A stretch of 64,000 bases of DNA from the NCBI GenBank assembly GCA_026706935.1, contig JAPOXV010000026.1, positions 27,721 through 91,720 of the forward strand, in the 5' to 3' direction. The stretch is from Gammaproteobacteria bacterium (GTDB taxonomy: Bacteria > Pseudomonadota > Gammaproteobacteria > Pseudomonadales > Azotimanducaceae). Numbering within the stretch: position 1 is the stretch's first letter; each line of letters starts with the position of its first letter. Of the stretch, positions 1-64,000 are shown in pieces. The notes beneath the pieces are model-generated. The model worked only from the letters and a program-made list of their open reading frames with translations. It made no database searches and had not been told where the DNA came from. The position numbers were made by a program, and so were the translations under genes.

Positions 1-719
1 CCGGCGCGCGCATCGTTTGTCCGTTGACGACCACGAGATGGCGCTTCCTTCTGTTTCGCGTATCGAGGCGCTTTTTCTGATGTCGCACGTTGCGGTTCGG
101 GCTTGGTAGCTTTCGCCGCTTTGGAAGCTTCAGCCGCTTTTAATTGTGCCTGTTCAGCCTCAAGTCGCTTCGCTTCCTCGTTCTCCCGCTTCCTTTGTTC
201 TTCCTCTTGCCGCGCTTGAATTCGCCGTTCTTTCTCTTCCTGGTCTCGCTGTTCTGCCTCTCGACGACGCGCCTGCTCTTCTCGGATTTGTGCAGCCTGA
301 CGTTTGAGTTCGCTCGTGGTATCTCTCGCTCGCGTAGTCTGCGAAGCGGTTCCTGTCGCCTGCTTCGTATCTACGATTGGCGTCGGCGTTGTTCGTCCTC
401 CACCTGTCTTGACGACTACCGTCGCAGTCCCGCTCGATCGACTTCCAGAATACAGTTGTCCTCGATTTACTCGAGAGCTAGCGTTTTGCTTTCGCTGAAT
501 TTGCTGCTCAGCAGTAGGTCTCGACGGTTGCGCTGTCTTGTGCACAGTCGGCGCGCTCTTTCCACCCCGAAAATGGGCACCAAGAGCTTTGATAGCGTCT
601 AGTTCAAGTTCTGAATCTGCGTCGGCACACTCAAAACCTAACGTCGTCGCGAGTTCGACAACTTCTTCGGGTGTTTTCTTGAAACTCGTCGCGACTTGTG
701 CAACGGTGCGAGTCGGCAT
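1..719 (-). CDS. infB: Translation initiation factor IF-2, N-terminal part (gene runs off the left edge)
   Basis: Missing from the ORF track because it is open at the window edge. My minus-strand translation from the ATG at 719-717 gives MPTRTVAQVATSFKKTPEEVVELATTLGF..., followed by a long Arg/Glu/Gln/Ala-rich linker typical of IF-2 N-termini. It lies 29 nt downstream of nusA, preceded by AAGGGGA, in the canonical rimP-nusA-infB order. Confidence 0.8.
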   Translation of the reverse strand, partial: MPTRTVAQVATSFKKTPEEVVELATTLGFECADADSELELDAIKALGAHFRGGKSAPTVHKTAQPSRPTAEQQIQRKQNASSRVNRGQLYSGSRSSGTATVVVKTGGGRTTPTPIVDTKQATGTASQTTRARDTTSELKRQAAQIREEQARRREAEQRDQEEKERRIQARQEEEQRKRENEEAKRLEAEQAQLKAAEASKAAKATKPEPQRATSEKAPRYAKQKEAPSRGRQRTNDARA

Positions 720-748
720 TTAGGCAGTTCCCCTTGCGTTCCTATCCT

Positions 749-2356
749 TCAAGCGTCGCTTACTTCCTCTTCTTCTTCGAACCAAGGTTTACGTGCAGTG
801 ACGATAAGGTCGCCAGCGCGTTTCTCGTCGATCGATTCATCAAGATCTAGCAGTTCGTCAATTGAGAGTTCAGCCAGATCGTCCATCGTGACGATGCCGT
901 TTGCCGCCAATTGACTTGCTAGCACGTCATCCATACCCGCCATGTAACGAAGATCGTCTGCAGGTACCGCTGTACCTTCTTTGGTCTCTCCCGTCAGTAC
1001 TTCATCAAGCAGAATATCGCCGGCACGATCGATGATTGCCTGCGCACTCTCGGCATCGAGCGTTTTTGAAGCGATGGTTAGATCTTCAGCGGTTGCTTCA
1101 CTGACTTGCTCCAAGTTCACATAGCCAGCGTCGAACAGATCTTTGGCCGTCTTGTTCTCGATTTCGAGCGAACTCACAAAACGAGTGACGGTGTAGTTCT
1201 CTTGACGTGCGATCTTCTCCTCATATTTCTCACGGCTAATGACCTTAAGTGTCCAACCCGTCAGCTCTGACGCAAGTCGAACGTTCATACCATGTTCGCC
1301 GATCGCGGACCCACTCTGGTGCTCCTCAACGACCAAATCCATTGCATGAGTTTCCTCATCAATCTCGATGCGTTGGATTTGGGCGGGCGCCATCGCGTTT
1401 AGGACCAATTCAGCCGGATCTTCCGACCACAGAAACACATCGATTTTCTCCCCGCAGATCTCACTTGAAATGCTCTGAATGCGGGAACCTTTGATACCGA
1501 CGCATGAACCGACCGCGTCGATCCGTTGGTCATTCGTACTTACCGCAACCTTCGCACGACGTCCCGGTGAACGCGCAACGCCTCGAATCTTGATCACGTC
1601 TTCGTGGACTTCTGGAATTTCTCGCTTGAAAAGCTCAATGAGCATGCCGTCATGAGTACGTGACAGAATGAGGTTTTGACCCCGATCTTCCGCGGTCACG
1701 TCTACTAGATATGCCTTGACCTGATCTTCCTTATGAAGGATTTCTCGTTTACCGTCCCCAATAGGAATCAGGTTTTCACGATCGAGTCGGCCTTCAGCCA
1801 GTTGTGGAAGCTCGAGGATGACCGAACGCGTCTCCTTGGTCTTATTGTTGATGAGAAAGCGTGACACCTTGCCCGTCACCAACTCACCGATCCGTGGTCG
1901 ATATTCAGCGACGATTCGTTCTCGTTCGGCGCGTCGGACCTCCTGGTTGATCACCTGCTTGGAAATCTGAGCAACAATTCGACCCATGTTGACGTTTTCG
2001 TGGGGTTCCTCCCACGTCTGTCCGATATCCAGTGCGGGATTCCGTTCTCGTGCTTGGTCAACTGTAAGGTGGACTTCAGGGTTGAACGGGATTCGTTCTT
2101 CTAGTTCCTCACCGTTTGTTTGGTCTTCAACCTGATAGAACGGCATATCTGCAGGATCCACGATATGCCAGATACGATAGGTCGATTGTTCGTCGTTTTC
2201 CCAATCGATAGCAACGCGGAACTCCTTATCCGTTCCGTGACGGCGCTTTGTCGCGACCGATAACGCCGATTCAATCGCATCGAATACGACGTTTTCCTGA
2301 ATGCCTTTTTCGTTCGCGATCGATTCGACCGCGCTTTTCACTTCTTTGAATCCCAT
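749..2356 (-). CDS. nusA: Transcription termination/antitermination factor NusA
   Basis: 535-aa ORF. The N-terminus MGFKEVKSAVESIANEKGI, the S1/KH-like central region and the acidic C-terminal duplicated helix-hairpin-helix region all fit NusA. It is flanked by rimP and infB. Confidence 0.95.
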   Translation of the reverse strand: MGFKEVKSAVESIANEKGIQENVVFDAIESALSVATKRRHGTDKEFRVAIDWENDEQSTYRIWHIVDPADMPFYQVEDQTNGEELEERIPFNPEVHLTVDQARERNPALDIGQTWEEPHENVNMGRIVAQISKQVINQEVRRAERERIVAEYRPRIGELVTGKVSRFLINNKTKETRSVILELPQLAEGRLDRENLIPIGDGKREILHKEDQVKAYLVDVTAEDRGQNLILSRTHDGMLIELFKREIPEVHEDVIKIRGVARSPGRRAKVAVSTNDQRIDAVGSCVGIKGSRIQSISSEICGEKIDVFLWSEDPAELVLNAMAPAQIQRIEIDEETHAMDLVVEEHQSGSAIGEHGMNVRLASELTGWTLKVISREKYEEKIARQENYTVTRFVSSLEIENKTAKDLFDAGYVNLEQVSEATAEDLTIASKTLDAESAQAIIDRAGDILLDEVLTGETKEGTAVPADDLRYMAGMDDVLASQLAANGIVTMDDLAELSIDELLDLDESIDEKRAGDLIVTARKPWFEEEEEVSDA

Positions 2357-2370
2357 GTTTCTCGTTTTGG

Positions 2371-2832
2371 CTATTCGAATACAGGAACCAATCGGGTACG
2401 TCGCACTTGCGAGAACGGGATGATCTTCAATTCGTCATCGACCATAACTGAGATCGACTCCTCGCTGCAATCCTGCAAGGTACCTCTCACGTGTCGCGTT
2501 CCATTAACGGGCAAATGCAATCGCACATCAACGCACTCGCCAACATTTCGCTGATAGTGATCATGCTTAAACAGTAAGCGATCCAAACCAGGCGAAGACA
2601 CCTCTAAGTCGTAGGTCCCAGCGATGCCGTCCTCGACTGCCAAAAGTGTGCCTAGCTGTTGACTCACCGTTTCACAATCCGCTACCGAAATGCCATTTGG
2701 TGCATCAATGTAGATGCATAGACGCCGATGGCGACCTGTTCCTGTCTGTTCAACTCCCCAAAGTTCAAAGCCGAGATGGTTAACTGTCGGTTTAACGAGT
2801 TTTTCTAGAAACGTTGTTCTTGGTTGCGCCAA
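2371..2832 (-). CDS. rimP: Ribosome maturation factor RimP
   Basis: 153-aa ORF (TTFLEKLVKPTVNHLGFELWGVEQ...) aligns by eye with the RimP N-terminus. It has a TTG start preceded by GAGGGA and lies immediately upstream of nusA. Confidence 0.9.
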   Translation of the reverse strand: MAQPRTTFLEKLVKPTVNHLGFELWGVEQTGTGRHRRLCIYIDAPNGISVADCETVSQQLGTLLAVEDGIAGTYDLEVSSPGLDRLLFKHDHYQRNVGECVDVRLHLPVNGTRHVRGTLQDCSEESISVMVDDELKIIPFSQVRRTRLVPVFE

Positions 2833-2964
2833 CGCTTTCCCTCGTAGTGTCGATGCGACATCCCATGCCCACTAACCTTACCCAGCGTTCAATCTGCAAA
2901 TAAGTACGGGATTAGGATCGTTATGACCTCACCTCCCGACCTTGCCGATGCGGGACGCGACTAA

Positions 2965-3003
2965 AACGATCCGCGGATCGTTGCGCGAACATGTCTGCGC
3001 AAC
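2965..3003 (-). promoter_or_regulatory. Two overlapping, mutually exclusive hairpins in the rimP-nusA-infB leader (attenuator/terminator-like)
   Basis: A perfect 18-nt palindrome aacgatccgcggatcgtt lies at 2965-2982 and is followed on the minus strand by a short T tract. A 7-bp stem gttgcgc/gcgcaac at 2980-2986/2997-3003 shares bases with it. Confidence 0.35.
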
Positions 3004-3320
3004 AATCGTCGCGATCACTCGCGACTGTCGGATTTCAGATCGAGCGTTAGGCTTCCATCAAGCGGATCGGAAGCACTCAGTACCGAATCTCAGAGGCGAA
3101 AATTATATTTAAATCCCGCAAAATGAATGAGTTATGGGCAACGCATTCGCTGCTTTGCGCTGTGTGTCCAATTGGGCGTAGCAAGCTCAAACTGAGAGAT
3201 TTAGCTTCTTTTCCCCGTACTTTGCATCGACGAAAACGCGATGACATTGACTCTCAAATGATTTGAGTTTCTCTTGTACTCTTATAGTTCTATGATGTAT
3301 GTTGTTTTCGATGAAAGAGA

Positions 3321-3629
3321 ATGCCGATGTTCATCGCAATGAATCGCTTTAAGATCACACTAGGTGCGGAGGATGGTTTTGAATCCGTATGGCGTGAGCG
3401 TGAGTCGTTCCTAGGAGAAGTTCCAGGTTTCCTAAAGTTCAATCTACTTCGAGGTCCTCAAAACGGTGACCATACACTCTATGCGTCGCACAGCGTCTGG
3501 GAATCCCGGGAAGCGTTTGAAGCATGGACACAATCGGAGAACTTTCGCAAAGCGCATGCACAGAGAAGTGCTCCTAAAGGAACATATCTAGGGCATCCAG
3601 AACTAGAGTTGTTCGAATCCGTCCTATGA
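3321..3629 (+). CDS. Antibiotic-biosynthesis-monooxygenase (ABM) domain protein
   Basis: 102-aa ORF with a ferredoxin-like ABM pattern (FIAMNRFKI..., FLKFNLLRG, HSVWESREAFEAW). Confidence 0.7.
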   Translation: MPMFIAMNRFKITLGAEDGFESVWRERESFLGEVPGFLKFNLLRGPQNGDHTLYASHSVWESREAFEAWTQSENFRKAHAQRSAPKGTYLGHPELELFESVL

Positions 3630-3821
3630 AGTAGAACTAATCGGTGGAAATGTCCGGCCAACTAAACCGGGTCGTTCACAGTCGCAACTCCATGAACCGA
3701 TATTTCACATTCTTGGACATACCGGCTCCTGCGTTACCGATACGAGCAAATCCGTAAACCGTCAAATCCAAGCTAACAACTCTGAAATTACCTGACATTC
3801 TCACGAGAGGAATCTAGAACG

Positions 3822-5003
3822 ATGAGCGTACTGTCCATTCCGACGCAGAAATCGGACCTTACGTCAGGCTGGTTGAACGCCGCACTTTTCAAAAAAGAAG
3901 GAGATTTCGACGGTCCGATCCAAAACGTTGAAGTTGAAACGATTGGCACGGGTGTAGGACTGGTTGGAGGTCTTTACAGATGCAGTTTGCGATACGAATC
4001 AGGCGTTGAATCCGAACCATCCAGTGTCGTTGTAAAGATTCGTTCTGACGATCCAAAGAGTCTGAAAGTCGCGAAGACGTTTCTGCTGTACCAGAAGGAA
4101 GTGGCGTTCTACCGCGACGTTGCGCCATCGACGCCCATATCGGTTCCGAAATTGCACCATTGTGCTTTCGACCCAAGCAGTCACGACTTCGTGTTAGTGC
4201 TTGAAGACCTCGACCGGTTGGAGGCGCCCAACCAGTTAACCGGCGGTAGTGAAGACCAAGGCAGAATCGCAATTCGGCATGCAGCGCGATTGCATGCACG
4301 GTTTTGGAATAAGGTCAACGAACCGCCGCTGAAGGATTACTTTTCACTCGTCGCGCCAAGTTTCACGGTGAAGATCCACATCGGATTTCACAATAGTGTT
4401 GCGAAAGTACTCGACGTATTCGATCAAGAGCTTTCTCCCGTCGCGAAGGACCTCATCAAGGCTTTCGGAGACAATCTCGCAGGTCACTATCACGAGATGG
4501 CTCAAGGTCCAAGGACATTGACTCACGGCGATTACCGCCTCGACAATATGTTCTTCGGGTATGGCGACGACCCGGAGCTGGTCGTTATTGATTGGCAGAC
4601 CAATGGAATAGGCGTCGGTATGGCTGATGTCGCATATTTCATGGCGGGGAGCCTGGATCCTAGCGTGCGTCAATCAATTGAACGGGATGCAATCGCCGAC
4701 TACCATGAGATTACATCCTCCGATGGAGGTGGGTCCTGGAGTCTAGACGAATGTTGGCGAACCTATCGTCACGCTTTCGTTGCTGCAATGACAGTTCCCG
4801 TGATCGCTGCCGGGGAGCTTTCCCTCGACAACGAGCGGGCGTTCGAGCTAGTCCAAACGGGAATTCGACGTATGAACGCAGCGTTGGAGCAACTCGATGT
4901 CAAAGAATTCATGCCGCAACGAAAATCGGTTTTTACCCCCTCTGGTTTCCAGTCTGCGCTTGCGAACCAAATGTCCCGATTTGTACCCACGGGTAACCCT
5001 TAA
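3822..5003 (+). CDS. Aminoglycoside-phosphotransferase/ecdysteroid-kinase-like (APH/EcKL) phosphotransferase
   Basis: 393-aa ORF with the catalytic-loop motif HGDYRLDNMFF followed by VIDWQ, typical of the APH/choline-kinase fold. Confidence 0.65.
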   Translation: MSVLSIPTQKSDLTSGWLNAALFKKEGDFDGPIQNVEVETIGTGVGLVGGLYRCSLRYESGVESEPSSVVVKIRSDDPKSLKVAKTFLLYQKEVAFYRDVAPSTPISVPKLHHCAFDPSSHDFVLVLEDLDRLEAPNQLTGGSEDQGRIAIRHAARLHARFWNKVNEPPLKDYFSLVAPSFTVKIHIGFHNSVAKVLDVFDQELSPVAKDLIKAFGDNLAGHYHEMAQGPRTLTHGDYRLDNMFFGYGDDPELVVIDWQTNGIGVGMADVAYFMAGSLDPSVRQSIERDAIADYHEITSSDGGGSWSLDECWRTYRHAFVAAMTVPVIAAGELSLDNERAFELVQTGIRRMNAALEQLDVKEFMPQRKSVFTPSGFQSALANQMSRFVPTGNP

Positions 5004-5024
5004 TGCGTCCACGACGTCGGCAAT

Positions 5025-5684
5025 ATGACAACTCAAGCCGACCATTGGAGTTTCAAAATGAGAAGGCACGTTGATTCTCATCTAACCGCTATTGATCGGT
5101 ACGTTCACCTTATTGAACGAGACGGTAAATCCGCAGCTACCGTCCAACTGTCTCGCCATTTCGATGTAAACCGCCAGACGCTTTGGAATGCGATAACTTC
5201 GCAAGAAGAGATCTCAAAGTGGTTCGCGTCGGTTTCCGGAGACTTTAAAGTTGGCGGTTCTTATGCGATAGAAAACAACGCGAGTGGTGTTATAACGCTG
5301 TGTGAACCAATTACCCACGTTGCCTTAACGTGGGAATTCGCTGGCGATGTCAGTTGGGTTGATGTCCGCTTAAACAACGGCTCTCATTCGGGTGTGTCGT
5401 TTGACCTTTGCCACACATCACTACTTTCGCCGCACTGGGATCAATACGGTGCCGGTGCTACGGGAGTTGGTTGGGAACTGAGTTACTTTGGACTCTACCA
5501 ATACTTGGTGCACCCCAACGAAGCGAAACTCGATGAAGAAGCGTTCGCTGCTTCCACCGCCGGTAAACACTTGATTCGCAGTAGTAGTCAAGGGTGGGCA
5601 GAAGCGTCCATTCTGGCTGGTACGACAGCGGAAACTGCCCTGGGTGCCGCGGAACGGACGACCTCGTTTTACCTAGGCGTTTGA
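5025..5684 (+). CDS. SRPBCC (Aha1/START-like) domain protein
   Basis: 219-aa ORF. The segment VQLSRHFDVNRQTLWNAITSQEEISKWF resembles Aha1-type SRPBCC proteins. The start codon is uncertain. Confidence 0.55.
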   Translation: MTTQADHWSFKMRRHVDSHLTAIDRYVHLIERDGKSAATVQLSRHFDVNRQTLWNAITSQEEISKWFASVSGDFKVGGSYAIENNASGVITLCEPITHVALTWEFAGDVSWVDVRLNNGSHSGVSFDLCHTSLLSPHWDQYGAGATGVGWELSYFGLYQYLVHPNEAKLDEEAFAASTAGKHLIRSSSQGWAEASILAGTTAETALGAAERTTSFYLGV

Positions 5685-6011
5685 CACGGGATCTATCGGC
5701 ACCAAGCATACGAGCCGATACTTATCGAAAAACGTCCAGCTAAACACTCACCTTCGTAGCGTTGGCACCGCGTGAACGACCTCGTTTGGATCCATACGTA
5801 GTCGCTGTCGCATCGCACACTGGCTCACTCAATTCAGCGGTAGCGCTATTAGCCGTCGAATCGACATCCGTTCGGTCTATCAATCGATCATGCGTTTATC
5901 CGTGATTGATCAACTAAACGAGTAATATCACATTTGACTCAGAAAACATAAAATATTCTATTAATAGAGCGTAACAAATCGTAAAGATCTGTTAATGGAA
6001 CACAATTAGCA

Positions 6012-6350
6012 ATGACCAAACTCGCAAATCGAAGTTACTCCCGCTATGCTCGTGATGCAGCCAAGCTTCTTGGCTTGATGGTCCGAAGTGCTCGTATCGA
6101 GCGTGGTTTTACGATTGCTGATGTCGCAGAACGTGCAGGTATATCACGAGGTCTCGTACATCGCATCGAAAACGGCGAAATGGGTTCTTCCATCGGCGCG
6201 GCCTTCGAGCTGGCCGCCATCGTCGGTCTGCGACTGTTTGAAGCCGAACATTCAACCCTGGCACACCAATTAGCCATGGAACATAAGAAACTGTCCCTTT
6301 TACCACATTCGGTCCGCACAGGAACGACCAAGGTGATAGATGACTTCTAG
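6012..6350 (+). CDS. hipB: XRE-family HTH antitoxin HipB
   Basis: 112-aa ORF with an HTH (FTIADVAERAGISRGLVHRIENGE). It overlaps the downstream hipA start by 11 nt. Confidence 0.8.
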   Translation: MTKLANRSYSRYARDAAKLLGLMVRSARIERGFTIADVAERAGISRGLVHRIENGEMGSSIGAAFELAAIVGLRLFEAEHSTLAHQLAMEHKKLSLLPHSVRTGTTKVIDDF

Positions 6351-7620
6351 TCCTCCTGAAGAAAGAAGACCCGAAGAAGCATACGTTTGGATCTGGTTAC
6401 CTCGCACGACAACGCCAGTGGTCGCAGGGCGCATTGTGCGCGATGGCGACCGGCTAGTCTTCAACTACGGTCGAAGTTACCTCGATCGAAAGGACCGCAT
6501 TCCAATCTACGAGCCAGAGTTGCCACTTCGCAGCGGAGTGATTACGCCTCATGCGGGCCTCAATATGGCGAGTTGCCTACGCGACGCCGCACCCGATGCC
6601 TGGGGGCGACGCGTAATTCTCAATCGAAGTTTTGGTCGCGAGGGGAAGAATTTCGATATCACGTCGCTTGATGAACTGAGCTATTTATTAGAGTCTGGTT
6701 CCGACCGAATCGGCGCAATAGACTTCCAACGCTCACCATACGAATACGAAGCACGTGATGAGCTAACTGCTACACTGGAAGAATTGCAGAGCGCCTCGGA
6801 AAGAGTCGAAAGAGGCTTATCACTTCCGCCTAACCTCGAGCACGCTCTGCTCCACGCCACATCAATCGGTGGCGCGCGTCCGAAAGCAATGATCCGAAAT
6901 GGCGATGCGAAGATGATCGCCAAGTTTTCTTCGACTACCGACACGTTCAACGTAGTGAAAGCAGAATATGTTGCGATGCGCCTCGCCGAGGTAGCCGGGC
7001 TCAACGTCGCGTCCGTGCGTTTAACACAAGCCGCCGGTAAGGACGTATTGCTAATAGAGCGCTTCGACCGTATTAGGACGCAAGATGGCTGGACGCGTAA
7101 AGCGATGGTATCCGCCCTTACGTTGTTCGGCCTCGATGAGGTGATGGCGCGTTACGCTAGCTATGAAGACCTTGCGGAAATCATCCGACACCGCTTCACG
7201 TCACCGCGAGAAACGCTACACGAGCTTTATGAGCGCCTGGTTTTTAACGTCCTTTGCGGCAATACCGATGATCACGCTCGCAACCATGCAGCCTTCTGGG
7301 ATGGCGAGAACCTAACCTTAACGCCCGCCTATGACATCTGTCCTCAAGACCGCTCCGGGAATGTGGCGAGTCAGGCAATGCTCATCATCGGGAACAATCG
7401 GACAAGCACGCTTGCTGCCTGTCTGCAAGCAGCGCCCAATTTCCAGCTTAACAGCGCCGGCGCGAAAGCCATCATCGCACAGCAAATCAGCACCATCCGA
7501 GACAATTGGGAAGGAATCTGCGATGAAGCTGCATTGAGCGACGTTGAACGCGGCTTACTAGATCAACGCATCTTTTTGAATGACTATATCTTTCACGGAA
7601 CAGAAGACGTTCGATGGTGA
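6340..7620 (+). CDS. hipA: HipA-family serine/threonine kinase toxin
   Basis: 426-aa ORF with the HipA catalytic motif NTDDHARNHA and the GGARPK motif, paired with an upstream HTH gene. Confidence 0.85.
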   Translation: MTSSPPEERRPEEAYVWIWLPRTTTPVVAGRIVRDGDRLVFNYGRSYLDRKDRIPIYEPELPLRSGVITPHAGLNMASCLRDAAPDAWGRRVILNRSFGREGKNFDITSLDELSYLLESGSDRIGAIDFQRSPYEYEARDELTATLEELQSASERVERGLSLPPNLEHALLHATSIGGARPKAMIRNGDAKMIAKFSSTTDTFNVVKAEYVAMRLAEVAGLNVASVRLTQAAGKDVLLIERFDRIRTQDGWTRKAMVSALTLFGLDEVMARYASYEDLAEIIRHRFTSPRETLHELYERLVFNVLCGNTDDHARNHAAFWDGENLTLTPAYDICPQDRSGNVASQAMLIIGNNRTSTLAACLQAAPNFQLNSAGAKAIIAQQISTIRDNWEGICDEAALSDVERGLLDQRIFLNDYIFHGTEDVRW

Positions 7621-7869
7621 TCGACAGAAGACCCGCCTGAGACGGAACGCCCAAACGATTAGATCGCGATGATACGAGAAAAGGATTCGATCCGATCGGT
7701 TGACCTCTAAGTATCAAAAAGCCTCGCACGTCTGTCGATCAACGATCAAACGCTCAACGAAGCTGCACTTAATTGATTTGGAGTGGAGGTAAACCGCTTA
7801 TCCAATTGATAAGCACTGGGCTCAGAAATGGGAAGACCGGCATACCCGTTAAGGTGCTGCCGGTCTTGA

Positions 7870-7946
7870 TGGTTGCGGGGGTAGGATTTGAACCTACGAC
7901 CTCTGGGTTATGAGCCCAACAAGCTACCAGACTGCTCCACCCCGCA
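7870..7946 (-). tRNA. metY: tRNA-Met (CAU), initiator-like
   Basis: The reverse complement reads UGCGGGGUGGAGCAGUCUGGUAGCUUGUUGGGCUCAUAACCCAGAGGUCGUAGGUUCAAAUCCUACCCCCGCAACCA. It is nearly collinear with E. coli tRNA-fMet, including the three G-C pairs closing the anticodon stem. The CCA end is encoded. Confidence 0.9.
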
Positions 7947-8048
7947 TCTTCCTAAATTATATTTTCGGTCTATTTCATACCCGTCGTTTTTGAATGAATG
8001 TCGACGAAGACTTTCGCACCTCTAATTCTTTGATTTAACTAATAAATT

Positions 8049-8134
8049 TGGTGCCGAAGAGAGGATTTGAACCTCCACGGGCATAGCCCACTGCCCCCTC
8101 AAGACAGCGTGTCTACCAGTTCCACCACTTCGGC
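8049..8134 (-). tRNA. leuU: tRNA-Leu (GAG)
   Basis: 86-nt class II tRNA on the minus strand. The acceptor stem is gccgaag/cttcggc, the anticodon stem-loop is cugucUUGAGGGggcag (anticodon GAG), and CCA is encoded. Its position downstream of secG matches E. coli secG-leuU. Confidence 0.9.
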
Positions 8135-8145
8135 GAAATACTCTT

Positions 8146-8601
8146 TTATTGAGGAACTTCCTCCTCCGGTATGTCAGATGACCCTTCACCTTCAGCCGTA
8201 GCATCAACGTCCGGCTCGGGGGCCGTAAGTATAGGAAGTTCATCGCCCTCCAATACTGTCGAGTCATCGACGCTTGAATCGACACCCACATCCGGGATTT
8301 CTTGTTCAATTGCTGTTGCAGGAGTTTCCTCCCTGAACTCAAACCCACTTAACCGATCAGCGCGTTGTTTCGCCGTATAGGCCAGGGCGAACGTGATCAC
8401 GAAAAACAACACTGCAAGAATGGTTGTAACTTTTACTAGAAAAGAAGAACCACCAGTAGGTCCGAACATCGCACCGGCGCTACCACTGCCAAACGCAGCA
8501 CCCACATCCGCACCTTTGCTTTGTTGGATTAAAACCAAACCGATCAAAGCGAGTGCGTCAACGATGAGCAATATAAGAAGAACGGTCTCGACTGTACCCA
8601 T
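8146..8601 (-). CDS. secG: Preprotein translocase subunit SecG with an acidic C-terminal extension
   Basis: MGTVETVLLILLIVDALALIGLVLIQQSKGADVGAAFGSG matches the SecG core. I prefer the ATG at 8601, 2 nt after the tpiA stop, over the longer track ORF that starts at 8625. Confidence 0.9.
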   Translation of the reverse strand: MGTVETVLLILLIVDALALIGLVLIQQSKGADVGAAFGSGSAGAMFGPTGGSSFLVKVTTILAVLFFVITFALAYTAKQRADRLSGFEFREETPATAIEQEIPDVGVDSSVDDSTVLEGDELPILTAPEPDVDATAEGEGSSDIPEEEVPQ

Positions 8602-8603
8602 AA

Positions 8604-9347
8604 CTAACTCTTTACGGCCTCGCAAATCTCGTTGAATTCATCGACATCTAATGATGCACCACCTACTAGAAAGCCGTCGATGTCATTTTGAACAATCAAT
8701 TCCGCCGCGTTCGAAGCTTTCACGCTCCCGCCGTAAAGGATTCGCAATTCTTCGCGTTCACCGGAATCCCTCCTGTCAACATGATCTCGAATTAGACCTT
8801 GCATCTCTTGGGCTATCTCCGCTGTCGCAGCCTTGCCCGTCCCAATAGCCCAAACGGGTTCATAGGCAATCACTTTGTGTGAGTAATCTGGACAATCCCA
8901 AGCCTCCTCGACAGCGTTTAACTGTCGTTGTACCGCTTCAAAAGCCGAATCAGACTCTCTTTCCTCCAACGTCTCTCCCACACACAACACTGGCATCAAC
9001 CCAGCGTCAGCTATGCTCTTGAATTTCCGTGCGACAACTGTATCTGAATCTCCAAACATGGCTCGTCGCTCTGAGTGACCGACTAAAGCCAACTGACCAC
9101 CCAGGTTCTTGACCATCCTGGCGGAAATCTCGCCCGTGAATGCGCCTTCTGGTTCACACCAAACGTTCTGCGCACCAATCGCGATATCGCTTTCTCGAAA
9201 TGAATCCACCAACGACCTCAAGTGTAACGCGGTAGGGAAAATCCATACATCTGAAGCTTCAGGTCGCACCAATTCACAGCTGAAGTGCTCGCATAACTCG
9301 AGGGAGCCATTCATTTTCCAATTCGCCGCAACGACGGGCTTCCGCAT
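8604..9347 (-). CDS. tpiA: Triosephosphate isomerase
   Basis: MRKPVVAANWKMNGS..., GHSERR and AYEPVWAIGTG are TIM signatures. I prefer the ATG at 9347 over the upstream GTG at 9368. Confidence 0.95.
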   Translation of the reverse strand: MRKPVVAANWKMNGSLELCEHFSCELVRPEASDVWIFPTALHLRSLVDSFRESDIAIGAQNVWCEPEGAFTGEISARMVKNLGGQLALVGHSERRAMFGDSDTVVARKFKSIADAGLMPVLCVGETLEERESDSAFEAVQRQLNAVEEAWDCPDYSHKVIAYEPVWAIGTGKAATAEIAQEMQGLIRDHVDRRDSGEREELRILYGGSVKASNAAELIVQNDIDGFLVGGASLDVDEFNEICEAVKS

Positions 9348-9425
9348 CCCTCGACCCTTTACGCTCACTGCGACACGAAACGAATTTTAGCCAGCCGAGG
9401 CTACTTGAAGGTCGCTCGATTGACG

Positions 9426-10772
9426 TCAAATCGCGGCCGAAATTGAGCTTGCCAACGTGTCCGCGAATTCATTAGCAGTAGTGGCTACTTGGTGTTCAAC
9501 CATAACTCGTATAAGCGGTTCAGTGCCTGACGCTCGAACCAATAGACGCCCCTCGGACGCGACAAGCGTCCTGAATTGCGTAATTAGCTCCTTTACTTCG
9601 GTTTTCTGAAGCGAATCGTGGGGCTTCGGCGAATGGACGTTTCGTTCCGCCTGCGGCAACATCGATACCGAGGCCACAAGCTGTCGTAACGATGATCTTT
9701 CGCGATGTATTACATCGATGACGCACAATCCAATCAGTATTCCGTCCCCCGTCTCCGCTATATCACGCCAGATCAGGTGTCCTGATGGTTCACCGCCTAG
9801 TCGCCACTGACGAGACTTTAGCTCGTCATAAACGTTTTTATCACCGACATCTGCTCTAATGAAAGGAATCCCAATCTTATCGAGGGCTATCTGAAGACCG
9901 TGATTGCTCATGATCGTACCAACCACACCGTCCTCACTTGCATCTGATGTCAAATGTCGCTTTGCCAGTAAATAAAGCACTTGATCGCCACCGACCAGAT
10001 CACCGTGATCGTCAACAAATAGCACTCGATCACCGTCGCCGTCAAAAGCTATACCAAGATCTGCTTTCAACTCCATAACTGATCGTTGGACCGCGGACAA
10101 TGATGTCGAACCGACGTCCTTGTTGATGTTCACGCCATTAGGTGCATTACCTATGAAATGAAGATCATTGCATAGATGCCCGAATATTTGTGCAGCCGTC
10201 GTAGTTGTTGCACCGTGTGCACAATCGACCACGATCCGCAACCCGTTGTGACCAATTTGAGTCGCACTGGCCGTCAGCATCTTCAGATAGGAGTCGGACG
10301 CTCGGTGGTCAGGATCTAACGCTTCTAGATCCCTCGCTGGCTTTTTACGATCGGAATTCAGCAACCACTGTTCGATCTGATGCTCGACAGGGTCGTCCAG
10401 TTTCGCACCATCCGACCCAAACAACTTGAATCCGTTGTATTCATGTGGATTGTGGGAAGCCGTTATGACGATCCCAAAATCCGCCGGACTTTCTTTTGTG
10501 CAATAAGAGATTCCAGGGGTGGGTAGAACGCCTAATGAGGCAACCTGCGCGCCACCGTCCACGAATCCATGCGCTAAATAAGTTTCTAGCTCGAGTGACG
10601 ACGCACGGGTATCCCGTCCGACGTAAACGAGTGCATTTGGCGTAAGTGCATGAGCGGCTAAGGTACGACCCAAGTGGTATGCGAAAGATGGTGTGATCGG
10701 ATCAGTTCCAACCCGACCACGAATTCCATCCGTGCCAAACAGCCTTTCGTCCGCGGTCACGGGACGACGCAT
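9426..10772 (-). CDS. glmM: Phosphoglucosamine mutase
   Basis: 448-aa ORF with FGTDGIRG, the active-site segment ITASHNP and GEPSGH. It lies between ftsH and tpiA. Confidence 0.95.
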   Translation of the reverse strand: MRRPVTADERLFGTDGIRGRVGTDPITPSFAYHLGRTLAAHALTPNALVYVGRDTRASSLELETYLAHGFVDGGAQVASLGVLPTPGISYCTKESPADFGIVITASHNPHEYNGFKLFGSDGAKLDDPVEHQIEQWLLNSDRKKPARDLEALDPDHRASDSYLKMLTASATQIGHNGLRIVVDCAHGATTTTAAQIFGHLCNDLHFIGNAPNGVNINKDVGSTSLSAVQRSVMELKADLGIAFDGDGDRVLFVDDHGDLVGGDQVLYLLAKRHLTSDASEDGVVGTIMSNHGLQIALDKIGIPFIRADVGDKNVYDELKSRQWRLGGEPSGHLIWRDIAETGDGILIGLCVIDVIHRERSSLRQLVASVSMLPQAERNVHSPKPHDSLQKTEVKELITQFRTLVASEGRLLVRASGTEPLIRVMVEHQVATTANEFADTLASSISAAI

Positions 10773-10786
10773 CGGAACCGTTTTAG

Positions 10787-12709
10787 TTACGGATCAGTCG
10801 CGGGTGGTCCAAAGGGCGGCGTTTCCGGAGAACCACCACGAATATTGGGGTCTGCATCCGGTTTAGGCTCGGGTGACGGATCGGGTTCAGGTGGAACCTC
10901 CGGCGGTCGAGGATCTTTGCCAGTCATGATGTCCTCGACTTGCTCGGGGCTTAACGTCTCATATTCGATTAGCCATTTTGCCATGGCGTGGAGTTTGTCT
11001 AAATTTGATTCGACGATCTCCTTCGCTCGTGCGTAATTACGGTCGATGATTTGACGAATCTCCTCGTCGATCTCGCGAGCCGTGTCATTCGACATCGTCG
11101 CCGACGGTGTACCAGCTGACATGCCTAGAAAGACTTCACCCTCGTTCTCGGCATACTGCAACGGTCCCATCCGCTCCGAAAATCCCCACTTCGTGACCAT
11201 GTTGCGCGCCAACTGCGTCGCGCGTTCGATATCGTTTGAAGCCCCCGTTGTCACTGAATCCGGTCCATTAATCAGCTCTTCCGCGATACGTCCACCGAAG
11301 AGTGAGCAAATTTGCGAGTCTACTGCTGATTTACTCAAGCTGTAACGATCTTCTTCCGGCAAGAATGTTGTTACACCCAATGCTCTACCACGTGGAACGA
11401 CCGTGATCTTGTAGAGTGTGTCGTGATCCGGAAGTGAATACCCTACGATCGCGTGACCTGCTTCGTGATATGCAGTGTTGCGCTTTTCTTTCTCGGACAT
11501 CACCATTGATCGGCGCTCAGCACCCATCATGATCTTGTCTTTCGCTTTCTCGAACTCAGCCATCGACACTTCAGTGCGTCCACCACGAGCGGCAAATAGC
11601 GCAGCTTCATTGACGATGTTCTCAAGGTCCGCACCTGAGAATCCAGGTGTTCCTCTTGCGATAAGGTCAGGTCTTACATCGTCAGCAACGACCACACGGC
11701 GCATGTGTACTTTGAGGATTTGTTCACGCCCTCGAATATCGGGCAATGGCACAACAACCTGCCGGTCGAATCGTCCCGGTCGCATTAACGCGGGATCCAA
11801 TACATCAGGTCTATTGGTCGCTGCGATCACGATCACACCATCGTTTGGCTGGAAGCCATCCATCTCCACGAGCAGCTGATTTAGAGTTTGTTCACGTTCG
11901 TCATGACCGTTACCCAAACCTGCACCGCGATGGCGACCGACCGCGTCGATTTCGTCGATGAAAACGATGCATGGCGCGTTGGTCTTGGCTTCCGCAAACA
12001 TGTCCCGCACACGGGATGCACCAACACCTACGAACATCTCCACGAAATCAGATCCTGAGATGCTGAAGAAAGCGACCTTTGCTTCACCTGCAATTGCTTT
12101 CGCAAGGAGCGTCTTGCCTGTTCCCGGCGCACCAACCATCAAGGTACCACGTGGAATACGTGCACCTAGTTTTTGGAATTTCGACCCATCACGCAGAAAT
12201 TCGACTAATTCCTGAACCTCTTCCTTCGCTTCATCGACCCCAGCAACGTCTGCGAACGTTGTATCGACCTCTTCCTCCGTAAGTTTGCGTGCACGGTTCT
12301 TCGCAAACTGAAGTGGTCCGCCTCGACCGCCAAGTCCCTGCATGTTTCTAAGCATGAGCGCGAACAAGCCCACTATAAACAACACGGGCAACATCGCTAA
12401 CAGTAAGTTCATCCAGAACGAGTTACCGCTATCCTCTACGCTCTGGACCTCGACACCATTCTTCAATAAATCGTCAAGAATCTGCAAATCAGGAATGCCA
12501 GTCTTGACTACCTTAAATGTCGTTCCGTCTTTCCGAGTGCCATAGAGCACCTTGTTATCTTCAACAATCGACTGAACCTTACTATCCTCAACCTCTTCGA
12601 CAAAAGACGTATAACTTATCTCTTTTGGATCAGGTGAACTTGTGAAGTTGGTGAATAAGGTCAGCGCAACGAGTCCAATGACCACCCACAAGAGCAAGTT
12701 CTTCGTCAT
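10787..12709 (-). CDS. ftsH: ATP-dependent zinc metalloprotease FtsH
   Basis: It has Walker A GAPGTGKT, the zinc site HEAGHA and the N-terminus [12 protein letters not shown], and ends in a Pro-rich C-terminal tail. The ATG at 12709 is preferred; the track ORF extends to a GTG at 12727. Confidence 0.95.
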
Positions 12710-13046
12710 GCTGCTCATTGCACGCACCGTAGAATAGGTCGCATATCACCCTCAATCATAGCACAATGAATGTGCTCAAGCGCGGGATACACACTGACTT
12801 TTACCCATTTTTTAGTAATTTTCATTTCGATGAAAGCACCTTCGGATTTACTATGACATCAAAAAGCATAATAAGTTTCGCATTTTGATTTTCATAGATT
12901 TGAACATGGAGGTTTAACACATGTATCCTAGATTCAGATTTGTTGAGAGTGATCAATATAACCTAGAGTTTTTACCGTTAATATAAAACGACGTTATATA
13001 TTAACGAACATACATTCCGAACTCCAGTTCAATATATCAGTCTTAG

Positions 13047-13517
13047 TTAGATATATTCAACTTTTTCGATTTTGTATCTGATGAGTTGGTCGGACCCATC
13101 AATTTCTACCACTTCACCTTGTTCCCGTGATATCAAAGCGCGGGCGACCGGAGTGTTGATCGAGAGTTTCTGCGAAGCGATATCCGCTTCATCTTCGCCA
13201 ACGATCTGATACACGTCTCGGTTTTCGGTCTCAAGATTCACTAGAGTAACTGTCGTACCGAATACGACACGGCTACTTTTGGCCAGTCTCGTAACGTCTA
13301 TGACTTGAGCGTTCGCTAAACGCGACTTGATTTGTGCGATCTTCGCTAGCACCATGCCTTGCTTGTTCTTATTGGCATGGTAGTCAGCGTTTTCGCTTAA
13401 ATCACCATGTTTGATTGCCTCGCCAATTGCATCTGCGATTTCACTTAGCGATAACTCCAGGTTTTCAAGTTCCTTGCGCAACTGTGCTTGACCATCGATG
13501 GTCATCGGTATCTTCAC
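13047..13517 (-). CDS. greA: Transcription elongation factor GreA
   Basis: 156-aa ORF with a GreA coiled-coil N-terminus ([13 protein letters not shown]). Its start overlaps the carB stop by 4 nt. Confidence 0.95.
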
Positions 13518-16500
13518 GCATTCAATCCTTCATGAAGTTCCTGTAAAGGGCGTACGTTTTCAGATTGTCCATCACGGATCGCCGCGCAGATTGCCATGCC
13601 GCCGGATAACGTTGTCGTATATGCGATCTTGTGTTTCAATGCCAGACGTCTGATGACCGCCGAATCCGCAATTGACTGACGCCCTTCCGTGGAGTTAACA
13701 ATCAATTTCACATCACGGTTTTGGATTAAATCGGAGACGTCCGGCCGACCTTCTGTCACTTTATTCACACGTTCAGTCTTAATACCTGCGCGCTCAAGGA
13801 CCTCAGCCGTTCCCCGCGTTGCAACAATATCGAAGCCTAGATCGATCAGCTCTTGACCTATTGGGATCAGAAACGGTCTATCCGATGTCTTCACGCTCAA
13901 GAATACGAGCCCCGATTGGGGTAATTCGACACCGGCCGCAAGCGAAGCCTTATAGAAAGCCTCGGAAAAGGTGTCTCCCACTCCCATAACTTCGCCGGTC
14001 GACTTCATCTCAGGTCCCAAGATCGGATCGACGCCGGGGAATTTGATGAAGGGAAAGACCGATTCCTTAACGGAAATGTGTGTAGGTCGAATCCCATTGG
14101 TAAATCCTTGACTGCGCAGTGACTGCCCTGCCATGCAGCGAGCCGCAACTTTCGCCAGCGAGGTGCCAATGCACTTCGAGACGAATGGTACGGTACGTGA
14201 CGCACGAGGGTTCACCTCAAGGACGTAGATATCGTTGTTTTGAATAGCCATCTGTACGTTCATCAAGCCGACGACATGGAGTTCTTCCGCTATCGCGACA
14301 GCCTGACGGCGAATGCCTTCCTGGATCTCTTCACTAAGGTCATGTGGTGGTAACGAGCACGCGGAATCGCCAGAATGCACGCCCGCTTGCTCAATGTGTT
14401 GCATGATCGCGCTAACGACGACTTCCTCGCCATCTGAAACGACCTCAACATCCACTTCGACGGCTTGATCTAAGAAACGATCGAGCAAAACCGGTGCGGC
14501 GTTCGACTCCGGCAAGGCGTTTTCGAGATACACGCTCAACTCGCGATCGTTGTAAACGATTTCCATGGCGCGACCTCCTAACACGAAGCTCGGTCGCACG
14601 ACGATCGGATAGCCAATCTCTGCTGCCGCACTCAGACCCTCCTCGATCGAAACGACGGTGGAGTTCTTGGGTTGTTTTAGATTAATCCGTTCGATGAGTT
14701 GCTTGAATAGTTCTCGATCTTCAGCGCGCGTAATCGCTTTCGAATCCGTTCCAATGATTTTGACACCTAGATCGGATAGTTGGTCGACCAGCTTGAGTGG
14801 CGTCTGTCCCCCAAACTGGACGATGACCCCGTCTGGTTGCTCAAGGTCGACGATAGCCATGACGTCTTCAAGGGTAACAGGTTCAAAATACAGCCGGTCA
14901 GACGTGTCATAGTCCGTTGAGACGGTCTCGGGATTACAGTTCACCATAATCGTCTCATAACCGTCTTCGCGCATTGCTAGAACTGCATGTACACAGCAAT
15001 AGTCGAATTCGATGCCCTGACCGATGCGATTAGGACCACCACCCAGCACCATGATCTTTTTCCGATCGCTGGGATCCGCTTCGCACTCCTCTTCGTAGGT
15101 CGAATAGAGGTATGCGGTTGCAGCTGAGAACTCTGCCGCACAAGTGTCAACGCGTTTGTAGACGGGCGTTACACCAGCCATCTGTCGTTCTTCACGAATC
15201 TTAAATTCGTCTTCACCAAGCAGCTCTGCGATTCGGGCGTCACTAAACCCGTCCCGCTTCAGTCGACGCCAGTAGGCTCCATCGAAGCACGCGAGCGATC
15301 GCGTAAGGACGTCGCTCTCAGTCTTAATCAGATCCTCAATCTGAGCCAAGAACCAGGGATCAATCGCGGTCATGTCATAGAGTTGACTTACGCTCATTCC
15401 ATATCGGATCGCATCGCCGATGTACTGCAACCGATCCGCGCCAGGTTGCCGAAGATTCGCCACAAGTCTTCGTTCATCATCAGCGGTCTCCACGCTTAGG
15501 ATCGAATTGAAGCCTGTCAAATTGGTTTCCGTACTTCGCAATGCTTTATGAAGCGACTCTTTGAATGTACGCCCGAACGACATCGCTTCGCCTACCGATT
15601 TCATCTGTGTCGTCAATCGATCATCGGCCTGTTCGAACTTCTCGAAGGCAAAACGAGGTAGTTTCGTGACGACGTAGTCAATCGAAGGTTCGAATGAAGC
15701 TGGAGTCGCTCCTGTGATTTCGTTATCGAGCTCGTCAAGTGTGTACCCAACCGCGAGTTTCGCCGCTACCTTGGCGATCGGAAAGCCTGTTGCCTTAGAT
15801 GCCAGTGCTGATGATCGGGACACTCGAGGGTTCATTTCGACAACGATCATCCGTTCACTCTTTGGATCAACCGCGAACTGAACGTTTGATCCGCCCGTCT
15901 CAACGCCGATTTCACGCAAAACAGCAATCGACGCGTTCCGCATGAGCTGATATTCCTTATCAGTCAGCGTCTGTGCGGGTGCAACGGTGATCGAATCGCC
16001 AGTGTGGACTCCCATTGCATCGACGTTCTCGATCGAACAGATGATGATGCAGTTGTCCTTTCGATCACGGACGACCTCCATCTCAAATTCCTTCCAACCA
16101 AGAAGGGATTCGTCAATTAGGAGTTCATTCGTTGGAGAAAGATCAAGTCCACGCGTGCATATTTCGATGAATTCGTCCTCGTTGTAGGCAATCCCGCCAC
16201 CTGACCCGCCCAGTGTGAACGAAGGACGAATAATGCACGGATAGTCAACGAGCTTCTGGACTTGTAACGCATCCTCGAGGTTATGCGCGATACCCGAACG
16301 AGCCGTTTCAAGCCCGATACTAGTCATCGCCTTGTCGAATAGCTCACGATCTTCGGCTTTATCGATTGCTTCCTTGCTGGCACCGATCATTTCGATGCCA
16401 TACCTCTCTAATACGCCTTCCCGTACTAAATCGAGTGCGCAATTTAGCGCTGTTTGCCCGCCCATCGTTGGGAGTAACGTATCAGGACGTTCTCGCTCGA

Positions 16501-16732
16501 TGATTTGAGCAACGGTACGCCACTCGACCGGTTCGATGTACGTGCGTGTCGCCATCGATGGATCGGTCATGATGGTCGCAGGATTGGAATTCACGAGGAT
16601 AACCTTGTATCCCTCTTCTTGCAGCGCTTTGCATGCCTGAGCGCCCGAATAGTCAAACTCACAGGCTTGACCAATCACAATCGGTCCTGCGCCGAGTAGC
16701 AGTACCGAATCAATATCCGTTCGTTTAGGCAT
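13514..16732 (-). CDS. carB: Carbamoyl-phosphate synthase large subunit
   Basis: 1072-aa ORF with duplicated ATP-grasp halves and an MGS-like C-terminus. The N-terminus reads [30 protein letters not shown]. Confidence 0.97.
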
Positions 16733-17873
16733 TAGCGCGTTGCCGGTCTGCCTGCATCAGATCGATGAAATGGTCGAATAGGAATCGACAATCCTGAGGA
16801 CCGGGACTTGCCTCAGGATGACCTTGAAAACCGAACGCTGGCACATCGGTCCTGTGTATTCCCTGCAACGTCTGATCGAATAACGAAACATGCGTCGCCC
16901 GCAGATTGTTAGGCAACGTCTCTCGATCGACTGCAAAACCGTGGTTTTGACTCGTGATGATGACCGTTTCAGATTCCAAGTCAAACACTGGATGGTTTGC
17001 GCCATGGTGGCCATACGGCATCTTGACCGTTCTTGCACCGCTCGCTAAAGCTAGCAATTGGCAACCAAGACAGATACCAAAAATCGGAATGCTCTCCTCG
17101 AGGAAGCGCTGAATCGCTTCGATTGCGTAGTCGCACGGATCGGGGTCGCCAGGACCGTTGGATAGAAAGATGCCATCCGGTTTATGTGAAAGCGCTTCTT
17201 GGGCTGGCGTTTCCGCCGGGACAACTATGACCTCACAGCCTCGATCAACCAATAACCGAAGGATGTTCCGCTTAACCCCAAAGTCGTAGGCGACGACCCG
17301 AAATGTAGTGCCCAAAGGTAGACGAAATTGTTCAACCCCACTCTCGCTATACCAACTACCTTCCTTCCAGATGCTCGTTCTTTGCTGGGTGACAACTTTG
17401 GCCAAGTCCATACCAGACAATCCTGGAAACTTCTGAGCACGACCAATCGCTTCCGATTCTGATACTACATGACCTGCGCTGATACATGCACCCATTGCGC
17501 CACATTCTCGAATGTGCCTTGTGAGCTTCCGGGTATCAATATCCGCAATCGACACGACCTGTTGCGCCGCTAGAAAGTCTGTTAACGATGCCTGTTCCCG
17601 CCAATTTGAGGATTGAAGCGGCATATCCCGAATGACGAGACCTTCCGACCAAACTTGAGTCGACTCGAAGTCAGCTTGATTTGTCCCCGTATTACCAATA
17701 TGTGGATAAGTGAGCGTCACGATCTGACGTGCGTATGAAGGGTCTGTCAGGATTTCTTGGTATCCCGTCATCGACGTGTTGAATACGACCTCACCGACCG
17801 CGTGGCCTCCCACGCCAATCGACGTACCGTGGAAGACCGTGCCGTCTGCCAACGCGAGAATCGCAGCTTCCAT
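16725..17873 (-). CDS. carA: Carbamoyl-phosphate synthase small (glutaminase) subunit
   Basis: 382-aa ORF with the class I amidotransferase motif GICLGCQ. It overlaps the carB start. Confidence 0.95.
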
Positions 17874-17914
17874 TAATGGTTCGCCTTGACGCTGTTAACA
17901 CATATGCACAGGTT

Positions 17915-17941
17915 AAAAAAAAGAGGAGAACACCCCTCTTT
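17915..17941 (-). terminator. Rho-independent terminator downstream of dapB
   Basis: The minus strand reads gaaagagg-ggtgttct-cctcttttttttaacc: a 7-bp stem followed by a run of T residues, 20 nt after the dapB stop. Confidence 0.7.
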
Positions 17942-17960
17942 CGATGCCAATATCAACGCT

Positions 17961-18779
17961 TCATGCTCCGAGTCCTAGGACGCTATCCATGTCGAAGAAG
18001 CCAGATTCGCCGACAGCGAGTTTGCGAGCGATAAACCTAACCGCGCGAATCGCGCCCGCGCCAAAATTGACACGGCTCTGGGCACGATGGGTAATTTCTA
18101 CCCGCTCACCAGTTCCTGCAAATACGACGGTGTGTTCGCCAACGATGTCCCCGCCTCGAGCCGAGTGAAATCCAATGGTCCCTTTTTCCCTCCGTCCCGT
18201 GTGACCGACTCTACCATGCACCTCCTTGTCGGCAAGAGCTACCTTTCGCGCATCCGCAACAACCTCACCTAAACGCACAGCAGTTCCGGACGGAGAGTCG
18301 TTCTTCAACGAATGATGAATTTCGAAAATCTCAATGTCAACATCATCGCCGAGTGCTTTGGTCGCCATTTCGACCAGCTTAAAGGTAATGTTCACACCTA
18401 TACTCATATTAGGCGACATAAGTACCGGCACGGCATCGGCCGCAGACCGCACTATCGCGAGCTGAGCGTCGGACAAGCCGGTCGTTCCGATGACAAGCCC
18501 TTTGTTCTCTTCTTTACAAGATTCAACAGCTTCAACGCATGAATCGGCATGACTGAAATCAACAAGAACATCGCAATTACGTACCGAATCAGAGATTCCC
18601 TCGATGATCGGTACGTTGATACTTCCGACTCCAGCGATTTCCCCACAGTCACGATCGATTGCACCACTACTAGAATGATCGCATGCGCTTGTTAGTTCAA
18701 GATCGTCACTTGCTGTGACAAGCTGCGTGATCGTTCGCCCCATTTGACCGGCGGCGCCACAAATGCCGACACGTGTCAC
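17961..18779 (-). CDS. dapB: 4-hydroxy-tetrahydrodipicolinate reductase
   Basis: 272-aa ORF with RVGICGAAGQMG at the N-terminus and EIHHSLKNDSPSGTA, the DapB signature. It overlaps the dnaJ stop by 4 nt. Confidence 0.93.
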   Translation of the reverse strand: MTRVGICGAAGQMGRTITQLVTASDDLELTSACDHSSSGAIDRDCGEIAGVGSINVPIIEGISDSVRNCDVLVDFSHADSCVEAVESCKEENKGLVIGTTGLSDAQLAIVRSAADAVPVLMSPNMSIGVNITFKLVEMATKALGDDVDIEIFEIHHSLKNDSPSGTAVRLGEVVADARKVALADKEVHGRVGHTGRREKGTIGFHSARGGDIVGEHTVVFAGTGERVEITHRAQSRVNFGAGAIRAVRFIARKLAVGESGFFDMDSVLGLGA

Positions 18780-19930
18780 TCAGAGTCGCCATTGTTGTTG
18801 AAATAACTCTTTAGCTTTTCAAACCAACTATCGTGCGTTGGACTGTGCTTCTCAGGTGCTTCGTCCAAAGTCTCCTGGAAGGCCTGCAAGAGCTCCTTTT
18901 GCTTCGCATTCAATGACTTCGGCGTCTCGATCACCACTTGACAGATAAGATCCCCGTGACGCTGGTCTGCGCGGATTGCTGGCATGCCTTTCCCTCGCAG
19001 TCTAAACTCGCGACCACTTTGCGTTCCTTCCGGCACCTTGATACGTAATTTACCATCCAGTGAGGGTACTTCCAGACTCGCACCAAGAGTCGCGTCTACG
19101 AAAGAGATCGGTACACGGCAATGTAAGTGTCGCCCATCTCGTTCAAAAATCGGGTGCGGCTTAATCGAGAACTGGATATAGAGATCACCGATCGGACCAC
19201 CGCGCAATCCGTCACCACCTTCGCCACGTAACTTCAGGCGCATGCCGTCGTCGATGCCCGGTGGCACAGTGACTGCAAGTGATTTTCGTTTCGGTCGACG
19301 ACCACGTCCGTTGCAGACTTGACACGGCTGCTCAATGATCTGACCTTCGCCACGGCATTGTCCGCAAGTCGATGCAACTCGTAAAAATCCTCGATTGATG
19401 GCTTGTTGCCCTGTTCCATCGCAAACGGGACACGTTATCGGTGAAGTACCTGGTTTTGCACCAGTTCCTTGACAATCCTCACAGTGACGGAGCGCATTGA
19501 CATCGATTTCTACCGTGTCCCCACGCGCCGCTTGCTCAAGCGAAATCGAAAGATCGTATTGAAGGTTCTCCCCGGGCTCACCACCATGACGTCTCGTCGA
19601 ACGCGTTCGGCCACCAAACACGCTACTAAAAATGTCGTCGAAGCCACCGAATAAATCTTCAAAACCGTGCCCGTCAAACGAGAACGCACTGGAACCAAAC
19701 TGCCCTTTTAAGCCATCCTTGCCATATTGGTCATATACGCTACGTTTTTCCTTATCCGAGAGCACTGCATATGCTTCACTGACGTTCTTGAAGTTCTCTT
19801 CATCTTCGGCGGAAGTGCCATCACTCCGATCAGGGTGATACTTCATAGCCAATCGACGATACGCCTTTTTTATATCCCCGTCGCTCGCATCGCGTTGTAC
19901 GCCAAGTACTTCGTAGTAGTCGTCAGGCAT
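18776..19930 (-). CDS. dnaJ: Molecular chaperone DnaJ
   Basis: It has a J domain with HPD (KYHPDR), a G/F-rich linker and four CxxCxGxG zinc-finger repeats. Confidence 0.97.
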   Translation of the reverse strand: MPDDYYEVLGVQRDASDGDIKKAYRRLAMKYHPDRSDGTSAEDEENFKNVSEAYAVLSDKEKRSVYDQYGKDGLKGQFGSSAFSFDGHGFEDLFGGFDDIFSSVFGGRTRSTRRHGGEPGENLQYDLSISLEQAARGDTVEIDVNALRHCEDCQGTGAKPGTSPITCPVCDGTGQQAINRGFLRVASTCGQCRGEGQIIEQPCQVCNGRGRRPKRKSLAVTVPPGIDDGMRLKLRGEGGDGLRGGPIGDLYIQFSIKPHPIFERDGRHLHCRVPISFVDATLGASLEVPSLDGKLRIKVPEGTQSGREFRLRGKGMPAIRADQRHGDLICQVVIETPKSLNAKQKELLQAFQETLDEAPEKHSPTHDSWFEKLKSYFNNNGDSE

Positions 19931-19939
19931 GGCTAGTTA

Positions 19940-19989
19940 TGCGTCGTGGATCGCGAGAAATGCGTCGTGAGCAGCGCTTGTTGCGTCGT
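19940..19989. repeat. Three phased copies of TGCGTCGT in the dnaK-dnaJ spacer
   Basis: TGCGTCGT occurs at 19940-19947, 19961-19968 and 19982-19989, exactly 21 bp apart. The first two copies extend to TGCGTCGTG. Confidence 0.6.
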
Positions 19990-20077
19990 ATCCGCTCAAT
20001 ATGAGCGAAGGACCGCCCATGGTTCGTCGAACGATCCTTCGAAATGGAATTATGCAACAGCGTTTCACCGATGGGAA

Positions 20078-22018
20078 TCACTTCTTGTCGTCGTCCTTGA
20101 CCTCCTCAAAATCCGCGTCCAAGGTGTCATCTGATGCGCCACTATCTGCGGCATTGTCTGTTGTACCGTCAACATCGGGCTGCTGTTGGTTTGCTGACGC
20201 TTCTTGGTACATGCGCTGGATAACAGGTGCAGATACCTTCGTCAAATTTTCGAGTTTGGCTTGAATATCATCTTTGTCGTCGGTTTTGGTTGCTTCTTCA
20301 AGTTCCTCTACAGCCTTCTGAATATCAGCTTTCTCGGTTTCTGTCGCCTTATCGCCGAATTCCTCGAGTGATTTTCGTGTCGAGTGTGCAAGTGCGTCCG
20401 CTTGGTTGCGGAGAGTAACGAGCTCCTGGAACCTTTCATCTTCGGCGCTATGAGTCTCCGCATCTTGCACCATCTTCTCAATGTCGTCCGGAGATAGACC
20501 ACTTGAGGCGGTGATCACAATGGATTGTTCCTTGTTGGTCGCAAGGTCTTTTGCCGAAACATTCAAGATACCGTTTGCATCGATATCGAACCGGACTTCA
20601 ATTTGTGGCACGCCACGAGGTGCAGCCGGAATATCCTGCAAGTCAAACCGGCCCAGTAGCTTGTTGTATCGGGCTTCTTTGCGTTCACCTTGTAGTACTT
20701 GAATGGTGACGGCGCTTTGATTGTCTTCGGCCGTTGAGAAGACTTGCTCTTTCCGCGCGGGAATCGTCGTGTTTTTGTCGATTAAGACAGACATCACACC
20801 GCCTAACGTTTCGATTCCAAGCGATAGAGGCGTCACATCTAAAAGAAGGACGTCTTTCACGTCGCCTGAAAGAACACCGGCTTGAATCGCAGCACCCATC
20901 GCAATCGCTTCATCAGGATTCACGTCCTTGCGCGGCTCGCTCCCAAAGATCTCTTGGACTTTCTTCTGAACGAGTGGCATGCGAGTCTGACCACCAACGA
21001 GAATGACCTCGTCGATGTCGCCGACTGCGAGACTTGCGTCTGAGAGCGCGATGCGACAAGGCTCCATTGTGCGATCGACCAGTTCTTCAACCAGTGCTTC
21101 CAGTTTGGAGCGAGTCAATTTCATGACCAGATGCTTGGGTCCGGTTTGATCCGCCGTGATGTAAGGCAGATTGATATCGGTTTCCTGACTCGTTGAAAGT
21201 TCAATCTTCGCAGTCTCAGCTGCTTCCTTGAGCCGCTGCAACGCAATTGGATCGCTATGCAGGTCAATGCCGTTTTGGGACTGAAATTCTTCGGCTAAGT
21301 ACTCGATGATCCGAAGGTCGAAGTCTTCGCCACCTAAGAAGGTATCGCCATTCGTCGACAACACCTCGAACTGGTGCTCACCTTCAACTTCGGCGATCTC
21401 GATGATGGAGACGTCAAACGTCCCGCCACCTAGGTCATAGACGACGATTTTCGCATCGCCGCGCTTGTGGTCCATACCATAAGCAAGCGCCGCGGCAGTC
21501 GGTTCATTGACGATGCGCTTGACATCCAAACCGGCGATCTTGCCGGCGTCTTTTGTTGCTTGACGTTGCGCATCGTCGAAATAAGCAGGAACTGTGACCA
21601 CGGCGTCGGTCACAGGTTCACCGAGATAGTCTTCCGCCGTCTTTTTCATCTTCTTAAGAACTTCGGCAGAAACTTGCGGCGGTGCCATCTCCTCACCTTT
21701 AGCGGATACCCACGCATCACCGTTTGCTGCCTTCACGATCTTGTACGGCACCATGTCGATGTCCTTTTGGACGACATCGTCTTCAAAGCGTCGACCAATG
21801 AGTCGCTTGATTGCAAACAACGTGTTGTCTGGGTTCGTAACGGCTTGACGCTTCGCGTTTTGACCGACCAGAATCTCGCCACTGTCCGTGTACGCGATGA
21901 TCGAAGGCGTCGTTCGATCGCCCTCTGAGTTTTCGATGATTTTGGTTTCGTCGTTCAGCAGGACCGCAACACACGAATTCGTTGTGCCGAGGTCAATGCC
22001 AATCATCTTACCTGCCAT
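20078..22018 (-). CDS. dnaK: Molecular chaperone DnaK (Hsp70)
   Basis: 646-aa ORF with [20 protein letters not shown] and an acidic C-terminus. Confidence 0.98.
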
Positions 22019-22092
22019 TGGATTTTCCTTGCTTGTTTCGATTGTTCGTTTGAATCTGAGTTCGTATCGCGACTTTTCGCGAAACCTATTGG

Positions 22093-22122
22093 ATATATGG
22101 GTACTAATCCAGAGATATCAAG
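22093..22122 (-). promoter_or_regulatory. Sigma-32-type heat-shock promoter of dnaK
   Basis: The minus strand reads CTTGATA-14 nt-CCCATATA, compared with the consensus CTTGAAA-N13-15-CCCCATnT. It lies about 75 nt upstream of the dnaK ATG. Confidence 0.6.
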
Positions 22123-22138
22123 CGAAATCCGTCCGGAT

Positions 22139-22879
22139 TTACGCCTCGTCAGCTACTTCGTCGTCTTGCGTCTGTATCTCTTTCGCAACGACCACCTGCG
22201 CTGCTCGAAGCACACTACCGTCAAGGAGATAACCTACCCGAAGAACGTCAATGATGGTGCCAGGCTCTTCGGTCTCACTAGGAACGATCGCTTGCGCTTC
22301 GTGGAATTGCGGATCGAATGCGTCACCAATCGGATTCGACAGCTCGAGACCTTCACCATTGAGTACTTTGTCAAACTCTTTAATCGCCATTTGAACTGCT
22401 GTGACGATTACGTCGGTCCGTTCATCCTTCTCTATCTTTTCGAGCTCATTCGCTGTTTGATGAAACGTATCAGCAACCACCATCAGACGTGTGAGTAAAT
22501 CGCGTCTTGCACGATTGACAGCCCGCGTCATGTCCTCGCGCCCGCGTCGAGTTACCGTCTGCGTTTCCGCCTTAGCGTAACTAACTTCGCGTTGCGATTC
22601 TGCCAGTTGACTTTCTAAGTCGATGAGCTTTGAAGTCAGTTCGTTGACCTCGGCTTTTAGCAGCTCAATCTCCGTGGGTTCAAGCGCCTCTGCATCCGAT
22701 TCGTCGTGTACTTCGACGTTAATCGACACACTGGGCTCTTCAGCTTCGCTCGACACTGTTTTCTCTTCGCTTTCAGTCGAATCTGAAGACTGTGAATGGC
22801 TATCAATCTCTTCTGTATCTGATCCTTCCGGCGTATCCTCTGGTGAATCTTCTGTATCGGATTTCTTTTGCTTTGCCAT
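22139..22879 (-). CDS. grpE: Nucleotide exchange factor GrpE with a long acidic/Ser-rich N-terminal extension
   Basis: The C-terminal two-thirds matches GrpE (coiled coil followed by a beta-domain). I prefer the ATG at 22879 (MAKQKKSDTED) because the predicted promoter overlaps the longer track ORF. Confidence 0.9.
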   Translation of the reverse strand: MAKQKKSDTEDSPEDTPEGSDTEEIDSHSQSSDSTESEEKTVSSEAEEPSVSINVEVHDESDAEALEPTEIELLKAEVNELTSKLIDLESQLAESQREVSYAKAETQTVTRRGREDMTRAVNRARRDLLTRLMVVADTFHQTANELEKIEKDERTDVIVTAVQMAIKEFDKVLNGEGLELSNPIGDAFDPQFHEAQAIVPSETEEPGTIIDVLRVGYLLDGSVLRAAQVVVAKEIQTQDDEVADEA

Positions 22880-22925
22880 CGAAAGGTAGCCTTCCTCAAA
22901 ACCTAATACGGCTTCTCTACCACCC

Positions 22926-22954
22926 ATATGGTGTTTGTGCCGTCAAAACTCAAG
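22926..22954 (-). promoter_or_regulatory. Sigma-32-like promoter upstream of grpE
   Basis: The minus strand reads CTTGAGT-14 nt-CACCATAT, about 45 nt upstream of the preferred grpE start. Confidence 0.45.
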
Positions 22955-22977
22955 CGGAAAGGTGGGAATTCTCTTAA

Positions 22978-24045
22978 TTAGCTTCGTTCAATCACGTGTC
23001 CGAGTACGCGTGAGGTCACGTCAACAAGGGGTACGACCTTCTGGTATGACATACGTGTCGGACCGATTACCCCCAAAACGCCCGCAACCTTCCCCTTCAC
23101 TTCGTAGGGCGCGGTGATCAGACTGTAGTCTTCAAACGGCTCATAACCGGACTCTTGACCGATAAACAAACGTACGCCCTCGCCTTCAATACAAGCATCC
23201 AACAAATGTACGATCGAAGACTTGCTTTCAAATGCTTCCAATAGCTGTTTGATTTTCACCGACGAAGATGTAAAAGACACGAGGTTACTTTCGCCGGATA
23301 CAACGAAGTCGTGTTCTGATTCAACGAATGTTTTTGAAGCAATGTCAAACGCACGTTGGAGCATCGCATTGATTTGAGCCTTATCCTGCGACATGCTATC
23401 GAGCACCCCTGTTCGAATCGCCTCTAAGGAACGCCCTGCGAACGCATCATTGATGTAGTTCGCCGCCTGTCGGAGTTCTACATCGGTGTACGCCCTTGAA
23501 GTTTCAATAACACGATTCTGAACTTCGCGCTCGTTCACTATCAGGATCACAAGAACCTGGCGACCTGTTAGTTGAAGGAATTCGACCTGGCGTAATGAAA
23601 TCTGTTCTTCTCGCGGCACAGTGACCAAACCTGCCAACTGAGTCACTTCAGATAACAAATGCGAGGCGGATTCAAGCAAATCTTGCGTCGATTGATCTCT
23701 GGATAACTCATCCCACACATGGCGTTCTGCGTTCCGGTCAAGAGGTTCGTAAGAGATCAACCCGTCTACGAAAAAACGAAGCCCGTGTTGGGTAGGGATC
23801 CGGCCCGCTGACGTGTGAGGTGAGCTGACAAGCCCGAGTTCTTGCAACCTTGCCATGTTGTTCCGCACCGTAGCCGAGCTAACGGAATACCGGCTCTTCT
23901 TCGCAACGGTACTGGACGAAACGGGTTCGCCATCTTCTAGATATTCTTCTACGAGGACCTTGAAAAGGTGTGCGGCTTTCTCACTGAGATCCAGATTCGT
24001 ATCAGGATGTGAATCTCTAAAATGAGAGAAATTGCTACTTTCCAT
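22978..24045 (-). CDS. hrcA: Heat-inducible transcription repressor HrcA
   Basis: 355-aa ORF. SSATVRNNMARLQELGLVSSPHTSAGRIPTQHGLRFFVD is the hallmark HrcA N-terminal winged-helix segment. Confidence 0.92.
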   Translation of the reverse strand: MESSNFSHFRDSHPDTNLDLSEKAAHLFKVLVEEYLEDGEPVSSSTVAKKSRYSVSSATVRNNMARLQELGLVSSPHTSAGRIPTQHGLRFFVDGLISYEPLDRNAERHVWDELSRDQSTQDLLESASHLLSEVTQLAGLVTVPREEQISLRQVEFLQLTGRQVLVILIVNEREVQNRVIETSRAYTDVELRQAANYINDAFAGRSLEAIRTGVLDSMSQDKAQINAMLQRAFDIASKTFVESEHDFVVSGESNLVSFTSSSVKIKQLLEAFESKSSIVHLLDACIEGEGVRLFIGQESGYEPFEDYSLITAPYEVKGKVAGVLGVIGPTRMSYQKVVPLVDVTSRVLGHVIERS

Positions 24046-24099
24046 GACTTTCGCCGTTTCTGTCCTCAGAACGACTTCAAAACTAACTTAAGCGCGTCG

Positions 24100-25773
24100 A
24101 TGCTCGCATACCTGACCGTGCGCAATTTCGCGCTCGTAGCCGACCTTGAATTGCACTTTGCTGGCGGTCTTACGGTCATTACAGGCGAGTCCGGAGCTGG
24201 TAAGTCTATATTGTTGGATGCACTGGGGCTAGTTTTGGGGCAACGTGCTTCAAGAGCTCAAATCCGGCCTAATTCCGAAGCGTGTGAAGTTTGCGCCGAA
24301 TTTGACGTAAGCCACGCGCCTCAAGCCCAAGACCTACTCTTGACAAACGGTTTGGGAGACAAAGACGATTTGAGTCGCTGCGTCGTACGTCGAATTGCTT
24401 CCGTCGACGGTCGATCCCGTGCCTGGGTGAATGACACGCCTGTAAGTCTTGCAACCTTGCGTGAGCTATGTGGCTCGATGGTAGCGATTCATGATCAATT
24501 TGCCCAACAGCAACTTCTGGGTGTAACAACGCAACTTTCCTGGTTCGACGATTTCGTCGCCCAGCCGCAGCTCGTTGAGAAAGTAAAAAAGTCGTTTCGT
24601 AACTGGCGAGCCCGCGCAGACGAATTCGAAACTGAACGCGAGCGCAGCAATCAAGCGCGTGAACGGCGTGAACTCCTTCAGTATCAAGTTAACGAACTCG
24701 ATGCGTTTCAGCTGCAAGAAAGTGAATTTGAGCAGCTCTCAAGTCGGTACAAGCGATTGAACCAGACGCAGAGTATCTTGGCAGCTGTCGGTCAAGCCAT
24801 CGACGCACTAGAAGAGCATCATGTCCCGGGTATCGGCCGTACCCGAGCTGATCTGGACAGAGTCGACGATCACTCTCCTGAACTTGATTCTGCACGCGAG
24901 TTACTCGACGGCGTCGAAGTGGGAATCGACGAGAGTGTTCGTCAGTTGCGGGCGTACGCAGAATCCCTAGCCGACGACGAAGACTCATTAGACGAGGTAG
25001 CCGTCCGTCTTGATCAAATCCATGATCTTGCGCGCAAACACCGTGTCTTGTCGGCTGACCTTTTTTCAAAGACGCGCGAATTACGTATGGAACTCGATGC
25101 ATTAGATGAAGGCGAAAACCGACTTACAGAATTGCAGAAATCCGTTGAGACCGCACAAGAAGACTTTCTTGAGAACGCAAACGAACTATCTCGGCTTCGA
25201 ACGCGCTCCGCAACGCCCTTCGCTGACGCGGTAATTTCGACATTGCATGACATAGGCATGCGACAAGCCACATTCGAAGTGACATTCTTCGAATCCGAGG
25301 GTGAAGCAGGACTCGAACGCGTCGATTTCGCGGTATCCGCGAATTCGCGGTATGAACCAGGACCTTTAAAGACAATTGCTTCCGGCGGCGAGCTCTCCCG
25401 CATCAGCTTGGCGATCTTGGTCGTTGTCGCGTCTAATTCAAAGCTGCCATGTCTAATTCTCGACGAAGCAGATATTGGCGTCGGTGGAACTACTGCCGAT
25501 GAGGTCGGTCGAATGTTGAGCCGCTTGGCTGAGCGCACACAGGTTGTGTGCGTTACACATGCACCTCAGGTCGCAGCACTCGGCGACACGCATTTACGGG
25601 TCTTAAAGACTCGCGATCAGGACATCGCAGCGTGCGAATTGACTGGAGGGGATCGTGTTGAAGAACTCGCCCGAATGGTCGGCGGCCACCGCATTAATGC
25701 GGAATCGCGCAAGTACGCTTCTGTACTGCTAAGGGAAGCACAGGAATTCAATCGAACTCAACTATCGAAATGA
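24100..25773 (+). CDS. recN: DNA repair protein RecN
   Basis: It has an SMC-like ATPase (GESGAGKS Walker A, LSGGE-type signature GGELSR, Walker B LILDEAD). The start MLAYLTVRNFA at 24100 is preferred over the track start at 24022, which overlaps hrcA. Confidence 0.93.
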   Translation: MLAYLTVRNFALVADLELHFAGGLTVITGESGAGKSILLDALGLVLGQRASRAQIRPNSEACEVCAEFDVSHAPQAQDLLLTNGLGDKDDLSRCVVRRIASVDGRSRAWVNDTPVSLATLRELCGSMVAIHDQFAQQQLLGVTTQLSWFDDFVAQPQLVEKVKKSFRNWRARADEFETERERSNQARERRELLQYQVNELDAFQLQESEFEQLSSRYKRLNQTQSILAAVGQAIDALEEHHVPGIGRTRADLDRVDDHSPELDSARELLDGVEVGIDESVRQLRAYAESLADDEDSLDEVAVRLDQIHDLARKHRVLSADLFSKTRELRMELDALDEGENRLTELQKSVETAQEDFLENANELSRLRTRSATPFADAVISTLHDIGMRQATFEVTFFESEGEAGLERVDFAVSANSRYEPGPLKTIASGGELSRISLAILVVVASNSKLPCLILDEADIGVGGTTADEVGRMLSRLAERTQVVCVTHAPQVAALGDTHLRVLKTRDQDIAACELTGGDRVEELARMVGGHRINAESRKYASVLLREAQEFNRTQLSK

Positions 25774-26159
25774 CCATCTACCGCTTACTCATTGGTGTCT
25801 TCGCGGTTTCGACGATCGTCGGATGTGCGGAAGGACTGTTGCACCGAGTGGATCAGCAACAAGGGAACTTAGTTACCGATCGTATGATCGAACAGCTCAA
25901 GCCGGGCATGAACCGGGAGCAAGTCGTGTTCATCATGGGACAACCAATCCTTAAGAACTCGTTTGATTCGGACCGGTGGGACTACATATACACTTTCGCA
26001 CCACGTAGCCAAACGCCTGAAAAGCGATATATAACCCTTTATTTCGAAGACGGATTACTTACTCGGTTAGTGGGAAATTACGAGAAGATGGAAAGTGATG
26101 TCGAAGCCGACCAAGAAGACAGTCTTAACGGCATATTCACGCTAAGCGGCGGCGATTAG
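25770..26159 (+). CDS. bamE: Outer-membrane assembly lipoprotein BamE (SmpA/OmlA)
   Basis: It has a lipobox (TIVGC) and the segment LKPGMNREQVVFIMGQP...DRWDYIY, typical of BamE. An ATGA overlap joins it to the recN stop. Confidence 0.88.
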   Translation: MTIYRLLIGVFAVSTIVGCAEGLLHRVDQQQGNLVTDRMIEQLKPGMNREQVVFIMGQPILKNSFDSDRWDYIYTFAPRSQTPEKRYITLYFEDGLLTRLVGNYEKMESDVEADQEDSLNGIFTLSGGD

Positions 26160-26228
26160 TCTCGCGACATTTCTCGGTAAGTAAATTACGGAGATTACCC
26201 TTTAGCTAAGAAGTAAGAAGGGATCCGC

Positions 26229-27443
26229 ATGGACGATCCAAAACCGTTGATATTCGATGGGTTAAAAGTCATCGACGCGGGGTCATGGGTCGCTGGACCC
26301 GTATCGGCGACGATGCTCGCCGACTATGGTGCCGAGGTCATCAAGATCGAAATGCCGACCGGCGATCCATTCCGTCGTCTAGCAACCGGTCCAGGTACGC
26401 CGGACGCCGATATCGACTATGCATGGGCACAGGACGCTCGAAACAAGCGGTCGATCGCATTAAATCTAAAGACCACCGAAGGCATCGCTATCCTCAAACG
26501 CTTGGTTGCGGATTGCGACGTTTACGTCACAAACTACCCTCTGCCGATGCGGCGCAACCTAAGTTTGACTTACGAAGACCTCAAACAGATCAACAAACGG
26601 CTAATCTACGCATCGCTTACGGCTTACGGTGAAGAAGGACCTGAAAAAGATCGCGAAGGCTTCGACCTAGTCGCTTACTGGTCGCGGACTGGTTTGATGG
26701 ACTTAGTCCGAAATGCGGATGCAAAACCCGCCCCGAGCATCCCAGGGATGGGCGACCACCCAACAGGCGTCTCACTCTATGCCGCTATCGTTACGGCGCT
26801 CTACCAGCGTGAACGCACCAACGAAGGCAGTATGGTGCATACGTCGCTCATCGCTAATGGGATGTGGGCGGCATCTTGCATCGCGAGTGCAAAGTTCGCA
26901 CACGGAAATGATTTTTCGAACTATCCACGCCTTACCGCAAAATACTTCACGCGGGAGCTCTATCAAACGCGCGACAATCGCTGGCTCCAATTCACGATGG
27001 TTCGTACTCCCGACGAAATTGCCGCCTATTTCCGTATTCTTGGTGCGAGCCACTTATTAGAGGATCCGCGCTTCCAGTCTACGCGTGCCCGGATCGAATC
27101 TGGTGATGCACTAGCGAACGAAATACGGCCCATCATTGCGCAACGAGACGCAGCGGAATGGCTCCGTGAGTTTAAAGATGCCAACGTCCCGGTCTCCATG
27201 TTGGGAACAATCGACGACTTGCCTTCTGATCCCCAATTAGTCGCGAATGCCATCCTGCGGAAACCGGATGAGCCGATCGGAGCAGACTACATCATCAATC
27301 ATCCTGTAAATGTGGAAGCCAGTAAGCGAGCTCCTGTTAAGCGAGCACCTGATGTAGGTGAACATTCCGAAGAAGTACTTACCGAACTTGGTTATTCGAA
27401 CTTCGAGATTGAACGCTTTCGTAAAGCAGGAATAATCGCTTAG
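26229..27443 (+). CDS. Family III CoA-transferase (CaiB/BaiF-like)
   Basis: 404-aa ORF. The N-terminus GLKVIDAGSWVAGPVSATMLADYGAEVIKIE is the typical family III signature. Confidence 0.85.
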   Translation: MDDPKPLIFDGLKVIDAGSWVAGPVSATMLADYGAEVIKIEMPTGDPFRRLATGPGTPDADIDYAWAQDARNKRSIALNLKTTEGIAILKRLVADCDVYVTNYPLPMRRNLSLTYEDLKQINKRLIYASLTAYGEEGPEKDREGFDLVAYWSRTGLMDLVRNADAKPAPSIPGMGDHPTGVSLYAAIVTALYQRERTNEGSMVHTSLIANGMWAASCIASAKFAHGNDFSNYPRLTAKYFTRELYQTRDNRWLQFTMVRTPDEIAAYFRILGASHLLEDPRFQSTRARIESGDALANEIRPIIAQRDAAEWLREFKDANVPVSMLGTIDDLPSDPQLVANAILRKPDEPIGADYIINHPVNVEASKRAPVKRAPDVGEHSEEVLTELGYSNFEIERFRKAGIIA

Positions 27444-27485
27444 ACGGTCGACTACACGTCAAATTTCAACATTTGAGATGAACTA

Positions 27486-29963
27486 ATGGCGCTTCCTTTT
27501 TACACCGCACCGAGTCCGCGTGTCGTTCGCAGCGAAATTTCGCAAATCCTCGCGAGCCGCGAAACATGGAACCAAAGCACTATCAATCTCTTGAAGAATC
27601 TAGACGACTTCGCGAAGCTCACAGCAGGTGAGATTAAGAAACTAAAGGTTACGAGAGCGCAAGTGCAACGAGCACTGGCGCTGGAATACGGCGCTTCCGA
27701 TTGGAATGATCTAATCTATTTATGCGAGACGATGGAACATGACGACTTCGTTCAGATTAGCAACCGGGCAAAGTTCCTTCTACGAGACCACGCCGCACAG
27801 CTACCGATAGCATGCGTGCGATTGAAAAAGGCGATTCCAGAACTACGACGGAAATCCGAAAGGCAAATACTCAACGCCGCAATTTCGCTGGGGGACGCTC
27901 AGCGGGTGGTAGCAAAGGAATATGGATTTGACGAATGGAATCATCTTCAAAAGTTCATTCGACGTCATCCGTCCACTAAGAGTTTTCTCAATACACCCGG
28001 TGCTATGCCGCCTGTCGTCGCCGCGATGGTTGAGGCCGTTGATAAAGGCGACGCTGACCAGGTTGAAAGATTGATTAACAAGAATCCGTCCATCGTTCAC
28101 GCTCGTGTTGCAAGCGACATAACATGTGGGGACACACTGTTGCATCGTGCGGATCCGCGTGCGACAAACGGCTCACCTATGAAACAGGGTCACCTTGAAG
28201 TGGCACAACTACTGATTGACAACGGCGTCGACATAAATGCGATGGGCGGTAGCGGCGACTCTTGTTTTACGTCGCCGATCGATGCGTCCTCATGGATTGG
28301 CAACAAAAAAATGGTTGACTTGTTATTAAGAAACAATGCGGATCCTAATCGTTCATACTGGACAATGACAAAACCAGTTCGAACCGCTGCAAATCACAAC
28401 GGTCGTGACATTTTTCGGATGCTTGTTAAATCCGGCGCACAGTACGGCTTGTACGAGACCGTCAGCCTTGGATTTCTAAAACTGACCCGAGAATTGCTCG
28501 ACGAACAACCTGAGCAAGTTAACGAAAGCTGCGGCGACTCCTTACCGATCGTCTTGGCCGCAAACGATCCCAAACTGACAAGACTGCTACTGCAACGCGG
28601 TGCTGATCCGAATGTAAACGACCATCGAGGGGTCACAGCACTGATGGCTGCGATCCAAGCTGGAAATAAAGAATCGATCAGAGTTCTACGCGATCACGGA
28701 GTAGAAGAGGACATCTTTTCCGCAATTGGTTCTCGCAATCGAAGAGCTGTAGCTCGTATGCTAAGAGAGGATCCTGATTGCCACAAGTCGAAATTCGTAA
28801 CTCCGCTCATTTGGGCAGTGATATCGGGTGATCGCGCCATTGTTGAAATGCTGCTTAAGGCGGGTGCTAATCCAAACGAACAACAACGTCGCTGGATGCA
28901 GGACAATCCGCTCGTAGCGGCAACCGCGCATCAACAGGACCACTTAATCCAACTCTTGTTGGACTATGGCGCAAACGTGAATTCGCGTAGCACGTTCAAG
29001 TGGTCCATCCCTCTAACAAGCGCTGTGCGATGGGGAACCCACCGTGCGGCGCGAATACTGTTAGAAGCCGGTGCAAATCCAAGTGTCGTTTCCGATTCTG
29101 GCGTGATCGGAAATCCAATGGGGTGGACTGGGTACGTCGGTGATCTTTTAGCGACCAAGATGATGATTGATTTCGGCGCAAACAAAGTCGCCAGAAATCA
29201 AGCATTGATCTCTGCTGCCGCACATGGGCGACGAGGGATCATTGAACTTCTCGGCACACTCGATACCGACCTGCACTACTCCCTTCCACAAGGAAACGCT
29301 TTTCAACGAGCCAAATCAAATCGGCATGCCCGCACAGTCGAACTATTGAACGAACTCGCTGATATTCACCAACTACCTAGCCGAAAGCGCAACGACTTTC
29401 TGAAACCGCGTGCGGATTTCATGCATTTCCTTTGTACGAACGACGGTAAATCGCTCAACAAGCTAATCACTCAAAAACCCGAGCTCGTCGATCGCGACAT
29501 CGTTCGAGACGAGCTTTTCCACTATGCGACGGGAAATCGTCAAACGAATTCAGATAAGAAACCCCTCAGGAGCGTCGTCAACACGCTCGTTAAACACGGT
29601 GTACCATGGACGATCCAAGCTGCCGTCGCCTGTAACCGGGCTGACAAGGTTGACCAATTCATGGGTGAGCCTAGCGCATTGAAACGCGGACTCCACACCG
29701 CCGCCAAATTCAATAACGTGAAGCTGCTGGAACTGTTTTTAGATGCAGGTGCCGACATCAACGTGAAAGAGTCTTGGGGAACTGCGCTTCATGAAGCCGT
29801 ACGCTACAAATCATTTAGCGTCGTCAAGAGTCTTGTGGAAAGAGGCGCGAATGTCAACGCAACGGATCAGTACGGAACAAGACCCAGAAGCGTTAGCACT
29901 AACAGCAACAAGCAGCGCGCAGCTATATGTGATTTCTTAGACGCTAACGGTGCATCAAGTTAG
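27486..29963 (+). CDS. Large ankyrin-repeat protein
   Basis: 825-aa ORF with more than 10 recognisable ANK repeats (for example GHLEVAQLLIDNGVDINA, TALMAAIQAGNKESIRVLRDHGV, TALHEAVRYKSFSVVKSLVERGANVNATD). The N-terminus carries a duplicated AQ-x-[AV]-[LV]A-x-EYG-x-x-[DE]WN-x-L motif. No signal peptide is evident. Confidence 0.85.
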   Translation: MALPFYTAPSPRVVRSEISQILASRETWNQSTINLLKNLDDFAKLTAGEIKKLKVTRAQVQRALALEYGASDWNDLIYLCETMEHDDFVQISNRAKFLLRDHAAQLPIACVRLKKAIPELRRKSERQILNAAISLGDAQRVVAKEYGFDEWNHLQKFIRRHPSTKSFLNTPGAMPPVVAAMVEAVDKGDADQVERLINKNPSIVHARVASDITCGDTLLHRADPRATNGSPMKQGHLEVAQLLIDNGVDINAMGGSGDSCFTSPIDASSWIGNKKMVDLLLRNNADPNRSYWTMTKPVRTAANHNGRDIFRMLVKSGAQYGLYETVSLGFLKLTRELLDEQPEQVNESCGDSLPIVLAANDPKLTRLLLQRGADPNVNDHRGVTALMAAIQAGNKESIRVLRDHGVEEDIFSAIGSRNRRAVARMLREDPDCHKSKFVTPLIWAVISGDRAIVEMLLKAGANPNEQQRRWMQDNPLVAATAHQQDHLIQLLLDYGANVNSRSTFKWSIPLTSAVRWGTHRAARILLEAGANPSVVSDSGVIGNPMGWTGYVGDLLATKMMIDFGANKVARNQALISAAAHGRRGIIELLGTLDTDLHYSLPQGNAFQRAKSNRHARTVELLNELADIHQLPSRKRNDFLKPRADFMHFLCTNDGKSLNKLITQKPELVDRDIVRDELFHYATGNRQTNSDKKPLRSVVNTLVKHGVPWTIQAAVACNRADKVDQFMGEPSALKRGLHTAAKFNNVKLLELFLDAGADINVKESWGTALHEAVRYKSFSVVKSLVERGANVNATDQYGTRPRSVSTNSNKQRAAICDFLDANGASS

Positions 29964-30014
29964 CTCGAATTGAACGAGTGCGTCATTAGCGCACGACAAA
30001 CGGTTTTTTTAGGC

Positions 30015-30296
30015 TTAATTCTTTTGACTGGCGGCTTTCTGTCGGCGTAATTCCACGGGACTGATCGGCAGCGGTCTGAGCAACTCCAGTCGATCGCCAT
30101 CCTTCAGCTCGTGCTCACCTGATACTTCTACTCCCCAAACCGCATACGCGACCACGCTCAAGTCATCGACCCAAAGCAAAGGTTCGGAATTCCGTGCCAC
30201 GTCCGCCGCCTCTTCGGCAGACGTGCCATCCTCAAGTTCAAGGTCTACCGACCACTGACGTTCTGGTAGCGCGTAGACGACCTCAATCTGAACCAT
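30015..30296 (-). CDS. rnfH: RnfH-family ubiquitin-like protein
   Basis: 93-aa ORF (IEVVYALPERQW...DGDRLELLRPL) located downstream of ratA, as in E. coli. Confidence 0.85.
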   Translation of the reverse strand: MVQIEVVYALPERQWSVDLELEDGTSAEEAADVARNSEPLLWVDDLSVVAYAVWGVEVSGEHELKDGDRLELLRPLPISPVELRRQKAASQKN

Positions 30297-30690
30297 GGCG
30301 TCGCCTCACCTCGGATACGAACGCTTCAACGGTTTTCTCGATCGCCCGTTTCATTAGCGTAGTAGAAAAAGCATTCAACAAGCGAGACGCAAATTCACAC
30401 GTGAGCTCAAGCGATACGCGACAGCCTTCTCCGTAATCCGTAAAAATCCAGTTACCATCAAACTCTGCAAATGGACCTTCGATTAATTCCAGTTTCAGCG
30501 CTTGGTTAGCGATAGGCGTGTTTCGCGTAACAATCCTCTCATGTACACCGTACGCCGATACCTCAATTCCCGCATCGTACGTCATCGACGTTTCATTCAA
30601 TACCACAGATTCCTGACACCCAGGAAGAAACTCCTGGTAGTGTTCAACGTCATTAACGACCTGGAAAATCTCCACCGCCGTAAAAGGCAC
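30283..30690 (-). CDS. ratA: RatA/COQ10-like SRPBCC protein (ribosome-association toxin family)
   Basis: VPFTAVEIFQVVNDVEHYQEFLPGCQES aligns with the E. coli RatA segment LVPYSAEQMYQLVNDVQSYPQFLPGC. The track start is a GTG that removes the first beta-strand; see findings. Confidence 0.8.
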   Translation of the reverse strand: MPFTAVEIFQVVNDVEHYQEFLPGCQESVVLNETSMTYDAGIEVSAYGVHERIVTRNTPIANQALKLELIEGPFAEFDGNWIFTDYGEGCRVSLELTCEFASRLLNAFSTTLMKRAIEKTVEAFVSEVRRRHGSD

Positions 30691-30756
30691 GATGACGCTG
30701 TGCTGTATTTTCAGATTGTCATCACCACGTCTTGACGCCCTGCAATCGAATTCGCC

Positions 30757-32139
30757 TTAGAGATGCGCTTGTATTTCGCGAATCGCTTCGATGATAAACA
30801 CTGCAAAGACCGCGATGGGCGTAACGTACCCTACGATGTAAGACCAACTTTGTTGGGCTTTCTCACGTATTAACCCAAGTTCTTCATAGACAACGGCTTT
30901 CGGTAATACGTGACCTACGATCAAAGCGATGAGCATACCGCCGAGTGGCAAGAGTACGAGTTGGGTAAGTTTGTCGAGACTATCGAAAAAGGTCCATTCA
31001 AAAAACGCGAGTTTGACATCCGACCACACGTTAAACGAAAGTACGCTACCTACACCTAACACCCAACAAACAACGCCGATGATCACGGCGATTTGAGCGC
31101 GTGTCAGCCTGCTTCGTTCCGATACGTAAGCAATCACCGGTTCTGAAATCGAAATCGCAGACGTTAATGCAGCTAACGCGACTAACAAGAAGAACAATCC
31201 ACCGAACAGCGCACCGCCTGGTAGATTGCCGAACGCGATTGGAACCGTCTCAAAGAGCAATCCAGGCCCTGCACCTGGTACCAATCCGTATGCAAACACG
31301 ATCGCAAAGATTGCGAGCCCTGCTAACAGAGCAAGAACGGTATCGAGAATCGCGATGGTGAAGGTGGTCGTACCAACCGAAACATCTTGTGGAACATAGG
31401 CGCCGTACGCCATGATCGCGCCCATGCCCAGTGACAGCGTAAAAAACGCATGACCCAAGGCAATCAAAATTGCTTGTGGACTTAAGGAACTGAAGTCAGG
31501 CGTAAACAGGAACGCCATGCTCTCAATAAACCCACCCGCGTGGATGCCGTATCCGATGAGAATCAACAACAAGACGAATACCGCAGGCATTGAATATCGC
31601 ACACACAGCTCCAATCCCCGCGTGACGCCACGCGCAACGAAGAAAATCGTGATCACCATAAAAATGCTGAACCACAGCAGTACCTGCATGGGGTCGGCTA
31701 GAAACGCGCCAAATGCTTCGCCGACCGCATTAGCGTCTGCTCCCGTGAACTCGCCACTGAATAAACGAACGATGTAATAGCAAACCCAGCCAGCGATGAC
31801 GGCATAGAACGACAGAATTAGGAAACCAGTTACTACACCCATGTAACCTACGATCGACCAATTCGTCGATCGATTGTGCTTTCGCGTCAAATTGAGAAGG
31901 GCTTGAATCGGGCTCGCGCGACCAAGTTTGCCTAGCATGATTTCGCTAGCCATGACGGGAATGCCAATGACCGCAATGCAAATCAAGTAAACCAACACAA
32001 ATGCGCCACCGCCGTTTTCGCCCGCAATGTATGGGAATTTCCAAATATTGCCAAGACCGACTGCAGATCCAGCCGCGGCGAGCACGAAGATATACGAGTT
32101 AGACCACATATCTGATCGTTCAGTGACCTGTTCGCTCAT
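30757..32139 (-). CDS. Sodium-dependent neurotransmitter:sodium symporter (NSS/SNF) family transporter
   Basis: 460-aa polytopic ORF with the signature GLGNIWKFPY. Confidence 0.9.
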   Translation of the reverse strand: MSEQVTERSDMWSNSYIFVLAAAGSAVGLGNIWKFPYIAGENGGGAFVLVYLICIAVIGIPVMASEIMLGKLGRASPIQALLNLTRKHNRSTNWSIVGYMGVVTGFLILSFYAVIAGWVCYYIVRLFSGEFTGADANAVGEAFGAFLADPMQVLLWFSIFMVITIFFVARGVTRGLELCVRYSMPAVFVLLLILIGYGIHAGGFIESMAFLFTPDFSSLSPQAILIALGHAFFTLSLGMGAIMAYGAYVPQDVSVGTTTFTIAILDTVLALLAGLAIFAIVFAYGLVPGAGPGLLFETVPIAFGNLPGGALFGGLFFLLVALAALTSAISISEPVIAYVSERSRLTRAQIAVIIGVVCWVLGVGSVLSFNVWSDVKLAFFEWTFFDSLDKLTQLVLLPLGGMLIALIVGHVLPKAVVYEELGLIREKAQQSWSYIVGYVTPIAVFAVFIIEAIREIQAHL

Positions 32140-32235
32140 CGTTCAGTCCTTCATCTGCGACGCCATGGTGTGGCTAGTTTAAGGGGTCAACGTTCCGCGA
32201 TTTCTTACCATTGGTGCCTTCGTGAGACGCACCAC

Positions 32236-32706
32236 ATGCCTAAACAAGACGCGCAATCAAGCATGATTGCTAGAAATCGTCGCGCACGTTTCAACTTCAG
32301 CCTTGAAAAGACATTTCAAGCGGGTCTCGTACTCGAAGGCTGGGAACTGAAGAGCATTCGGGCAGGTAAAGTACAGCTTGTCGATACATACGTGATCGTT
32401 CGCGAAAACGAAGCCTATCTACTTGGCGCACGAATCAACCCGCTTCCTAGTACCTCGACCCATAACGTCCCGCAACCCGATCGCACGCGAAAGTTGCTCT
32501 TGAACCGACGTGAACTTCGCGAAATAGCGGCCGCATTACAAATCAAAGGCAAGAGCTGCGTCGCGACCTCGATGTACTGGCGAGAGCAGTACGTCAAATG
32601 TGAAATCGCAATCGCGACAGGGAAACGCGCCTACGACAAGCGTAAGACGATTCAGGAGCGCGAGTGGAACCGGCAGAAAGAGAGACTACGTAAGCAGAGT
32701 ATCTAG
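32236..32706 (+). CDS. smpB: SsrA-binding protein SmpB
   Basis: IARNRRARFNFSLEKTFQAGLVLEGWELKSIR matches SmpB. The ATG at 32236 is preferred over the longer track ORF. Confidence 0.93.
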   Translation: MPKQDAQSSMIARNRRARFNFSLEKTFQAGLVLEGWELKSIRAGKVQLVDTYVIVRENEAYLLGARINPLPSTSTHNVPQPDRTRKLLLNRRELREIAAALQIKGKSCVATSMYWREQYVKCEIAIATGKRAYDKRKTIQEREWNRQKERLRKQSI

Positions 32707-33296
32707 CTCTCGACTTTAACCGCCGCTAATATCTCTTGCCGATTTCCCGGAAAGAGCACAACGCTTTCGCATTGCAGACGCGGAAAGGCAACTTCAAAAT
32801 CACGTCGCGACTTAGGATAACGCGAAACAAAGCGATCCCCGTTTATGTGTTCAAGCGTATCGTTTGAGAACAGCTTGTATTGACGGTAAGGCATCGGTAG
32901 GCGTTGGTCGACAGCCAAGAATCCATGCACCAACGTGTGTTCACCTAAATAACCGTCAATCTCGCTCGAGAACTGTCGCATCGCCTGGTCGTTCATCAGA
33001 TTGAGATAGTCCCAGAAGAAGCAAATATCGAATTCGACGTCGTTTGGAACGATGAACGGCAACAAGCCAGGACCACTACCGTCGTAACTCGATCGAACAT
33101 GGCGACCAATGTCAGCGAAAAAGAACTGACATGGTCTCTCAGCCGACACGATATCGATCGTTTGACCGATACCCACGCCTAAATCGAGAACTCGGAGTAC
33201 GCTTCGAGAACCTGTATGAGACAGTACCGTCGGTAATAGCGTGCTCGCGATGAAATCCGAGCGGCTCTCCTGCGGACTCATGACAACGACGCTCAC
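32703..33296 (-). CDS. Hypothetical protein, possible class I SAM-dependent methyltransferase
   Basis: 197-aa ORF with a motif-I-like segment VLDLGVGIG. Otherwise unrecognised. It lies in an operon-like arrangement with the bactofilin gene. Confidence 0.4.
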   Translation of the reverse strand: MSVVVMSPQESRSDFIASTLLPTVLSHTGSRSVLRVLDLGVGIGQTIDIVSAERPCQFFFADIGRHVRSSYDGSGPGLLPFIVPNDVEFDICFFWDYLNLMNDQAMRQFSSEIDGYLGEHTLVHGFLAVDQRLPMPYRQYKLFSNDTLEHINGDRFVSRYPKSRRDFEVAFPRLQCESVVLFPGNRQEILAAVKVES

Positions 33297-33322
33297 TTCG
33301 TGTCGTTGCCGCAGAATACCGG

Positions 33323-33862
33323 TTATTGCTTCGGGCTAGAAGCCGCGTCTGGTTTCCGCTGAGACGACGCGCCAGATTGCTGAGGAGTAGAACCAGGGCG
33401 CGGGGGCGATGCTGGCGCTGGTCTTCGCTGGGGCTCGGGCGCAGCCTGCGTTTTAGACGACTGCATATCGACGCTACCTTTGAAATGGGCACCATCTTCC
33501 AGGCTGACGCGGGGCGCATTGACGTTGCCGGCCACGGTGCTGTCCTTACGAATGATGACGAGCTCTTCGGCAACGATATCGCCTTCCACACGACCGCTTA
33601 CATCAACGTTTTTCGCTGTTACTGACGCTTGTGCAACGCCTGATTTACTAATCGTTGCAATGTTGTTTTTTAACGTAATCGAGCCACTCACGGTGCCCCT
33701 GATCTCAACATCACCAGTGCCTGTGATTTCTCCGGTAATCACAACACCCTTTCCGATAATCGTTCGGGAATCCGCACCTTGCGTCGTTGGGCGCGACTGC
33801 ACGGACGGAGTCGGTTGGTCTGGCGTAGCCAACGCATCATTCTCCTGTATTTGCACCGTCAT
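33323..33862 (-). CDS. Bactofilin (polymer-forming cytoskeletal protein)
   Basis: The beta-helical repeat core (GKGVVITGEITGTGDVEIRGTVSGSI...VSGRVEGDIVAEELVI...VAGNVNAPRVSLEDGAHFKGSVDM) is flanked by Pro/Ala/Ser-rich tails. Confidence 0.85.
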   Translation of the reverse strand: MTVQIQENDALATPDQPTPSVQSRPTTQGADSRTIIGKGVVITGEITGTGDVEIRGTVSGSITLKNNIATISKSGVAQASVTAKNVDVSGRVEGDIVAEELVIIRKDSTVAGNVNAPRVSLEDGAHFKGSVDMQSSKTQAAPEPQRRPAPASPPRPGSTPQQSGASSQRKPDAASSPKQ

Positions 33863-34013
33863 CGCACGTTATCTATGCGAGTGTGCCGTTTTCACTGTAG
33901 TGCCAAGGTATCAGTGTATTTCAACACCGACCGAGCGGACGTTTCCTCCCGTTTTCTGGCAAAACAATGCTTTAAACATATCATTATTTTATTGGGATAT
34001 GTAGGACGACTGT

Positions 34014-35858
34014 ATGGCTAGTTGGTCGTTCGGTTCGATCAGCATGCTAGAGCCTCGCGATTGGCAAGCGCTCAAAATGCTGCTGCCGTTCGTATTCGAG
34101 TTCAAATATCGCTTCGCGTTTTGCCTTCTCTGCCTCGTCCTAATTCAAGCTGCTAATCTCGCAAGCCCGTATCTACTCGGTTCACTCGTCGATCATTTCG
34201 CTGATACTGGCGCGGATCCTCTAGCTGTTGCTGCGACCGTCCCAGTCGCACTCCTTCTTATATATGTCTTCATCCGCTTTAGTGGACTCGCGATATCCGA
34301 AATCCAAAATGCGGTATTCGGCACAGTGACAGTTCGCGGTACACGTCGTCTGTCGCTCGTATTGCTCACACACCTGCATGGATTAGATCTCGAATACCAC
34401 CTATCGCGTAAGACAGGTGGACTTTCTCGCGATATGGATCGCGGAATTCACGCGCTCACGGGATTGATCCGATTGTTCACCTTCTCGCTGTTCGGTATGT
34501 TCTTGTCGATCGCCGGCGTCGTAGGTGTGTTTATTGCTTTTTTCGGATGGAGCTATGCTGTCATCAGCATCGCTTGCGCTGTGATTTACGCGGTCTACAC
34601 CGTCAAGGTTACTGCGTGGCGCACGCCCATCATTCGCCGTTCCAACGAAGCACACTCTAAAGCGCATACGCGCGCCATCGACAGCTTAATCAACCATGAA
34701 AACGTCAAGTATTTTGGTAACGAAGGCGCTGAGACCTCACTCTACGATCAGGAACTGACGATTTGGGAACGCGCGCGAGCGCGCAACCGCTATTCACTTG
34801 CTGCGCTCAATATAGGACAGTCCTTTGTCGTACATTTTGGTTTGTTATTCATGCTCGGCTTAGCGTGCTACGGTGTCGTTCAAGGTGAATACACGCCTGG
34901 CAATCTCGTTGCACTAAACGGGTACGCGTTACAGGTGTTTGGACCACTGGGAGCACTTGGTTCAATCTATAGGCAACTCAAACAAGCGTTTACCGACGTA
35001 GAGGCGATGCTGGACATTCTCGACACGCAGCCTACGGTATCCGCGCACGAAAATGCGCCGCCATTACCTGATGGCGACGGTCCAATCGAATTTCGAGACG
35101 TTCACTTTTTCTACAAGCCAGATCGACCTATTCTCAAGGGTGTCTCGTTTACTGTGAATCCCGGTGAGAGAGTCGCACTCGTGGGTCCAAGCGGGGGCGG
35201 TAAGTCCACGTTAGGACGACTGTTATTCCGTTTCTACGACGTTCACGCAGGAAGCATTTCAATCAATGGTTTGGACATTCGTGAAGTAAATCTCGACTCA
35301 CTTCGATCCAGAATCGGCGTTGTTCCGCAGGAAACAACGCTGTTCAACGACACGTTAAAGCAGAACATTCAATATGGATTACTGAACGCGACCAAACAAG
35401 ACATCGAGCTAGCTTGTAGGATGGCTCACCTTGATAGTTTGATTGACATATTGCCCGATGGTATGGAAACGGTCGTTGGTGAACGCGGGTTAAAGCTATC
35501 TGGCGGCGAAAAGCAACGCGTTGCGATTGCGCGTACCATGTTGAAGAAACCAACGTTCCTCCTGTTCGATGAGGCGACTTCGTCGCTGGATTCCGCGACA
35601 GAAGCGTCGATCATGCATGCGATCAATGAGGTATCCGAAGGTCACACCACCCTGATGATCGCGCACCGACTAAGTACGGTTATTGATGCTGATCGGATTT
35701 TGGTACTTGCGGACGGAGAAATTTGTGAAAGTGGCAGCCACGAGGAACTACTCGCCTTTGGCGGTCACTATGAGCAACTATGGAAGCTGCAACACCGTGA
35801 AATTGACCATGAGACGTTTCAACGAGAAACGGAGATGCGTCTTAGCCACGCCCAGTAA
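34014..35858 (+). CDS. ABC transporter, fused permease/ATPase (ABCB/Atm1-HMT1-like exporter)
   Basis: It has six predicted N-terminal TM helices, then Walker A GPSGGGKST, signature LSGGEKQR and Walker B LLFDEATS. The start could instead be the ATG at 34044. Confidence 0.9.
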   Translation: MASWSFGSISMLEPRDWQALKMLLPFVFEFKYRFAFCLLCLVLIQAANLASPYLLGSLVDHFADTGADPLAVAATVPVALLLIYVFIRFSGLAISEIQNAVFGTVTVRGTRRLSLVLLTHLHGLDLEYHLSRKTGGLSRDMDRGIHALTGLIRLFTFSLFGMFLSIAGVVGVFIAFFGWSYAVISIACAVIYAVYTVKVTAWRTPIIRRSNEAHSKAHTRAIDSLINHENVKYFGNEGAETSLYDQELTIWERARARNRYSLAALNIGQSFVVHFGLLFMLGLACYGVVQGEYTPGNLVALNGYALQVFGPLGALGSIYRQLKQAFTDVEAMLDILDTQPTVSAHENAPPLPDGDGPIEFRDVHFFYKPDRPILKGVSFTVNPGERVALVGPSGGGKSTLGRLLFRFYDVHAGSISINGLDIREVNLDSLRSRIGVVPQETTLFNDTLKQNIQYGLLNATKQDIELACRMAHLDSLIDILPDGMETVVGERGLKLSGGEKQRVAIARTMLKKPTFLLFDEATSSLDSATEASIMHAINEVSEGHTTLMIAHRLSTVIDADRILVLADGEICESGSHEELLAFGGHYEQLWKLQHREIDHETFQRETEMRLSHAQ

Positions 35859-35885
35859 AAAGCATCGTTGATGTTAATACCGTAA
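35843..35885. repeat. Direct repeat copy 1 (orphan duplicate of the SDR gene 3' end)
   Basis: tagccacgcccagtaaaaagcatcgttgatgttaataccgtaa is 38/43 identical to 36817-36859. On the minus strand it would encode TVLTSTMLFTGRG followed by a stop. Confidence 0.9.
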
Positions 35886-36013
35886 CGCACTCGATATTTC
35901 CGCTAAGCCGACAAAGCAAAACAGATTCTCCAAATGCGATGCCCACACCCCCTCACAAATCTTCGTAATCGATAAGTCGTTCGTCCCCTATAAGGCGTGT
36001 TCGTCGACGTTGC

Positions 36014-36436
36014 TTAACCGCGAATTCTGTCGAGAAACTTCGGAATCAACGACTTAAGATCAACCCGGTCAATTTTGGCAAGACGGTGTCCGGCAAGATC
36101 AACGACAGCCTGTGCTTGCTCGAGGGGAATGTAACCGAGAAGAGGCTCGTATCGACTACCGACGGGTTGCATATCAATAAATAGCGCTTCAGTGTTTACC
36201 TGGCGAAACGACCCAAAGCGTAGATGGATCGGTCCGCATATGTCGCCGGTCACGACGGATTGATTGGCTGTCTCGACTTGCACCGTGTCGTAAACCTCAA
36301 GGTCGCCGAGACGTTCACGCCACGCATTCGGTAATGTGAGGTATGCAGCTCCAGTATCGACCAAAACGTCGCACGTAATGCTGCAATTTGCGTCAGCTCC
36401 ATTCTTGATGGCAGCTTCGACGACTATTCGACCCAT
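36014..36436 (-). CDS. Retropepsin-like (clan AA) aspartic protease
   Basis: 140-aa ORF with the catalytic motif VLVDTGAAYLTLP (D-T-G). Its size is typical of bacterial single-domain retropepsin-like proteins. Confidence 0.7.
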   Translation of the reverse strand: MGRIVVEAAIKNGADANCSITCDVLVDTGAAYLTLPNAWRERLGDLEVYDTVQVETANQSVVTGDICGPIHLRFGSFRQVNTEALFIDMQPVGSRYEPLLGYIPLEQAQAVVDLAGHRLAKIDRVDLKSLIPKFLDRIRG

Positions 36437-36815
36437 CTGCGTATTGCTTCAGGAAGGCTTGTGACTTGGAAAGCTTACAGCTTTTAGCACTCGGGAAGTG
36501 TGACAGCAGCGAACTACACACAGACTATCGGCGATATCCGAACCTGGAGTCAACGGTATCTGAGCTTCAGTCGCAATGTGCGGGTCTTGCCGACCTACAA
36601 ACTGTCGAGTCGCCGTGCCGCGAGATTCGCGATCGACCCGTTGACGAGGAATGCACATAGCCGATCTGAGTCTTTCGGTATTTGTAAGACACGAAGGCGG
36701 TTAACTCTCGACGTGAAGCGACTTGGTACCTAACGCACCAGGAAACAGAACCAGAGGACGAATTACGGATATGAGATCGGCGATGAGTCTTGTCTTACAG
36801 CCCCGATTATTCGCC

Positions 36816-37562
36816 CTAGCCACGCCCAGTAAAAGGCATCGTTGAGGCCAAAACCGTAAGGTATTGGACGTTCGCGTCTAGCGGCAGACTATCCATGTAG
36901 AGGACGGCACGTACAACATTGTCAACGTGCATCGTCGGCTCCGCTTTTCGCGAGCCATCTGCTTGCGGCACACCATCGGTCATACGGGAGGTCATATCGG
37001 TTGCGGCGTTGCCAATATCAATCTGACCGCAAACTACATCGAACGCGCGACCGTCAAGTGCCGTCGACTTGGTGAGACCAGTGATCGCGTGCTTAGTCGC
37101 TGTATACGGTGCTGAGTTCGGACGCGGAACCTGCGCAGAGATTGAGCCATTGTTGATGATACGCCCTCCGCGGGGTGACTGGTACTTCATGATCTTCAGT
37201 GCCGCTTGTGTACACAGGAAAGCGCCCGTCAAATTCGTGTCGACCACGTGCTGCCACTGAGAGAGCGTCAGCTCTTCCATCGGGACTCCTGGTGCTCCCG
37301 TTCCTGCGTTATTGAACAGTAGGTCAAGACGGCCAAATTTCGAAAGGGTGCGATCAAAGAGAAGGTTTACGTCCTGAGGATTACCAACATCAGTGGCGAT
37401 CGCCAACGCACGATCGGAAGCACCTGATTCTTCGACGACTTCCTCGAGTACGGCAGCACGGCGACCAGCCAGTGCAACCGAATAGCCCTCCTCTAACAAC
37501 GCCAACGTGGTGTATTTGCCGATACCTGTACCAGCACCGGTAACGATTGCGACTTTACTCAT
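36816..37562 (-). CDS. Short-chain dehydrogenase/reductase (SDR)
   Basis: It has TGAGTGIG cofactor motif, NNAG, and the catalytic YxxxK (YTATK). Confidence 0.9.
36817..36859. repeat. Direct repeat copy 2 (authentic 3' end of the SDR gene)
   Basis: tagccacgcccagtaaaaggcatcgttgaggccaaaaccgtaa encodes [13 protein letters not shown] and the stop of the ORF at 36816..37562. Confidence 0.9.
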
Positions 37563-37564
37563 GA

Positions 37565-38614
37565 TTAGAGTGCCAAAGCTGTAGAAAAATCAGGAACGTT
37601 TGCCCAGCGTCCGGGATCCGATGCGCGCATGACTGCGATCGTTTTTATGACCTCAGGATTCGCTAGACCATGGGGTGGCTTGCCAGTTAACACTCGTATC
37701 ACATTCTCGGCCTGTTTGATGGGACATTCTTCGAGAAACGTCGGAGAGAATCCTGCGAGATGAGGCGTCACGATGGCATTTGGAAGTTTCAACAAGGGGT
37801 CATCCGACGCAATGGGTTCACGTTCAGTAACGTCTAGCGCCGCGGCTTCAATCTCGCCTGCTTCGAGCGCCTGCGCCAGTGCGGTGCCGTCAACAACGGG
37901 ACCTCGTGACGTGTTCACCAGTAGAGCTGTTGGTTTCATCTTATTGAGCGCTTCGGCGTCGATCAAATGTCTCGTTTCCTGAGTTCCAGAGCAGTGAATG
38001 GTGATGTAATCCGATTCTGCTAAGAATTCATCGAACGACACCATGCGCACACCGTAAAGATCCGCAGTCGATTGCTCAACATAGGGGTCGTATGCGATGA
38101 TCGCACTTGGACCAAAACCCCTAACACGATTGGCAAACGCTCTGCCGATATTGCCAAAACCAAGAATGCCCATGACGTGTCCGGCGATGCGACGAACTCT
38201 AAGTTGAAAAGAGTGGGTACTGCCACGCTCGTCAGCCCACGCACCGCGTCGCGAGGAATTCGACGCATCCGCAACACATCGCGTCAGAGCTAATAGAAGC
38301 GCCATTGCGTGGTCCGCGACTTCTGTGGTATTCACTCCAGGTACGTTACACGCAAGAATGCCAAGCTCCGTAGCCGCATCGAGATCGATTGAATCAACGC
38401 CAACGCCCATGCGACTCAGGACCTTTAAACGGGGACACGCCGCCATGACTTCTCGACTGGTGAGAGGTATCGTGTTAACTAGCGCACCGTCCGCGTCGGA
38501 CAACAAATCGACCATATCTTCAACCGAGCGAACGGGTTTCTCAACCACTTCGAAACCTGCTTGCTGAAACAAATCGACCCTGTTGTACGGGTTCGGCATT
38601 AATGCGACTTTCAA
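37565..38614 (-). CDS. D-isomer-specific 2-hydroxyacid dehydrogenase family protein
   Basis: It has the NAD motif [14 protein letters not shown] and a catalytic His context (VTPHLAG). Confidence 0.85.
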
Positions 38615-38635
38615 AAACGTAGCTCCTATTAAGCG

Positions 38636-38893
38636 TTACTTCATTTTTATGTACTCGAGGATATCGCGACGCACCGAATCTTCGACCGATGCGTTCAGTT
38701 CCTCTCGACTTATGTCTGGGCAGGTCTTTAACACTTGCGCCTCATTAAACAGAGGTTTAGTTTTCAAAGAACCTTCGACGTATTGGCCACCATCACACTG
38801 GTATTCGAACTCGACGCGCACAGGTAACTCAAACAAGCGATTGCAGCTTTCTACCAAATGTGTAACCACCCGCTTATCAACGACCCAAATCAC
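38636..38893 (-). CDS. Hypothetical protein
   Basis: 85-aa ORF at the head of the dehydrogenase/SDR operon. I recognise no motif. Confidence 0.4.
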   Translation of the reverse strand: MIWVVDKRVVTHLVESCNRLFELPVRVEFEYQCDGGQYVEGSLKTKPLFNEAQVLKTCPDISREELNASVEDSVRRDILEYIKMK

Positions 38894-38979
38894 ATCGGTT
38901 GCGTTACTTCCATTGTCTTCCTAATTATCCTACCGCCTCTATTCAATCACTTATTCATTAAGTTAGGTTCTAATACAGA

Positions 38980-39690
38980 GTGACGACAAAGCGGTCGGTC
39001 GTGCTGTTCGACCTCGGGGAGACGCTGTTTGAACCGTTACCGAGAGCGTTCGGTGAGCGGAATCTACTCAAATTCGCGAGGCAAGCCGACGTTGGTGAAT
39101 CCGACCAATCAGTGATCGAGTCGTTCGCTAAAGCGAAGAGCGAGGTCGCTCAAGAATTCTCCAAACGTATGTTCTACGAACATCGCGAGTTCATCGCTAC
39201 CGCGTTCATGAGGTGTTGTGAGTCCTTTGGGAACGACGGTGACGCGGCAGCCGACGCTTATGCAATGGCGCAACGTGACGACGTTATTGAGCACCTATCG
39301 CCGCGAGCGGATTGCTTCTTGACGCTTGAAGAACTTAACCGGAGGGGCTATCGTCTTGGTATCGTTTCGAACATTGATAACGATTGGCTTAGGCCGCTGA
39401 TCGATCGCTGGCAGCTCAGCGAGCGCGTTAATGCCATATTGAGTTCAGAAACAGCACGTTCGTGCAAGCCTGATGAGCGGATTTTTCAACTCGCGTGTGC
39501 GCAACACGATTGTGCACCGTCACAGGCGATCTTTATCGGCGACGATGAGAGGAACGACGTTCTTGGCGCAAATGGCGTAGGTATGACCAGCATCCTGTTA
39601 ACAGGCGCGGAAGCGCAACCTACCTCGACCGCCGCGAACTTCACGATTCAGAGATTGTCGAACGCACTCTCCTTAGAGATATTGGATTGA
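38980..39690 (+). CDS. HAD-superfamily hydrolase
   Basis: GTG start. It has motif I VLFDLGETL, motif II VSNID and motif IV GDDERNDV. Confidence 0.8.
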   Translation: MTTKRSVVLFDLGETLFEPLPRAFGERNLLKFARQADVGESDQSVIESFAKAKSEVAQEFSKRMFYEHREFIATAFMRCCESFGNDGDAAADAYAMAQRDDVIEHLSPRADCFLTLEELNRRGYRLGIVSNIDNDWLRPLIDRWQLSERVNAILSSETARSCKPDERIFQLACAQHDCAPSQAIFIGDDERNDVLGANGVGMTSILLTGAEAQPTSTAANFTIQRLSNALSLEILD

Positions 39691-40502
39691 AATTCGACCG
39701 CACGACCACAACTTTTGCATACCAGTCCTCTACGACGACGCAGACGTGGCTCTCGCCATCCGCAAGTTGCGCATGTGAGTACCCAGCGAGCAGATGAAAA
39801 ATCAATGTCGTGTGTGACGTGACCAGAACAGCCAATACTTTTTGCCGTAGCCTTCCAGGTAGCATCGTGCCCATGATTCGGTCCAACGAGTGCGTGGGCA
39901 ATTTCGTGAAGAATCGTGTCCGTGACCTCTTCATCTGAAGCGGCAAACGCAAATTGCTCTGAAAGGCTGATCTCTTCCCGTTTAAACGCACATCGACCGC
40001 CTCGTCGCGTTGCGTGGTCAAATCCGAAGCGCCAACTTTCAAGCCCATGTTTTTGAAGGAGCATTTCCGCTTCCATCTCGATGGCTTTCAATCGAGCACG
40101 CTTCGTTAAGGCTGAAGTCGTATCGCCTTCGTGCTTTAAACTGACGTACGGTACTTGCCATGTCTTGTCGCCGCACTTGACGCGTGCGTACTTCGGATTG
40201 AGCGTGACAATGGTCCCAATGTGTCGAATCTGACCGGAATCCAAGAACGAAACGAAGTCGTGTTCCGCGAACTCCATTCTTGCTGCGTCATTTCGAGTGC
40301 GAACTCGACGTGCTTGTACATCTTTGCGAAGTTTCAGCATGTCAACTGGGACGCGAAATTCACGTTCGTCATCGAGAACTACCAGTGCAGTGTGTCCCTT
40401 GATAGCCGCAATGAATCCGGTTTCTTCTCCTGTTGCGCTTACAAACGCAACAGGATCGTCGATTCTGAATCTATGCAGGTGGGTTGGAGCTCGCAGATTC
40501 AA
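39648..40502 (-). CDS. SprT-like zinc metalloprotease with N-terminal tandem small beta-barrel repeats and a C-terminal zinc ribbon
   Basis: It has the HExxH motif in ILHEIAHALVGPNHGHD and a CxxC...CxxC ribbon (CATCGW...CKSCG). Two similar ~50-aa N-terminal repeats are present. Its 3' end overlaps the convergent HAD gene by 43 nt. Confidence 0.7.
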   Translation of the reverse strand: MNLRAPTHLHRFRIDDPVAFVSATGEETGFIAAIKGHTALVVLDDEREFRVPVDMLKLRKDVQARRVRTRNDAARMEFAEHDFVSFLDSGQIRHIGTIVTLNPKYARVKCGDKTWQVPYVSLKHEGDTTSALTKRARLKAIEMEAEMLLQKHGLESWRFGFDHATRRGGRCAFKREEISLSEQFAFAASDEEVTDTILHEIAHALVGPNHGHDATWKATAKSIGCSGHVTHDIDFSSARWVLTCATCGWREPRLRRRRGLVCKSCGRAVEFQSNISKESAFDNL

Positions 40503-40920
40503 GCAGTCGTCTTATTGTGATAGCTGAGATAGATTGGAACACGATGAAAAATAGTCAATAACGACTAATTTTGCCAATCCAAACGGCAAAGTAGCCGGTC
40601 AGAAACAAGCTCGCTGCAGCAGATCATTCGATTGGGTTGTCGCGACGAATCGAGAACATACTCACACGCGGGCACTCCTCAGTCCGCAATGCGAAGGGTT
40701 TGTTTGATGATGATTGAAAGTCGATTGAAACTTCAAGGCGCACCCATCCTACCAACGATCATCGCAGACGAAGGGCATCGTTCTTTCACGTGGACGAACC
40801 AATCGCCTGTTCTCGAACTATGCACGTCACACCGACAATCGACTCCGAGCTTCAAGCAAACCAGCCATCAAAATTCGATCGCGTGTAATCTGTAATTAGC
40901 TCATATGATTTGAAAAGGAA

Positions 40921-41197
40921 TTCGAATGGGACGAAACAAAAGAGCAAGGCTTGTGTTTCAGACCGAGGTTTCGACTTCAACTACGCTTCGCAAGTATTTC
41001 TCGACCCACAACGAATCACTACGCAGGATCTTCGTTGGAATTACGGTGAGGAACGGTTCCGCGTTCTGGCTGATATCGAAGGTTGAACGTACGTCGTCAT
41101 TTTCACGAAGCGTGCTTCATTGACCCGCATCATTTCCGCTCGCAAAGCAAACGCAAGGGAGGTAGCTGAATATGAGCACCGTTCGCAAGACGATTGA
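40921..41197 (+). pseudogene. Decayed DUF497/BrnT-family toxin gene (frameshift, in-frame TGA, no start codon)
   Basis: My translation gives FEWDETK in one frame, then (+1) SKACVSDRGFDFNYASQVFLDPQRITTQDLRWNYGEERFRVLADIEG-stop(41084-41086)-TYVVIFTKRASLTRIISARKANAREVAEYE. The FEWD, GEER and RIISARKA motifs are the BrnT hallmarks. Confidence 0.8.
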
Positions 41198-41501
41198 TCT
41201 GATCAATCCCACAACCACCGGATATATCGATCCTGCCGTCGTGGATGCGACAACCGAAGCGCAGATTGCGAAACACCAACAGGAAGACGACGAGGAAGCC
41301 AAACAAGAGGTCGCCCGTTACGTGCGACGATTGCGAAGGCGTGTAGCGCTCTCTCAAGCGGAGCTTGCGCGACGCATATGTGTCCCCGTTCAGACTGTTC
41401 GCGACTGGGAGCATGGAAAAGAGGTTCCGACTGGTGCAGCTCGCGCATTGCTGCGCGTTCTTGACAAATCACCGGAGACCGTGTTGCATGTACTCACATA
41501 A
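41172..41501 (+). CDS. XRE/MqsA-type HTH antitoxin (partner of the BrnT relic)
   Basis: 109-aa intact ORF that overlaps the end of the toxin relic. Its HTH reads LSQAELARRICVPVQTVRDWEHGKEVPTGAARALLRVL. Confidence 0.75.
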   Translation: MSTVRKTIDLINPTTTGYIDPAVVDATTEAQIAKHQQEDDEEAKQEVARYVRRLRRRVALSQAELARRICVPVQTVRDWEHGKEVPTGAARALLRVLDKSPETVLHVLT

Positions 41502-41685
41502 GTGCGTCCACTTGAATTGACTGAGTGCAACAACGCCGATTTGCGAATTCCACACATCTCCCAATAGTGAATCGCGAACCAGCTGCCATGCGACTGCAAG
41601 CATGCGGTTCGAGAAGTGTCGAGTCAATCCACCGCCCACACCCAGACATCAAAACAACTCATCGAACGAAAGGATTAACTAGACG

Positions 41686-41955
41686 ATGGCGAATCTCACC
41701 GTGCGTAACGTACCTCATGAGGTACATCGAGCCTTGCGCGTTCGCGCGGCACACAGTGGTCGAAGTGTCGAAGCAGAGGTGCGTGCTATCTTGCAGGATT
41801 CGGTCATGCCAGAAAATCGCGTCAAACTGGGTTCTTTGTTAGCTGAGATTGGGAAGCAGATCCAGTTGACTGATGAAGAGATGAAGTACTTCGAGCGCGA
41901 CCATACGCCACATACACACATAAAGTTGGATTGTTCGTCATCATCGCGGCGATGA
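41686..41955 (+). CDS. FitA/VapB-like ribbon-helix-helix antitoxin (orphan)
   Basis: MANLTVRNVPHEVHRALRVRAAHSGRSVEAEVRAILQDSV is the typical Arc/FitA-type RHH N-terminus. No PIN-domain ORF follows. Confidence 0.75.
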   Translation: MANLTVRNVPHEVHRALRVRAAHSGRSVEAEVRAILQDSVMPENRVKLGSLLAEIGKQIQLTDEEMKYFERDHTPHTHIKLDCSSSSRR

Positions 41956-42179
41956 ACCGCGTGACGTTCGTGAGTCGTGATTACATCCTATTGAAGTAGC
42001 AATGGTGAGAGTCGTCAATTTGCGAATATGACCGCACGAATCACTGGGACGAAAACCGCGAGCTCGATATCGAGAATGGCTCTAAGACATCTAAGCTAAT
42101 CTAGATTCTTCCTATTCGGCCGCAAGTGACGGCGATTCTACGCTACCATTCATAAATCTAATAACACTTTGGTGACACG

Positions 42180-43121
42180 ATGAACGCGAACGTGCACCCA
42201 CCCTATGTTGACGCCCACGGACACTTTGCGAACGGTAAATACCGTCATGTGAGAATGCCGGACCATCAGGAAGTGTCCGATCCCAAAGAACGTGCCAAGC
42301 TGTACCACAATCACGCCATCCGCGTTCACAACGCGCGCTTGCTGGCTCCCCCACCAACCATCGACGTACAAGGCTTTCAGCTCGTCCATCAGGAGACACA
42401 CGTTGACGACTTACTCGACATGGAAAACGCAACAACAGCGTTTTACGCAGAGTGTTCCGAGGTAGTCAAGGAACTTACTGGATGCGCGGACACTCATGTG
42501 ACGCAGCACCAATACCGCAACGGGTATGGCGATCTTCCAGAAGGGCATCCCAAACGAATGAAGCCTACACCTAACGGTAGTCCCGGTCGCTATGGCGGAA
42601 CGCACTCGGATATCAGCCCAATGGCGGAAAATCGTTGGGATGACATCGTTGACGGACGTCACTGCGCGATGTTCAATCTTTGGCGTAGCACCGACTTAGA
42701 GAACGACATTCAAGTCATGCCGCTGGCTGTTCTGGACATGACATCATTAGATTTCGACGACATGGTAGCGGCCGATGCTTGGGGCGGCGCAAGCAGCCAG
42801 CAACAACATCTTGTCAGCTATCGCTTAGCCTATAACCCCAATCAAAGGTGGTACTACTTTCCCCGAATGACGCCGACCGAGATGCTCGTGTTCAAACAAT
42901 ACGACACAAGAGAACCTGATCCTACACTGCGTCAGGTCTATCACGGTGCGATCCCAGACCCAACCACGACCGACGATTCACCACTGCGCCAAACCATCGA
43001 AGTTCGCGTCCTCGCATTATTCGATAAAGAGAAAAACCGGGAGGAGCGAAAGACTCGGTATCAAGCTGAAATACCCGAAAGATTCGCCGACGGGACGGTT
43101 TCAACCTGGGCGTATCGCTAA
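42180..43121 (+). CDS. CmcJ/NvfI-family (2OG/Fe-type) oxidoreductase
   Basis: 313-aa ORF with family-typical segments THSDIS (HxD), FNLWRS, PLAVLD, RWYYFPRMTPTEMLVFKQYD, YHGAIPDP and QTIEVRVLALF. Confidence 0.7.
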   Translation: MNANVHPPYVDAHGHFANGKYRHVRMPDHQEVSDPKERAKLYHNHAIRVHNARLLAPPPTIDVQGFQLVHQETHVDDLLDMENATTAFYAECSEVVKELTGCADTHVTQHQYRNGYGDLPEGHPKRMKPTPNGSPGRYGGTHSDISPMAENRWDDIVDGRHCAMFNLWRSTDLENDIQVMPLAVLDMTSLDFDDMVAADAWGGASSQQQHLVSYRLAYNPNQRWYYFPRMTPTEMLVFKQYDTREPDPTLRQVYHGAIPDPTTTDDSPLRQTIEVRVLALFDKEKNREERKTRYQAEIPERFADGTVSTWAYR

Positions 43122-43125
43122 CGGT

Positions 43126-44046
43126 CTAGCTCGCTGCTGTAAGCATGCGCCGCAGCGTGTGCACTAGTTTTGGCACGCCACCAGGTTGCCAACCCAATTC
43201 AGCCAGTCCCTCACATGCCATCGGATTTTTTGGCGGTATGCCGACGGGCAAGGAATCGACCGCAACGGTTTTCACTTCTTTGATTCGACGCATAAGCTCA
43301 ACTAACTGCACTTGGCTGACCGCAATATCGGAGCAATTGAAACGTTGATGCTCGACCCTAGCAAGAGGCGCAGTAAGTAGCAACGAAATCGCCGATGCCA
43401 CGTCCTCGCCGTGCACTTCAGTCCTGAGTCGATTCGAGTAGGTATTACTCGACACATCACCTGTTGCCACATCCGAAATAAGGTCAGCCCACTTGTTCTC
43501 TTCTGAACGATGAGTCTCGCCGTAAATTCCGGTCGGACGCAGTGTGCAGAAACCAATTTCCGTCATTGAATCTCCAAGCTCTTCAGTTTGCGCCTTGATC
43601 TCTCCGTAAAGCGAATCCGGTTTGGTAGGTGTCGCATCGGTAAGACTTGCAGTACTTTCCCCGTACCCATCAAATACGGCTCGGCTTGAAATAAACACAG
43701 TTCGTTTAACCCGCGTTCCTTGAAGCATCTTCAGAAACGCTTCAGTTTGACGCAAATTGACTGTCTTGAATCGTGCGGGATCGTCGCCTTCCCCGCCACG
43801 ATATCGGCCAGGTAGATGATCAAATGCAGCATGAACGACAGCGTCACAATCCGTCGTGAGCTCCCGGAGAGACGCTAAATCCATCAAATCACCTTGGAAC
43901 CAACGTAGACGGTCGTTCGGTCTAAATTTCTCGGCGCCACGCTTGTCAGTACGCCGTAGTGCGTGGACCTCATAGTGGTCTTCGAGAAGTTTGGGGAGCA
44001 AGAACTCCGCCAACAGTCCCGTGGCACCAGTAACCGCTACACGCAA
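43126..44046 (-). CDS. NAD-dependent epimerase/dehydratase-family protein (sqdC-position gene of a sulfolipid operon)
   Basis: It has a Rossmann motif VAVTGATGLLAEF. It is the last gene of the sqdB-GT8 operon. The assignment to sqdC is by operon analogy only. Confidence 0.6.
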   Translation of the reverse strand: MRVAVTGATGLLAEFLLPKLLEDHYEVHALRRTDKRGAEKFRPNDRLRWFQGDLMDLASLRELTTDCDAVVHAAFDHLPGRYRGGEGDDPARFKTVNLRQTEAFLKMLQGTRVKRTVFISSRAVFDGYGESTASLTDATPTKPDSLYGEIKAQTEELGDSMTEIGFCTLRPTGIYGETHRSEENKWADLISDVATGDVSSNTYSNRLRTEVHGEDVASAISLLLTAPLARVEHQRFNCSDIAVSQVQLVELMRRIKEVKTVAVDSLPVGIPPKNPMACEGLAELGWQPGGVPKLVHTLRRMLTAAS

Positions 44047-44061
44047 TGAAGGTCCCGCGAA

Positions 44062-44859
44062 TCAGTTATCAATTAATGTAGGTAGCTCCGAAGGAAGGTC
44101 ACGGCCCTCCAATGCGGCATACCATAAGTCAATCAGAGGTTTGAGTTGATCACGCTTCGGATGATCTTGCTCCCAAGGTTTCTCATATTGGTAGTGCACA
44201 ACGTGAATCGATGGCCAGTGCCAGAGTGCCGGAAGGTTGAAATAGATGTATTGAAGTGCGTTGTACGTATACGGTAGCCCATGCCAATCTGGGAAGTACG
44301 ATTCCAAAAAAGTTTGATCCGTCCGGCGCCAGAATACGTCAGGTTGATCCATCTGGTTCAGCATGTCCGCGAACGTACGTTTAGACGGTCGAGCGACGAA
44401 TACACCTGAGTTTAGGCGATGCATATCTGCCAAAGTCTCGTAGAGATTAGGTGCCGCCGTGAACTCTGGGTACCGGAAGAGCTTGCTGATGTCGCGCACG
44501 ACGATCGCATCCGCGTCAATGAACACCACGCGCTCGAATTGCTCAAGCTCCCACAGTCGCAGCTTGCAGAAGTTGTCGAGGGGATCATGAAATTTCGGTT
44601 TATTTCCCTTGGTAAAAGGGGCAGTCGTGTGTTGGCGTTCTCGAGTATGCCTTTCATTGAACGCGTCTGAGCAAGGGAGTCGTTCTACTGACATCACTTT
44701 ACAACCTTCAGCAAGCAAGGGGTCTAGTGCGAGGTCTGAATGTGTTGTCATCACGACCAAGGGATGATCGGGATCAACACGTTTGAGTGAACGTGCTAGC
44801 GCAAGGGCACCAAGAGCGTAATCGTCATTGGTGACGAGCGTGACATACGCGGCATCCAC
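44062..44859 (-). CDS. sqdD: Glycogenin-like family 8 glycosyltransferase (SqdD-like)
   Basis: AYVTLVTNDDYALGALALARSLK and the DxD motif (FIDADAIVV) match glycogenin-type GT8. It lies directly downstream of sqdB. Confidence 0.65.
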   Translation of the reverse strand: MDAAYVTLVTNDDYALGALALARSLKRVDPDHPLVVMTTHSDLALDPLLAEGCKVMSVERLPCSDAFNERHTRERQHTTAPFTKGNKPKFHDPLDNFCKLRLWELEQFERVVFIDADAIVVRDISKLFRYPEFTAAPNLYETLADMHRLNSGVFVARPSKRTFADMLNQMDQPDVFWRRTDQTFLESYFPDWHGLPYTYNALQYIYFNLPALWHWPSIHVVHYQYEKPWEQDHPKRDQLKPLIDLWYAALEGRDLPSELPTLIDN

Positions 44860-44891
44860 GCTAGCTAAACATGACGGTATTGCGTAAACGA

Positions 44892-46115
44892 TCAGGCGCG
44901 TTTGCGAACCTGCTCGATCGTCTCGATATTGGTTAGTTTTTCACCGATCTGCTTGGTCCATGCCGATTGCGCAGGAATCCTTGTGCGGTCGACACGAGAT
45001 TTGTGCTTTCGAGCGATCTCAACCAACTCATCAAGAAGACCTTCGTCAAGCGTTATCGGATTCAAACCCAAGCTTAGAAACGTTTCATTTGACACACGAA
45101 GGTCGTTCTCATCTGCTTCGCGACGCGGATTGGTGTGATATTCAATCGGTACGCCGCTTAAACTCGATACGAGTTCTGCAAGATCCCTAATTCGGTGGGT
45201 CTCAGTCATCTGATTGAAGATCTTGGTTCGGTCACCACGATCCGGTGGGTTGCTGACAGCCAATTCAATGCACCGTACTGAATCCTGGATATGAATGAAA
45301 GCCCTCGTTTGCCCACCTGTACCGTGAACGGTCAATGGGTAGTTAATGGCAGCTTGAATTAAAAAGCGATTAAGGACGGTACCGTAATCGCCATCGTAGT
45401 CAAATCGATTGATCAAACTCGGGTGACGCTTCGTCTCTGCGGTCTGCGTCCCCCAAACGATCCCTTGGTGCAAATCGGTCAGTCGAAGTTGGTCGTTCTT
45501 CGCATAGAACGCCAGCATTAGTTGGTCCAAGCACTTCGTCATGTGATAGACGCTACCCGGATTGGCGGGATACAGTATTTCTTGCGTGTGCAGTGAGCCA
45601 TCGTCATTTGCAATCTGTACCGGAAGATACCCTTCAGGTATCGTCGCACCAATGTCGCTGTAGCCGTAAACGCCCATGGTTCCTAGGTGTACGACATGCA
45701 CATCCGATTCAAGCTCAACAATGGCATTCAAAAGATTGTGAGTCGCATTGACATTGTTGTTGACGGTGTACGCTTTGTGGCGATCCGACTTCATTGAGTA
45801 CGGCGCCGCTCGTTGCTGTGCAAGATGGATGACGCAATCGGGCCGAAAGTCCTCAAACCACAGTTTGACGCGTTCATACTCCGTCGCGAGGTCCAATTGC
45901 TCAAAGTGGATACGACGATTGGAGATGCGCTCCCAGATCTTGATACGTTCCTGAATCGTCTCGATAGGAGTTAGCGATTGAACACCCAGTTCGAGGTCAA
46001 TTTGACGTCGACTCAGGTTGTCAACGATCGCGACATCATGACCATGGTTCGCTAAATGGAGACTTGCTGGCCACCCAATGAAGCCGTCTCCCCCAAATAC
46101 CCCTACGCGCATCAA
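44892..46115 (-). CDS. sqdB: UDP-sulfoquinovose synthase (SQD1/SqdB)
   Basis: 407-aa ORF collinear by eye with plant SQD1. Matching segments are GGDGFIGWPASLHL, IVDNLSRRQIDLELGVQSLTPI, QRAAPYSM, HLGTMGVYG, LTDLHQGIVWG, RFDYDGDYGTVLNRF and PLTVHGTGGQTRAFIHIQD. Confidence 0.88.
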   Translation of the reverse strand: MMRVGVFGGDGFIGWPASLHLANHGHDVAIVDNLSRRQIDLELGVQSLTPIETIQERIKIWERISNRRIHFEQLDLATEYERVKLWFEDFRPDCVIHLAQQRAAPYSMKSDRHKAYTVNNNVNATHNLLNAIVELESDVHVVHLGTMGVYGYSDIGATIPEGYLPVQIANDDGSLHTQEILYPANPGSVYHMTKCLDQLMLAFYAKNDQLRLTDLHQGIVWGTQTAETKRHPSLINRFDYDGDYGTVLNRFLIQAAINYPLTVHGTGGQTRAFIHIQDSVRCIELAVSNPPDRGDRTKIFNQMTETHRIRDLAELVSSLSGVPIEYHTNPRREADENDLRVSNETFLSLGLNPITLDEGLLDELVEIARKHKSRVDRTRIPAQSAWTKQIGEKLTNIETIEQVRKRA

Positions 46116-47437
46116 ACACCCTTCCTATATTCGTTTGCGCATTGTAAACGAGCATTAGGTCGTTACGTCATGCCTGAAACGCGCTGAGCTAATTGAATAA
46201 TTGGCGATACATGAAGCGTTCAAATAGACGACGTATAGCCGAATAAACCCAAACGTGTACAGCGAAAGTCGAAGCGCATCTGGACTAAGTCACTTCCGTT
46301 ATCATCGACATCGCGATTACACCAAGTAACGACTTGGTTTAGTATAGACCGGATGAACCACGGTGCACACCAACAAAATGTTTCATCGCCTACGTACTCG
46401 ATTCATCGCCCTCGAATCGGAGTAGGTAAATTCAGCTCCAGTGAGATATTGAGTGTCAAACTCAAACTGTCTTCCGTCGTTGAAATGATCGGAAAGTCCA
46501 GAATTGGCGTTGGGTAGCGCAAACCATCGTTACTGCCCTTGAATCCCAATCGATCGTAACGATTCAGCGGTCATTGGACGATTGTCCATTCCACTACCCT
46601 CAAAAACCATCGATAACATAACCCCGATTCTCAGGACCGTATGGGTACTTCACCGTGAACGCAACACAGCGAGGGTCGACTTTGAATAGCCTATCTACAA
46701 AAAAACGGTGCGAAATAGCGAGCCATTCCGCGTTTCAAGTCAACAAATTTATCGATCACACGCTAATCAAAAAGTGTGGACGAAACTAGGTACACCTTAG
46801 GCACATGATTCCTCTAGCGCTGTAGACGACATCAACTCATCGCAGGTGTTTTCACGACTCGAAGACTCACATTAACTTCTTGTCCTGTCCGGATTCTTAC
46901 GTTGCTGAATTAGCAAACAGGCTCGTCATCGTGCGTGTCGATTACGTTGTTATGTTGTTACCTAGGAGATCCTCACCAAGACAAAATCGAGGTTCCACTA
47001 TCTATGTGCGTTTTCGCATTCTGCAAACACTGACGTTTTGATGCCAGTGCCTTCCAACCCCTGTATTGGACACCACATGCACAACTTGCATACTTTACAG
47101 AGGACGGCTCTGTAGTACGTGATCCACTCATCGTCTTAGACACTCTCGTCGCCAATTAGATTCGCCGGTTAGTTACCGTGACAGCTTTGGTTGGCAATCA
47201 GTTTCAATTCAGCATGGTGTTGAAACGGGGTGCTGCCATCGATAACTAGGTAAAAATCGATTCAGGGTTGCTGGCTTTGTCAATACCCGTATCGACGATT
47301 AGCATACAGCACGTCTCAGTGCGAAAGCAACCGACTCGAATTTTGGAACTGACCTGTCTCGGCATTACTTTCTGTCAGCAGTATCTAACTACCGCACGCA
47401 AGCTATGACTTGGCAAGTTTCGAGGTGAACAATCGAA

Positions 47438-48265
47438 TCAGTTTGCAGACGCAGTGGAGGTCTGCAATTCCCTCACGATCCGCAACATCACGTTCACGGT
47501 ATTAGACACTTCATATGCCGCTGACTCAGTCGCTGCGTAGTCGTTCGCGTGAGCGAGGTTGTTGCGAAGATCTCCTATTGCTGTGAAGGCGTTATTCAGC
47601 TCTCTATTGCTACCTCTTAAGAACTTACTTTTTCGAACGATGGTCGCTTTATCGGCTAATTGTGTGTATGCGATTTCGTTTACAAAGGTGTCTCGTTGCT
47701 TCGCTTGAGCGATCCGTTTCTCGACTGCTTCTCGTCGATCATCACTAAGCAAACTTAGCCAACCGTTTGGACAGTCCTTCCATGCGTCCCCTATTCGATC
47801 CGCCATCGCAAGTTCCAATCCCGTCACCACGCTGAACAATGCTGTCCTTGCTGGTAGCTTTTGAAGGTCTGCCAAACTCACGAGTCCTTCAATCCCGCTT
47901 CCAGATGCGACGAGCCGCATCGGTCGTTCGAAGAGTGATCTGATGAACTCTAGGATGTGTGCGTTACTGCCGATAAGGTGATCTTCTGTGAGCGGCTCGA
48001 AATGGTCGCCGACCTTTCCTATCGGAGTATTCATCTCTCCGAAGAGCTGATTAGTATAGAGCAGTCCTGTAACAACCTCATTCATTATTACTGGTAAGAC
48101 GCTAAATCCGCTTTCTCTGACATACTTGAGGGAGTGGATACTGTCGTCCGGGCTGCACGTTATCAGATTAGCCCTCGGAGTCATGATATAGCTCACAGTC
48201 AAACCTGATTGCATTGATTCTATCGACTCACGAGTAGAGTCTATCCGATTGGACCATGTAGTCAT
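47438..48265 (-). CDS. CBS-pair protein with a C-terminal HEPN-like (Rx4H) domain, predicted ligand-gated RNase
   Basis: Two CBS-like modules are present (VSYIMTPRANLITCSPDDSIHSLKYVRESGFSVLPVI and LIGSNAHILEFIRSLFERPMRLVASGSGIEGLVSLADL). They are followed by a helical domain ending in GDLRNNLAHAN, with R at 47564-47566 and H at 47549-47551. The ATG at 48265 is preferred; the track ORF extends to a GTG at 48394. Confidence 0.6.
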   Translation of the reverse strand: MTTWSNRIDSTRESIESMQSGLTVSYIMTPRANLITCSPDDSIHSLKYVRESGFSVLPVIMNEVVTGLLYTNQLFGEMNTPIGKVGDHFEPLTEDHLIGSNAHILEFIRSLFERPMRLVASGSGIEGLVSLADLQKLPARTALFSVVTGLELAMADRIGDAWKDCPNGWLSLLSDDRREAVEKRIAQAKQRDTFVNEIAYTQLADKATIVRKSKFLRGSNRELNNAFTAIGDLRNNLAHANDYAATESAAYEVSNTVNVMLRIVRELQTSTASAN

Positions 48266-48719
48266 TCGTACAACGTTCTCACTAGAATGTGAGCGACTAA
48301 AACTAGGAAGTAGACGTGTAAAAAGATCGACGAATTCGCCGCGAACTTCATGGATAAGAACGAGCCGAGGCGCTCGGATCGAAGCGAAGTACACATCGCG
48401 TTGATACTTCTCACTTTTTAGTCACCCGGAAGAAGTGTAAACCGTGTTCTTGGTATACACCTTTCGATCTTGATAAAGGTGGCGACATTCGTATCCGTGG
48501 GTGTCGATTCCTTATTTTTGCAATACGTCACTCTCCACGCCTAGTGTATCAGCTCATTTAACCTTACGGTCAGATATAAGAAAGAGAGTTCCCTCCAGTA
48601 TGCCGGGAGTTTTCGAAACTTGAGTGCAGATATTCGTACCTAGATTGATTGCCCGTGTCCTGGATCTCCTACGATGAGTACTATACCTTGAAAAACCTCT
48701 CTAAAGACCGCATGATCGA

Positions 48720-51200
48720 ATGGCAATTAAGAAATCTGAACTATATGCATCACTTTGGCAATCTTGTGATGAATTAAGAGGTGGCATGGACGCTAGTCAA
48801 TACAAAGACTATGTGTTGTTTATGTTGTTCGTAAAGTACGTTTCAGACAAGTACGCTGACAGTGACGACTACGCGCCGCCAGTGGTGATTCCGGATGGTG
48901 CTAGTTTTGGAGAAATGCTCAATCTTCGTGGTACTTCCGACATTGGAGACCGAATCAATAAACAGGTTATCGCACCGTTAACACATGCGAATCCCCGATT
49001 GGCGTCGAGTGAATTCCCCGACTTTAATGACGCCAATAAGCTCGGTGAAGGAAAAGAAATGGTGGACAGACTCACCAACCTAATTAACATCTTTGCAAGT
49101 CCTCACCTGAATTTCTCACGAAACCGAGCGGAACATGACGACATATTAGGCGACGCTTACGAGTACCTAATGCAACACTTTGCATCCGAGAGTGGTAAGA
49201 GCAAAGGACAGTTCTACACACCAGCCGAAGTAAGTAGAGTAATTGCTCAAACGATCGGGATATCGTCTAAGAACACGAAAGCGGCGACAACTGTCTACGA
49301 TCCGACGTGCGGGTCAGGCTCGCTGTTACTCAAGGTCGCCGCAGCGGTGGGCAAGCAGATCACCCTCGAGGGTCAGGAAAAAGACGGGCCCACTGCTGGG
49401 ATGGCTCGAATGAACATGATCCTCCACGACTTCCCGACCGCAGTAATCCTTCAAGGCAACACGCTCACGGCACCGAAATTTAAGAATGGCGAACGGCTTC
49501 GAACGTACGACTATGTAGTAGCGAATCCGCCATTCTCCGACAAGTCCTGGTTAACCGGTCTTACGCCGGCGACGGATTCTTACGAGCGCTTTTCGTGGGG
49601 AATACCTCCCGATAGACAAGGGGATTATGCGTACCTCTTGCACATCATTCGATCCATGAAACCAACAGGAAAGGCGGGGTGCGTTTTACCGCACGGAGTT
49701 CTCTTTCGAGGAAAATCCGAAGCAACGATTCGGAAGAACCTCGTACTCTCGGGATTCCTTAAGGGCGTCATAGGCTTACCGCCTAATTTGTTCTATGGTA
49801 CAGGGATACCTGCTTGTATAGTGGTCCTTGATAAGGAGAACGCTGTCGCTCGAAAAGGGGTTTTTATGATCGATGCTTCGAAAGGTTTTTCCAAACAAGG
49901 CTCGAAGAATCGTCTGCGAGAACGGGACATCCACAGAATCGTCGATACGTTTGAGCGGCAAGTTCACATTGACGGATTCGCTCGCATGGTACCAATAGAA
50001 GAGATTGCTGATAAAAAGAACGACTTCAATCTCAATTTGCCTCGCTACATTGACGGTACCGCTGCTGAGGACTTTCACGATATTGAAGGACATATACGAG
50101 GCGGAATTCCTGTTCGAGACGTGGAAGACCTAGAAAACTACTGGCATGTCTTCCCCAATATTCGGAAAGCGATGTTTAAGTCTTCCCGTCGAGTCGGTTA
50201 CTTACAGCTGAGACTAGCGCTTACCGAAGTAAAGCAAACGATTCAGGAGCATGACGAGTTTCGGGAGTTTCAAGCACGGATCGAAACGGTTTTTTCGGAT
50301 TGGTATGGCGAAATTTCGCCTTTCCTCAAGAGTTTCGAGAAAGGTGATCAACCGAAACTGCTTCTAGCTCACATATCTGAAGCACTATTAGCTAATTTTC
50401 ATGAATCACCACTTCTTGATGCATATGAAATTTACCAGTACCTCATGGACTACTGGGAAGAGACTATGCAGGACGATACCTATCTGATTGCGTCTGAAGG
50501 CTGGCTAGAAGGAGTTAAACCACATGAAATACTACCGTTAATTGGGAAAAACAACAGAAAAGTATGGCCTGAACCTCACGACTATAAGATAGGCAAACGG
50601 CGATTCAAGTCTGATCTCGTACCCGCAACTATCCTTACTGCGCGCTACTTCAATACGGAAATTAACGCGATTAGAGATTTAGATGATCAAATCAACGAAC
50701 TAGTACACTTTCAGGATGAAATGATCTTTGAACATGGTGATGAGGACGGATTACTCGCCCACGTTATCGACTGGCGGGGGGATATACCGAAAATTACCCA
50801 AAAGAGGATTGGAGAGCGACTATCAGAACTCGGTGAAAATCCGTTGTTCGCAGAAGAACGTGCTGCACTAGAAGAGTTTTTAAGAAACTTGAAGGAATTC
50901 GCGTCGATTAAGAAGGTTCGCAATCGTGAACAAAAGGAGCTAGATATAAAGATCGATCAAAAATACGCCGAGCTTTCCGATGACGAAGTCAAATCGATCG
51001 TCGTGGACAGTAAGTGGTTCTCTTACTTGACAAATTCGGTAGAGAGTGAGGTTAGTCGGGTCATGCGAAAACTCAGTGTTCGTATCACTCAACTTGCTGA
51101 AAGGTATGCAACGCCGCTTCCGAGATTGTCACACGATGTGAATGAATTGAGCGAGAGAGTGGACGGACATCTGAGAACTATGGGCTTTGTGTGGGATTGA
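48720..51200 (+). CDS. hsdM: Type I restriction-modification system methyltransferase subunit HsdM (long form)
   Basis: It has an HsdM N-domain (KSELYASLWQSCDELRG), SAM motif DPTCGSGS and catalytic NPPF (VVANPPFSD). About 350 aa of extra helical C-terminal sequence follow the usual end. Confidence 0.92.
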   Translation: MAIKKSELYASLWQSCDELRGGMDASQYKDYVLFMLFVKYVSDKYADSDDYAPPVVIPDGASFGEMLNLRGTSDIGDRINKQVIAPLTHANPRLASSEFPDFNDANKLGEGKEMVDRLTNLINIFASPHLNFSRNRAEHDDILGDAYEYLMQHFASESGKSKGQFYTPAEVSRVIAQTIGISSKNTKAATTVYDPTCGSGSLLLKVAAAVGKQITLEGQEKDGPTAGMARMNMILHDFPTAVILQGNTLTAPKFKNGERLRTYDYVVANPPFSDKSWLTGLTPATDSYERFSWGIPPDRQGDYAYLLHIIRSMKPTGKAGCVLPHGVLFRGKSEATIRKNLVLSGFLKGVIGLPPNLFYGTGIPACIVVLDKENAVARKGVFMIDASKGFSKQGSKNRLRERDIHRIVDTFERQVHIDGFARMVPIEEIADKKNDFNLNLPRYIDGTAAEDFHDIEGHIRGGIPVRDVEDLENYWHVFPNIRKAMFKSSRRVGYLQLRLALTEVKQTIQEHDEFREFQARIETVFSDWYGEISPFLKSFEKGDQPKLLLAHISEALLANFHESPLLDAYEIYQYLMDYWEETMQDDTYLIASEGWLEGVKPHEILPLIGKNNRKVWPEPHDYKIGKRRFKSDLVPATILTARYFNTEINAIRDLDDQINELVHFQDEMIFEHGDEDGLLAHVIDWRGDIPKITQKRIGERLSELGENPLFAEERAALEEFLRNLKEFASIKKVRNREQKELDIKIDQKYAELSDDEVKSIVVDSKWFSYLTNSVESEVSRVMRKLSVRITQLAERYATPLPRLSHDVNELSERVDGHLRTMGFVWD

Positions 51201-52378
51201 AACCTAGTTCCCAAGACACGCTTATCTGCTCAGTACCGAAAGACTGGGATATCGCTTCCTTCGACGAGCTATTTAATATCTCTGCTGGAGGAGACGTAGA
51301 CCCGAATTCCTCATCGAAGGAACAAGACGAGTCTCATCCATACCCTATTTACTCTAACTCCACAAAAAACCGTGGTTTGTATGGATACTGCTCATACGCA
51401 GATAACCCAGCTCATTCGATAACGATCACAGCGCGTGGTACTCTTGGAGTCGCTACATACCGAGATTCCGACTATACCGCAGTTGGGAGAGTACTCGTTT
51501 TAGATCCTAAAAAATCAATCGCCGGTCCGTTTATCACGGAGTACATTAATAACCGCGTGAGTTTTGCTGTTGAGAGTACGGGCGTACCACAGTTAACTGC
51601 GCCGCAAATTGGTAGCTACTTTTTAGCGCTACCGCCGTATTTCGAACAACGTGAGATTGCGACTGTCCTCGAAGATCTGAATCGTCTAATCCACAAACTC
51701 GACCAGCTGATAGCCAAGAAGCAGGACCTAAAACAAGCTGTCGCGCAACAACTGCTTGCTGGCAGAATACGCCTTCCGGGGTTCGAAAATGAATGGCGAA
51801 CGAAACCATTAGCGACATTAGTCACGATTCGTAACGAGAAAACACTACCTGCGAGCGTCGACGTTTCGACACTATGCGTAGAACTAGATCACCTAGGGCA
51901 AAATAATGGACGATTGCTCAAAGATTCAACCGCAGCTTACTCAAAGTCCACGAAATATCGTTTCCGTGCAGGAGATGTGCTCTTCGGTCGTCTTCGTTCG
52001 TATTTACGTAAGTACTGGCACGCTGACAGAGATGGAATCTGCTCTACAGAGATATGGCCTATGGTCGTCGATTCCAAACAAATCGATAGCAGATTCTTGT
52101 TCGCAGTTGTTCAAAGTGACCAATTCATTAACGCGGCAAGCAAATCTTATGGCACGCACATGCCCCGTGCAGACTGGGGCATATTGAAGAATCTGGACAT
52201 CCGCCTGCCACCTATACATGAGCAACGCGCCATCACCACGGTTCTATCCGAAATGGACTCTGAGATCGTTGCGTTCGAAAGCCAATGCAACAAAACAAGC
52301 TACCTAAAGCAAGCCATGTTGCAGGAATTACTCACCGGTAGTACGCGATTAGTCGAACCAGAAACCTCTCATGCCTGA
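51191..52378 (+). CDS. hsdS: Type I restriction-modification specificity subunit HsdS
   Basis: 395-aa ORF with two target-recognition halves separated by the conserved helical spacers ([16 protein letters not shown] and [16 protein letters not shown]). It overlaps hsdM by 10 nt and hsdR by 8 nt. Confidence 0.9.
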
Positions 52379-55300
52379 CCAACCTAGACCCGAGAGAGTA
52401 ACGCAGGATCGAGTAATAGCGCTGTTCACGGATTCAAACCATCAATATTGTCTCGGTTATCGCTACCTCGGAAACTGGCATAGCCGAACGCACAACCGCC
52501 CAATTGAAACGAGTTTATTACGCACTAACCTTGAATCTCGAGGATATTCCGATAAACTCATTGCAGCCGCGGTACAGAAGTTAGAAAGCGTCGTAGATGT
52601 GACCGGGGTAACGCTCTATCAAGCCAACGTGCGCACATATCAACTATTACGTTACGGTGTACCAGTCCAGACTAATTTAGGCAAACCTTTCGAAACGGTA
52701 TCGCTTATCGATTGGGAGCAACCGGAAGAGAACGATTTCGCAGTCGCTGAAGAGGTAACGCTTAGAGGAGGATACGCGCGACGTCCGGACCTGGTGATCT
52801 ATGTAAATGGTATTGCGGTCGGCGTGATCGAATTGAAACGAAGTTCTGTTGAGATCGGTGACGGTATTCGACAACTGGTCACGAACCAGGAAGAAATATT
52901 CAATAAGCCGTTCTTTAGCACAGCGCAATTGCTCTTTGCAGGAAGCGACTCACAAGGTTTGCGTTACGGTACCGTCGGAACTCCGGAACAGTTCTACGTT
53001 GAATGGAAAGACGAAGCACTATACAGAGACGCTAGCCAACAAATCACAACGGGTGAACGACTGGACCAGCCGCTCGCACAGATGTGTGGTAAAGCGACAT
53101 TACTCGAATGGATTCGAGATTTCATGGTTTTCGAATCCGGACAAAAAAAGGTACCTAGACCTCATCAATTTATCGCGGTGAAGAAGGCACAGGAACGTGT
53201 AATGAAGCGAGACGGGGGTGTAATCTGGCATACCCAAGGTAGTGGTAAAAGCATCGTGATGGTTCTTCTAGCTAAGTGGATACTCGAACAGGATCCAGAA
53301 GGGCGCGTTCTCGTCGTCACTGACCGCGACGAATTGGATAAGCAAATCGAAGGTGTCATGAAGAATTCCGGTGTCGTCACGCAGGATATGGCATCGCCAC
53401 GCGTCGTGACACGCGCGCAATTCGTAGAAAAACTCACGAATTCCACACCCCGTCTAATTTGCGCACTCATCCATAAGTTCGATCCTGAGGATCTAAGAGG
53501 CGAACCGCCACCCGTCTATGGACGCTTCTACGTATTTGTTGACGAATGCCACCGCACTCAAGGCGGTGAAATGAACACTCAGATGAAACGCTGGTTAGAA
53601 GGCGCCGTGTTTATCGGTTTCACCGGTACACCGCTCCTGCGCAAGGATAGACTGATGACCCGGGACGTGTTCGGTACTTACATCCATACTTACAAATTTC
53701 ACGAAGGTGTGGCCGATGGCGTCGTTCTAGACCTTAAATACGAAGCGCGCGATGTTCCACAACGTCTTACTTCACCGGATGCTGTCGACCGCTGGTTCGA
53801 GAACAAAACTGAAGGATTGAATAACTTTCAGAAGGCGAGGTTGCGTGAGCGGTGGGCGACAATGCAGGAATTGACTAGCGCAGAAGAGCGCAAACAGCGA
53901 ATTATCTTCAGCATTATCGAAGATTTCAGTCTCAAACCACGCCTCAATAACGATCGAGGCACTGCAATCCTTGTGACAGGCACCATATACGATGCCTGCC
54001 ACTACTACCGTTTGTTTATCAACACTCCTTTCGGTAGGCATTGTGAAATCGTTACGTCGTACGTACCAAACCATAACGCGATATCACGTGAACCCACTCA
54101 AGGTGACGAGAGGTACAAGTTCGATACTTACACAGAATATGTTCTTAAGGACGGTAGAACCACTCAACAGTATGAGGACGAAGCCAAACGCAGGTTCATT
54201 GAAGAGCCCGTTCAAACGAAACTTTTAATCGTTGTCAGCAAGCTCCTTACCGGATTCGATGCACCGAGTTGTACCTATATCTATCTCGACAACGAATTAC
54301 GCGACCACAGCTTGTTCCAAGCTATCTGCCGTACAAATCGCCTTGACGGTAATGACAAAGAGTATGGACATATCGTTGACTTTAAAGAGCTACTCAAGGA
54401 GGTGGAAGAAGCAGTTGCTGTATATAGCTCGGACGAATTAGACAGTGATCAGGGCAACGGTGGTGACAACAACATACATCTCAAGGATTTGCTGAGCGAA
54501 GGTAGGAGAAGACTAGAAGCCGTTCGTGAGGAGTTGCACTACCTATGCGAACCAGTTCCACGACCTCGCGACGTTGAACAATACATCCATTACTTCTGTG
54601 GCGACGCTTCCAGGCCGAATGCGTTAAATGCGACTGAGTGCCTACGGATTTCGTTTTACAGAACCGTAGCGTCTTACGTACGCGCCTTCGCAGAGCTTGC
54701 ACAAGACCTGACGAATGCCGGCTACTCCGAAACCGAGGCAACGCTAATTCGCGATGAAGTCAGGTTTTACGAGGAAATCCGCTACGGGATAAAGAACGCA
54801 GCTGGCGAAGAACTGGACATCAAACCATACGAAGCAGATATGCGTAATTTGCTAAATATGTACGTTCGTGCCGACCCCCCGAACGACCTCGGTGAGCTTG
54901 ACGGATTGTCACTAACAGAGGCAATCATCAAAACAGGAATTCACGACGCTATTGCGCGGAAATTGAACCGAAGAGGCATCCTTTCTAAGAACTCAATTGC
55001 TGAAGCTGTCATCAACAATATTAGGAAGACGATCGTAAAGGTCCAGCTCACAGACCCTCGTTTTTACCAGGAAATGTCGACTTTACTAGGAGACTTGATT
55101 GCTCAGACTCGCAAAGAAGCCGCTGAATACGAGGATTTTCTTCGAAAAGTCGCTGCGCTCGTTGACCGGTTATCTGGTAAAGACCCCGAAGATCAAATAC
55201 CAGTTCAATTACATGGAAGACCTGAGGTCACTGCGATTTACAGCAATCTGCCTTCCATCCTCTTGACCAGCCGTTCTCTTCACGAAAATCCCGATGCATC

Positions 55301-55499
55301 CGCAAAAATGGATAACGTCGAACGACTCCGTCTTGCGTTTGAGATTGATCGGGTGATGCGAGAGAAAGCACCAGCGGATTGGCGTGGAGATCAAGCGCGT
55401 GAAGCTCAAGTACAAAACGCCTTGTTCTTGTTATTGAAGAAGAACCATGCAGCCACCGATGCACTCTATGAGCTTGTCAGGAATCAGCCTGGATATTAG
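52371..55499 (+). CDS. hsdR: Type I restriction endonuclease subunit HsdR
   Basis: It has a PD-(D/E)xK nuclease segment ([18 protein letters not shown]) and SF2 helicase motifs ([24 protein letters not shown]). Confidence 0.93.
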
Positions 55500-56212
55500 T
55501 GATGGAGACGATTCAGCTTGGGGAGATTAGCGTTTCCCATACGCGAAAGAGCGTGAAGCATGTTTACTTGTCTGTGCACCCACCAAACGGACGCGTGACG
55601 CTTGTTACTCCGTATAAAACACGAAGTGAGGTCGCCCGCGCATATGTGATATCCAAATTGGATTGGATTCGTGATCAACAGGAAAAGATGCGAGCCCAGG
55701 CACGCGAAACACCTCGACAATTCATTGAACGTGAGAGTCACTATCTCTGGGGAAATCGTTATCTATTAACAATACATGAGGAGAATATAAAACCGTCGAT
55801 CCGTCTCGGACATAGCACGATCGAACTTACGGTCCGCCCAGATTGCACCCAGGACAAACGTAGAGATTTGATATACGAATGGCAAAAAAGCCTCATAAAG
55901 GATGCAGCCAGAGAACTAATCACACTTTGGGAACCTAGACTAGGAGTCGAAGTGACGAATTTCTATCTACAACGAATGAAGACCAAATGGGGAAGCTGCA
56001 ATCACTCGTGTGGCACGATTCGACTAAACACGGAGCTCGTAAAAAAACCAAAAAATCTGCTTGAGTATGTCGTAGTTCATGAGATGTTGCACTTGCTGGA
56101 ACCCGTACATAACCAGAGTTTCATCGAGCTGATGGATACACACTACCCTTCATGGTCAAATGCACGAAGCGAACTTAACGAATTGCCGCTTGCTAGCGCG
56201 TCCTGGACTTAG
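55499..56212 (+). CDS. DUF45/YgjP-like (COG1451) zinc metallohydrolase coupled to hsdR
   Basis: MKTKWGSCN and the HExxH motif in YVVVHEMLHLLEPVH are family hallmarks. Its start codon overlaps the hsdR stop (GTG at 55499, ATG at 55502). Confidence 0.85.
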   Translation: MMETIQLGEISVSHTRKSVKHVYLSVHPPNGRVTLVTPYKTRSEVARAYVISKLDWIRDQQEKMRAQARETPRQFIERESHYLWGNRYLLTIHEENIKPSIRLGHSTIELTVRPDCTQDKRRDLIYEWQKSLIKDAARELITLWEPRLGVEVTNFYLQRMKTKWGSCNHSCGTIRLNTELVKKPKNLLEYVVVHEMLHLLEPVHNQSFIELMDTHYPSWSNARSELNELPLASASWT

Positions 56213-56440
56213 TCACATTTCAAGTTTCGCGCCACTGAAGAGTTTTATTCACGATAGCGCGTACTCAAACTAATATGTGCATTCTCCGACCTGCCATATA
56301 ACGACGAGTTTCGTTCTATGGACGACTCAAAACGCTTCACTCTCACATGATCATTAGATTTCTTTCTCTCCGCTAGGTAATCTAACAACCGACCGATCGT
56401 TAAGCTTCTACATCGTCATCTGTATTACTCTTTCATGCCT

Positions 56441-57169
56441 TTAAACAGGTCGAAGTAAACCGATTCTGTGATCTTCTGTTCCAAGCTCCTGCCACTCGAA
56501 ATACCACTTCCGTAGTCCCTGCCTCTCAAACAAGAAGACTACATCGTTCCCACTCTCGTCACGAACTTCGTTTAATGCTCGCTGCACTTGACCTAAGACG
56601 TTTACACCCAATCTCTTGCGCCATACGACTTCATCATCCAACACCTCAAGTGCGCGATACTGATAAATGTCAGACACTCGACCCAGCGTCGCTTGCAGTC
56701 CTGTATCAAACATGGAACAGAGCTCATGAATTCGCTCGATACCTGGTTTCGACCCTGCTTGAGAGATAAACTGACGACGAGGCATCAAAAACTCAGCGGC
56801 GAACTTATCACAAATTAGTTCAAGCTCTCGACTGGGATTCGGTCGTCTACCTGTATTCTCAAAAAAAGCGTGTCCAAGTTCATGTGCAAGTGTGAAACGT
56901 CGTCGAGTTTTGCTTATTCCAGGTAACAGGAAAACGATCAGCTCGTTTCTGAGTTTTCGTAATTCTCCTGCTACCAGCATCTCGTCGTCCTCGCGGATGT
57001 CGCTTACTTCAAGTCTAGTTGCGAGAGCCTTTAGATCAGTCGGGGGTCCATTCAGACCAGCCATCAGATCTTCTGCGATCTTCGCAATACCGAGATCGAT
57101 ATCCTGTATTTCGGCAAGCTGCCTCACGCGTCGTGCCGCAGCAGACCTCCAAAAGCCGTTACTCCGCAT
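56441..57169 (-). CDS. ImmA/IrrE-family (COG2856, M78) metallopeptidase
   Basis: It has HExxH in FTLAHELGHAFFEN and the downstream family motif ELICDKFAAEFLMP. A ~100-aa C-terminal domain is unassigned. Its ATG directly follows the TAG stop of the upstream gene. Confidence 0.8.
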   Translation of the reverse strand: MRSNGFWRSAAARRVRQLAEIQDIDLGIAKIAEDLMAGLNGPPTDLKALATRLEVSDIREDDEMLVAGELRKLRNELIVFLLPGISKTRRRFTLAHELGHAFFENTGRRPNPSRELELICDKFAAEFLMPRRQFISQAGSKPGIERIHELCSMFDTGLQATLGRVSDIYQYRALEVLDDEVVWRKRLGVNVLGQVQRALNEVRDESGNDVVFLFERQGLRKWYFEWQELGTEDHRIGLLRPV

Positions 57170-59203
57170 CTAACTCGACGCCGTGCGCAACGATATCTCG
57201 TGTTTTGCATCTTTAATCAGACGTTTCCATGCAGCATCGTCGGTACCGCCCCTCTGCGCTACAACTCTCTGACCTCGTCTTTCAGATCTCTTTTTGTATA
57301 AATCAACTGCGAGACAACGTACTACTGCAGGCTGTGCCCCAAGTTGCCTAATAGCCCTGCGTTTTAACATCCCCGACGCCAAAATGCGACCCCACTCAGC
57401 TTCTGCCGCAAAGTGATCCTCACCGTAATGCTCCCAGATCGCTTGTGCATTCGCATATGAGGCATCTGCTTCGTCTATTTGATCCAATTGCATTAGAGTG
57501 TGTGCTTTTTGTAAATGTGCCCTCGCCACTATCTCCGAAATCTGGTAACCGTCATCTATAACCGATTCGATAGCTTCGTCGAATAATGCCAGAGCCGATG
57601 AGTATTCCCCGGTCGCCACGCGAATTTCTCCTTCTAGAATCAAGAGATCTAATCTGTCTTTTGAGTCGGCCTGGATACGAACTCTTGCCTCACTCGCACA
57701 GTACTGAGCCTCGTCGAAATCTCTTGTTACGAGATACGTTCTCCCTAATAAGCTGTAACAATCACCCACTTCAGCCTCGTCAGGCTCATCAAGCTCACCA
57801 AATGAATTAATTGCCTCGCGTAGATGTCGCACACTTTCATTCAAAAACTCGACTTTTAAAATCGCGTTCGTTTCCACCTCAGCGCGCATTCGTAGAAGCC
57901 GTCCAAGGCATTTTTTACAGAACGCAAGATTTCTATGAGCGCCAATTCCTTCACTGATTTGCATGCTTGCTCTAGCTTCATCTTCTGCCTTACCCAATTG
58001 ACCTGTCCTTTGAAGTGCCCATGACGTTCCACAGATCATTGCTCGTGCTTGGCACTCTAAGGCGGCATCATCTAATTCGGTTCCACTACAACATTCGATG
58101 CACTCTTTCGCAACCTCAATGACGAACTTCTTATCACCAAGGTACTTCATCGGTTTGTCTAGCGTTTCAAATAGCCCCGGAGCACACTTTCGTTTCAACC
58201 GAGAAGGGAGCAATCTAAAAAGATCAAACGCCTCCCGACAATCAACAACGTGCTCGTGTGTTACACCTTGGCTAAGTCGAAAAAGCACCGCGTCTAAACT
58301 GTGAACTACTTCGTTCACACTAACTGCGATATCCTGGTCTCCGCTCTGCAGTTTAGCTGTGATCCTTTCGACAGCCCCGAGCTGGACCACATCCCAGGCA
58401 CAGATTGCTAAGACGTCACACGCATACCATTTCCAGTCGTCGGATCTAACATGACCAATGATGTCGCTTACAGAACGCAAGATGAGTAGTGGAACATCTC
58501 GGTTTTCACAAGCAATTGCAGCCCCTGCCGATTCCATTTCGTTAATTAGAATGCGACGATCGACATGTAGCCGATTTTTCATGAACTCGTTGGATTTCAC
58601 GAGACTATCGGAACTAGCAATCACCCCGTCAACAACCTTAGGGACGGTGCGATTTTTAGTTGCCTTCAGAGACATTTCGATTTTTTCGTTCCATGAATCA
58701 CCGTCGGTCGAGGACTTGCCGAGTTCCCCAACCGCGGGTCGAGTCAATTTCGCCGCCCGATCATGCAATGCCTCGAAATCGTCATTTGTTACGTTTGCAA
58801 CGAAATGCCGCACCGCCTTCGATTGATAAGAACCCCTTACTGCTTCCTCTCGACCAGAAGCTGTCTCAGCACTAAGCGTCAGATTGTGGACTTCGTTACC
58901 GAGAACCACATCGCCTAGGCAGACGTCGCTTGTTGGTACAGCACCCGCGATGCCTGCGGTGAGTACTAATCTCGGTTGCTGCTCGTCAATGAACCGAATT
59001 ACCTCTTCCAGTGCTGATAGGTTTCCTATGTTTGAAGTCCTCCCTATTGCGACCTTAACGCTATCACCAACTTTAGTTCTCACTGATACTACCCGGGTAG
59101 TGCCGGGTACGTCAGATTCAATCTTCTCAGCGGAATCTCGGAAAAGCTGCCAAACAGCTTCATATTCCTCGCGAATAAACGTCACGATTAGATAATCAAC
59201 CAT
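57170..59203 (-). CDS. Nucleoside-phosphorylase-family (PNP_UDP/MTAN-like) domain fused to TPR-like helical repeats
   Basis: The N-terminal ~280 aa carry LVLTAGIAGAVPTSDVCLGDVVLGNEV, NEMESAGAA and LILRSVSDI, which are phosphorylase-family catalytic motifs resembling the NLR-effector type. The C-terminal ~400 aa are helical repeats. I see no Walker A motif. Confidence 0.7.
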   Translation of the reverse strand: MVDYLIVTFIREEYEAVWQLFRDSAEKIESDVPGTTRVVSVRTKVGDSVKVAIGRTSNIGNLSALEEVIRFIDEQQPRLVLTAGIAGAVPTSDVCLGDVVLGNEVHNLTLSAETASGREEAVRGSYQSKAVRHFVANVTNDDFEALHDRAAKLTRPAVGELGKSSTDGDSWNEKIEMSLKATKNRTVPKVVDGVIASSDSLVKSNEFMKNRLHVDRRILINEMESAGAAIACENRDVPLLILRSVSDIIGHVRSDDWKWYACDVLAICAWDVVQLGAVERITAKLQSGDQDIAVSVNEVVHSLDAVLFRLSQGVTHEHVVDCREAFDLFRLLPSRLKRKCAPGLFETLDKPMKYLGDKKFVIEVAKECIECCSGTELDDAALECQARAMICGTSWALQRTGQLGKAEDEARASMQISEGIGAHRNLAFCKKCLGRLLRMRAEVETNAILKVEFLNESVRHLREAINSFGELDEPDEAEVGDCYSLLGRTYLVTRDFDEAQYCASEARVRIQADSKDRLDLLILEGEIRVATGEYSSALALFDEAIESVIDDGYQISEIVARAHLQKAHTLMQLDQIDEADASYANAQAIWEHYGEDHFAAEAEWGRILASGMLKRRAIRQLGAQPAVVRCLAVDLYKKRSERRGQRVVAQRGGTDDAAWKRLIKDAKHEISLRTASS

Positions 59204-59334
59204 AGTACGTATGCTCGGTTTTCAACGTTTCACAAGCGATTGACGACGGAACAACTGGGGCGCGCACTGTTCGACTCTCGTACTGAAAATCTCGAATACA
59301 ACCGTATAAACCTTGGACATCTCATTTAGACAAT

Positions 59335-59689
59335 TGGTGGAGGTGGCGGGATTCGAACCCGCGTCCGTCGACTCGCCAACTCTGGTTCTACATGTTTAGC
59401 TGCGCCTATTAATTTAGCTTATTCGCGACCCGACGCGCAGGGTGCTAACAAGCGAGTTCCTAGAGTTTTAACGATCGATTTAGGAGCACTCCTCGATCGC
59501 GATCCCTTAAAACGATTCCGGCCAATCTACAAGGGCACTCAACTGACCGAAACTAGCGGTCTTAAGCCGCTAGAGCGTAGTTGTCGTCGTTGGCAACTAT
59601 AAAAACTGCAGCGTTTGATTTACGAGAGTCACTACCCTCTCGACATGCACCTCGGCCTTTGAAATCTCCGTCAAAGCCAAGTCACCCCC
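59335..59689 (-). ncRNA. ssrA: tmRNA (SsrA)
   Basis: The 5' end is GGGGGUGACUUGGCUUUGACGG and the 3' end is GGACGCGGGUUCGAAUCCCGCCACCUCCACCA. The tag reading frame GCC AAC GAC GAC AAC UAC GCU CUA GCG GCU UAA encodes ANDDNYALAA. Confidence 0.95.
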
Positions 59690-59854
59690 AATCGAAAATG
59701 TTCGCATCCCTTAAAGAAAACGGGCAGGAAGTTTAGCGAAGTTTTCGCCGAACTGCTGTGATCGCGTCCTTCAATGGTGGATTTGTTAAAACGCAATCTT
59801 CGACTCCGCATTTCGAGTCTGGGATTCGTAGACGATCAGATCTGGGACGTTCTT

Positions 59855-61504
59855 TCAACTGGCTTCACTGCTACTCTGTACCTTACCTGTTTCGCGTTCA
59901 TTCCCAAGCAGCGCACGAGCGATCTCTCGAGCTTCATCAAGCGTATCAACCGTTTGAACTTCAGTCATGTTTCGAAGTACATCGAATGCCTCGAAGGTGT
60001 CCTCGACGGTGTCCGACATACCAACGACGATGACCTCTGTTTTCTCAGCGATCGCAACTTGCATCAGTTGCTCGATAACGAGAGCCGAACTATCGTCAAC
60101 ATGGATCGTCTCTGTTAAGTCAAAAATGACGATTTCATGTTCTTTGATGTCAACGCTGAACGTACTCACCAAACGGTGTGAGGACGCGACCGTAAACACG
60201 CCTCGCAGCGCAACTAAACCCACGCGCGCAGCGAATTGATCGAGATCTTCATCCTCTGGATCTAGGAACTGCCGATCAAGGAGAGGCACTGAAACGACGT
60301 TATCGAGTTCCAAGTCTTCTAGTTTGCGCGCATGCACCATGCCGGCTGCGATCAGTCCGACTGTCACGCCTACCACCAAGTCGATGAACACCGTGATCGC
60401 CATCGTGGTCAACATGACAACGATGAAGCCTCTCGGAATTTTGTGCGCGCCGAGAACACTGCGCCAGTCTATGATGTCGATACCAATCTTTAACAAGATT
60501 CCGGCCAGTACCGCATGTGGTATTGGCGATAGGTAGTTGCCTAGTCCCAGCACCACCAAGAGCATGAGTAGACCGTAAATCGTTCCAGATGCTCTCGACG
60601 AGCCACCAGCTCGCAGATTGGTCAGAGTCCCTAAGGTGTTACCCGCACCGGCGATGCCGCCGAACATACCGGCGATGATGTTGCCAAGTCCTTGGCCAAC
60701 CAACTCTCTGTTCGGTTTATGTCGAGTACCGGTGACCGAATCCGAGATTAACGAAACGAGTAGGCTATCTACGGATCCAATCAAGGCGATGATGAATGCG
60801 GGTTCGATCGCACGCAATACAAACTCAGAATCTGGAACCATTAGCGCGAACATCGGCAATCCGGTTGGAATTTCACCTAGGATCGGCGCGTCCGTAAGCC
60901 AGAACATACCGAGCGCGGTACCCACGATTAATGCAACAACGGGACCCGGTAGATAGGTCGATATCCGGCGAGGCCATGCGGCAGCAATCGTAAAAGAAAT
61001 CGCTGCGAGCGCGAGGGCACTGTAGTTCAAATTGGTAATCGATCGCGTAAATGTCTGAATCGACTCGATTGGGCTTCCCATCGCTGGCATGCCCGTGAGT
61101 GGTAATAGCTGAATCAAAATGATGATGACGCCAATTCCAGACATAAACCCAGAGATAACGGCCTGAGGCGTGTACACGATGTAACGGCCTATTCGGGTTA
61201 AACCCAATACGACCTGAATACATCCACTCATTGCAACGATCGTCAACGCTTCAACAATCGTTGTTGCGTGACTCGCGACAATCACTGCTACTGCGACCGC
61301 CATGGGTCCTGTAGGTCCTGAAATCTGCGTCCTCGTACCACCGAAAAGCGACGCAAAAAGTCCAACGCCGACCGCTCCATAAAGACCCGCTTCGGCTCCA
61401 AGTCCTGAGGCTATGCCGAATGCGAGTGACGCAGGCAACATGACGACGGCAGCCGTCACCCCACCAAAAACGTCGCCGACAAATGCGCGAAAGCTGTAAT
61501 TCAT
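59855..61504 (-). CDS. SulP-family anion (sulfate) permease with a C-terminal STAS domain
   Basis: 549-aa polytopic ORF. The N-terminus DVFGGVTAAVVMLPASLAFGIASG and QISGPTGPMAV match SulP. The soluble C-terminal domain is STAS-like. Confidence 0.9.
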   Translation of the reverse strand: MNYSFRAFVGDVFGGVTAAVVMLPASLAFGIASGLGAEAGLYGAVGVGLFASLFGGTRTQISGPTGPMAVAVAVIVASHATTIVEALTIVAMSGCIQVVLGLTRIGRYIVYTPQAVISGFMSGIGVIIILIQLLPLTGMPAMGSPIESIQTFTRSITNLNYSALALAAISFTIAAAWPRRISTYLPGPVVALIVGTALGMFWLTDAPILGEIPTGLPMFALMVPDSEFVLRAIEPAFIIALIGSVDSLLVSLISDSVTGTRHKPNRELVGQGLGNIIAGMFGGIAGAGNTLGTLTNLRAGGSSRASGTIYGLLMLLVVLGLGNYLSPIPHAVLAGILLKIGIDIIDWRSVLGAHKIPRGFIVVMLTTMAITVFIDLVVGVTVGLIAAGMVHARKLEDLELDNVVSVPLLDRQFLDPEDEDLDQFAARVGLVALRGVFTVASSHRLVSTFSVDIKEHEIVIFDLTETIHVDDSSALVIEQLMQVAIAEKTEVIVVGMSDTVEDTFEAFDVLRNMTEVQTVDTLDEAREIARALLGNERETGKVQSSSEAS

Positions 61505-61844
61505 TGATATGCTGGCTTCGTCTAACTCAGACGAAACGTTCGATTAGTCGGACATCCTTTTCTTAATCTGCGGTTCACTGGATTAGCCAGAGTCACCAGT
61601 GCCGTCGCGTTCTGTCGAAATAGTATCGATTTGGTTTAGACTCAAATTGTTTGAAGGCGCGAACCAAGCCAAAACGGTATCCAATTCTCTTGTTCGCGCA
61701 TGCTCAGGTCGACCGCGATAGTCTTGAAGCGTTTTCCGTCTCTATCAAAGGAAAAACTACCCTTACACCGTCTGGATACTCGGCAAAAAGAGCTGCCAAA
61801 ATCTATAATCTCCGCGCTTCATCCACCTTGCCGATAGGTCCAAT

Positions 61845-62123
61845 TTGAGCGAAGCGCAACGTCAAACGCGCATCATTTACCAAGCATTCTGTGAAATCGC
61901 TGGCAATGGCAAGGACCTTATTCGACCGGGCGATGTAATCGAATTGTTGCGCTCAAGAGACCATCCCCTCGATATCTGGTATGTCAACGGCGAATTCGCG
62001 CGTTTGGCGGCACTTGATCTCATTAAACTGGATGAAGATGCGGGCCATTGGCAACTCGTACCAGATCAGGATTTTGACCTGGCTGCTGAGACGGTTAACG
62101 GAAATTGGGAGCAGCTTCCTTAA
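61845..62123 (+). CDS. Hypothetical protein
   Basis: 92-aa ORF with a TTG start. I recognise no motif. Confidence 0.35.
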   Translation: MSEAQRQTRIIYQAFCEIAGNGKDLIRPGDVIELLRSRDHPLDIWYVNGEFARLAALDLIKLDEDAGHWQLVPDQDFDLAAETVNGNWEQLP

Positions 62124-62138
62124 CTCGCAACGATTGAG

Positions 62139-63029
62139 CTAGTTAATACGCTCCACGCATCGTTTAGCTACGTCTGCCAAGACCGAATCAGTGAGACCTA
62201 GCTGTTTCAACTCGTCCAAAGCCTTACCAAGTAATTCGTGGGCATACGCAGTTGCTTGATCTATGCCTAACAGAACGGGAAAGGTCTGCTTTCCTAATCG
62301 CTCGTCCTGTCCGATCGGCTTTCCTGTGACATCGCTGGGCTGACTGCAATCGATCACGTCGTCGACAACCTGAAATGCTTCCCCGAGATACGTACCGAAG
62401 CGACGCATACCAACAGCGAGTTGATCGTCTTGGTTTTCTTCGCCGATGATGCGCCCAATATCTACAGCTGCCACGAAAAACTCACCCGTCTTCGCGGCGT
62501 GTAAGCGCCGCAATTCCTCAAGGCGAAGCTCCGAGTACTTCGTCAACCGGATATCCCATGCTTGTCCCCCTACCATACCGTGCCATCCAGCGGCTCGGGA
62601 AACCACTTTCGCGATTTCTAGGCGTTTTTCTCGTGGGATGTCCTCACAATCCAGTATGACGTTAAACGAGAACGGTTGGAGCGCATCGCCTATGAGCGTT
62701 GCCATCGCGGGTCCGAATACTCTGTGGCAACTCGGCTGCCCCCTTCGTGTGTCCGCGTCGTCCATGACAGGAAGGTCATCGTGGACTAACGAATAAGCGT
62801 GCATGCACTCGAGTGCACAAGCACAATCGAGCGCATTTTCGTATGAATCAGAAAGTGTGTGGGTTGCCGCACAAACAAGAGAACCCCGTAGCCGTTTTCC
62901 ACCATTGAGAACGGCGTAGCGCATGCCATCCACTAGGGCTTGTGAGTGTCCTGACTCAGTAGGAAGAATAGCGTCCAAGCGCGATTCGATCGCTGTGACA
63001 AACTCGTCAAGCAACCCTTCTGTACTCAT
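62139..63029 (-). CDS. ispA: (2E,6E)-farnesyl diphosphate synthase
   Basis: It has two Asp-rich motifs (LVHDDLPVMDDADTRRG and FQVVDDVID). It lies downstream of xseB, as in E. coli. Confidence 0.93.
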   Translation of the reverse strand: MSTEGLLDEFVTAIESRLDAILPTESGHSQALVDGMRYAVLNGGKRLRGSLVCAATHTLSDSYENALDCACALECMHAYSLVHDDLPVMDDADTRRGQPSCHRVFGPAMATLIGDALQPFSFNVILDCEDIPREKRLEIAKVVSRAAGWHGMVGGQAWDIRLTKYSELRLEELRRLHAAKTGEFFVAAVDIGRIIGEENQDDQLAVGMRRFGTYLGEAFQVVDDVIDCSQPSDVTGKPIGQDERLGKQTFPVLLGIDQATAYAHELLGKALDELKQLGLTDSVLADVAKRCVERIN

Positions 63030-63076
63030 CCGTACGACCAGTTATCGAGCTATAGTTAGTCAGCAGTATGCGATAG

Positions 63077-63301
63077 CTAGGATTCGTCGTCAGCCCCTTC
63101 TGAATCGTCGTTTTCCGTTAACTCAATCACTTTTAGACGTGCTTCATCGAGCATGTTCTTACACTGTTCAGATAGCTCCATGCCCCGTTCGAACGCCTTC
63201 AGTTGCTCCGCAAGTGAGAGTTCACCATTCTCAAGACCTTCGACAACGCGCTCCAATTCCGCTAGCGTACTTTCAAAATCCGCTTCTTTTTTCTCGCTCA
63301 C
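63077..63301 (-). CDS. xseB: Exodeoxyribonuclease VII small subunit
   Basis: 74-aa helical ORF. FESTLAELERVVEGLENGELSLAEQLKAFERGMEL is typical of XseB. Confidence 0.9.
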   Translation of the reverse strand: MSEKKEADFESTLAELERVVEGLENGELSLAEQLKAFERGMELSEQCKNMLDEARLKVIELTENDDSEGADDES

Positions 63302-63415
63302 GATGTACGATCTTTTAACTAGGCTACGACACGCGATTTTAAAAAAGCCAGAGATGGCATTGAACCACGCAAGTGAAGTACCATCCTGTCATGCGTCCTC
63401 AGACGCGACTAGGCT

Positions 63416-64000
63416 TTATCTGGTCTCGCCGCTCGATAGTCTGATTAGAACTTCATTGCGTCGAAACATAGGCGGCGTGAAGGGGCCGTTATACACCGCT
63501 GAAATCGGTTCACCGAGAGATGTTAGTCCGTCGCGCTTCAGCGACGCCCGTAGAGCGTCAGCATACCGCAAGAACCGTTCCTCAGTAATTCTGCCTCTGT
63601 AGCGCAATACGGCGAACTGGCCGCCCGGCTCTTCCGTCAGAGTCACGCGCTTGTCGTTGGGTTCGGGCAACGAGTCTCTGTCATATGAGCGTTCCATCAC
63701 GAAACGATAGACGGTGGATCTACCTTTTTCGTCTTCGATTCGTTCCCTGGTCACAGGAATCGTCATTTTCATGGACACGGACTCTGTGTCTTCAGGATCA
63801 TTTCGATCTACCCGTCGATTGTCGCCGAAGATATAACCAGCCAGGCGCTGGAATGCTGCATTGCCAGTGCGGTCAAAATCACCGGAAACACGCGTCTCAG
63901 CGACTAGATAGCTCGCATACTCCCGGATTTCGTAATCATCGGTCTGCTGAAGTACCTCGTATTCGGGTTCTTCATACGCTTCTGCGGTGTTAGCCACGAG
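63416..64000 (-). CDS. SOUL/heme-binding-protein-family protein (probably continues beyond the right edge)
   Basis: EEPEYEVLQQTDDYEIREYASYLVAETRV...GNAAFQRLAGYIFGDN matches SOUL-family proteins. The frame is still open at base 64000, and the track start is only a GTG. Confidence 0.75.
   Translation of the reverse strand, partial: LVANTAEAYEEPEYEVLQQTDDYEIREYASYLVAETRVSGDFDRTGNAAFQRLAGYIFGDNRRVDRNDPEDTESVSMKMTIPVTRERIEDEKGRSTVYRFVMERSYDRDSLPEPNDKRVTLTEEPGGQFAVLRYRGRITEERFLRYADALRASLKRDGLTSLGEPISAVYNGPFTPPMFRRNEVLIRLSSGETR

Follow-up and report, generated by a model that had tools for sequence, protein, structure and literature searches.

We analysed a 64,000-nucleotide stretch of a gammaproteobacterial genome (the window), in which two convergent genes enclose a small insert. 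The ABC exporter gene, identified in the list of open reading frames, lies on the plus strand at 34014–35858 and encodes a 614-residue protein with ABC_membrane (PF00664) and ABC_tran (PF00005) domains. Its orthologues in relatives are 85–96% identical and share the same LSHAQ ending before the stop codon. Facing it on the minus strand is a short-chain dehydrogenase/reductase (SDR) gene (36816–37562, 248 residues), with a 2-hydroxyacid dehydrogenase gene (37565–38614) located upstream of the SDR gene. An SDR orthologue was found in 23 of the 41 genomes searched (40 relatives and the window's own genome). The ends of the ABC and SDR genes carry a direct repeat of 43 nucleotides, with copies at 35843–35885 (left) and 36817–36859 (right). 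A repeat search and direct reading agree that the copies are identical at 38/43 positions and spaced by 974 bp, as an earlier note on this DNA had described. A genome search and self-BLAST found two copies of the 43-mer in the 3.57-Mb genome, both at the ABC/SDR locus.

The left copy is composed of two parts. Positions 1–16 are the functional end of the ABC gene, whose final 16 nucleotides (SHAQ and the TAA stop) fall inside the repeat, while positions 17–43 duplicate the SDR tail in non-functional form, reading TVLTSTMLFTGRG and a stop codon on the minus strand with the SDR gene body absent. The right copy comprises the functional final 14 codons of the SDR gene (36816–37562, minus strand), and the TAG stop codon of this gene includes base 36816, which is contributed by the insert. 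The SDR-tail parts of the two copies show two amino-acid-changing and three silent differences. Both gene ends are left whole by the duplication flanking the insert, and the earlier note was correct in taking the right copy as the real end of the SDR gene and the left copy as the end of the ABC gene.

The insert is 931 bp in length and contains a retropepsin-like protein gene, together with 380 bp upstream and 128 bp downstream of it. This gene (36014–36436, minus strand, 140 residues) matches PF13650 (E = 7e-8; 33.5 bits relative to the Pfam cut-off of 24.3) and is the only conserved open reading frame in the insert. The 128 bp 3' of the gene form an orphan segment (35886–36013). On the 5' side, an extended −10-like box, TGTAAGCT, is found on the minus strand at 36472–36479, 35 nucleotides from the protease ATG, and is followed by approximately 330 bp of orphan non-coding DNA (36485–36816). 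A hidden gene in the 380 bp was ruled out, since all open reading frames are broken by a 1-nucleotide indel near 36601 in a near-identical assembly (L029), and NCBIfam matches were absent from this region. The Pfam match and the broken reading frames confirm the protease gene and the roughly 380 bp of non-coding DNA that the earlier note had placed between the copies.

Comparison with relatives indicates the direction of the event. The ABC and SDR genes are directly convergent in at least 10 further species of the genus, with the closest, G042, among them. The empty-site genomes (L006–L012, G042 and G043) have a 17-bp overlap of the two genes, a single 43-mer and no protease gene. In the G042 locus (L120), nucleotides 9–1543 align to window positions 34351–35885, stopping exactly at the end of the left copy, and nucleotides 1501–3382 align to 36817–38698, beginning exactly at the start of the right copy. 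Exactly 43 nucleotides of L120 therefore align to both window copies, from which it follows that 43 bp of target were duplicated when the 931-bp insert entered the overlap. The duplicated sequence consists of the 17-bp ABC/SDR overlap and the final 26 nucleotides of the SDR gene. None of the other 28 species representatives of the genus has the protease gene, and 300 other genomes of the order lack the insert DNA. In its non-coding part, the left copy has accumulated three or four derived changes, two of which would alter the invariant SDR tail, and the right copy carries one silent change. Such a pattern is expected of duplicated native sequence that has since drifted. We conclude, with close to full confidence, that the insertion is derived, that it duplicated exactly 43 bp of native sequence and that it carries no mobility gene. 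The earlier note had proposed that a small cassette inserted at the convergent junction and regenerated the gene end, and the relatives with an empty site bear this out. The uninterrupted junction that it had sought in relatives is present as the 17-bp overlap, and the protease-less relatives carry one 43-mer each rather than two. Its further points, that a recombinase is missing and that 43 nucleotides far exceed the target-site duplication of a transposase, are upheld, with no recombinase in the insert or the neighbouring genes.

The same insert, with the same junctions, is found in five other assemblies (L029 and L144–L147). The agreement in structure of five independent assemblies, one of which includes a 3.33-Mb contig, rules out an assembly artefact. 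L147 belongs to a different species-level lineage and has repeat copies of 44/43 nucleotides, while its nearest sampled relative, G043, has an empty site. This second occurrence of the insert at the same site had not been seen in the earlier note. Between the window and L147, dS is 1.38 for the SDR gene, 0.98 for the ABC gene and 0.73 for the protease gene, and the non-coding parts of the insert are 55–59% identical. The lower protease value indicates that the insert appears to coalesce later than its flanks. Repeat position 18 is A in both window copies and C in both L147 copies, and a derived T at position 32 is common to the left copies of the two lineages. In the right copies, 12/14 silent sites match, compared with 57/120 over the remainder of the SDR gene, a borderline figure since the last 14 codons of the SDR gene are more conserved in general. 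With L147 occupied and its nearest relative empty, either the cassette entered the same site by transfer from one species to another or it was precisely lost several times.

The protein encoded by the cassette has a conserved 128-residue core, with a D27-T-G motif and VDLK at its end, and a 12-residue tail that follows the loss of the ancestral stop codon. A cassette boundary at the conserved VDLK end was ruled out, as the variable tails are accounted for by stop-codon loss. We found 1355 homologues, and the family is 65–82% identical across Gammaproteobacteria, Acidobacteria and Gemmatimonadota. In the family alignment D27 is invariant and T28-G29 are present in at least 90% of sequences. The AlphaFold model (pLDDT 73) matches retroviral proteases with TM values of 0.62–0.69 on the target, at Foldseek E-values of ~4e-5, and the protein scores far under the cut-off of the NCBIfam clan AA models. 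Inspection by eye revealed neither a signal peptide nor a membrane segment. The protein is a putative protease that is presumably active as a homodimer. Its dN/dS is 0.05–0.10 relative to its nearest homologues. Searches of the protein database, the genome collection and the metagenome collection gave no homologue above 82% amino-acid identity outside the insert-bearing lineages, and dS to the nearest outside homologue (82% identical) is saturated. This stand-alone, very conserved and widely transferred family of retropepsin-like proteins merits flagging in its own right.

The wider contexts of the family were compared with the locus. A donor locus adjoining an ABC or SDR orthologue was not found in more than 70 family contexts. 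A known defence system was rejected, with no match in PADLOC, and a phage vector was rejected since viral contigs yielded no member of the family and the sole PHROG match was insignificant (E = 0.2). Flanking direct repeats are not a general property of the family, since most are REP/BIME-like hairpin doublets. The Vicinamibacterales loci L045/L046 and L055 are the sole family loci with duplicated neighbouring gene sequence. Duplicated tails were not found in more distant members of the genus, which discounts the SDR 3' end as an insertion hotspot there. In the upstream sequences of 38 loci, a TAnnnT box (TAAGCT, TACACT, TAGCAT, TATATT and others) recurs at approximately the same position in many unrelated contexts. 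In the insert, the window and L147 share 85% identity over the 48 nucleotides at 36437–36484, relative to 59% over the remainder of the upstream segment. Judged by this sequence conservation, the protease gene brings its own conserved −10 box, a candidate promoter.

The remainder of the insert is orphan DNA. No homologue was found elsewhere for 36485–36816, and 35886–36013, over which the window and L147 share 55% identity, has none outside the insert-bearing lineages. A genome search ruled out an origin of the insert flanks from elsewhere in the same genome. The earlier note had suggested that the upstream segment might hold a conserved RNA, however the RNA fold of 36437–36816 has z = −0.72 and there is no Rfam match, which discounts a structured RNA or known RNA family. 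The last 45 nucleotides of the insert (36772–36816) match the ABC tail (35798–35842) in register at 25/45 positions (P ~5e-5), a resemblance that is not significant by gapped local alignment. This patch is 44% divergent, compared with 19% for the non-coding part of the left copy, so a copy of equal age made by the same duplication would not by itself account for it.

We considered whether the paired 43-mers could belong to a known class of repeat. Elsewhere, members of the protease family are often bracketed by REP/BIME-like hairpin doublets of ~97 nucleotides, and the earlier note had named a dispersed REP-type repeat as a condition under which its own proposal would fail. The 43-mer, however, has two copies in 3.57 Mb, is not palindromic, and consists of native coding sequence, of which relatives have a single copy. 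Neither hairpins nor terminal inverted repeats accompany it, and the five assemblies agree on its structure. An integron cassette, which would fit the attC-like structure also raised in the earlier note, was rejected since the attC hairpin is lacking: the DNA fold of 35860–36013 has z = +1.06, and 172/200 shuffles fold at least as well. An insertion sequence, transposon or MITE was likewise rejected, given that the repeat search detected no inverted repeats at the insert ends and that the duplication is 43 nucleotides. Taken together, the probability that the locus represents a REP-type element, an attC pair, transposon ends or an assembly artefact is close to nil. Site-specific integration deserves more weight. 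Here the 43-mer would serve as an att site, and the cassette would be a minimal element lacking an integrase (CIME-like or a satellite). The element would have been moved in trans by a remote tyrosine or serine recombinase, or would be the remnant of a larger island from which the integrase was deleted. As with many integrases, the target is a gene 3' end that has been regenerated, and, as for an att-flanked element, the site is occupied in the window clade and L147 and empty in G042 and G043. The identical site and junctions in two lineages, the derived T at position 32, the matching silent sites of the right copies and the diverged look-alike of the flank beyond the repeat, at the end of the insert, are all consistent with this reading. 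Yet no tyrosine or serine recombinase lies in the 931 bp or adjoins it, and the 95%-complete genome has only two distant tyrosine recombinases (PF00589) and two small serine recombinases (PF00239), the latter on other contigs. The 43-mer is confined to this locus, and neither inspection by eye nor the repeat search showed an inverted-repeat core in it. The lineage's own base at position 18 in both copies is not predicted by a single reciprocal att × att crossover. We regard site-specific integration as unlikely.

Another reading concerns the later history of the cassette alone, and its starting point is still an insertion with long target duplication. One old insertion in the ancestor of the clade would have been inherited vertically, and the empty sites (G042, G043, L006–L011 and others) would be secondary, formed by precise deletion through recombination or slippage between the 43-nucleotide repeats. 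Such repeats do permit a scar-free deletion that restores the original overlap. The deep divergence of the window and L147 inserts, in both the non-coding parts and the protease gene, and the apparently greater age of the ABC-tail-like patch are compatible with an old event. The relationships based on the SDR gene would nevertheless require at least three to four independent precise losses, and the gene is missing from all of the other 28 species representatives. In addition, the protease dS of 0.73 is about half that of the SDR gene and below that of the ABC gene. A single old insertion with vertical inheritance is, on this evidence, improbable.

We favour an insertion with long target duplication that originated by template switching and was followed by loss and re-entry, with a probability of approximately 0.6 for this explanation as a whole. 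The template switch itself is proposed tentatively, at somewhat short of even odds. The first insertion would have occurred without a dedicated recombinase, most likely through illegitimate recombination while DNA was being replicated or repaired. A nascent strand would have departed from the chromosome past the 43-mer, copied foreign DNA, and re-annealed 43 nucleotides behind the point of departure, with the return possibly guided by the ABC-tail-like patch at the SDR-side end of the insert. Canonical end joining is unlikely, as no Ku was found in the genome. Since other insertions at this position truncate one of the genes, only events that duplicate at least the 17-bp overlap could survive. 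Once formed, the long direct repeats and conserved flanks would let the cassette be lost precisely and, in related species, enter the same site again by homology. Precise loss and re-entry together would produce two occupied lineages, with the closest sampled relative of each being empty.

A more speculative extension is that the cassette acts as a minimal self-propagating unit, comprising one gene and a portable copy of its target, which we judge to be doubtful. Recombination between the repeats would free a circle that keeps one repeat, and the circle could re-enter the cognate ABC/SDR site in related species by short-homology recombination, again with no dedicated recombinase. The highly conserved retropepsin-like protein, whose distribution is patchy, might help to retain the cassette through a benefit that is selfish or defensive. 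Kobayashi's group reportedly proposed that restriction-modification genes go through a 'virus-like life cycle', and the self-propagating unit, if real, would be an example of such a cycle in a non-nuclease gene.

Among known phenomena, the nearest is insertion with long target duplication, with a mechanism that we infer. It was described by Nobusato, Uchiyama, Ohashi & Kobayashi 2000 (Gene 259:99) and by Furuta, Abe & Kobayashi 2010 (NAR 38:2428, PMC2853133), and the earlier note had lacked this literature name for the pattern. The published cases have unique duplications of 45–47 bp to >400 bp around inserted genes, with no mobility genes; in one H. influenzae case, a 46-bp repeat overlaps 15 bp of the 3' end of a gene (PMC2853133). 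Furuta et al. 2010 required an empty-site alignment, a duplication of >30 bp, an insert of <20 kb without mobility genes, and a repeat that is not multi-copy. At this locus, an empty site aligns to both flanks and both copies (G042 locus L120, and also L006–L012 and G043), and the duplication is 43 nucleotides (44/43 in L147). The insert is 931 bp with no integrase, transposase or other mobility gene, and the repeat is present as two copies in 3.57 Mb. All of the published cases came from searches aimed at restriction-modification genes, a choice tied to the authors' double-strand-break hypothesis, in which they suggested a role for the DNA-breaking activity of the cargo (PMC2853133), whereas the cargo here is a PF13650 aspartyl-protease-like protein. 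The locus exemplifies a route of gene gain that has been described before, here with no restriction system in the cargo, and, given a cargo with no known DNA activity, the route may be general. The case is unusually clean, with base-exact boundaries, many empty-site genomes and both gene ends kept across a 17-bp overlap. The same cassette in two lineages also provides a system in which to ask whether long duplications make insertions reversible and transferable.

Comparison with known systems defines what is shared and what is particular to this locus. Like the Furuta and Nobusato cases, it has a native duplication of >30 bp that is unique in the genome, and transposase and integrase are absent. 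It differs in that the retropepsin-like cargo has no known action on DNA, the duplication covers the overlap of two convergent genes that are both preserved, and two species-level lineages share one insertion at one site. Genomic islands that integrases place at gene or tRNA 3' ends, and the integrase-less CIMEs derived from them, resemble the locus in having repeats of tens of bp that include a gene 3' end, a regenerated gene end, and presence that varies at one conserved site among relatives. Unlike these elements, the window element is 0.9 kb with one gene, has no integrase in or near it and no candidate dedicated integrase in the genome, and carries the host lineage's base at position 18 in both repeat copies. 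For the cargo, known bacterial retropepsin-like proteins include RimB of Pseudomonas, APRc of Rickettsia and the secreted Rlo proteases of P. aeruginosa. The window protein is similar to these clan AA proteins in being a single retropepsin domain with D-T-G, and its predicted fold matches retroviral proteases, as for other retropepsin-like proteins (clan AA; PF13650). The window family differs in being a 128-residue stand-alone protein encoded outside any rimABK operon.

The 43-nt direct repeat comprises a left copy at 35843–35885 (TAGCCACGCCCAGTAAAAAGCATCGTTGATGTTAATACCGTAA) and a right copy at 36817–36859 (TAGCCACGCCCAGTAAAAGGCATCGTTGAGGCCAAAACCGTAA), identical at 38 of 43 positions, in the same orientation and 974 bp apart. 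The plus-strand ABC-exporter gene (34014–35858) terminates within the left copy, while the right copy forms the end of the minus-strand short-chain dehydrogenase/reductase (SDR) gene (36816–37562). In its minus-strand reading, the left copy encodes TVLTSTMLFTGRG and a stop, with the gene body absent. A 140-residue minus-strand gene (36014–36436), which scores over the curated cut-off for PF13650 (Asp_protease_2), lies between the copies, with 380 bp upstream and 128 bp downstream inside the repeats. The earlier note had described this repeat pair, the gene ends and the intervening protease, and its description matches the sequence. Whole-genome self-comparison indicates that the 3.57-Mb genome is repeat-poor, and BLAST finds only these two copies of the 43-mer within it. 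Elsewhere in this genome, direct repeats of 300–370 nt (95–98% identical) surround ~3 kb of small ORFs on contig C31 (298585–298954 and 301457–302216), and a 46-nt repeat pair surrounds an IS21-like element on contig C6 (114287–116917).

We compared the locus to those of related genomes. The SDR orthologue was sought in the window's own genome and in 40 relatives, and 23 of these 41 have it. At loci L006–L012 the ABC gene runs straight into the convergent SDR gene, with a 17-bp overlap (TTAGCCACGCCCAGTAA), a single 43-mer and no protease, and the same empty arrangement is found in two species of the same genus, G042 and G043. G042 is the closest species (SDR dS of 0.40–0.52). Positions 9–1543 of its locus align to window 34351–35885, and 1501–3382 to 36817–38698. 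Locus bases 1501–1543 thus occur in both alignments, so that the stretch of the empty site matching both copies is exactly 43 nt long. None of the 28 other species in the genus has the protease gene, and the insert DNA is missing from 300 other genomes of the order. Together, the empty sites and these absences show that 35886–36816 (931 bp) is an insertion into the ABC/SDR overlap and that exactly 43 bp of native sequence were duplicated in the process. Where two genes overlap by 17 bp, an insertion leaves both intact only if it duplicates at least the overlap, and selection alone thus accounts for the survival of a long-duplication event.

The pattern of changes in the two copies is that predicted for a drifting duplicate of native sequence. 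Sixteen nucleotides at the start of the left copy, still selected as the ABC end, are the same in both copies. The left copy's remaining 27 nt are non-coding and differ from the relatives by 3–4 derived changes, of which two would affect an SDR tail that is elsewhere invariant. The right copy has one derived change, which is silent. The SDR stop is now TAG, its final base (36816) being derived from the insert.

Within the insert, only the protease gene and ~47 nt upstream have homologues elsewhere. This upstream region contains an extended −10-like box (TGTAAGCT), 35 nt from the protease ATG, and a TAnnnT box is found at a similar position in many unrelated contexts of the protease family. The ~330 bp further upstream and the 128 bp downstream have no match in the genome itself, the order, the family's other loci or Rfam; their RNA and DNA folds are not unusually stable and show no attC-like hairpin. 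Potential ORFs in these orphan segments were discarded, because an indel interrupts them in a contig of 98% identity. The insert lacks terminal inverted repeats, and at 51.6% G+C it is level with the genome as a whole (51.2%). The SDR-side 45 nt of the insert (36772–36816) match the ABC tail preceding the left copy at 25 of 45 positions in register (P ~5e-5 against random 45-mers of the window), a similarity without significance in gapped local alignment. Divergence in this patch is 44%, versus 19% in the left copy's non-coding part. The patch may be a short, imperfectly homologous stretch that guided the junction, or else the relic of an earlier, longer duplication.

The protease family returns 1355 matches at E ≤ 0.001, with 65–82% identity across Gammaproteobacteria (GTDB Pseudomonadales, Competibacteraceae and Methylococcaceae), Vicinamibacterales (Acidobacteria) and Gemmatimonadaceae. 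Such identity between distant groups argues for frequent horizontal transfer and, with dN/dS of 0.05–0.10, sequence comparison also points to strong purifying selection. The conserved core consists of 128 residues ending in VDLK, in which D27 is invariant and T28-G29 is found in at least 90% of sequences. In the ancestral protein VDLK is followed by TGA, which has become CGN or TCG in the gammaproteobacterial branch (window 36014–36052; L030–L036, L060). This loss of the stop extends the frame by 3–75 unconserved codons, giving a tail of 12 residues in the window. The AlphaFold model (pLDDT 73) resembles retroviral proteases; searches found no close solved structure, NCBIfam equivalog, PADLOC family or significant PHROG family, and no viral contigs encode the family. 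A gammaproteobacterial MAG (L038; 1862–2074, 3001–3386) carries, besides the full-length protease gene, a second, partial copy ~0.9 kb upstream of it.

Duplications were also observed around other family members. A ~480-bp cassette (promoter and gene) lies immediately downstream of a convergent 673-residue gene in 5 of ~14 related Vicinamibacterales genomes (L044–L046, L124–L137). The cassettes are 97–98% identical versus only 87–91% for their flanks, which suggests recent spread. In L045 and L046, the 3′ end of the 673-residue gene recurs beyond the cassette, in a duplication of at least 530 nt that has an internal deletion of 265 nt. In another Vicinamibacteraceae genome (L055; 2207–2530, 3420–3753), part of the interior of a 949-residue RecB-like nuclease/helicase gene is duplicated, giving 335-nt direct repeats (83% identical) on either side of the protease. 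Direct repeats of ~97 nt tightly flank the protease in several metagenome and Competibacteraceae-type contigs (L083, L085, L086, L088, L093, L047, L066). Each repeat comprises a pair of GC-rich hairpins (GGGCGGGTTAGCG...GTAACCCGCC is one example); it resembles a dispersed REP/BIME or REPIN-type element and does not look like a target duplication.

The protein cluster at 90% identity has five members. Loci L144 (a 3.33-Mb contig), L145, L146 and L029 are 97–99% identical to the window along the locus and share its junctions and left-copy-specific variants. The Tara Oceans scaffold L147 represents a separate species-level lineage, with dS against the window of 1.38 for SDR and 0.98 for ABC; its nearest sampled relative is the empty-site G043 (dS 0.69). 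At exactly the same position L147 carries a homologous 885-bp insert, with a duplication of 44/43 nt around it. Compared with the window's protease gene, that of L147 has dS 0.73 and dN 0.08, and the two loci are 55–59% identical in the orphan non-coding DNA, 85% in the promoter region, 79% in the left copies and 95% in the right copies. From these two insert lineages and their noisy dS values, the insert appears to be old, yet to coalesce later than its flanks. On the same data, it either spread from one species to the cognate site of another, or arrived early and was precisely lost at least 3–4 times. Repeat position 18 is A in both window copies and C in both L147 copies, while a derived T at position 32 is common to the two left copies. 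When the window is compared with L147, silent sites of the right copies are identical at 12/14 versus 57/120 in the rest of the SDR gene, a borderline result given that the last 14 SDR codons are more conserved in general. These three observations point different ways.

The insert is foreign, and mobility genes, terminal repeats and structured sites are all absent from it; we infer an origin without a recombinase. The main rival, a site-specific recombinase working in trans on the 43-mer, is unlikely: the only two tyrosine recombinases in the genome (C36:162572 and C31:699684; reading frames of ~340–370 residues) are far from the locus and possibly XerC/XerD, and its two serine recombinases are small and on other contigs. 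Ku is absent from this 95%-complete genome. The anatomy best fits a template switch in replication or repair, with a filled-in staggered break as the alternative. In a template switch, the nascent strand would depart the chromosome past the 43-mer, copy foreign DNA and re-join 43 nt behind its departure point, and the imperfect homology between the insert end and the ABC tail may aid this return. Later, the long repeats and conserved flanks would permit precise deletion and homologous re-entry, which would explain the patchy distribution at a single site.

Insertion with long target duplication was reportedly first described by Nobusato et al. in 2000. A second case may exist in this genome: on contig C32, outside the window, the last 146 nt of a 411-residue gene recur 2.77 kb downstream without the gene body (73381–73526 and 76154–76299; L108 2882–3027, 5655–5800). 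These direct repeats are 88% identical and enclose a 389-residue ORF and an SDR-like ORF. The entire arrangement is also found in the closely related G042 and is thus older.

The insertion in the window falls within the published operational definition of this class, comprising an empty-site genome, a duplication of >30 bp found nowhere else in the genome, an insert of <20 kb and no mobility genes (PMC2853133). Published duplications range from 45–47 bp to >400 bp, and in one H. influenzae case 15 bp of a 46-bp repeat lie in the 3′ end of a gene (PMC2853133). The cargoes of the published cases are all restriction-modification genes, for whose DNA-breaking activity a role has been proposed (PMC2853133), whereas the cargo here is a retropepsin-like protein. 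Insertion with long target duplication therefore gains a case without restriction cargo, which suggests that this route is not limited to restriction systems.

Follow-up and report, generated by a model that had tools for sequence, protein, structure and literature searches.

The gene that lies divergently beside a complete type I restriction-modification (R-M) operon in the 64,000-nucleotide stretch of DNA analysed here (the window) raises the question of whether it encodes an RNase acting against phage infection and whether it belongs to a kind of system already known. The initial annotation described a CBS-pair protein with a C-terminal HEPN-like domain, perhaps a single-gene abortive-infection effector, that could not be matched to a named system. 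The results below make it a plausible defence gene, though one of a kind already known. A catalogue of 2013 lists CBS-HEPN fusions (PMC3710099), and a named anti-phage system consisting of one CBS+HEPN protein, DS-11 (working name IMPD; WP_000257686.1, 365 aa, E. coli), comes from DefensePredictor (PMC13092281; bioRxiv 10.1101/2025.01.08.631726), so the statement that no named system could be matched does not stand.

The ORF list placed the gene at 47438 to 48394 of the reverse strand, with a GTG start and 318 aa, and its divergent orientation relative to hsdM was confirmed, both ORFs being present on opposite strands. In the alignments the N-termini of all homologues fall at the sequence MTTWS(N), matching an ATG at 48265, and because the homologues all begin there we prefer this codon as the start. 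The CBS-HEPN coding sequence thus most likely extends over 47438 to 48265 (reverse strand), giving 275 aa plus the stop codon. The in-frame 5' extension up to the GTG (48266 to 48394, reverse strand, 43 codons) is carried by none of the aligned homologues and is probably untranslated. With the start at ATG 48265, the residues originally numbered R277 and H282 become R234 and H239; they do lie in an LRNNLAH motif, as described, and only their positions had to be corrected. The public annotation (P0001) gives 215 aa, with a start placed too late, so that most of the first CBS motif is lost.

The two CBS-like modules recognised earlier in the N-terminal part were borne out by structure prediction. 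The AF2 full-length model (pLDDT 91.1, pTM 0.86) contains two beta-alpha-beta-beta-alpha units at residues ~20-135, and its best Foldseek matches are the CBS pairs of CorC, CNNM, CBSX and DarB (E 3e-7 to 1e-5, target TM 0.6-0.74), many of them in structures solved with AMP or ATP. CBS motif 1 (48038 to 48208, reverse strand, residues ~20-76) was delimited from AF2, Foldseek and the hhalign register with DS-11, and CBS motif 2 (47861 to 48013, reverse strand, residues ~85-135) from AF2 and Foldseek. Against Pfam CBS (PF00571) the window protein scored 14.4 bits (E 0.05; cut-off 24), and its NCBIfam search returned 0 matches; Pfam CBS was found in 75 of 120 relatives (E<=0.01), and among PDB entries the family profile picked up the CBS pairs of CorC (E 0.01-0.04). 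No P-loop family match was found in the window protein with Pfam or NCBIfam, its N-terminal half being the CBS pair. In CBS motifs, ribose-phosphate is bound through G-h-h-S/T-x-x-D/N, located at the final strand. CBS motif 2 contains G127-L-V-S130-L-A-D133, which conforms to this type of motif (G127 in 265/266 members, S/T130 in 230/267, D133 in 267/267), and the CBS motif 1 equivalent, G67-L-L-Y-T-N-Q, is non-canonical. By analogy we infer an adenosine-containing ligand, because the structural neighbours are AMP/ATP-bound and F54 of CBS motif 1 (F/Y in 255 of 256 members) is the equivalent of Y157 of DS-11.

The C-terminal all-helical HEPN-like domain (47459 to 47857, reverse strand, residues 137-269) was assigned from AF2 and from sub-threshold HEPN profile matches. 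As first described, it is helical and contains LRNNLAH; R234-N-N-L-A-H239, an Rx4H motif read from the sequence, is encoded at 47549 to 47566 (reverse strand). Given the 19 Arg and 5 His of the protein, the chance expectation of a single Rx4H is ~0.35, and therefore its presence alone means little. What lies above chance, judging from the alignments, is its conservation across the family, which had been proposed as a check: R234 and H239 are each kept in 253/253 members, and the residue after the arginine is D in 136, N in 116 and H in 1 of the 253. HEPN domains are defined by Rx4-6H in which the arginine is followed by a polar residue, N, D or H (PMC3710099). The 'LE..M..R' helix noted upstream of the motif is also real, and its glutamate, E151 (codon at 47813 to 47815, reverse strand), an acidic residue of the first long helix of the domain picked out by conservation, is nearly invariant (266/267 members).

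Modelled in isolation by AF2, the helical domain reached a pLDDT of 91.8, with long helices at 4-28, 42-57, 87-105 and 114-136 and inserted short helices at 64-67 and 70-79. Inspection of the secondary-structure order placed R101 and H106 (domain numbering) at a helix end and a loop start, and in the full-length model the Rx4H motif closes helix 220-238, the penultimate long helix, and runs into the loop. In HEPN domains it is the penultimate long helix that ends in the motif, and additional helices can precede it as insertions (PMC3710099); in the predicted fold the location of our Rx4H is HEPN-like.

Profile searches, including Swt1-like HEPN, and an AlphaFold model had been suggested as checks of the domain. 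The sole recurring Pfam/PADLOC matches of the helical domain are HEPN families, and the Pfam matches all lie below the gathering scores: Apea at 0.0035-0.017, RiboL-PSP in 11 of 120 members (best 4.2e-5), Swt1 in 5 of 21 and STY4199 in 1 of 21. The best score in the defence library was that of the PADLOC Csx1/Csm6 models, which match the HEPN part at 2e-4. The whole-model Foldseek search gave CBS pairs only, and the domain was modelled alone because these masked the C-terminal part. No significant match of the isolated domain was obtained in the PDB or BFVD; the top PDB match was the HEPN toxin HepT (6m6u_H, E 0.41, probability 0.47), and TM values against HEPN structures ranged from 0.35 to 0.47, the Csm6 HEPN giving the highest query TM (0.47). 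When the C-terminal domain was searched against PDB sequence profiles, the only matches were spurious coiled coils. We also built a Swt1-HEPN profile from the DUF499 proteins of neighbouring loci (5 sequences, then 84 after a metagenome scan); hhalign aligned it over the Rx4H stretch alone (E 0.015-0.034), and the DS-11 HEPN, taken as positive control, failed too, so that this comparison carries no weight either way. In sum, the conservation and position of the motif, the helix order and the identity of the families matched speak for the proposed HEPN domain, whereas neither fold nor profile comparison reached significance (HepT E 0.41, Pfam below cut-off).

The comparison with DS-11 bears on the same residues. 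R330A, H335A and the CBS mutation Y157A each abolish phage defence by DS-11, which works alone in E. coli K-12 and whose HEPN is recognised as Swt1-like by HHpred at 98% (PMC13092281). Another E. coli protein, WP_001532511.1 (263 aa, 'CBS domain-containing protein'), is listed by DefensePredictor among its predicted defence genes (PMC13092281). A BLASTP comparison of the window protein with DS-11 gave E 0.056 for an alignment confined to the CBS region. When the two families were compared with hhalign, the match had 91.8% probability (E 7e-7) over 226 co-linear columns, with F54/Y157, E151/E257, R234/R330 and H239/H335 (window protein/DS-11) in register, E257 being invariant in the DS-11 family. 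CBS pairs are ubiquitous, and theirs contributes most of the score of this full-length match; when the domains were compared singly, the CBS part gave 87.6% and the HEPN part 26.9% (E 6.8e-4), with cross-domain controls at E 0.13-0.57. In both families a HEPN or HEPN-like C-terminal domain with R-[ND]-x3-H directly follows the CBS pair, the CBS aromatic residue, the acidic residue and the R/H pair are conserved, and there is no obligate partner gene. Yet they appear to be separate sequence families. DS-11 has an N-terminal region of ~125 aa that is missing from the window protein, whose family starts ~20 residues before CBS motif 1, whereas DS-11-family members measure 350-390 aa and have conserved N-terminal columns. 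The three DS-11-family loci sampled, a small sample, were stand-alone, in a prophage or island, and 0 lay inside an R-M operon.

The family of the window protein counts 741 or more proteins and, grouped at 50% identity, no fewer than 1378 clusters, and has no dedicated Pfam or NCBIfam model. Its members come from Alpha- and Gammaproteobacteria, Acidobacteriota, Gemmatimonadota, Binatia, Nitrospira and haloarchaea, in a patchy distribution that includes variable inserts, megaplasmids and sites near integrases or IS elements. No homologue was found in phage genomes, and therefore a phage-borne origin or a counter-defence role is unsupported. About one third of 80 homologous loci, in raw counts, are part of R-M-like operons; a frequent order is hsdM-hsdS-[gene]-hsdR, the genes overlapping by 4 nt. 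Type I R-M occurs at 16 of the 80 loci, 12 of them with the gene directly after hsdS; several type I loci show 4-nt overlaps of the gene with hsdS, hsdR or hsdM, and at two loci it directly precedes hsdM. At six of the 80 loci it is flanked by a DUF1156 methylase on one side and a Swt1-HEPN-DUF499 ATPase on the other. Close relatives are found upstream of type II R-M or of hsdMSR, and other neighbours of homologues include AbiEii, AbiU, type II, III and IV REases, integrases and IS elements. About two thirds of the 80 loci lack a recognisable defence neighbour and have no R-M within 10 kb, and some relatives lie between housekeeping genes (uvrA, thrS), though in small variable inserts. In raw counts, the association of homologues with R-M and defence-type neighbourhoods is strong. 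Family size and genomic association are direct observations, as are the architecture and the residue conservation. No recurrent partner gene, small antitoxin-type genes included, was found among the neighbours of the 80 loci, and therefore the CBS-HEPN protein can act alone. The single-gene effector first proposed is only part of the picture, since in many genomes the gene is translationally coupled inside R-M operons. A HepT/MntA-type toxin-antitoxin identity was rejected, as no partner gene was present at the 80 loci or in the window.

In the window itself the type I R-M operon is complete, and the CBS-HEPN gene next to it forms a separate, divergent unit that is not embedded in the operon. 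A 454-nt intergenic region (48266 to 48719) separates this gene from hsdM (48720 to 51200, forward strand, 826 aa; Pfam N6_Mtase 1.5e-95 and HsdM_N; PADLOC MTase_I full length), which is followed on the same strand by the specificity subunit gene hsdS (51191 to 52378; Pfam Methylase_S 6.1e-27; PADLOC Specificity_I), the restriction subunit gene hsdR (52371 to 55499; Pfam HSDR_N, SWI2_SNF2 and T1R_D3; PADLOC REase_I full length) and a YgjP-like metallopeptidase gene that ends the operon (55499 to 56212; Pfam YgjP-like 1.1e-55). The setting of the CBS-HEPN gene is a low-GC island adjoining the tmRNA gene. No integrase and no direct repeat of the tmRNA 3' end (>=11 nt) were found in positions 30000-59300. 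The 1.3 kb downstream of the gene is ORF-free; Rfam gave no match there or in the intergenic region, and promoter and terminator scans around the gene did not exceed shuffles. No minimal nucleotidyltransferase antitoxin lies beside the CBS-HEPN gene in the window. Antitoxin-like genes occur elsewhere in the window.

Other known systems share parts of this design. Anantharaman, Makarova, Burroughs, Koonin and Aravind listed in 2013, under Swt1-like HEPN, CBS(+HD)-HEPN fusions such as alr3009 and Pelobacter propionicus gi 118580987, in which, as predicted for the window protein, a CBS sensor is fused to an 'active' Rx4H HEPN (PMC3710099). Unlike the window protein, which we set beside them by architecture, these fusions can carry an extra HD domain; ligand-regulated RNA cleavage was proposed for them, and they were read as signalling rather than defence proteins (PMC3710099). 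In the Ava_2192-type system a Swt1-HEPN-DUF499 ATPase is combined with a DUF1156 methylase and a SNF2-DUF3883 (NOV_C) helicase (PMC3710099). This R-M-like operon with a HEPN RNase is exactly the one that holds the six homologues mentioned above; it is a neighbour, not a homologue, of the window family, its HEPN being N-terminal to an AAA+ ATPase, and it is absent from the window. Csm6 and Csx1 resemble the proposed window protein in that a small-molecule sensor gates a dimeric HEPN RNase, but their sensor is a CARF domain instead of a CBS pair, and no CRISPR-Cas or cyclase was found near the CBS-HEPN gene. The PrrC gene has its classical place between hsdS and hsdR in the prr locus. PrrC and RloC share with the window protein a nucleotide-binding regulatory N-terminal domain (predicted here) and a C-terminal HEPN-type domain, and type I R-M embedding like that of PrrC is seen at 12-14 of the 80 homologous loci; unlike PrrC, the gene in the window is divergent from the R-M operon and not embedded. 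Their regulatory domain is an ABC-type NTPase whereas that of the window protein is a CBS pair, and they are anticodon nucleases. Both are HEPN nucleases with essential R and H (PMC3710099).

Taken with sequence, models and analogy, these data lead us to think that the window protein is probably a CBS-gated, dimeric HEPN-type RNase, triggered by infection and aborting it. HEPN catalysis, dimerisation, ligand gating and a defence phenotype are here inferred by analogy. The 275-aa protein would be cytoplasmic, and its N-terminal CBS pair (Bateman module) would bind an adenosine-containing ligand and control the C-terminal, metal-independent RNase, with R234 and H239 as putative catalytic residues assisted by E151. 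Other HEPN enzymes and DS-11 make it probable, by analogy, that the protein acts as a dimer, in which the CBS pair, depending on its state, would allow or prevent the assembly of a composite active site from two HEPN domains. An infection trigger would then lead to cutting of cellular and/or phage RNA and the infection would be aborted.

The frequent position of homologues between hsdS and hsdR, the classical place of PrrC, or at operon ends with 4-nt overlaps, suggests a different arrangement, in which the protein is a back-up effector in the manner of PrrC/RloC, tied to the neighbouring R-M system and not an autonomous sensor. As long as nothing disturbs the R-M complex or its cofactors (SAM, ATP), it would remain latent, the CBS pair reading the cofactor pool or contacting Hsd; it would be released once restriction is knocked out by a phage, for example by means of Ocr/ArdA-type inhibitors, Stp-like peptides or a SAM hydrolase. 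Embedding in DUF1156/DUF499 and type II R-M operons too is consistent with such a role, as is the binding of SAM and adenylates by CBS pairs, the Foldseek templates being AMP/ATP-bound. We nonetheless consider it rather unlikely for the window protein: its gene is divergent from hsdM behind a 454-nt spacer, at about two thirds of the loci R-M genes are absent from the surrounding 10 kb, DS-11 needs no partner in E. coli K-12, and the physical interaction and SAM binding are postulates. For the family at large, it is likewise unlikely that the CBS pair reads SAM/ATP or the state of Hsd and releases the HEPN RNase, although a guard of this kind would account for the translational coupling into type I, type II and DUF1156/DUF499 operons. 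If true, it would amount to the logic of PrrC re-invented with a CBS sensor.

In 2013 CBS-HEPN fusions were given a role outside defence (PMC3710099), and a CBS-gated RNase that tunes RNA stability to energy charge or a second messenger, as a housekeeping or stress regulator with no phage role, would suit both the relatives among housekeeping genes and the wide occurrence in free-living Proteobacteria, Acidobacteriota, Gemmatimonadota and haloarchaea. Against this, the patchy distribution, with variable inserts, megaplasmids and nearby integrases or IS elements, the recurrent tight embedding in R-M operons and the phage defence that the related DS-11 architecture provides through the same residues make it quite improbable. 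It is also very doubtful that the helical domain is a non-nuclease bundle, for instance an R-M modulator in which R, H and E bind phosphate or a ligand. Helical bundles are easily confused, no HEPN fold or profile match was significant, and catalytically inactive HEPN domains exist, but inactive families lose the conserved motif (PMC3710099). In the window family, by contrast, R, H and the polar next residue, the signature of active HEPN, are 100% kept in 253 diverse members; the recurrent weak matches are all HEPN families, and the R/H mutants of DS-11 are null. A self-contained toxin or addiction module, whose CBS pair restrains the HEPN toxin in cis and which stabilises the island or R-M cassette by post-segregational killing instead of acting against phage, recalls HepT, the toxin-antitoxin HEPN that is the best, though weak, fold match, and would fit the mobile or variable regions in which the gene is found and the antitoxin-like genes elsewhere in the window. 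With no MNT or other recurrent antitoxin partner in 80 loci, and with no obvious addiction mechanism in a single cis-inhibited protein, we regard it as the remotest of these readings.

If the CBS-gated HEPN RNase that we favour is functional, the window protein would represent its minimal form (275 aa), and its family would carry the design beyond DS-11, so far the one validated case, to the bacterial groups listed above and the haloarchaea. The family is far larger than annotation suggests, having no dedicated model and, in the source genome, a truncated call; if functional, it would merit its own model in defence-annotation libraries. Its embedding in R-M operons provides a testable handle on the CBS ligand and the infection cue, two points left by the DS-11 paper.

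The open reading frame of the initial annotation (47438..48394, minus strand) was present and counts 318 aa from a GTG codon, but its start codon required correction. The N-termini of 10 close and 120 broader homologues all coincided in the alignments with the ATG at 48265 (MTTWSN...), and because all aligned homologues begin there, the CBS-HEPN product is most likely a protein of 275 aa, in whose numbering the initially annotated R277 and H282 become R234 and H239. The deposited entry P0001 (OXG25_09455) is a 215-aa "hypothetical protein" of a Gammaproteobacteria MAG, corresponding to 47438-48082. It starts at M61, cutting away most of the first CBS motif, and the residues N-terminal to M61 are conserved throughout the family in the homologue alignment. 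The family to which this gene belongs is new, uncharacterised and misannotated, and its architecture is already known.

Pfam CBS matched the protein weakly (E 0.05). An AlphaFold2 model based on a 120-homologue alignment (pLDDT 91.1, pTM 0.86) showed two beta-alpha-beta-beta-alpha units at residues ~20 to 135, and Foldseek matched both to the CBS pairs of CorC/CNNM, CBSX, MJ0922 and DarB (E 3e-7 to 1e-4, target TM up to 0.74); AMP or ATP is present in many of those structures. CorC CBS pairs were also recovered from PDB sequences with the family profile, and 75 of the 120 relatives matched Pfam CBS. The second module carries a ribose-binding-type motif in its canonical form, G127-L-V-S130-L-A-D133, with D133 kept in 267/267 family sequences. 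The CBS modules proposed initially were thus borne out by the modelled fold and its CorC/CNNM-type matches.

Residues 137-269 are all-helical, and this domain modelled alone reached a pLDDT of 91.8. It had been read as HEPN from an Rx4H motif; since the protein has 19 Arg and 5 His, such a motif is expected ~0.35 times by chance, so the motif alone is no evidence. Its conservation had been proposed as a check: R234 and H239 were each invariant in the 253 members spanning the motif, a set that takes in representatives of 50%-identity clusters. The residue following the arginine was D, N or H in 253/253 members, and the upstream E151, in the previously noted LE..M..R helix, was kept in 266/267. 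In the model of the domain, Rx4H closes the penultimate long helix and extends one residue into the loop beyond it, and short helices precede that long helix as an insert. This is the layout described for HEPN domains, with the motif where helix-3 ends and an insert separating helices 2 and 3; a polar residue following the arginine and an upstream acidic residue are also hallmarks (PMC3710099). HEPN families were the only ones recurring among the weak matches, all under curated thresholds: Pfam Apea (0.0035-0.017), RiboL-PSP (11/120 members, best 4.2e-5), Swt1 (5/21 members) and STY4199 (1/21), and PADLOC Csx1/Csm6 and CARF_HEPN (2e-4 to 0.02). Foldseek of the isolated domain against PDB gave no significant match, the top one being the HEPN toxin HepT (6m6u_H, E 0.41); Csm6, also not significant, aligned with TM 0.47. 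BFVD and PDB sequence profiles gave no match for the domain. Motif conservation and position speak for the HEPN assignment, whereas the sub-threshold profiles and the E of 0.41 stop short of it; we consider it quite probable, though not proven, that the domain is HEPN.

The CBS-HEPN architecture had been described before: in 2013 the Swt1-like HEPN family of Anantharaman et al. already included CBS (+/- HD) fusions, for which RNA cleavage under ligand control was suggested (PMC3710099). DS-11, a one-protein CBS+HEPN system of E. coli, was validated by DefensePredictor (bioRxiv January 2025, Science 2026): the wild type protected against phage and R330A, H335A and the CBS mutant Y157A did not, an AF3 dimer binds ATP, and the authors' HHpred assigned the HEPN domain as Swt1-like (98%) or SAV2148-like (95.7%) (PMC13092281). 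The initial interpretation was therefore outdated in naming no known system, yet its account of the architecture and probable role largely holds. The DS-11 family profile was co-linear with ours over 226 columns (91.8%, E 7e-7), aligning F54, E151, R234 and H239 with Y157, E257, R330 and H335 of DS-11. When split by domain, the CBS halves scored 87.6% and the HEPN halves 26.9% (E 6.8e-4), with cross-domain controls at E 0.13-0.57. Because the HEPN halves match weakly, BLASTP between the two proteins gave E 0.056 and the ~125-residue N-terminal region of DS-11 is missing, the sequences indicate a distinct family of this kind rather than orthologues of DS-11.

A single-sequence word-indexed search returned 9 relatives and a profile search at least 741, whereas exhaustive phmmer yielded 1378 clusters (50% identity) at E<=1e-3, of which 501 reached E<=1e-10. 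Nearly all members have 260-300 aa and are labelled "hypothetical" or "CBS domain-containing protein". Their genomes include Alpha- and Gammaproteobacteria, Longimicrobiales, Vicinamibacterales, Binatia and Nitrospira. Distant members (23-31% identity) lie on haloarchaeal megaplasmids adjoining restriction endonucleases and transposases, and retain G127, D133, E151, R234 and H239. No member was found in the phage collection searched.

Neighbourhoods were compared in 80 species-representative loci with 10-kb flanks, gathered with two family-specific peptide patterns; crude ORF calls were clustered and recurrent clusters annotated. Type I R-M genes occurred in 16 loci. In general, no more than roughly 1% of random genes have a type I system within 10 kb, so this 20% is a large excess. 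In 12 of the 16 the CBS-HEPN gene comes after hsdS in the same orientation, the usual order being hsdM-hsdS-[CBS-HEPN]-hsdR, with 4-nt overlaps with hsdS (L007, L027), hsdR (L040, L053) or hsdM (L056) and otherwise very small gaps; the divergent arrangement of the window recurred in one locus, L058. In two type I operons the CBS-HEPN gene is accompanied by a further conserved ORF that lacks annotation and counts ~266-271 aa (at 3662-4459 in L018 and 8995-9807 in L021), and another ORF (~352-379 aa) comes after the CBS-HEPN gene in L036 and L042. In six loci (L033, L035, L047, L052, L061 and L066, ~6000-14500 in each) the gene is flanked by a DUF1156 methylase and a DUF499 ATPase, usually accompanied by a SNF2-NOV_C helicase, a set described as an R-M-like system of Ava_2192 type (PMC3710099). 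This ATPase carries its own N-terminal Swt1-like HEPN (Pfam 1.4e-34), so two distinct HEPN proteins are encoded in the operon. R-M-like loci totalled 26/80, or 34 when integrases and transposases were counted. Of the nearest relatives (50-57% identity), two precede a type II pair of methylase and BglII-like genes plus SNF2/NOV_C, one lies upstream of hsdMSR and two are in a small variable insert between uvrA and thrS. Immediate neighbours elsewhere were mixed: IS elements, AbiEii, AbiU, type II/III/IV REases and also ordinary metabolic genes. No partner gene recurred among the 80 loci, so the protein can work alone. Of the DS-11 family, three loci were sampled and each was stand-alone, one beside an integrase fragment, one at the end of a prophage and one in a defence-like island; in this small sample none lay inside an R-M operon.

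In the window, 454 nt separate the CBS-HEPN start codon from that of a complete divergent type I operon on the plus strand, comprising hsdM (48720-51200), hsdS (51191-52378) and hsdR (52371-55499), all identified by Pfam and PADLOC, followed by a YgjP-like peptidase gene (55499-56212, plus strand; Pfam). At 826 aa, HsdM is unusually long, running on C-terminally for ~370 residues past the N6_Mtase domain, and belongs to a known long subclass, because the full-length PADLOC MTase_I model (810 positions) matches. On the minus strand, 57170-59203 encodes a protein of 677 aa that has a PNP_UDP_1 phosphorylase/nucleosidase domain at its N-terminus (PADLOC "Effector PN-superfamily", 1.7e-15) and TPR repeats at its C-terminus, followed by a CapP-like M78/IrrE peptidase gene (56441-57169, minus strand; PADLOC capP, 4.8e-22); this pair is possibly a further defence module between the hsd operon and the tmRNA gene (59335-59689, minus strand; tag ANDDNYALAA). 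Window positions 46000-60000, with G+C of 0.455-0.49 against ~0.51 elsewhere, contain the hsd operon, the CBS-HEPN gene and these two defence-like genes. As the tmRNA gene borders this stretch, it looks like an ssrA-adjacent island; neither an integrase in this part of the window nor, over 30000-59300, an ssrA 3'-end repeat of >=11 nt was found. Neither strand of the ~1.3 kb downstream of the CBS-HEPN gene (46116-47437) has an ORF >60 aa, and Rfam gave no match there; the stretch may be the remnant of a gene, an island junction or an unknown RNA. Farther out, all on the plus strand, are an MqsA/HTH_3-like (41172-41501) and a FitA-like ribbon-helix-helix (41686-41955) antitoxin-like gene, neither with an obvious toxin gene alongside, and a 313-aa ORF (42180-43121) with no Pfam or PADLOC match, adjoining a predicted sugar-nucleotide epimerase/GT8 glycosyltransferase/epimerase cluster (43126-46115).

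We lean towards a mechanism, inferred from these features, in which the CBS pair would bind an adenosine-containing ligand and thereby gate a dimeric HEPN RNase that would serve as an abortive-infection or defence effector. The main alternative differs from the ligand-gated effector in its trigger: the CBS pair would read SAM, ATP or the Hsd complex, and the RNase would fire once restriction is disabled. Such a trigger is possible because the embedding in R-M operons recalls PrrC in the prr locus, but we regard it as rather unlikely. Still less likely are an RNA-stability regulator with no defence role, a helical domain that is not catalytic, and an addiction module. If the protein does guard restriction-modification in this way, the significance of the CBS-HEPN family would rise.
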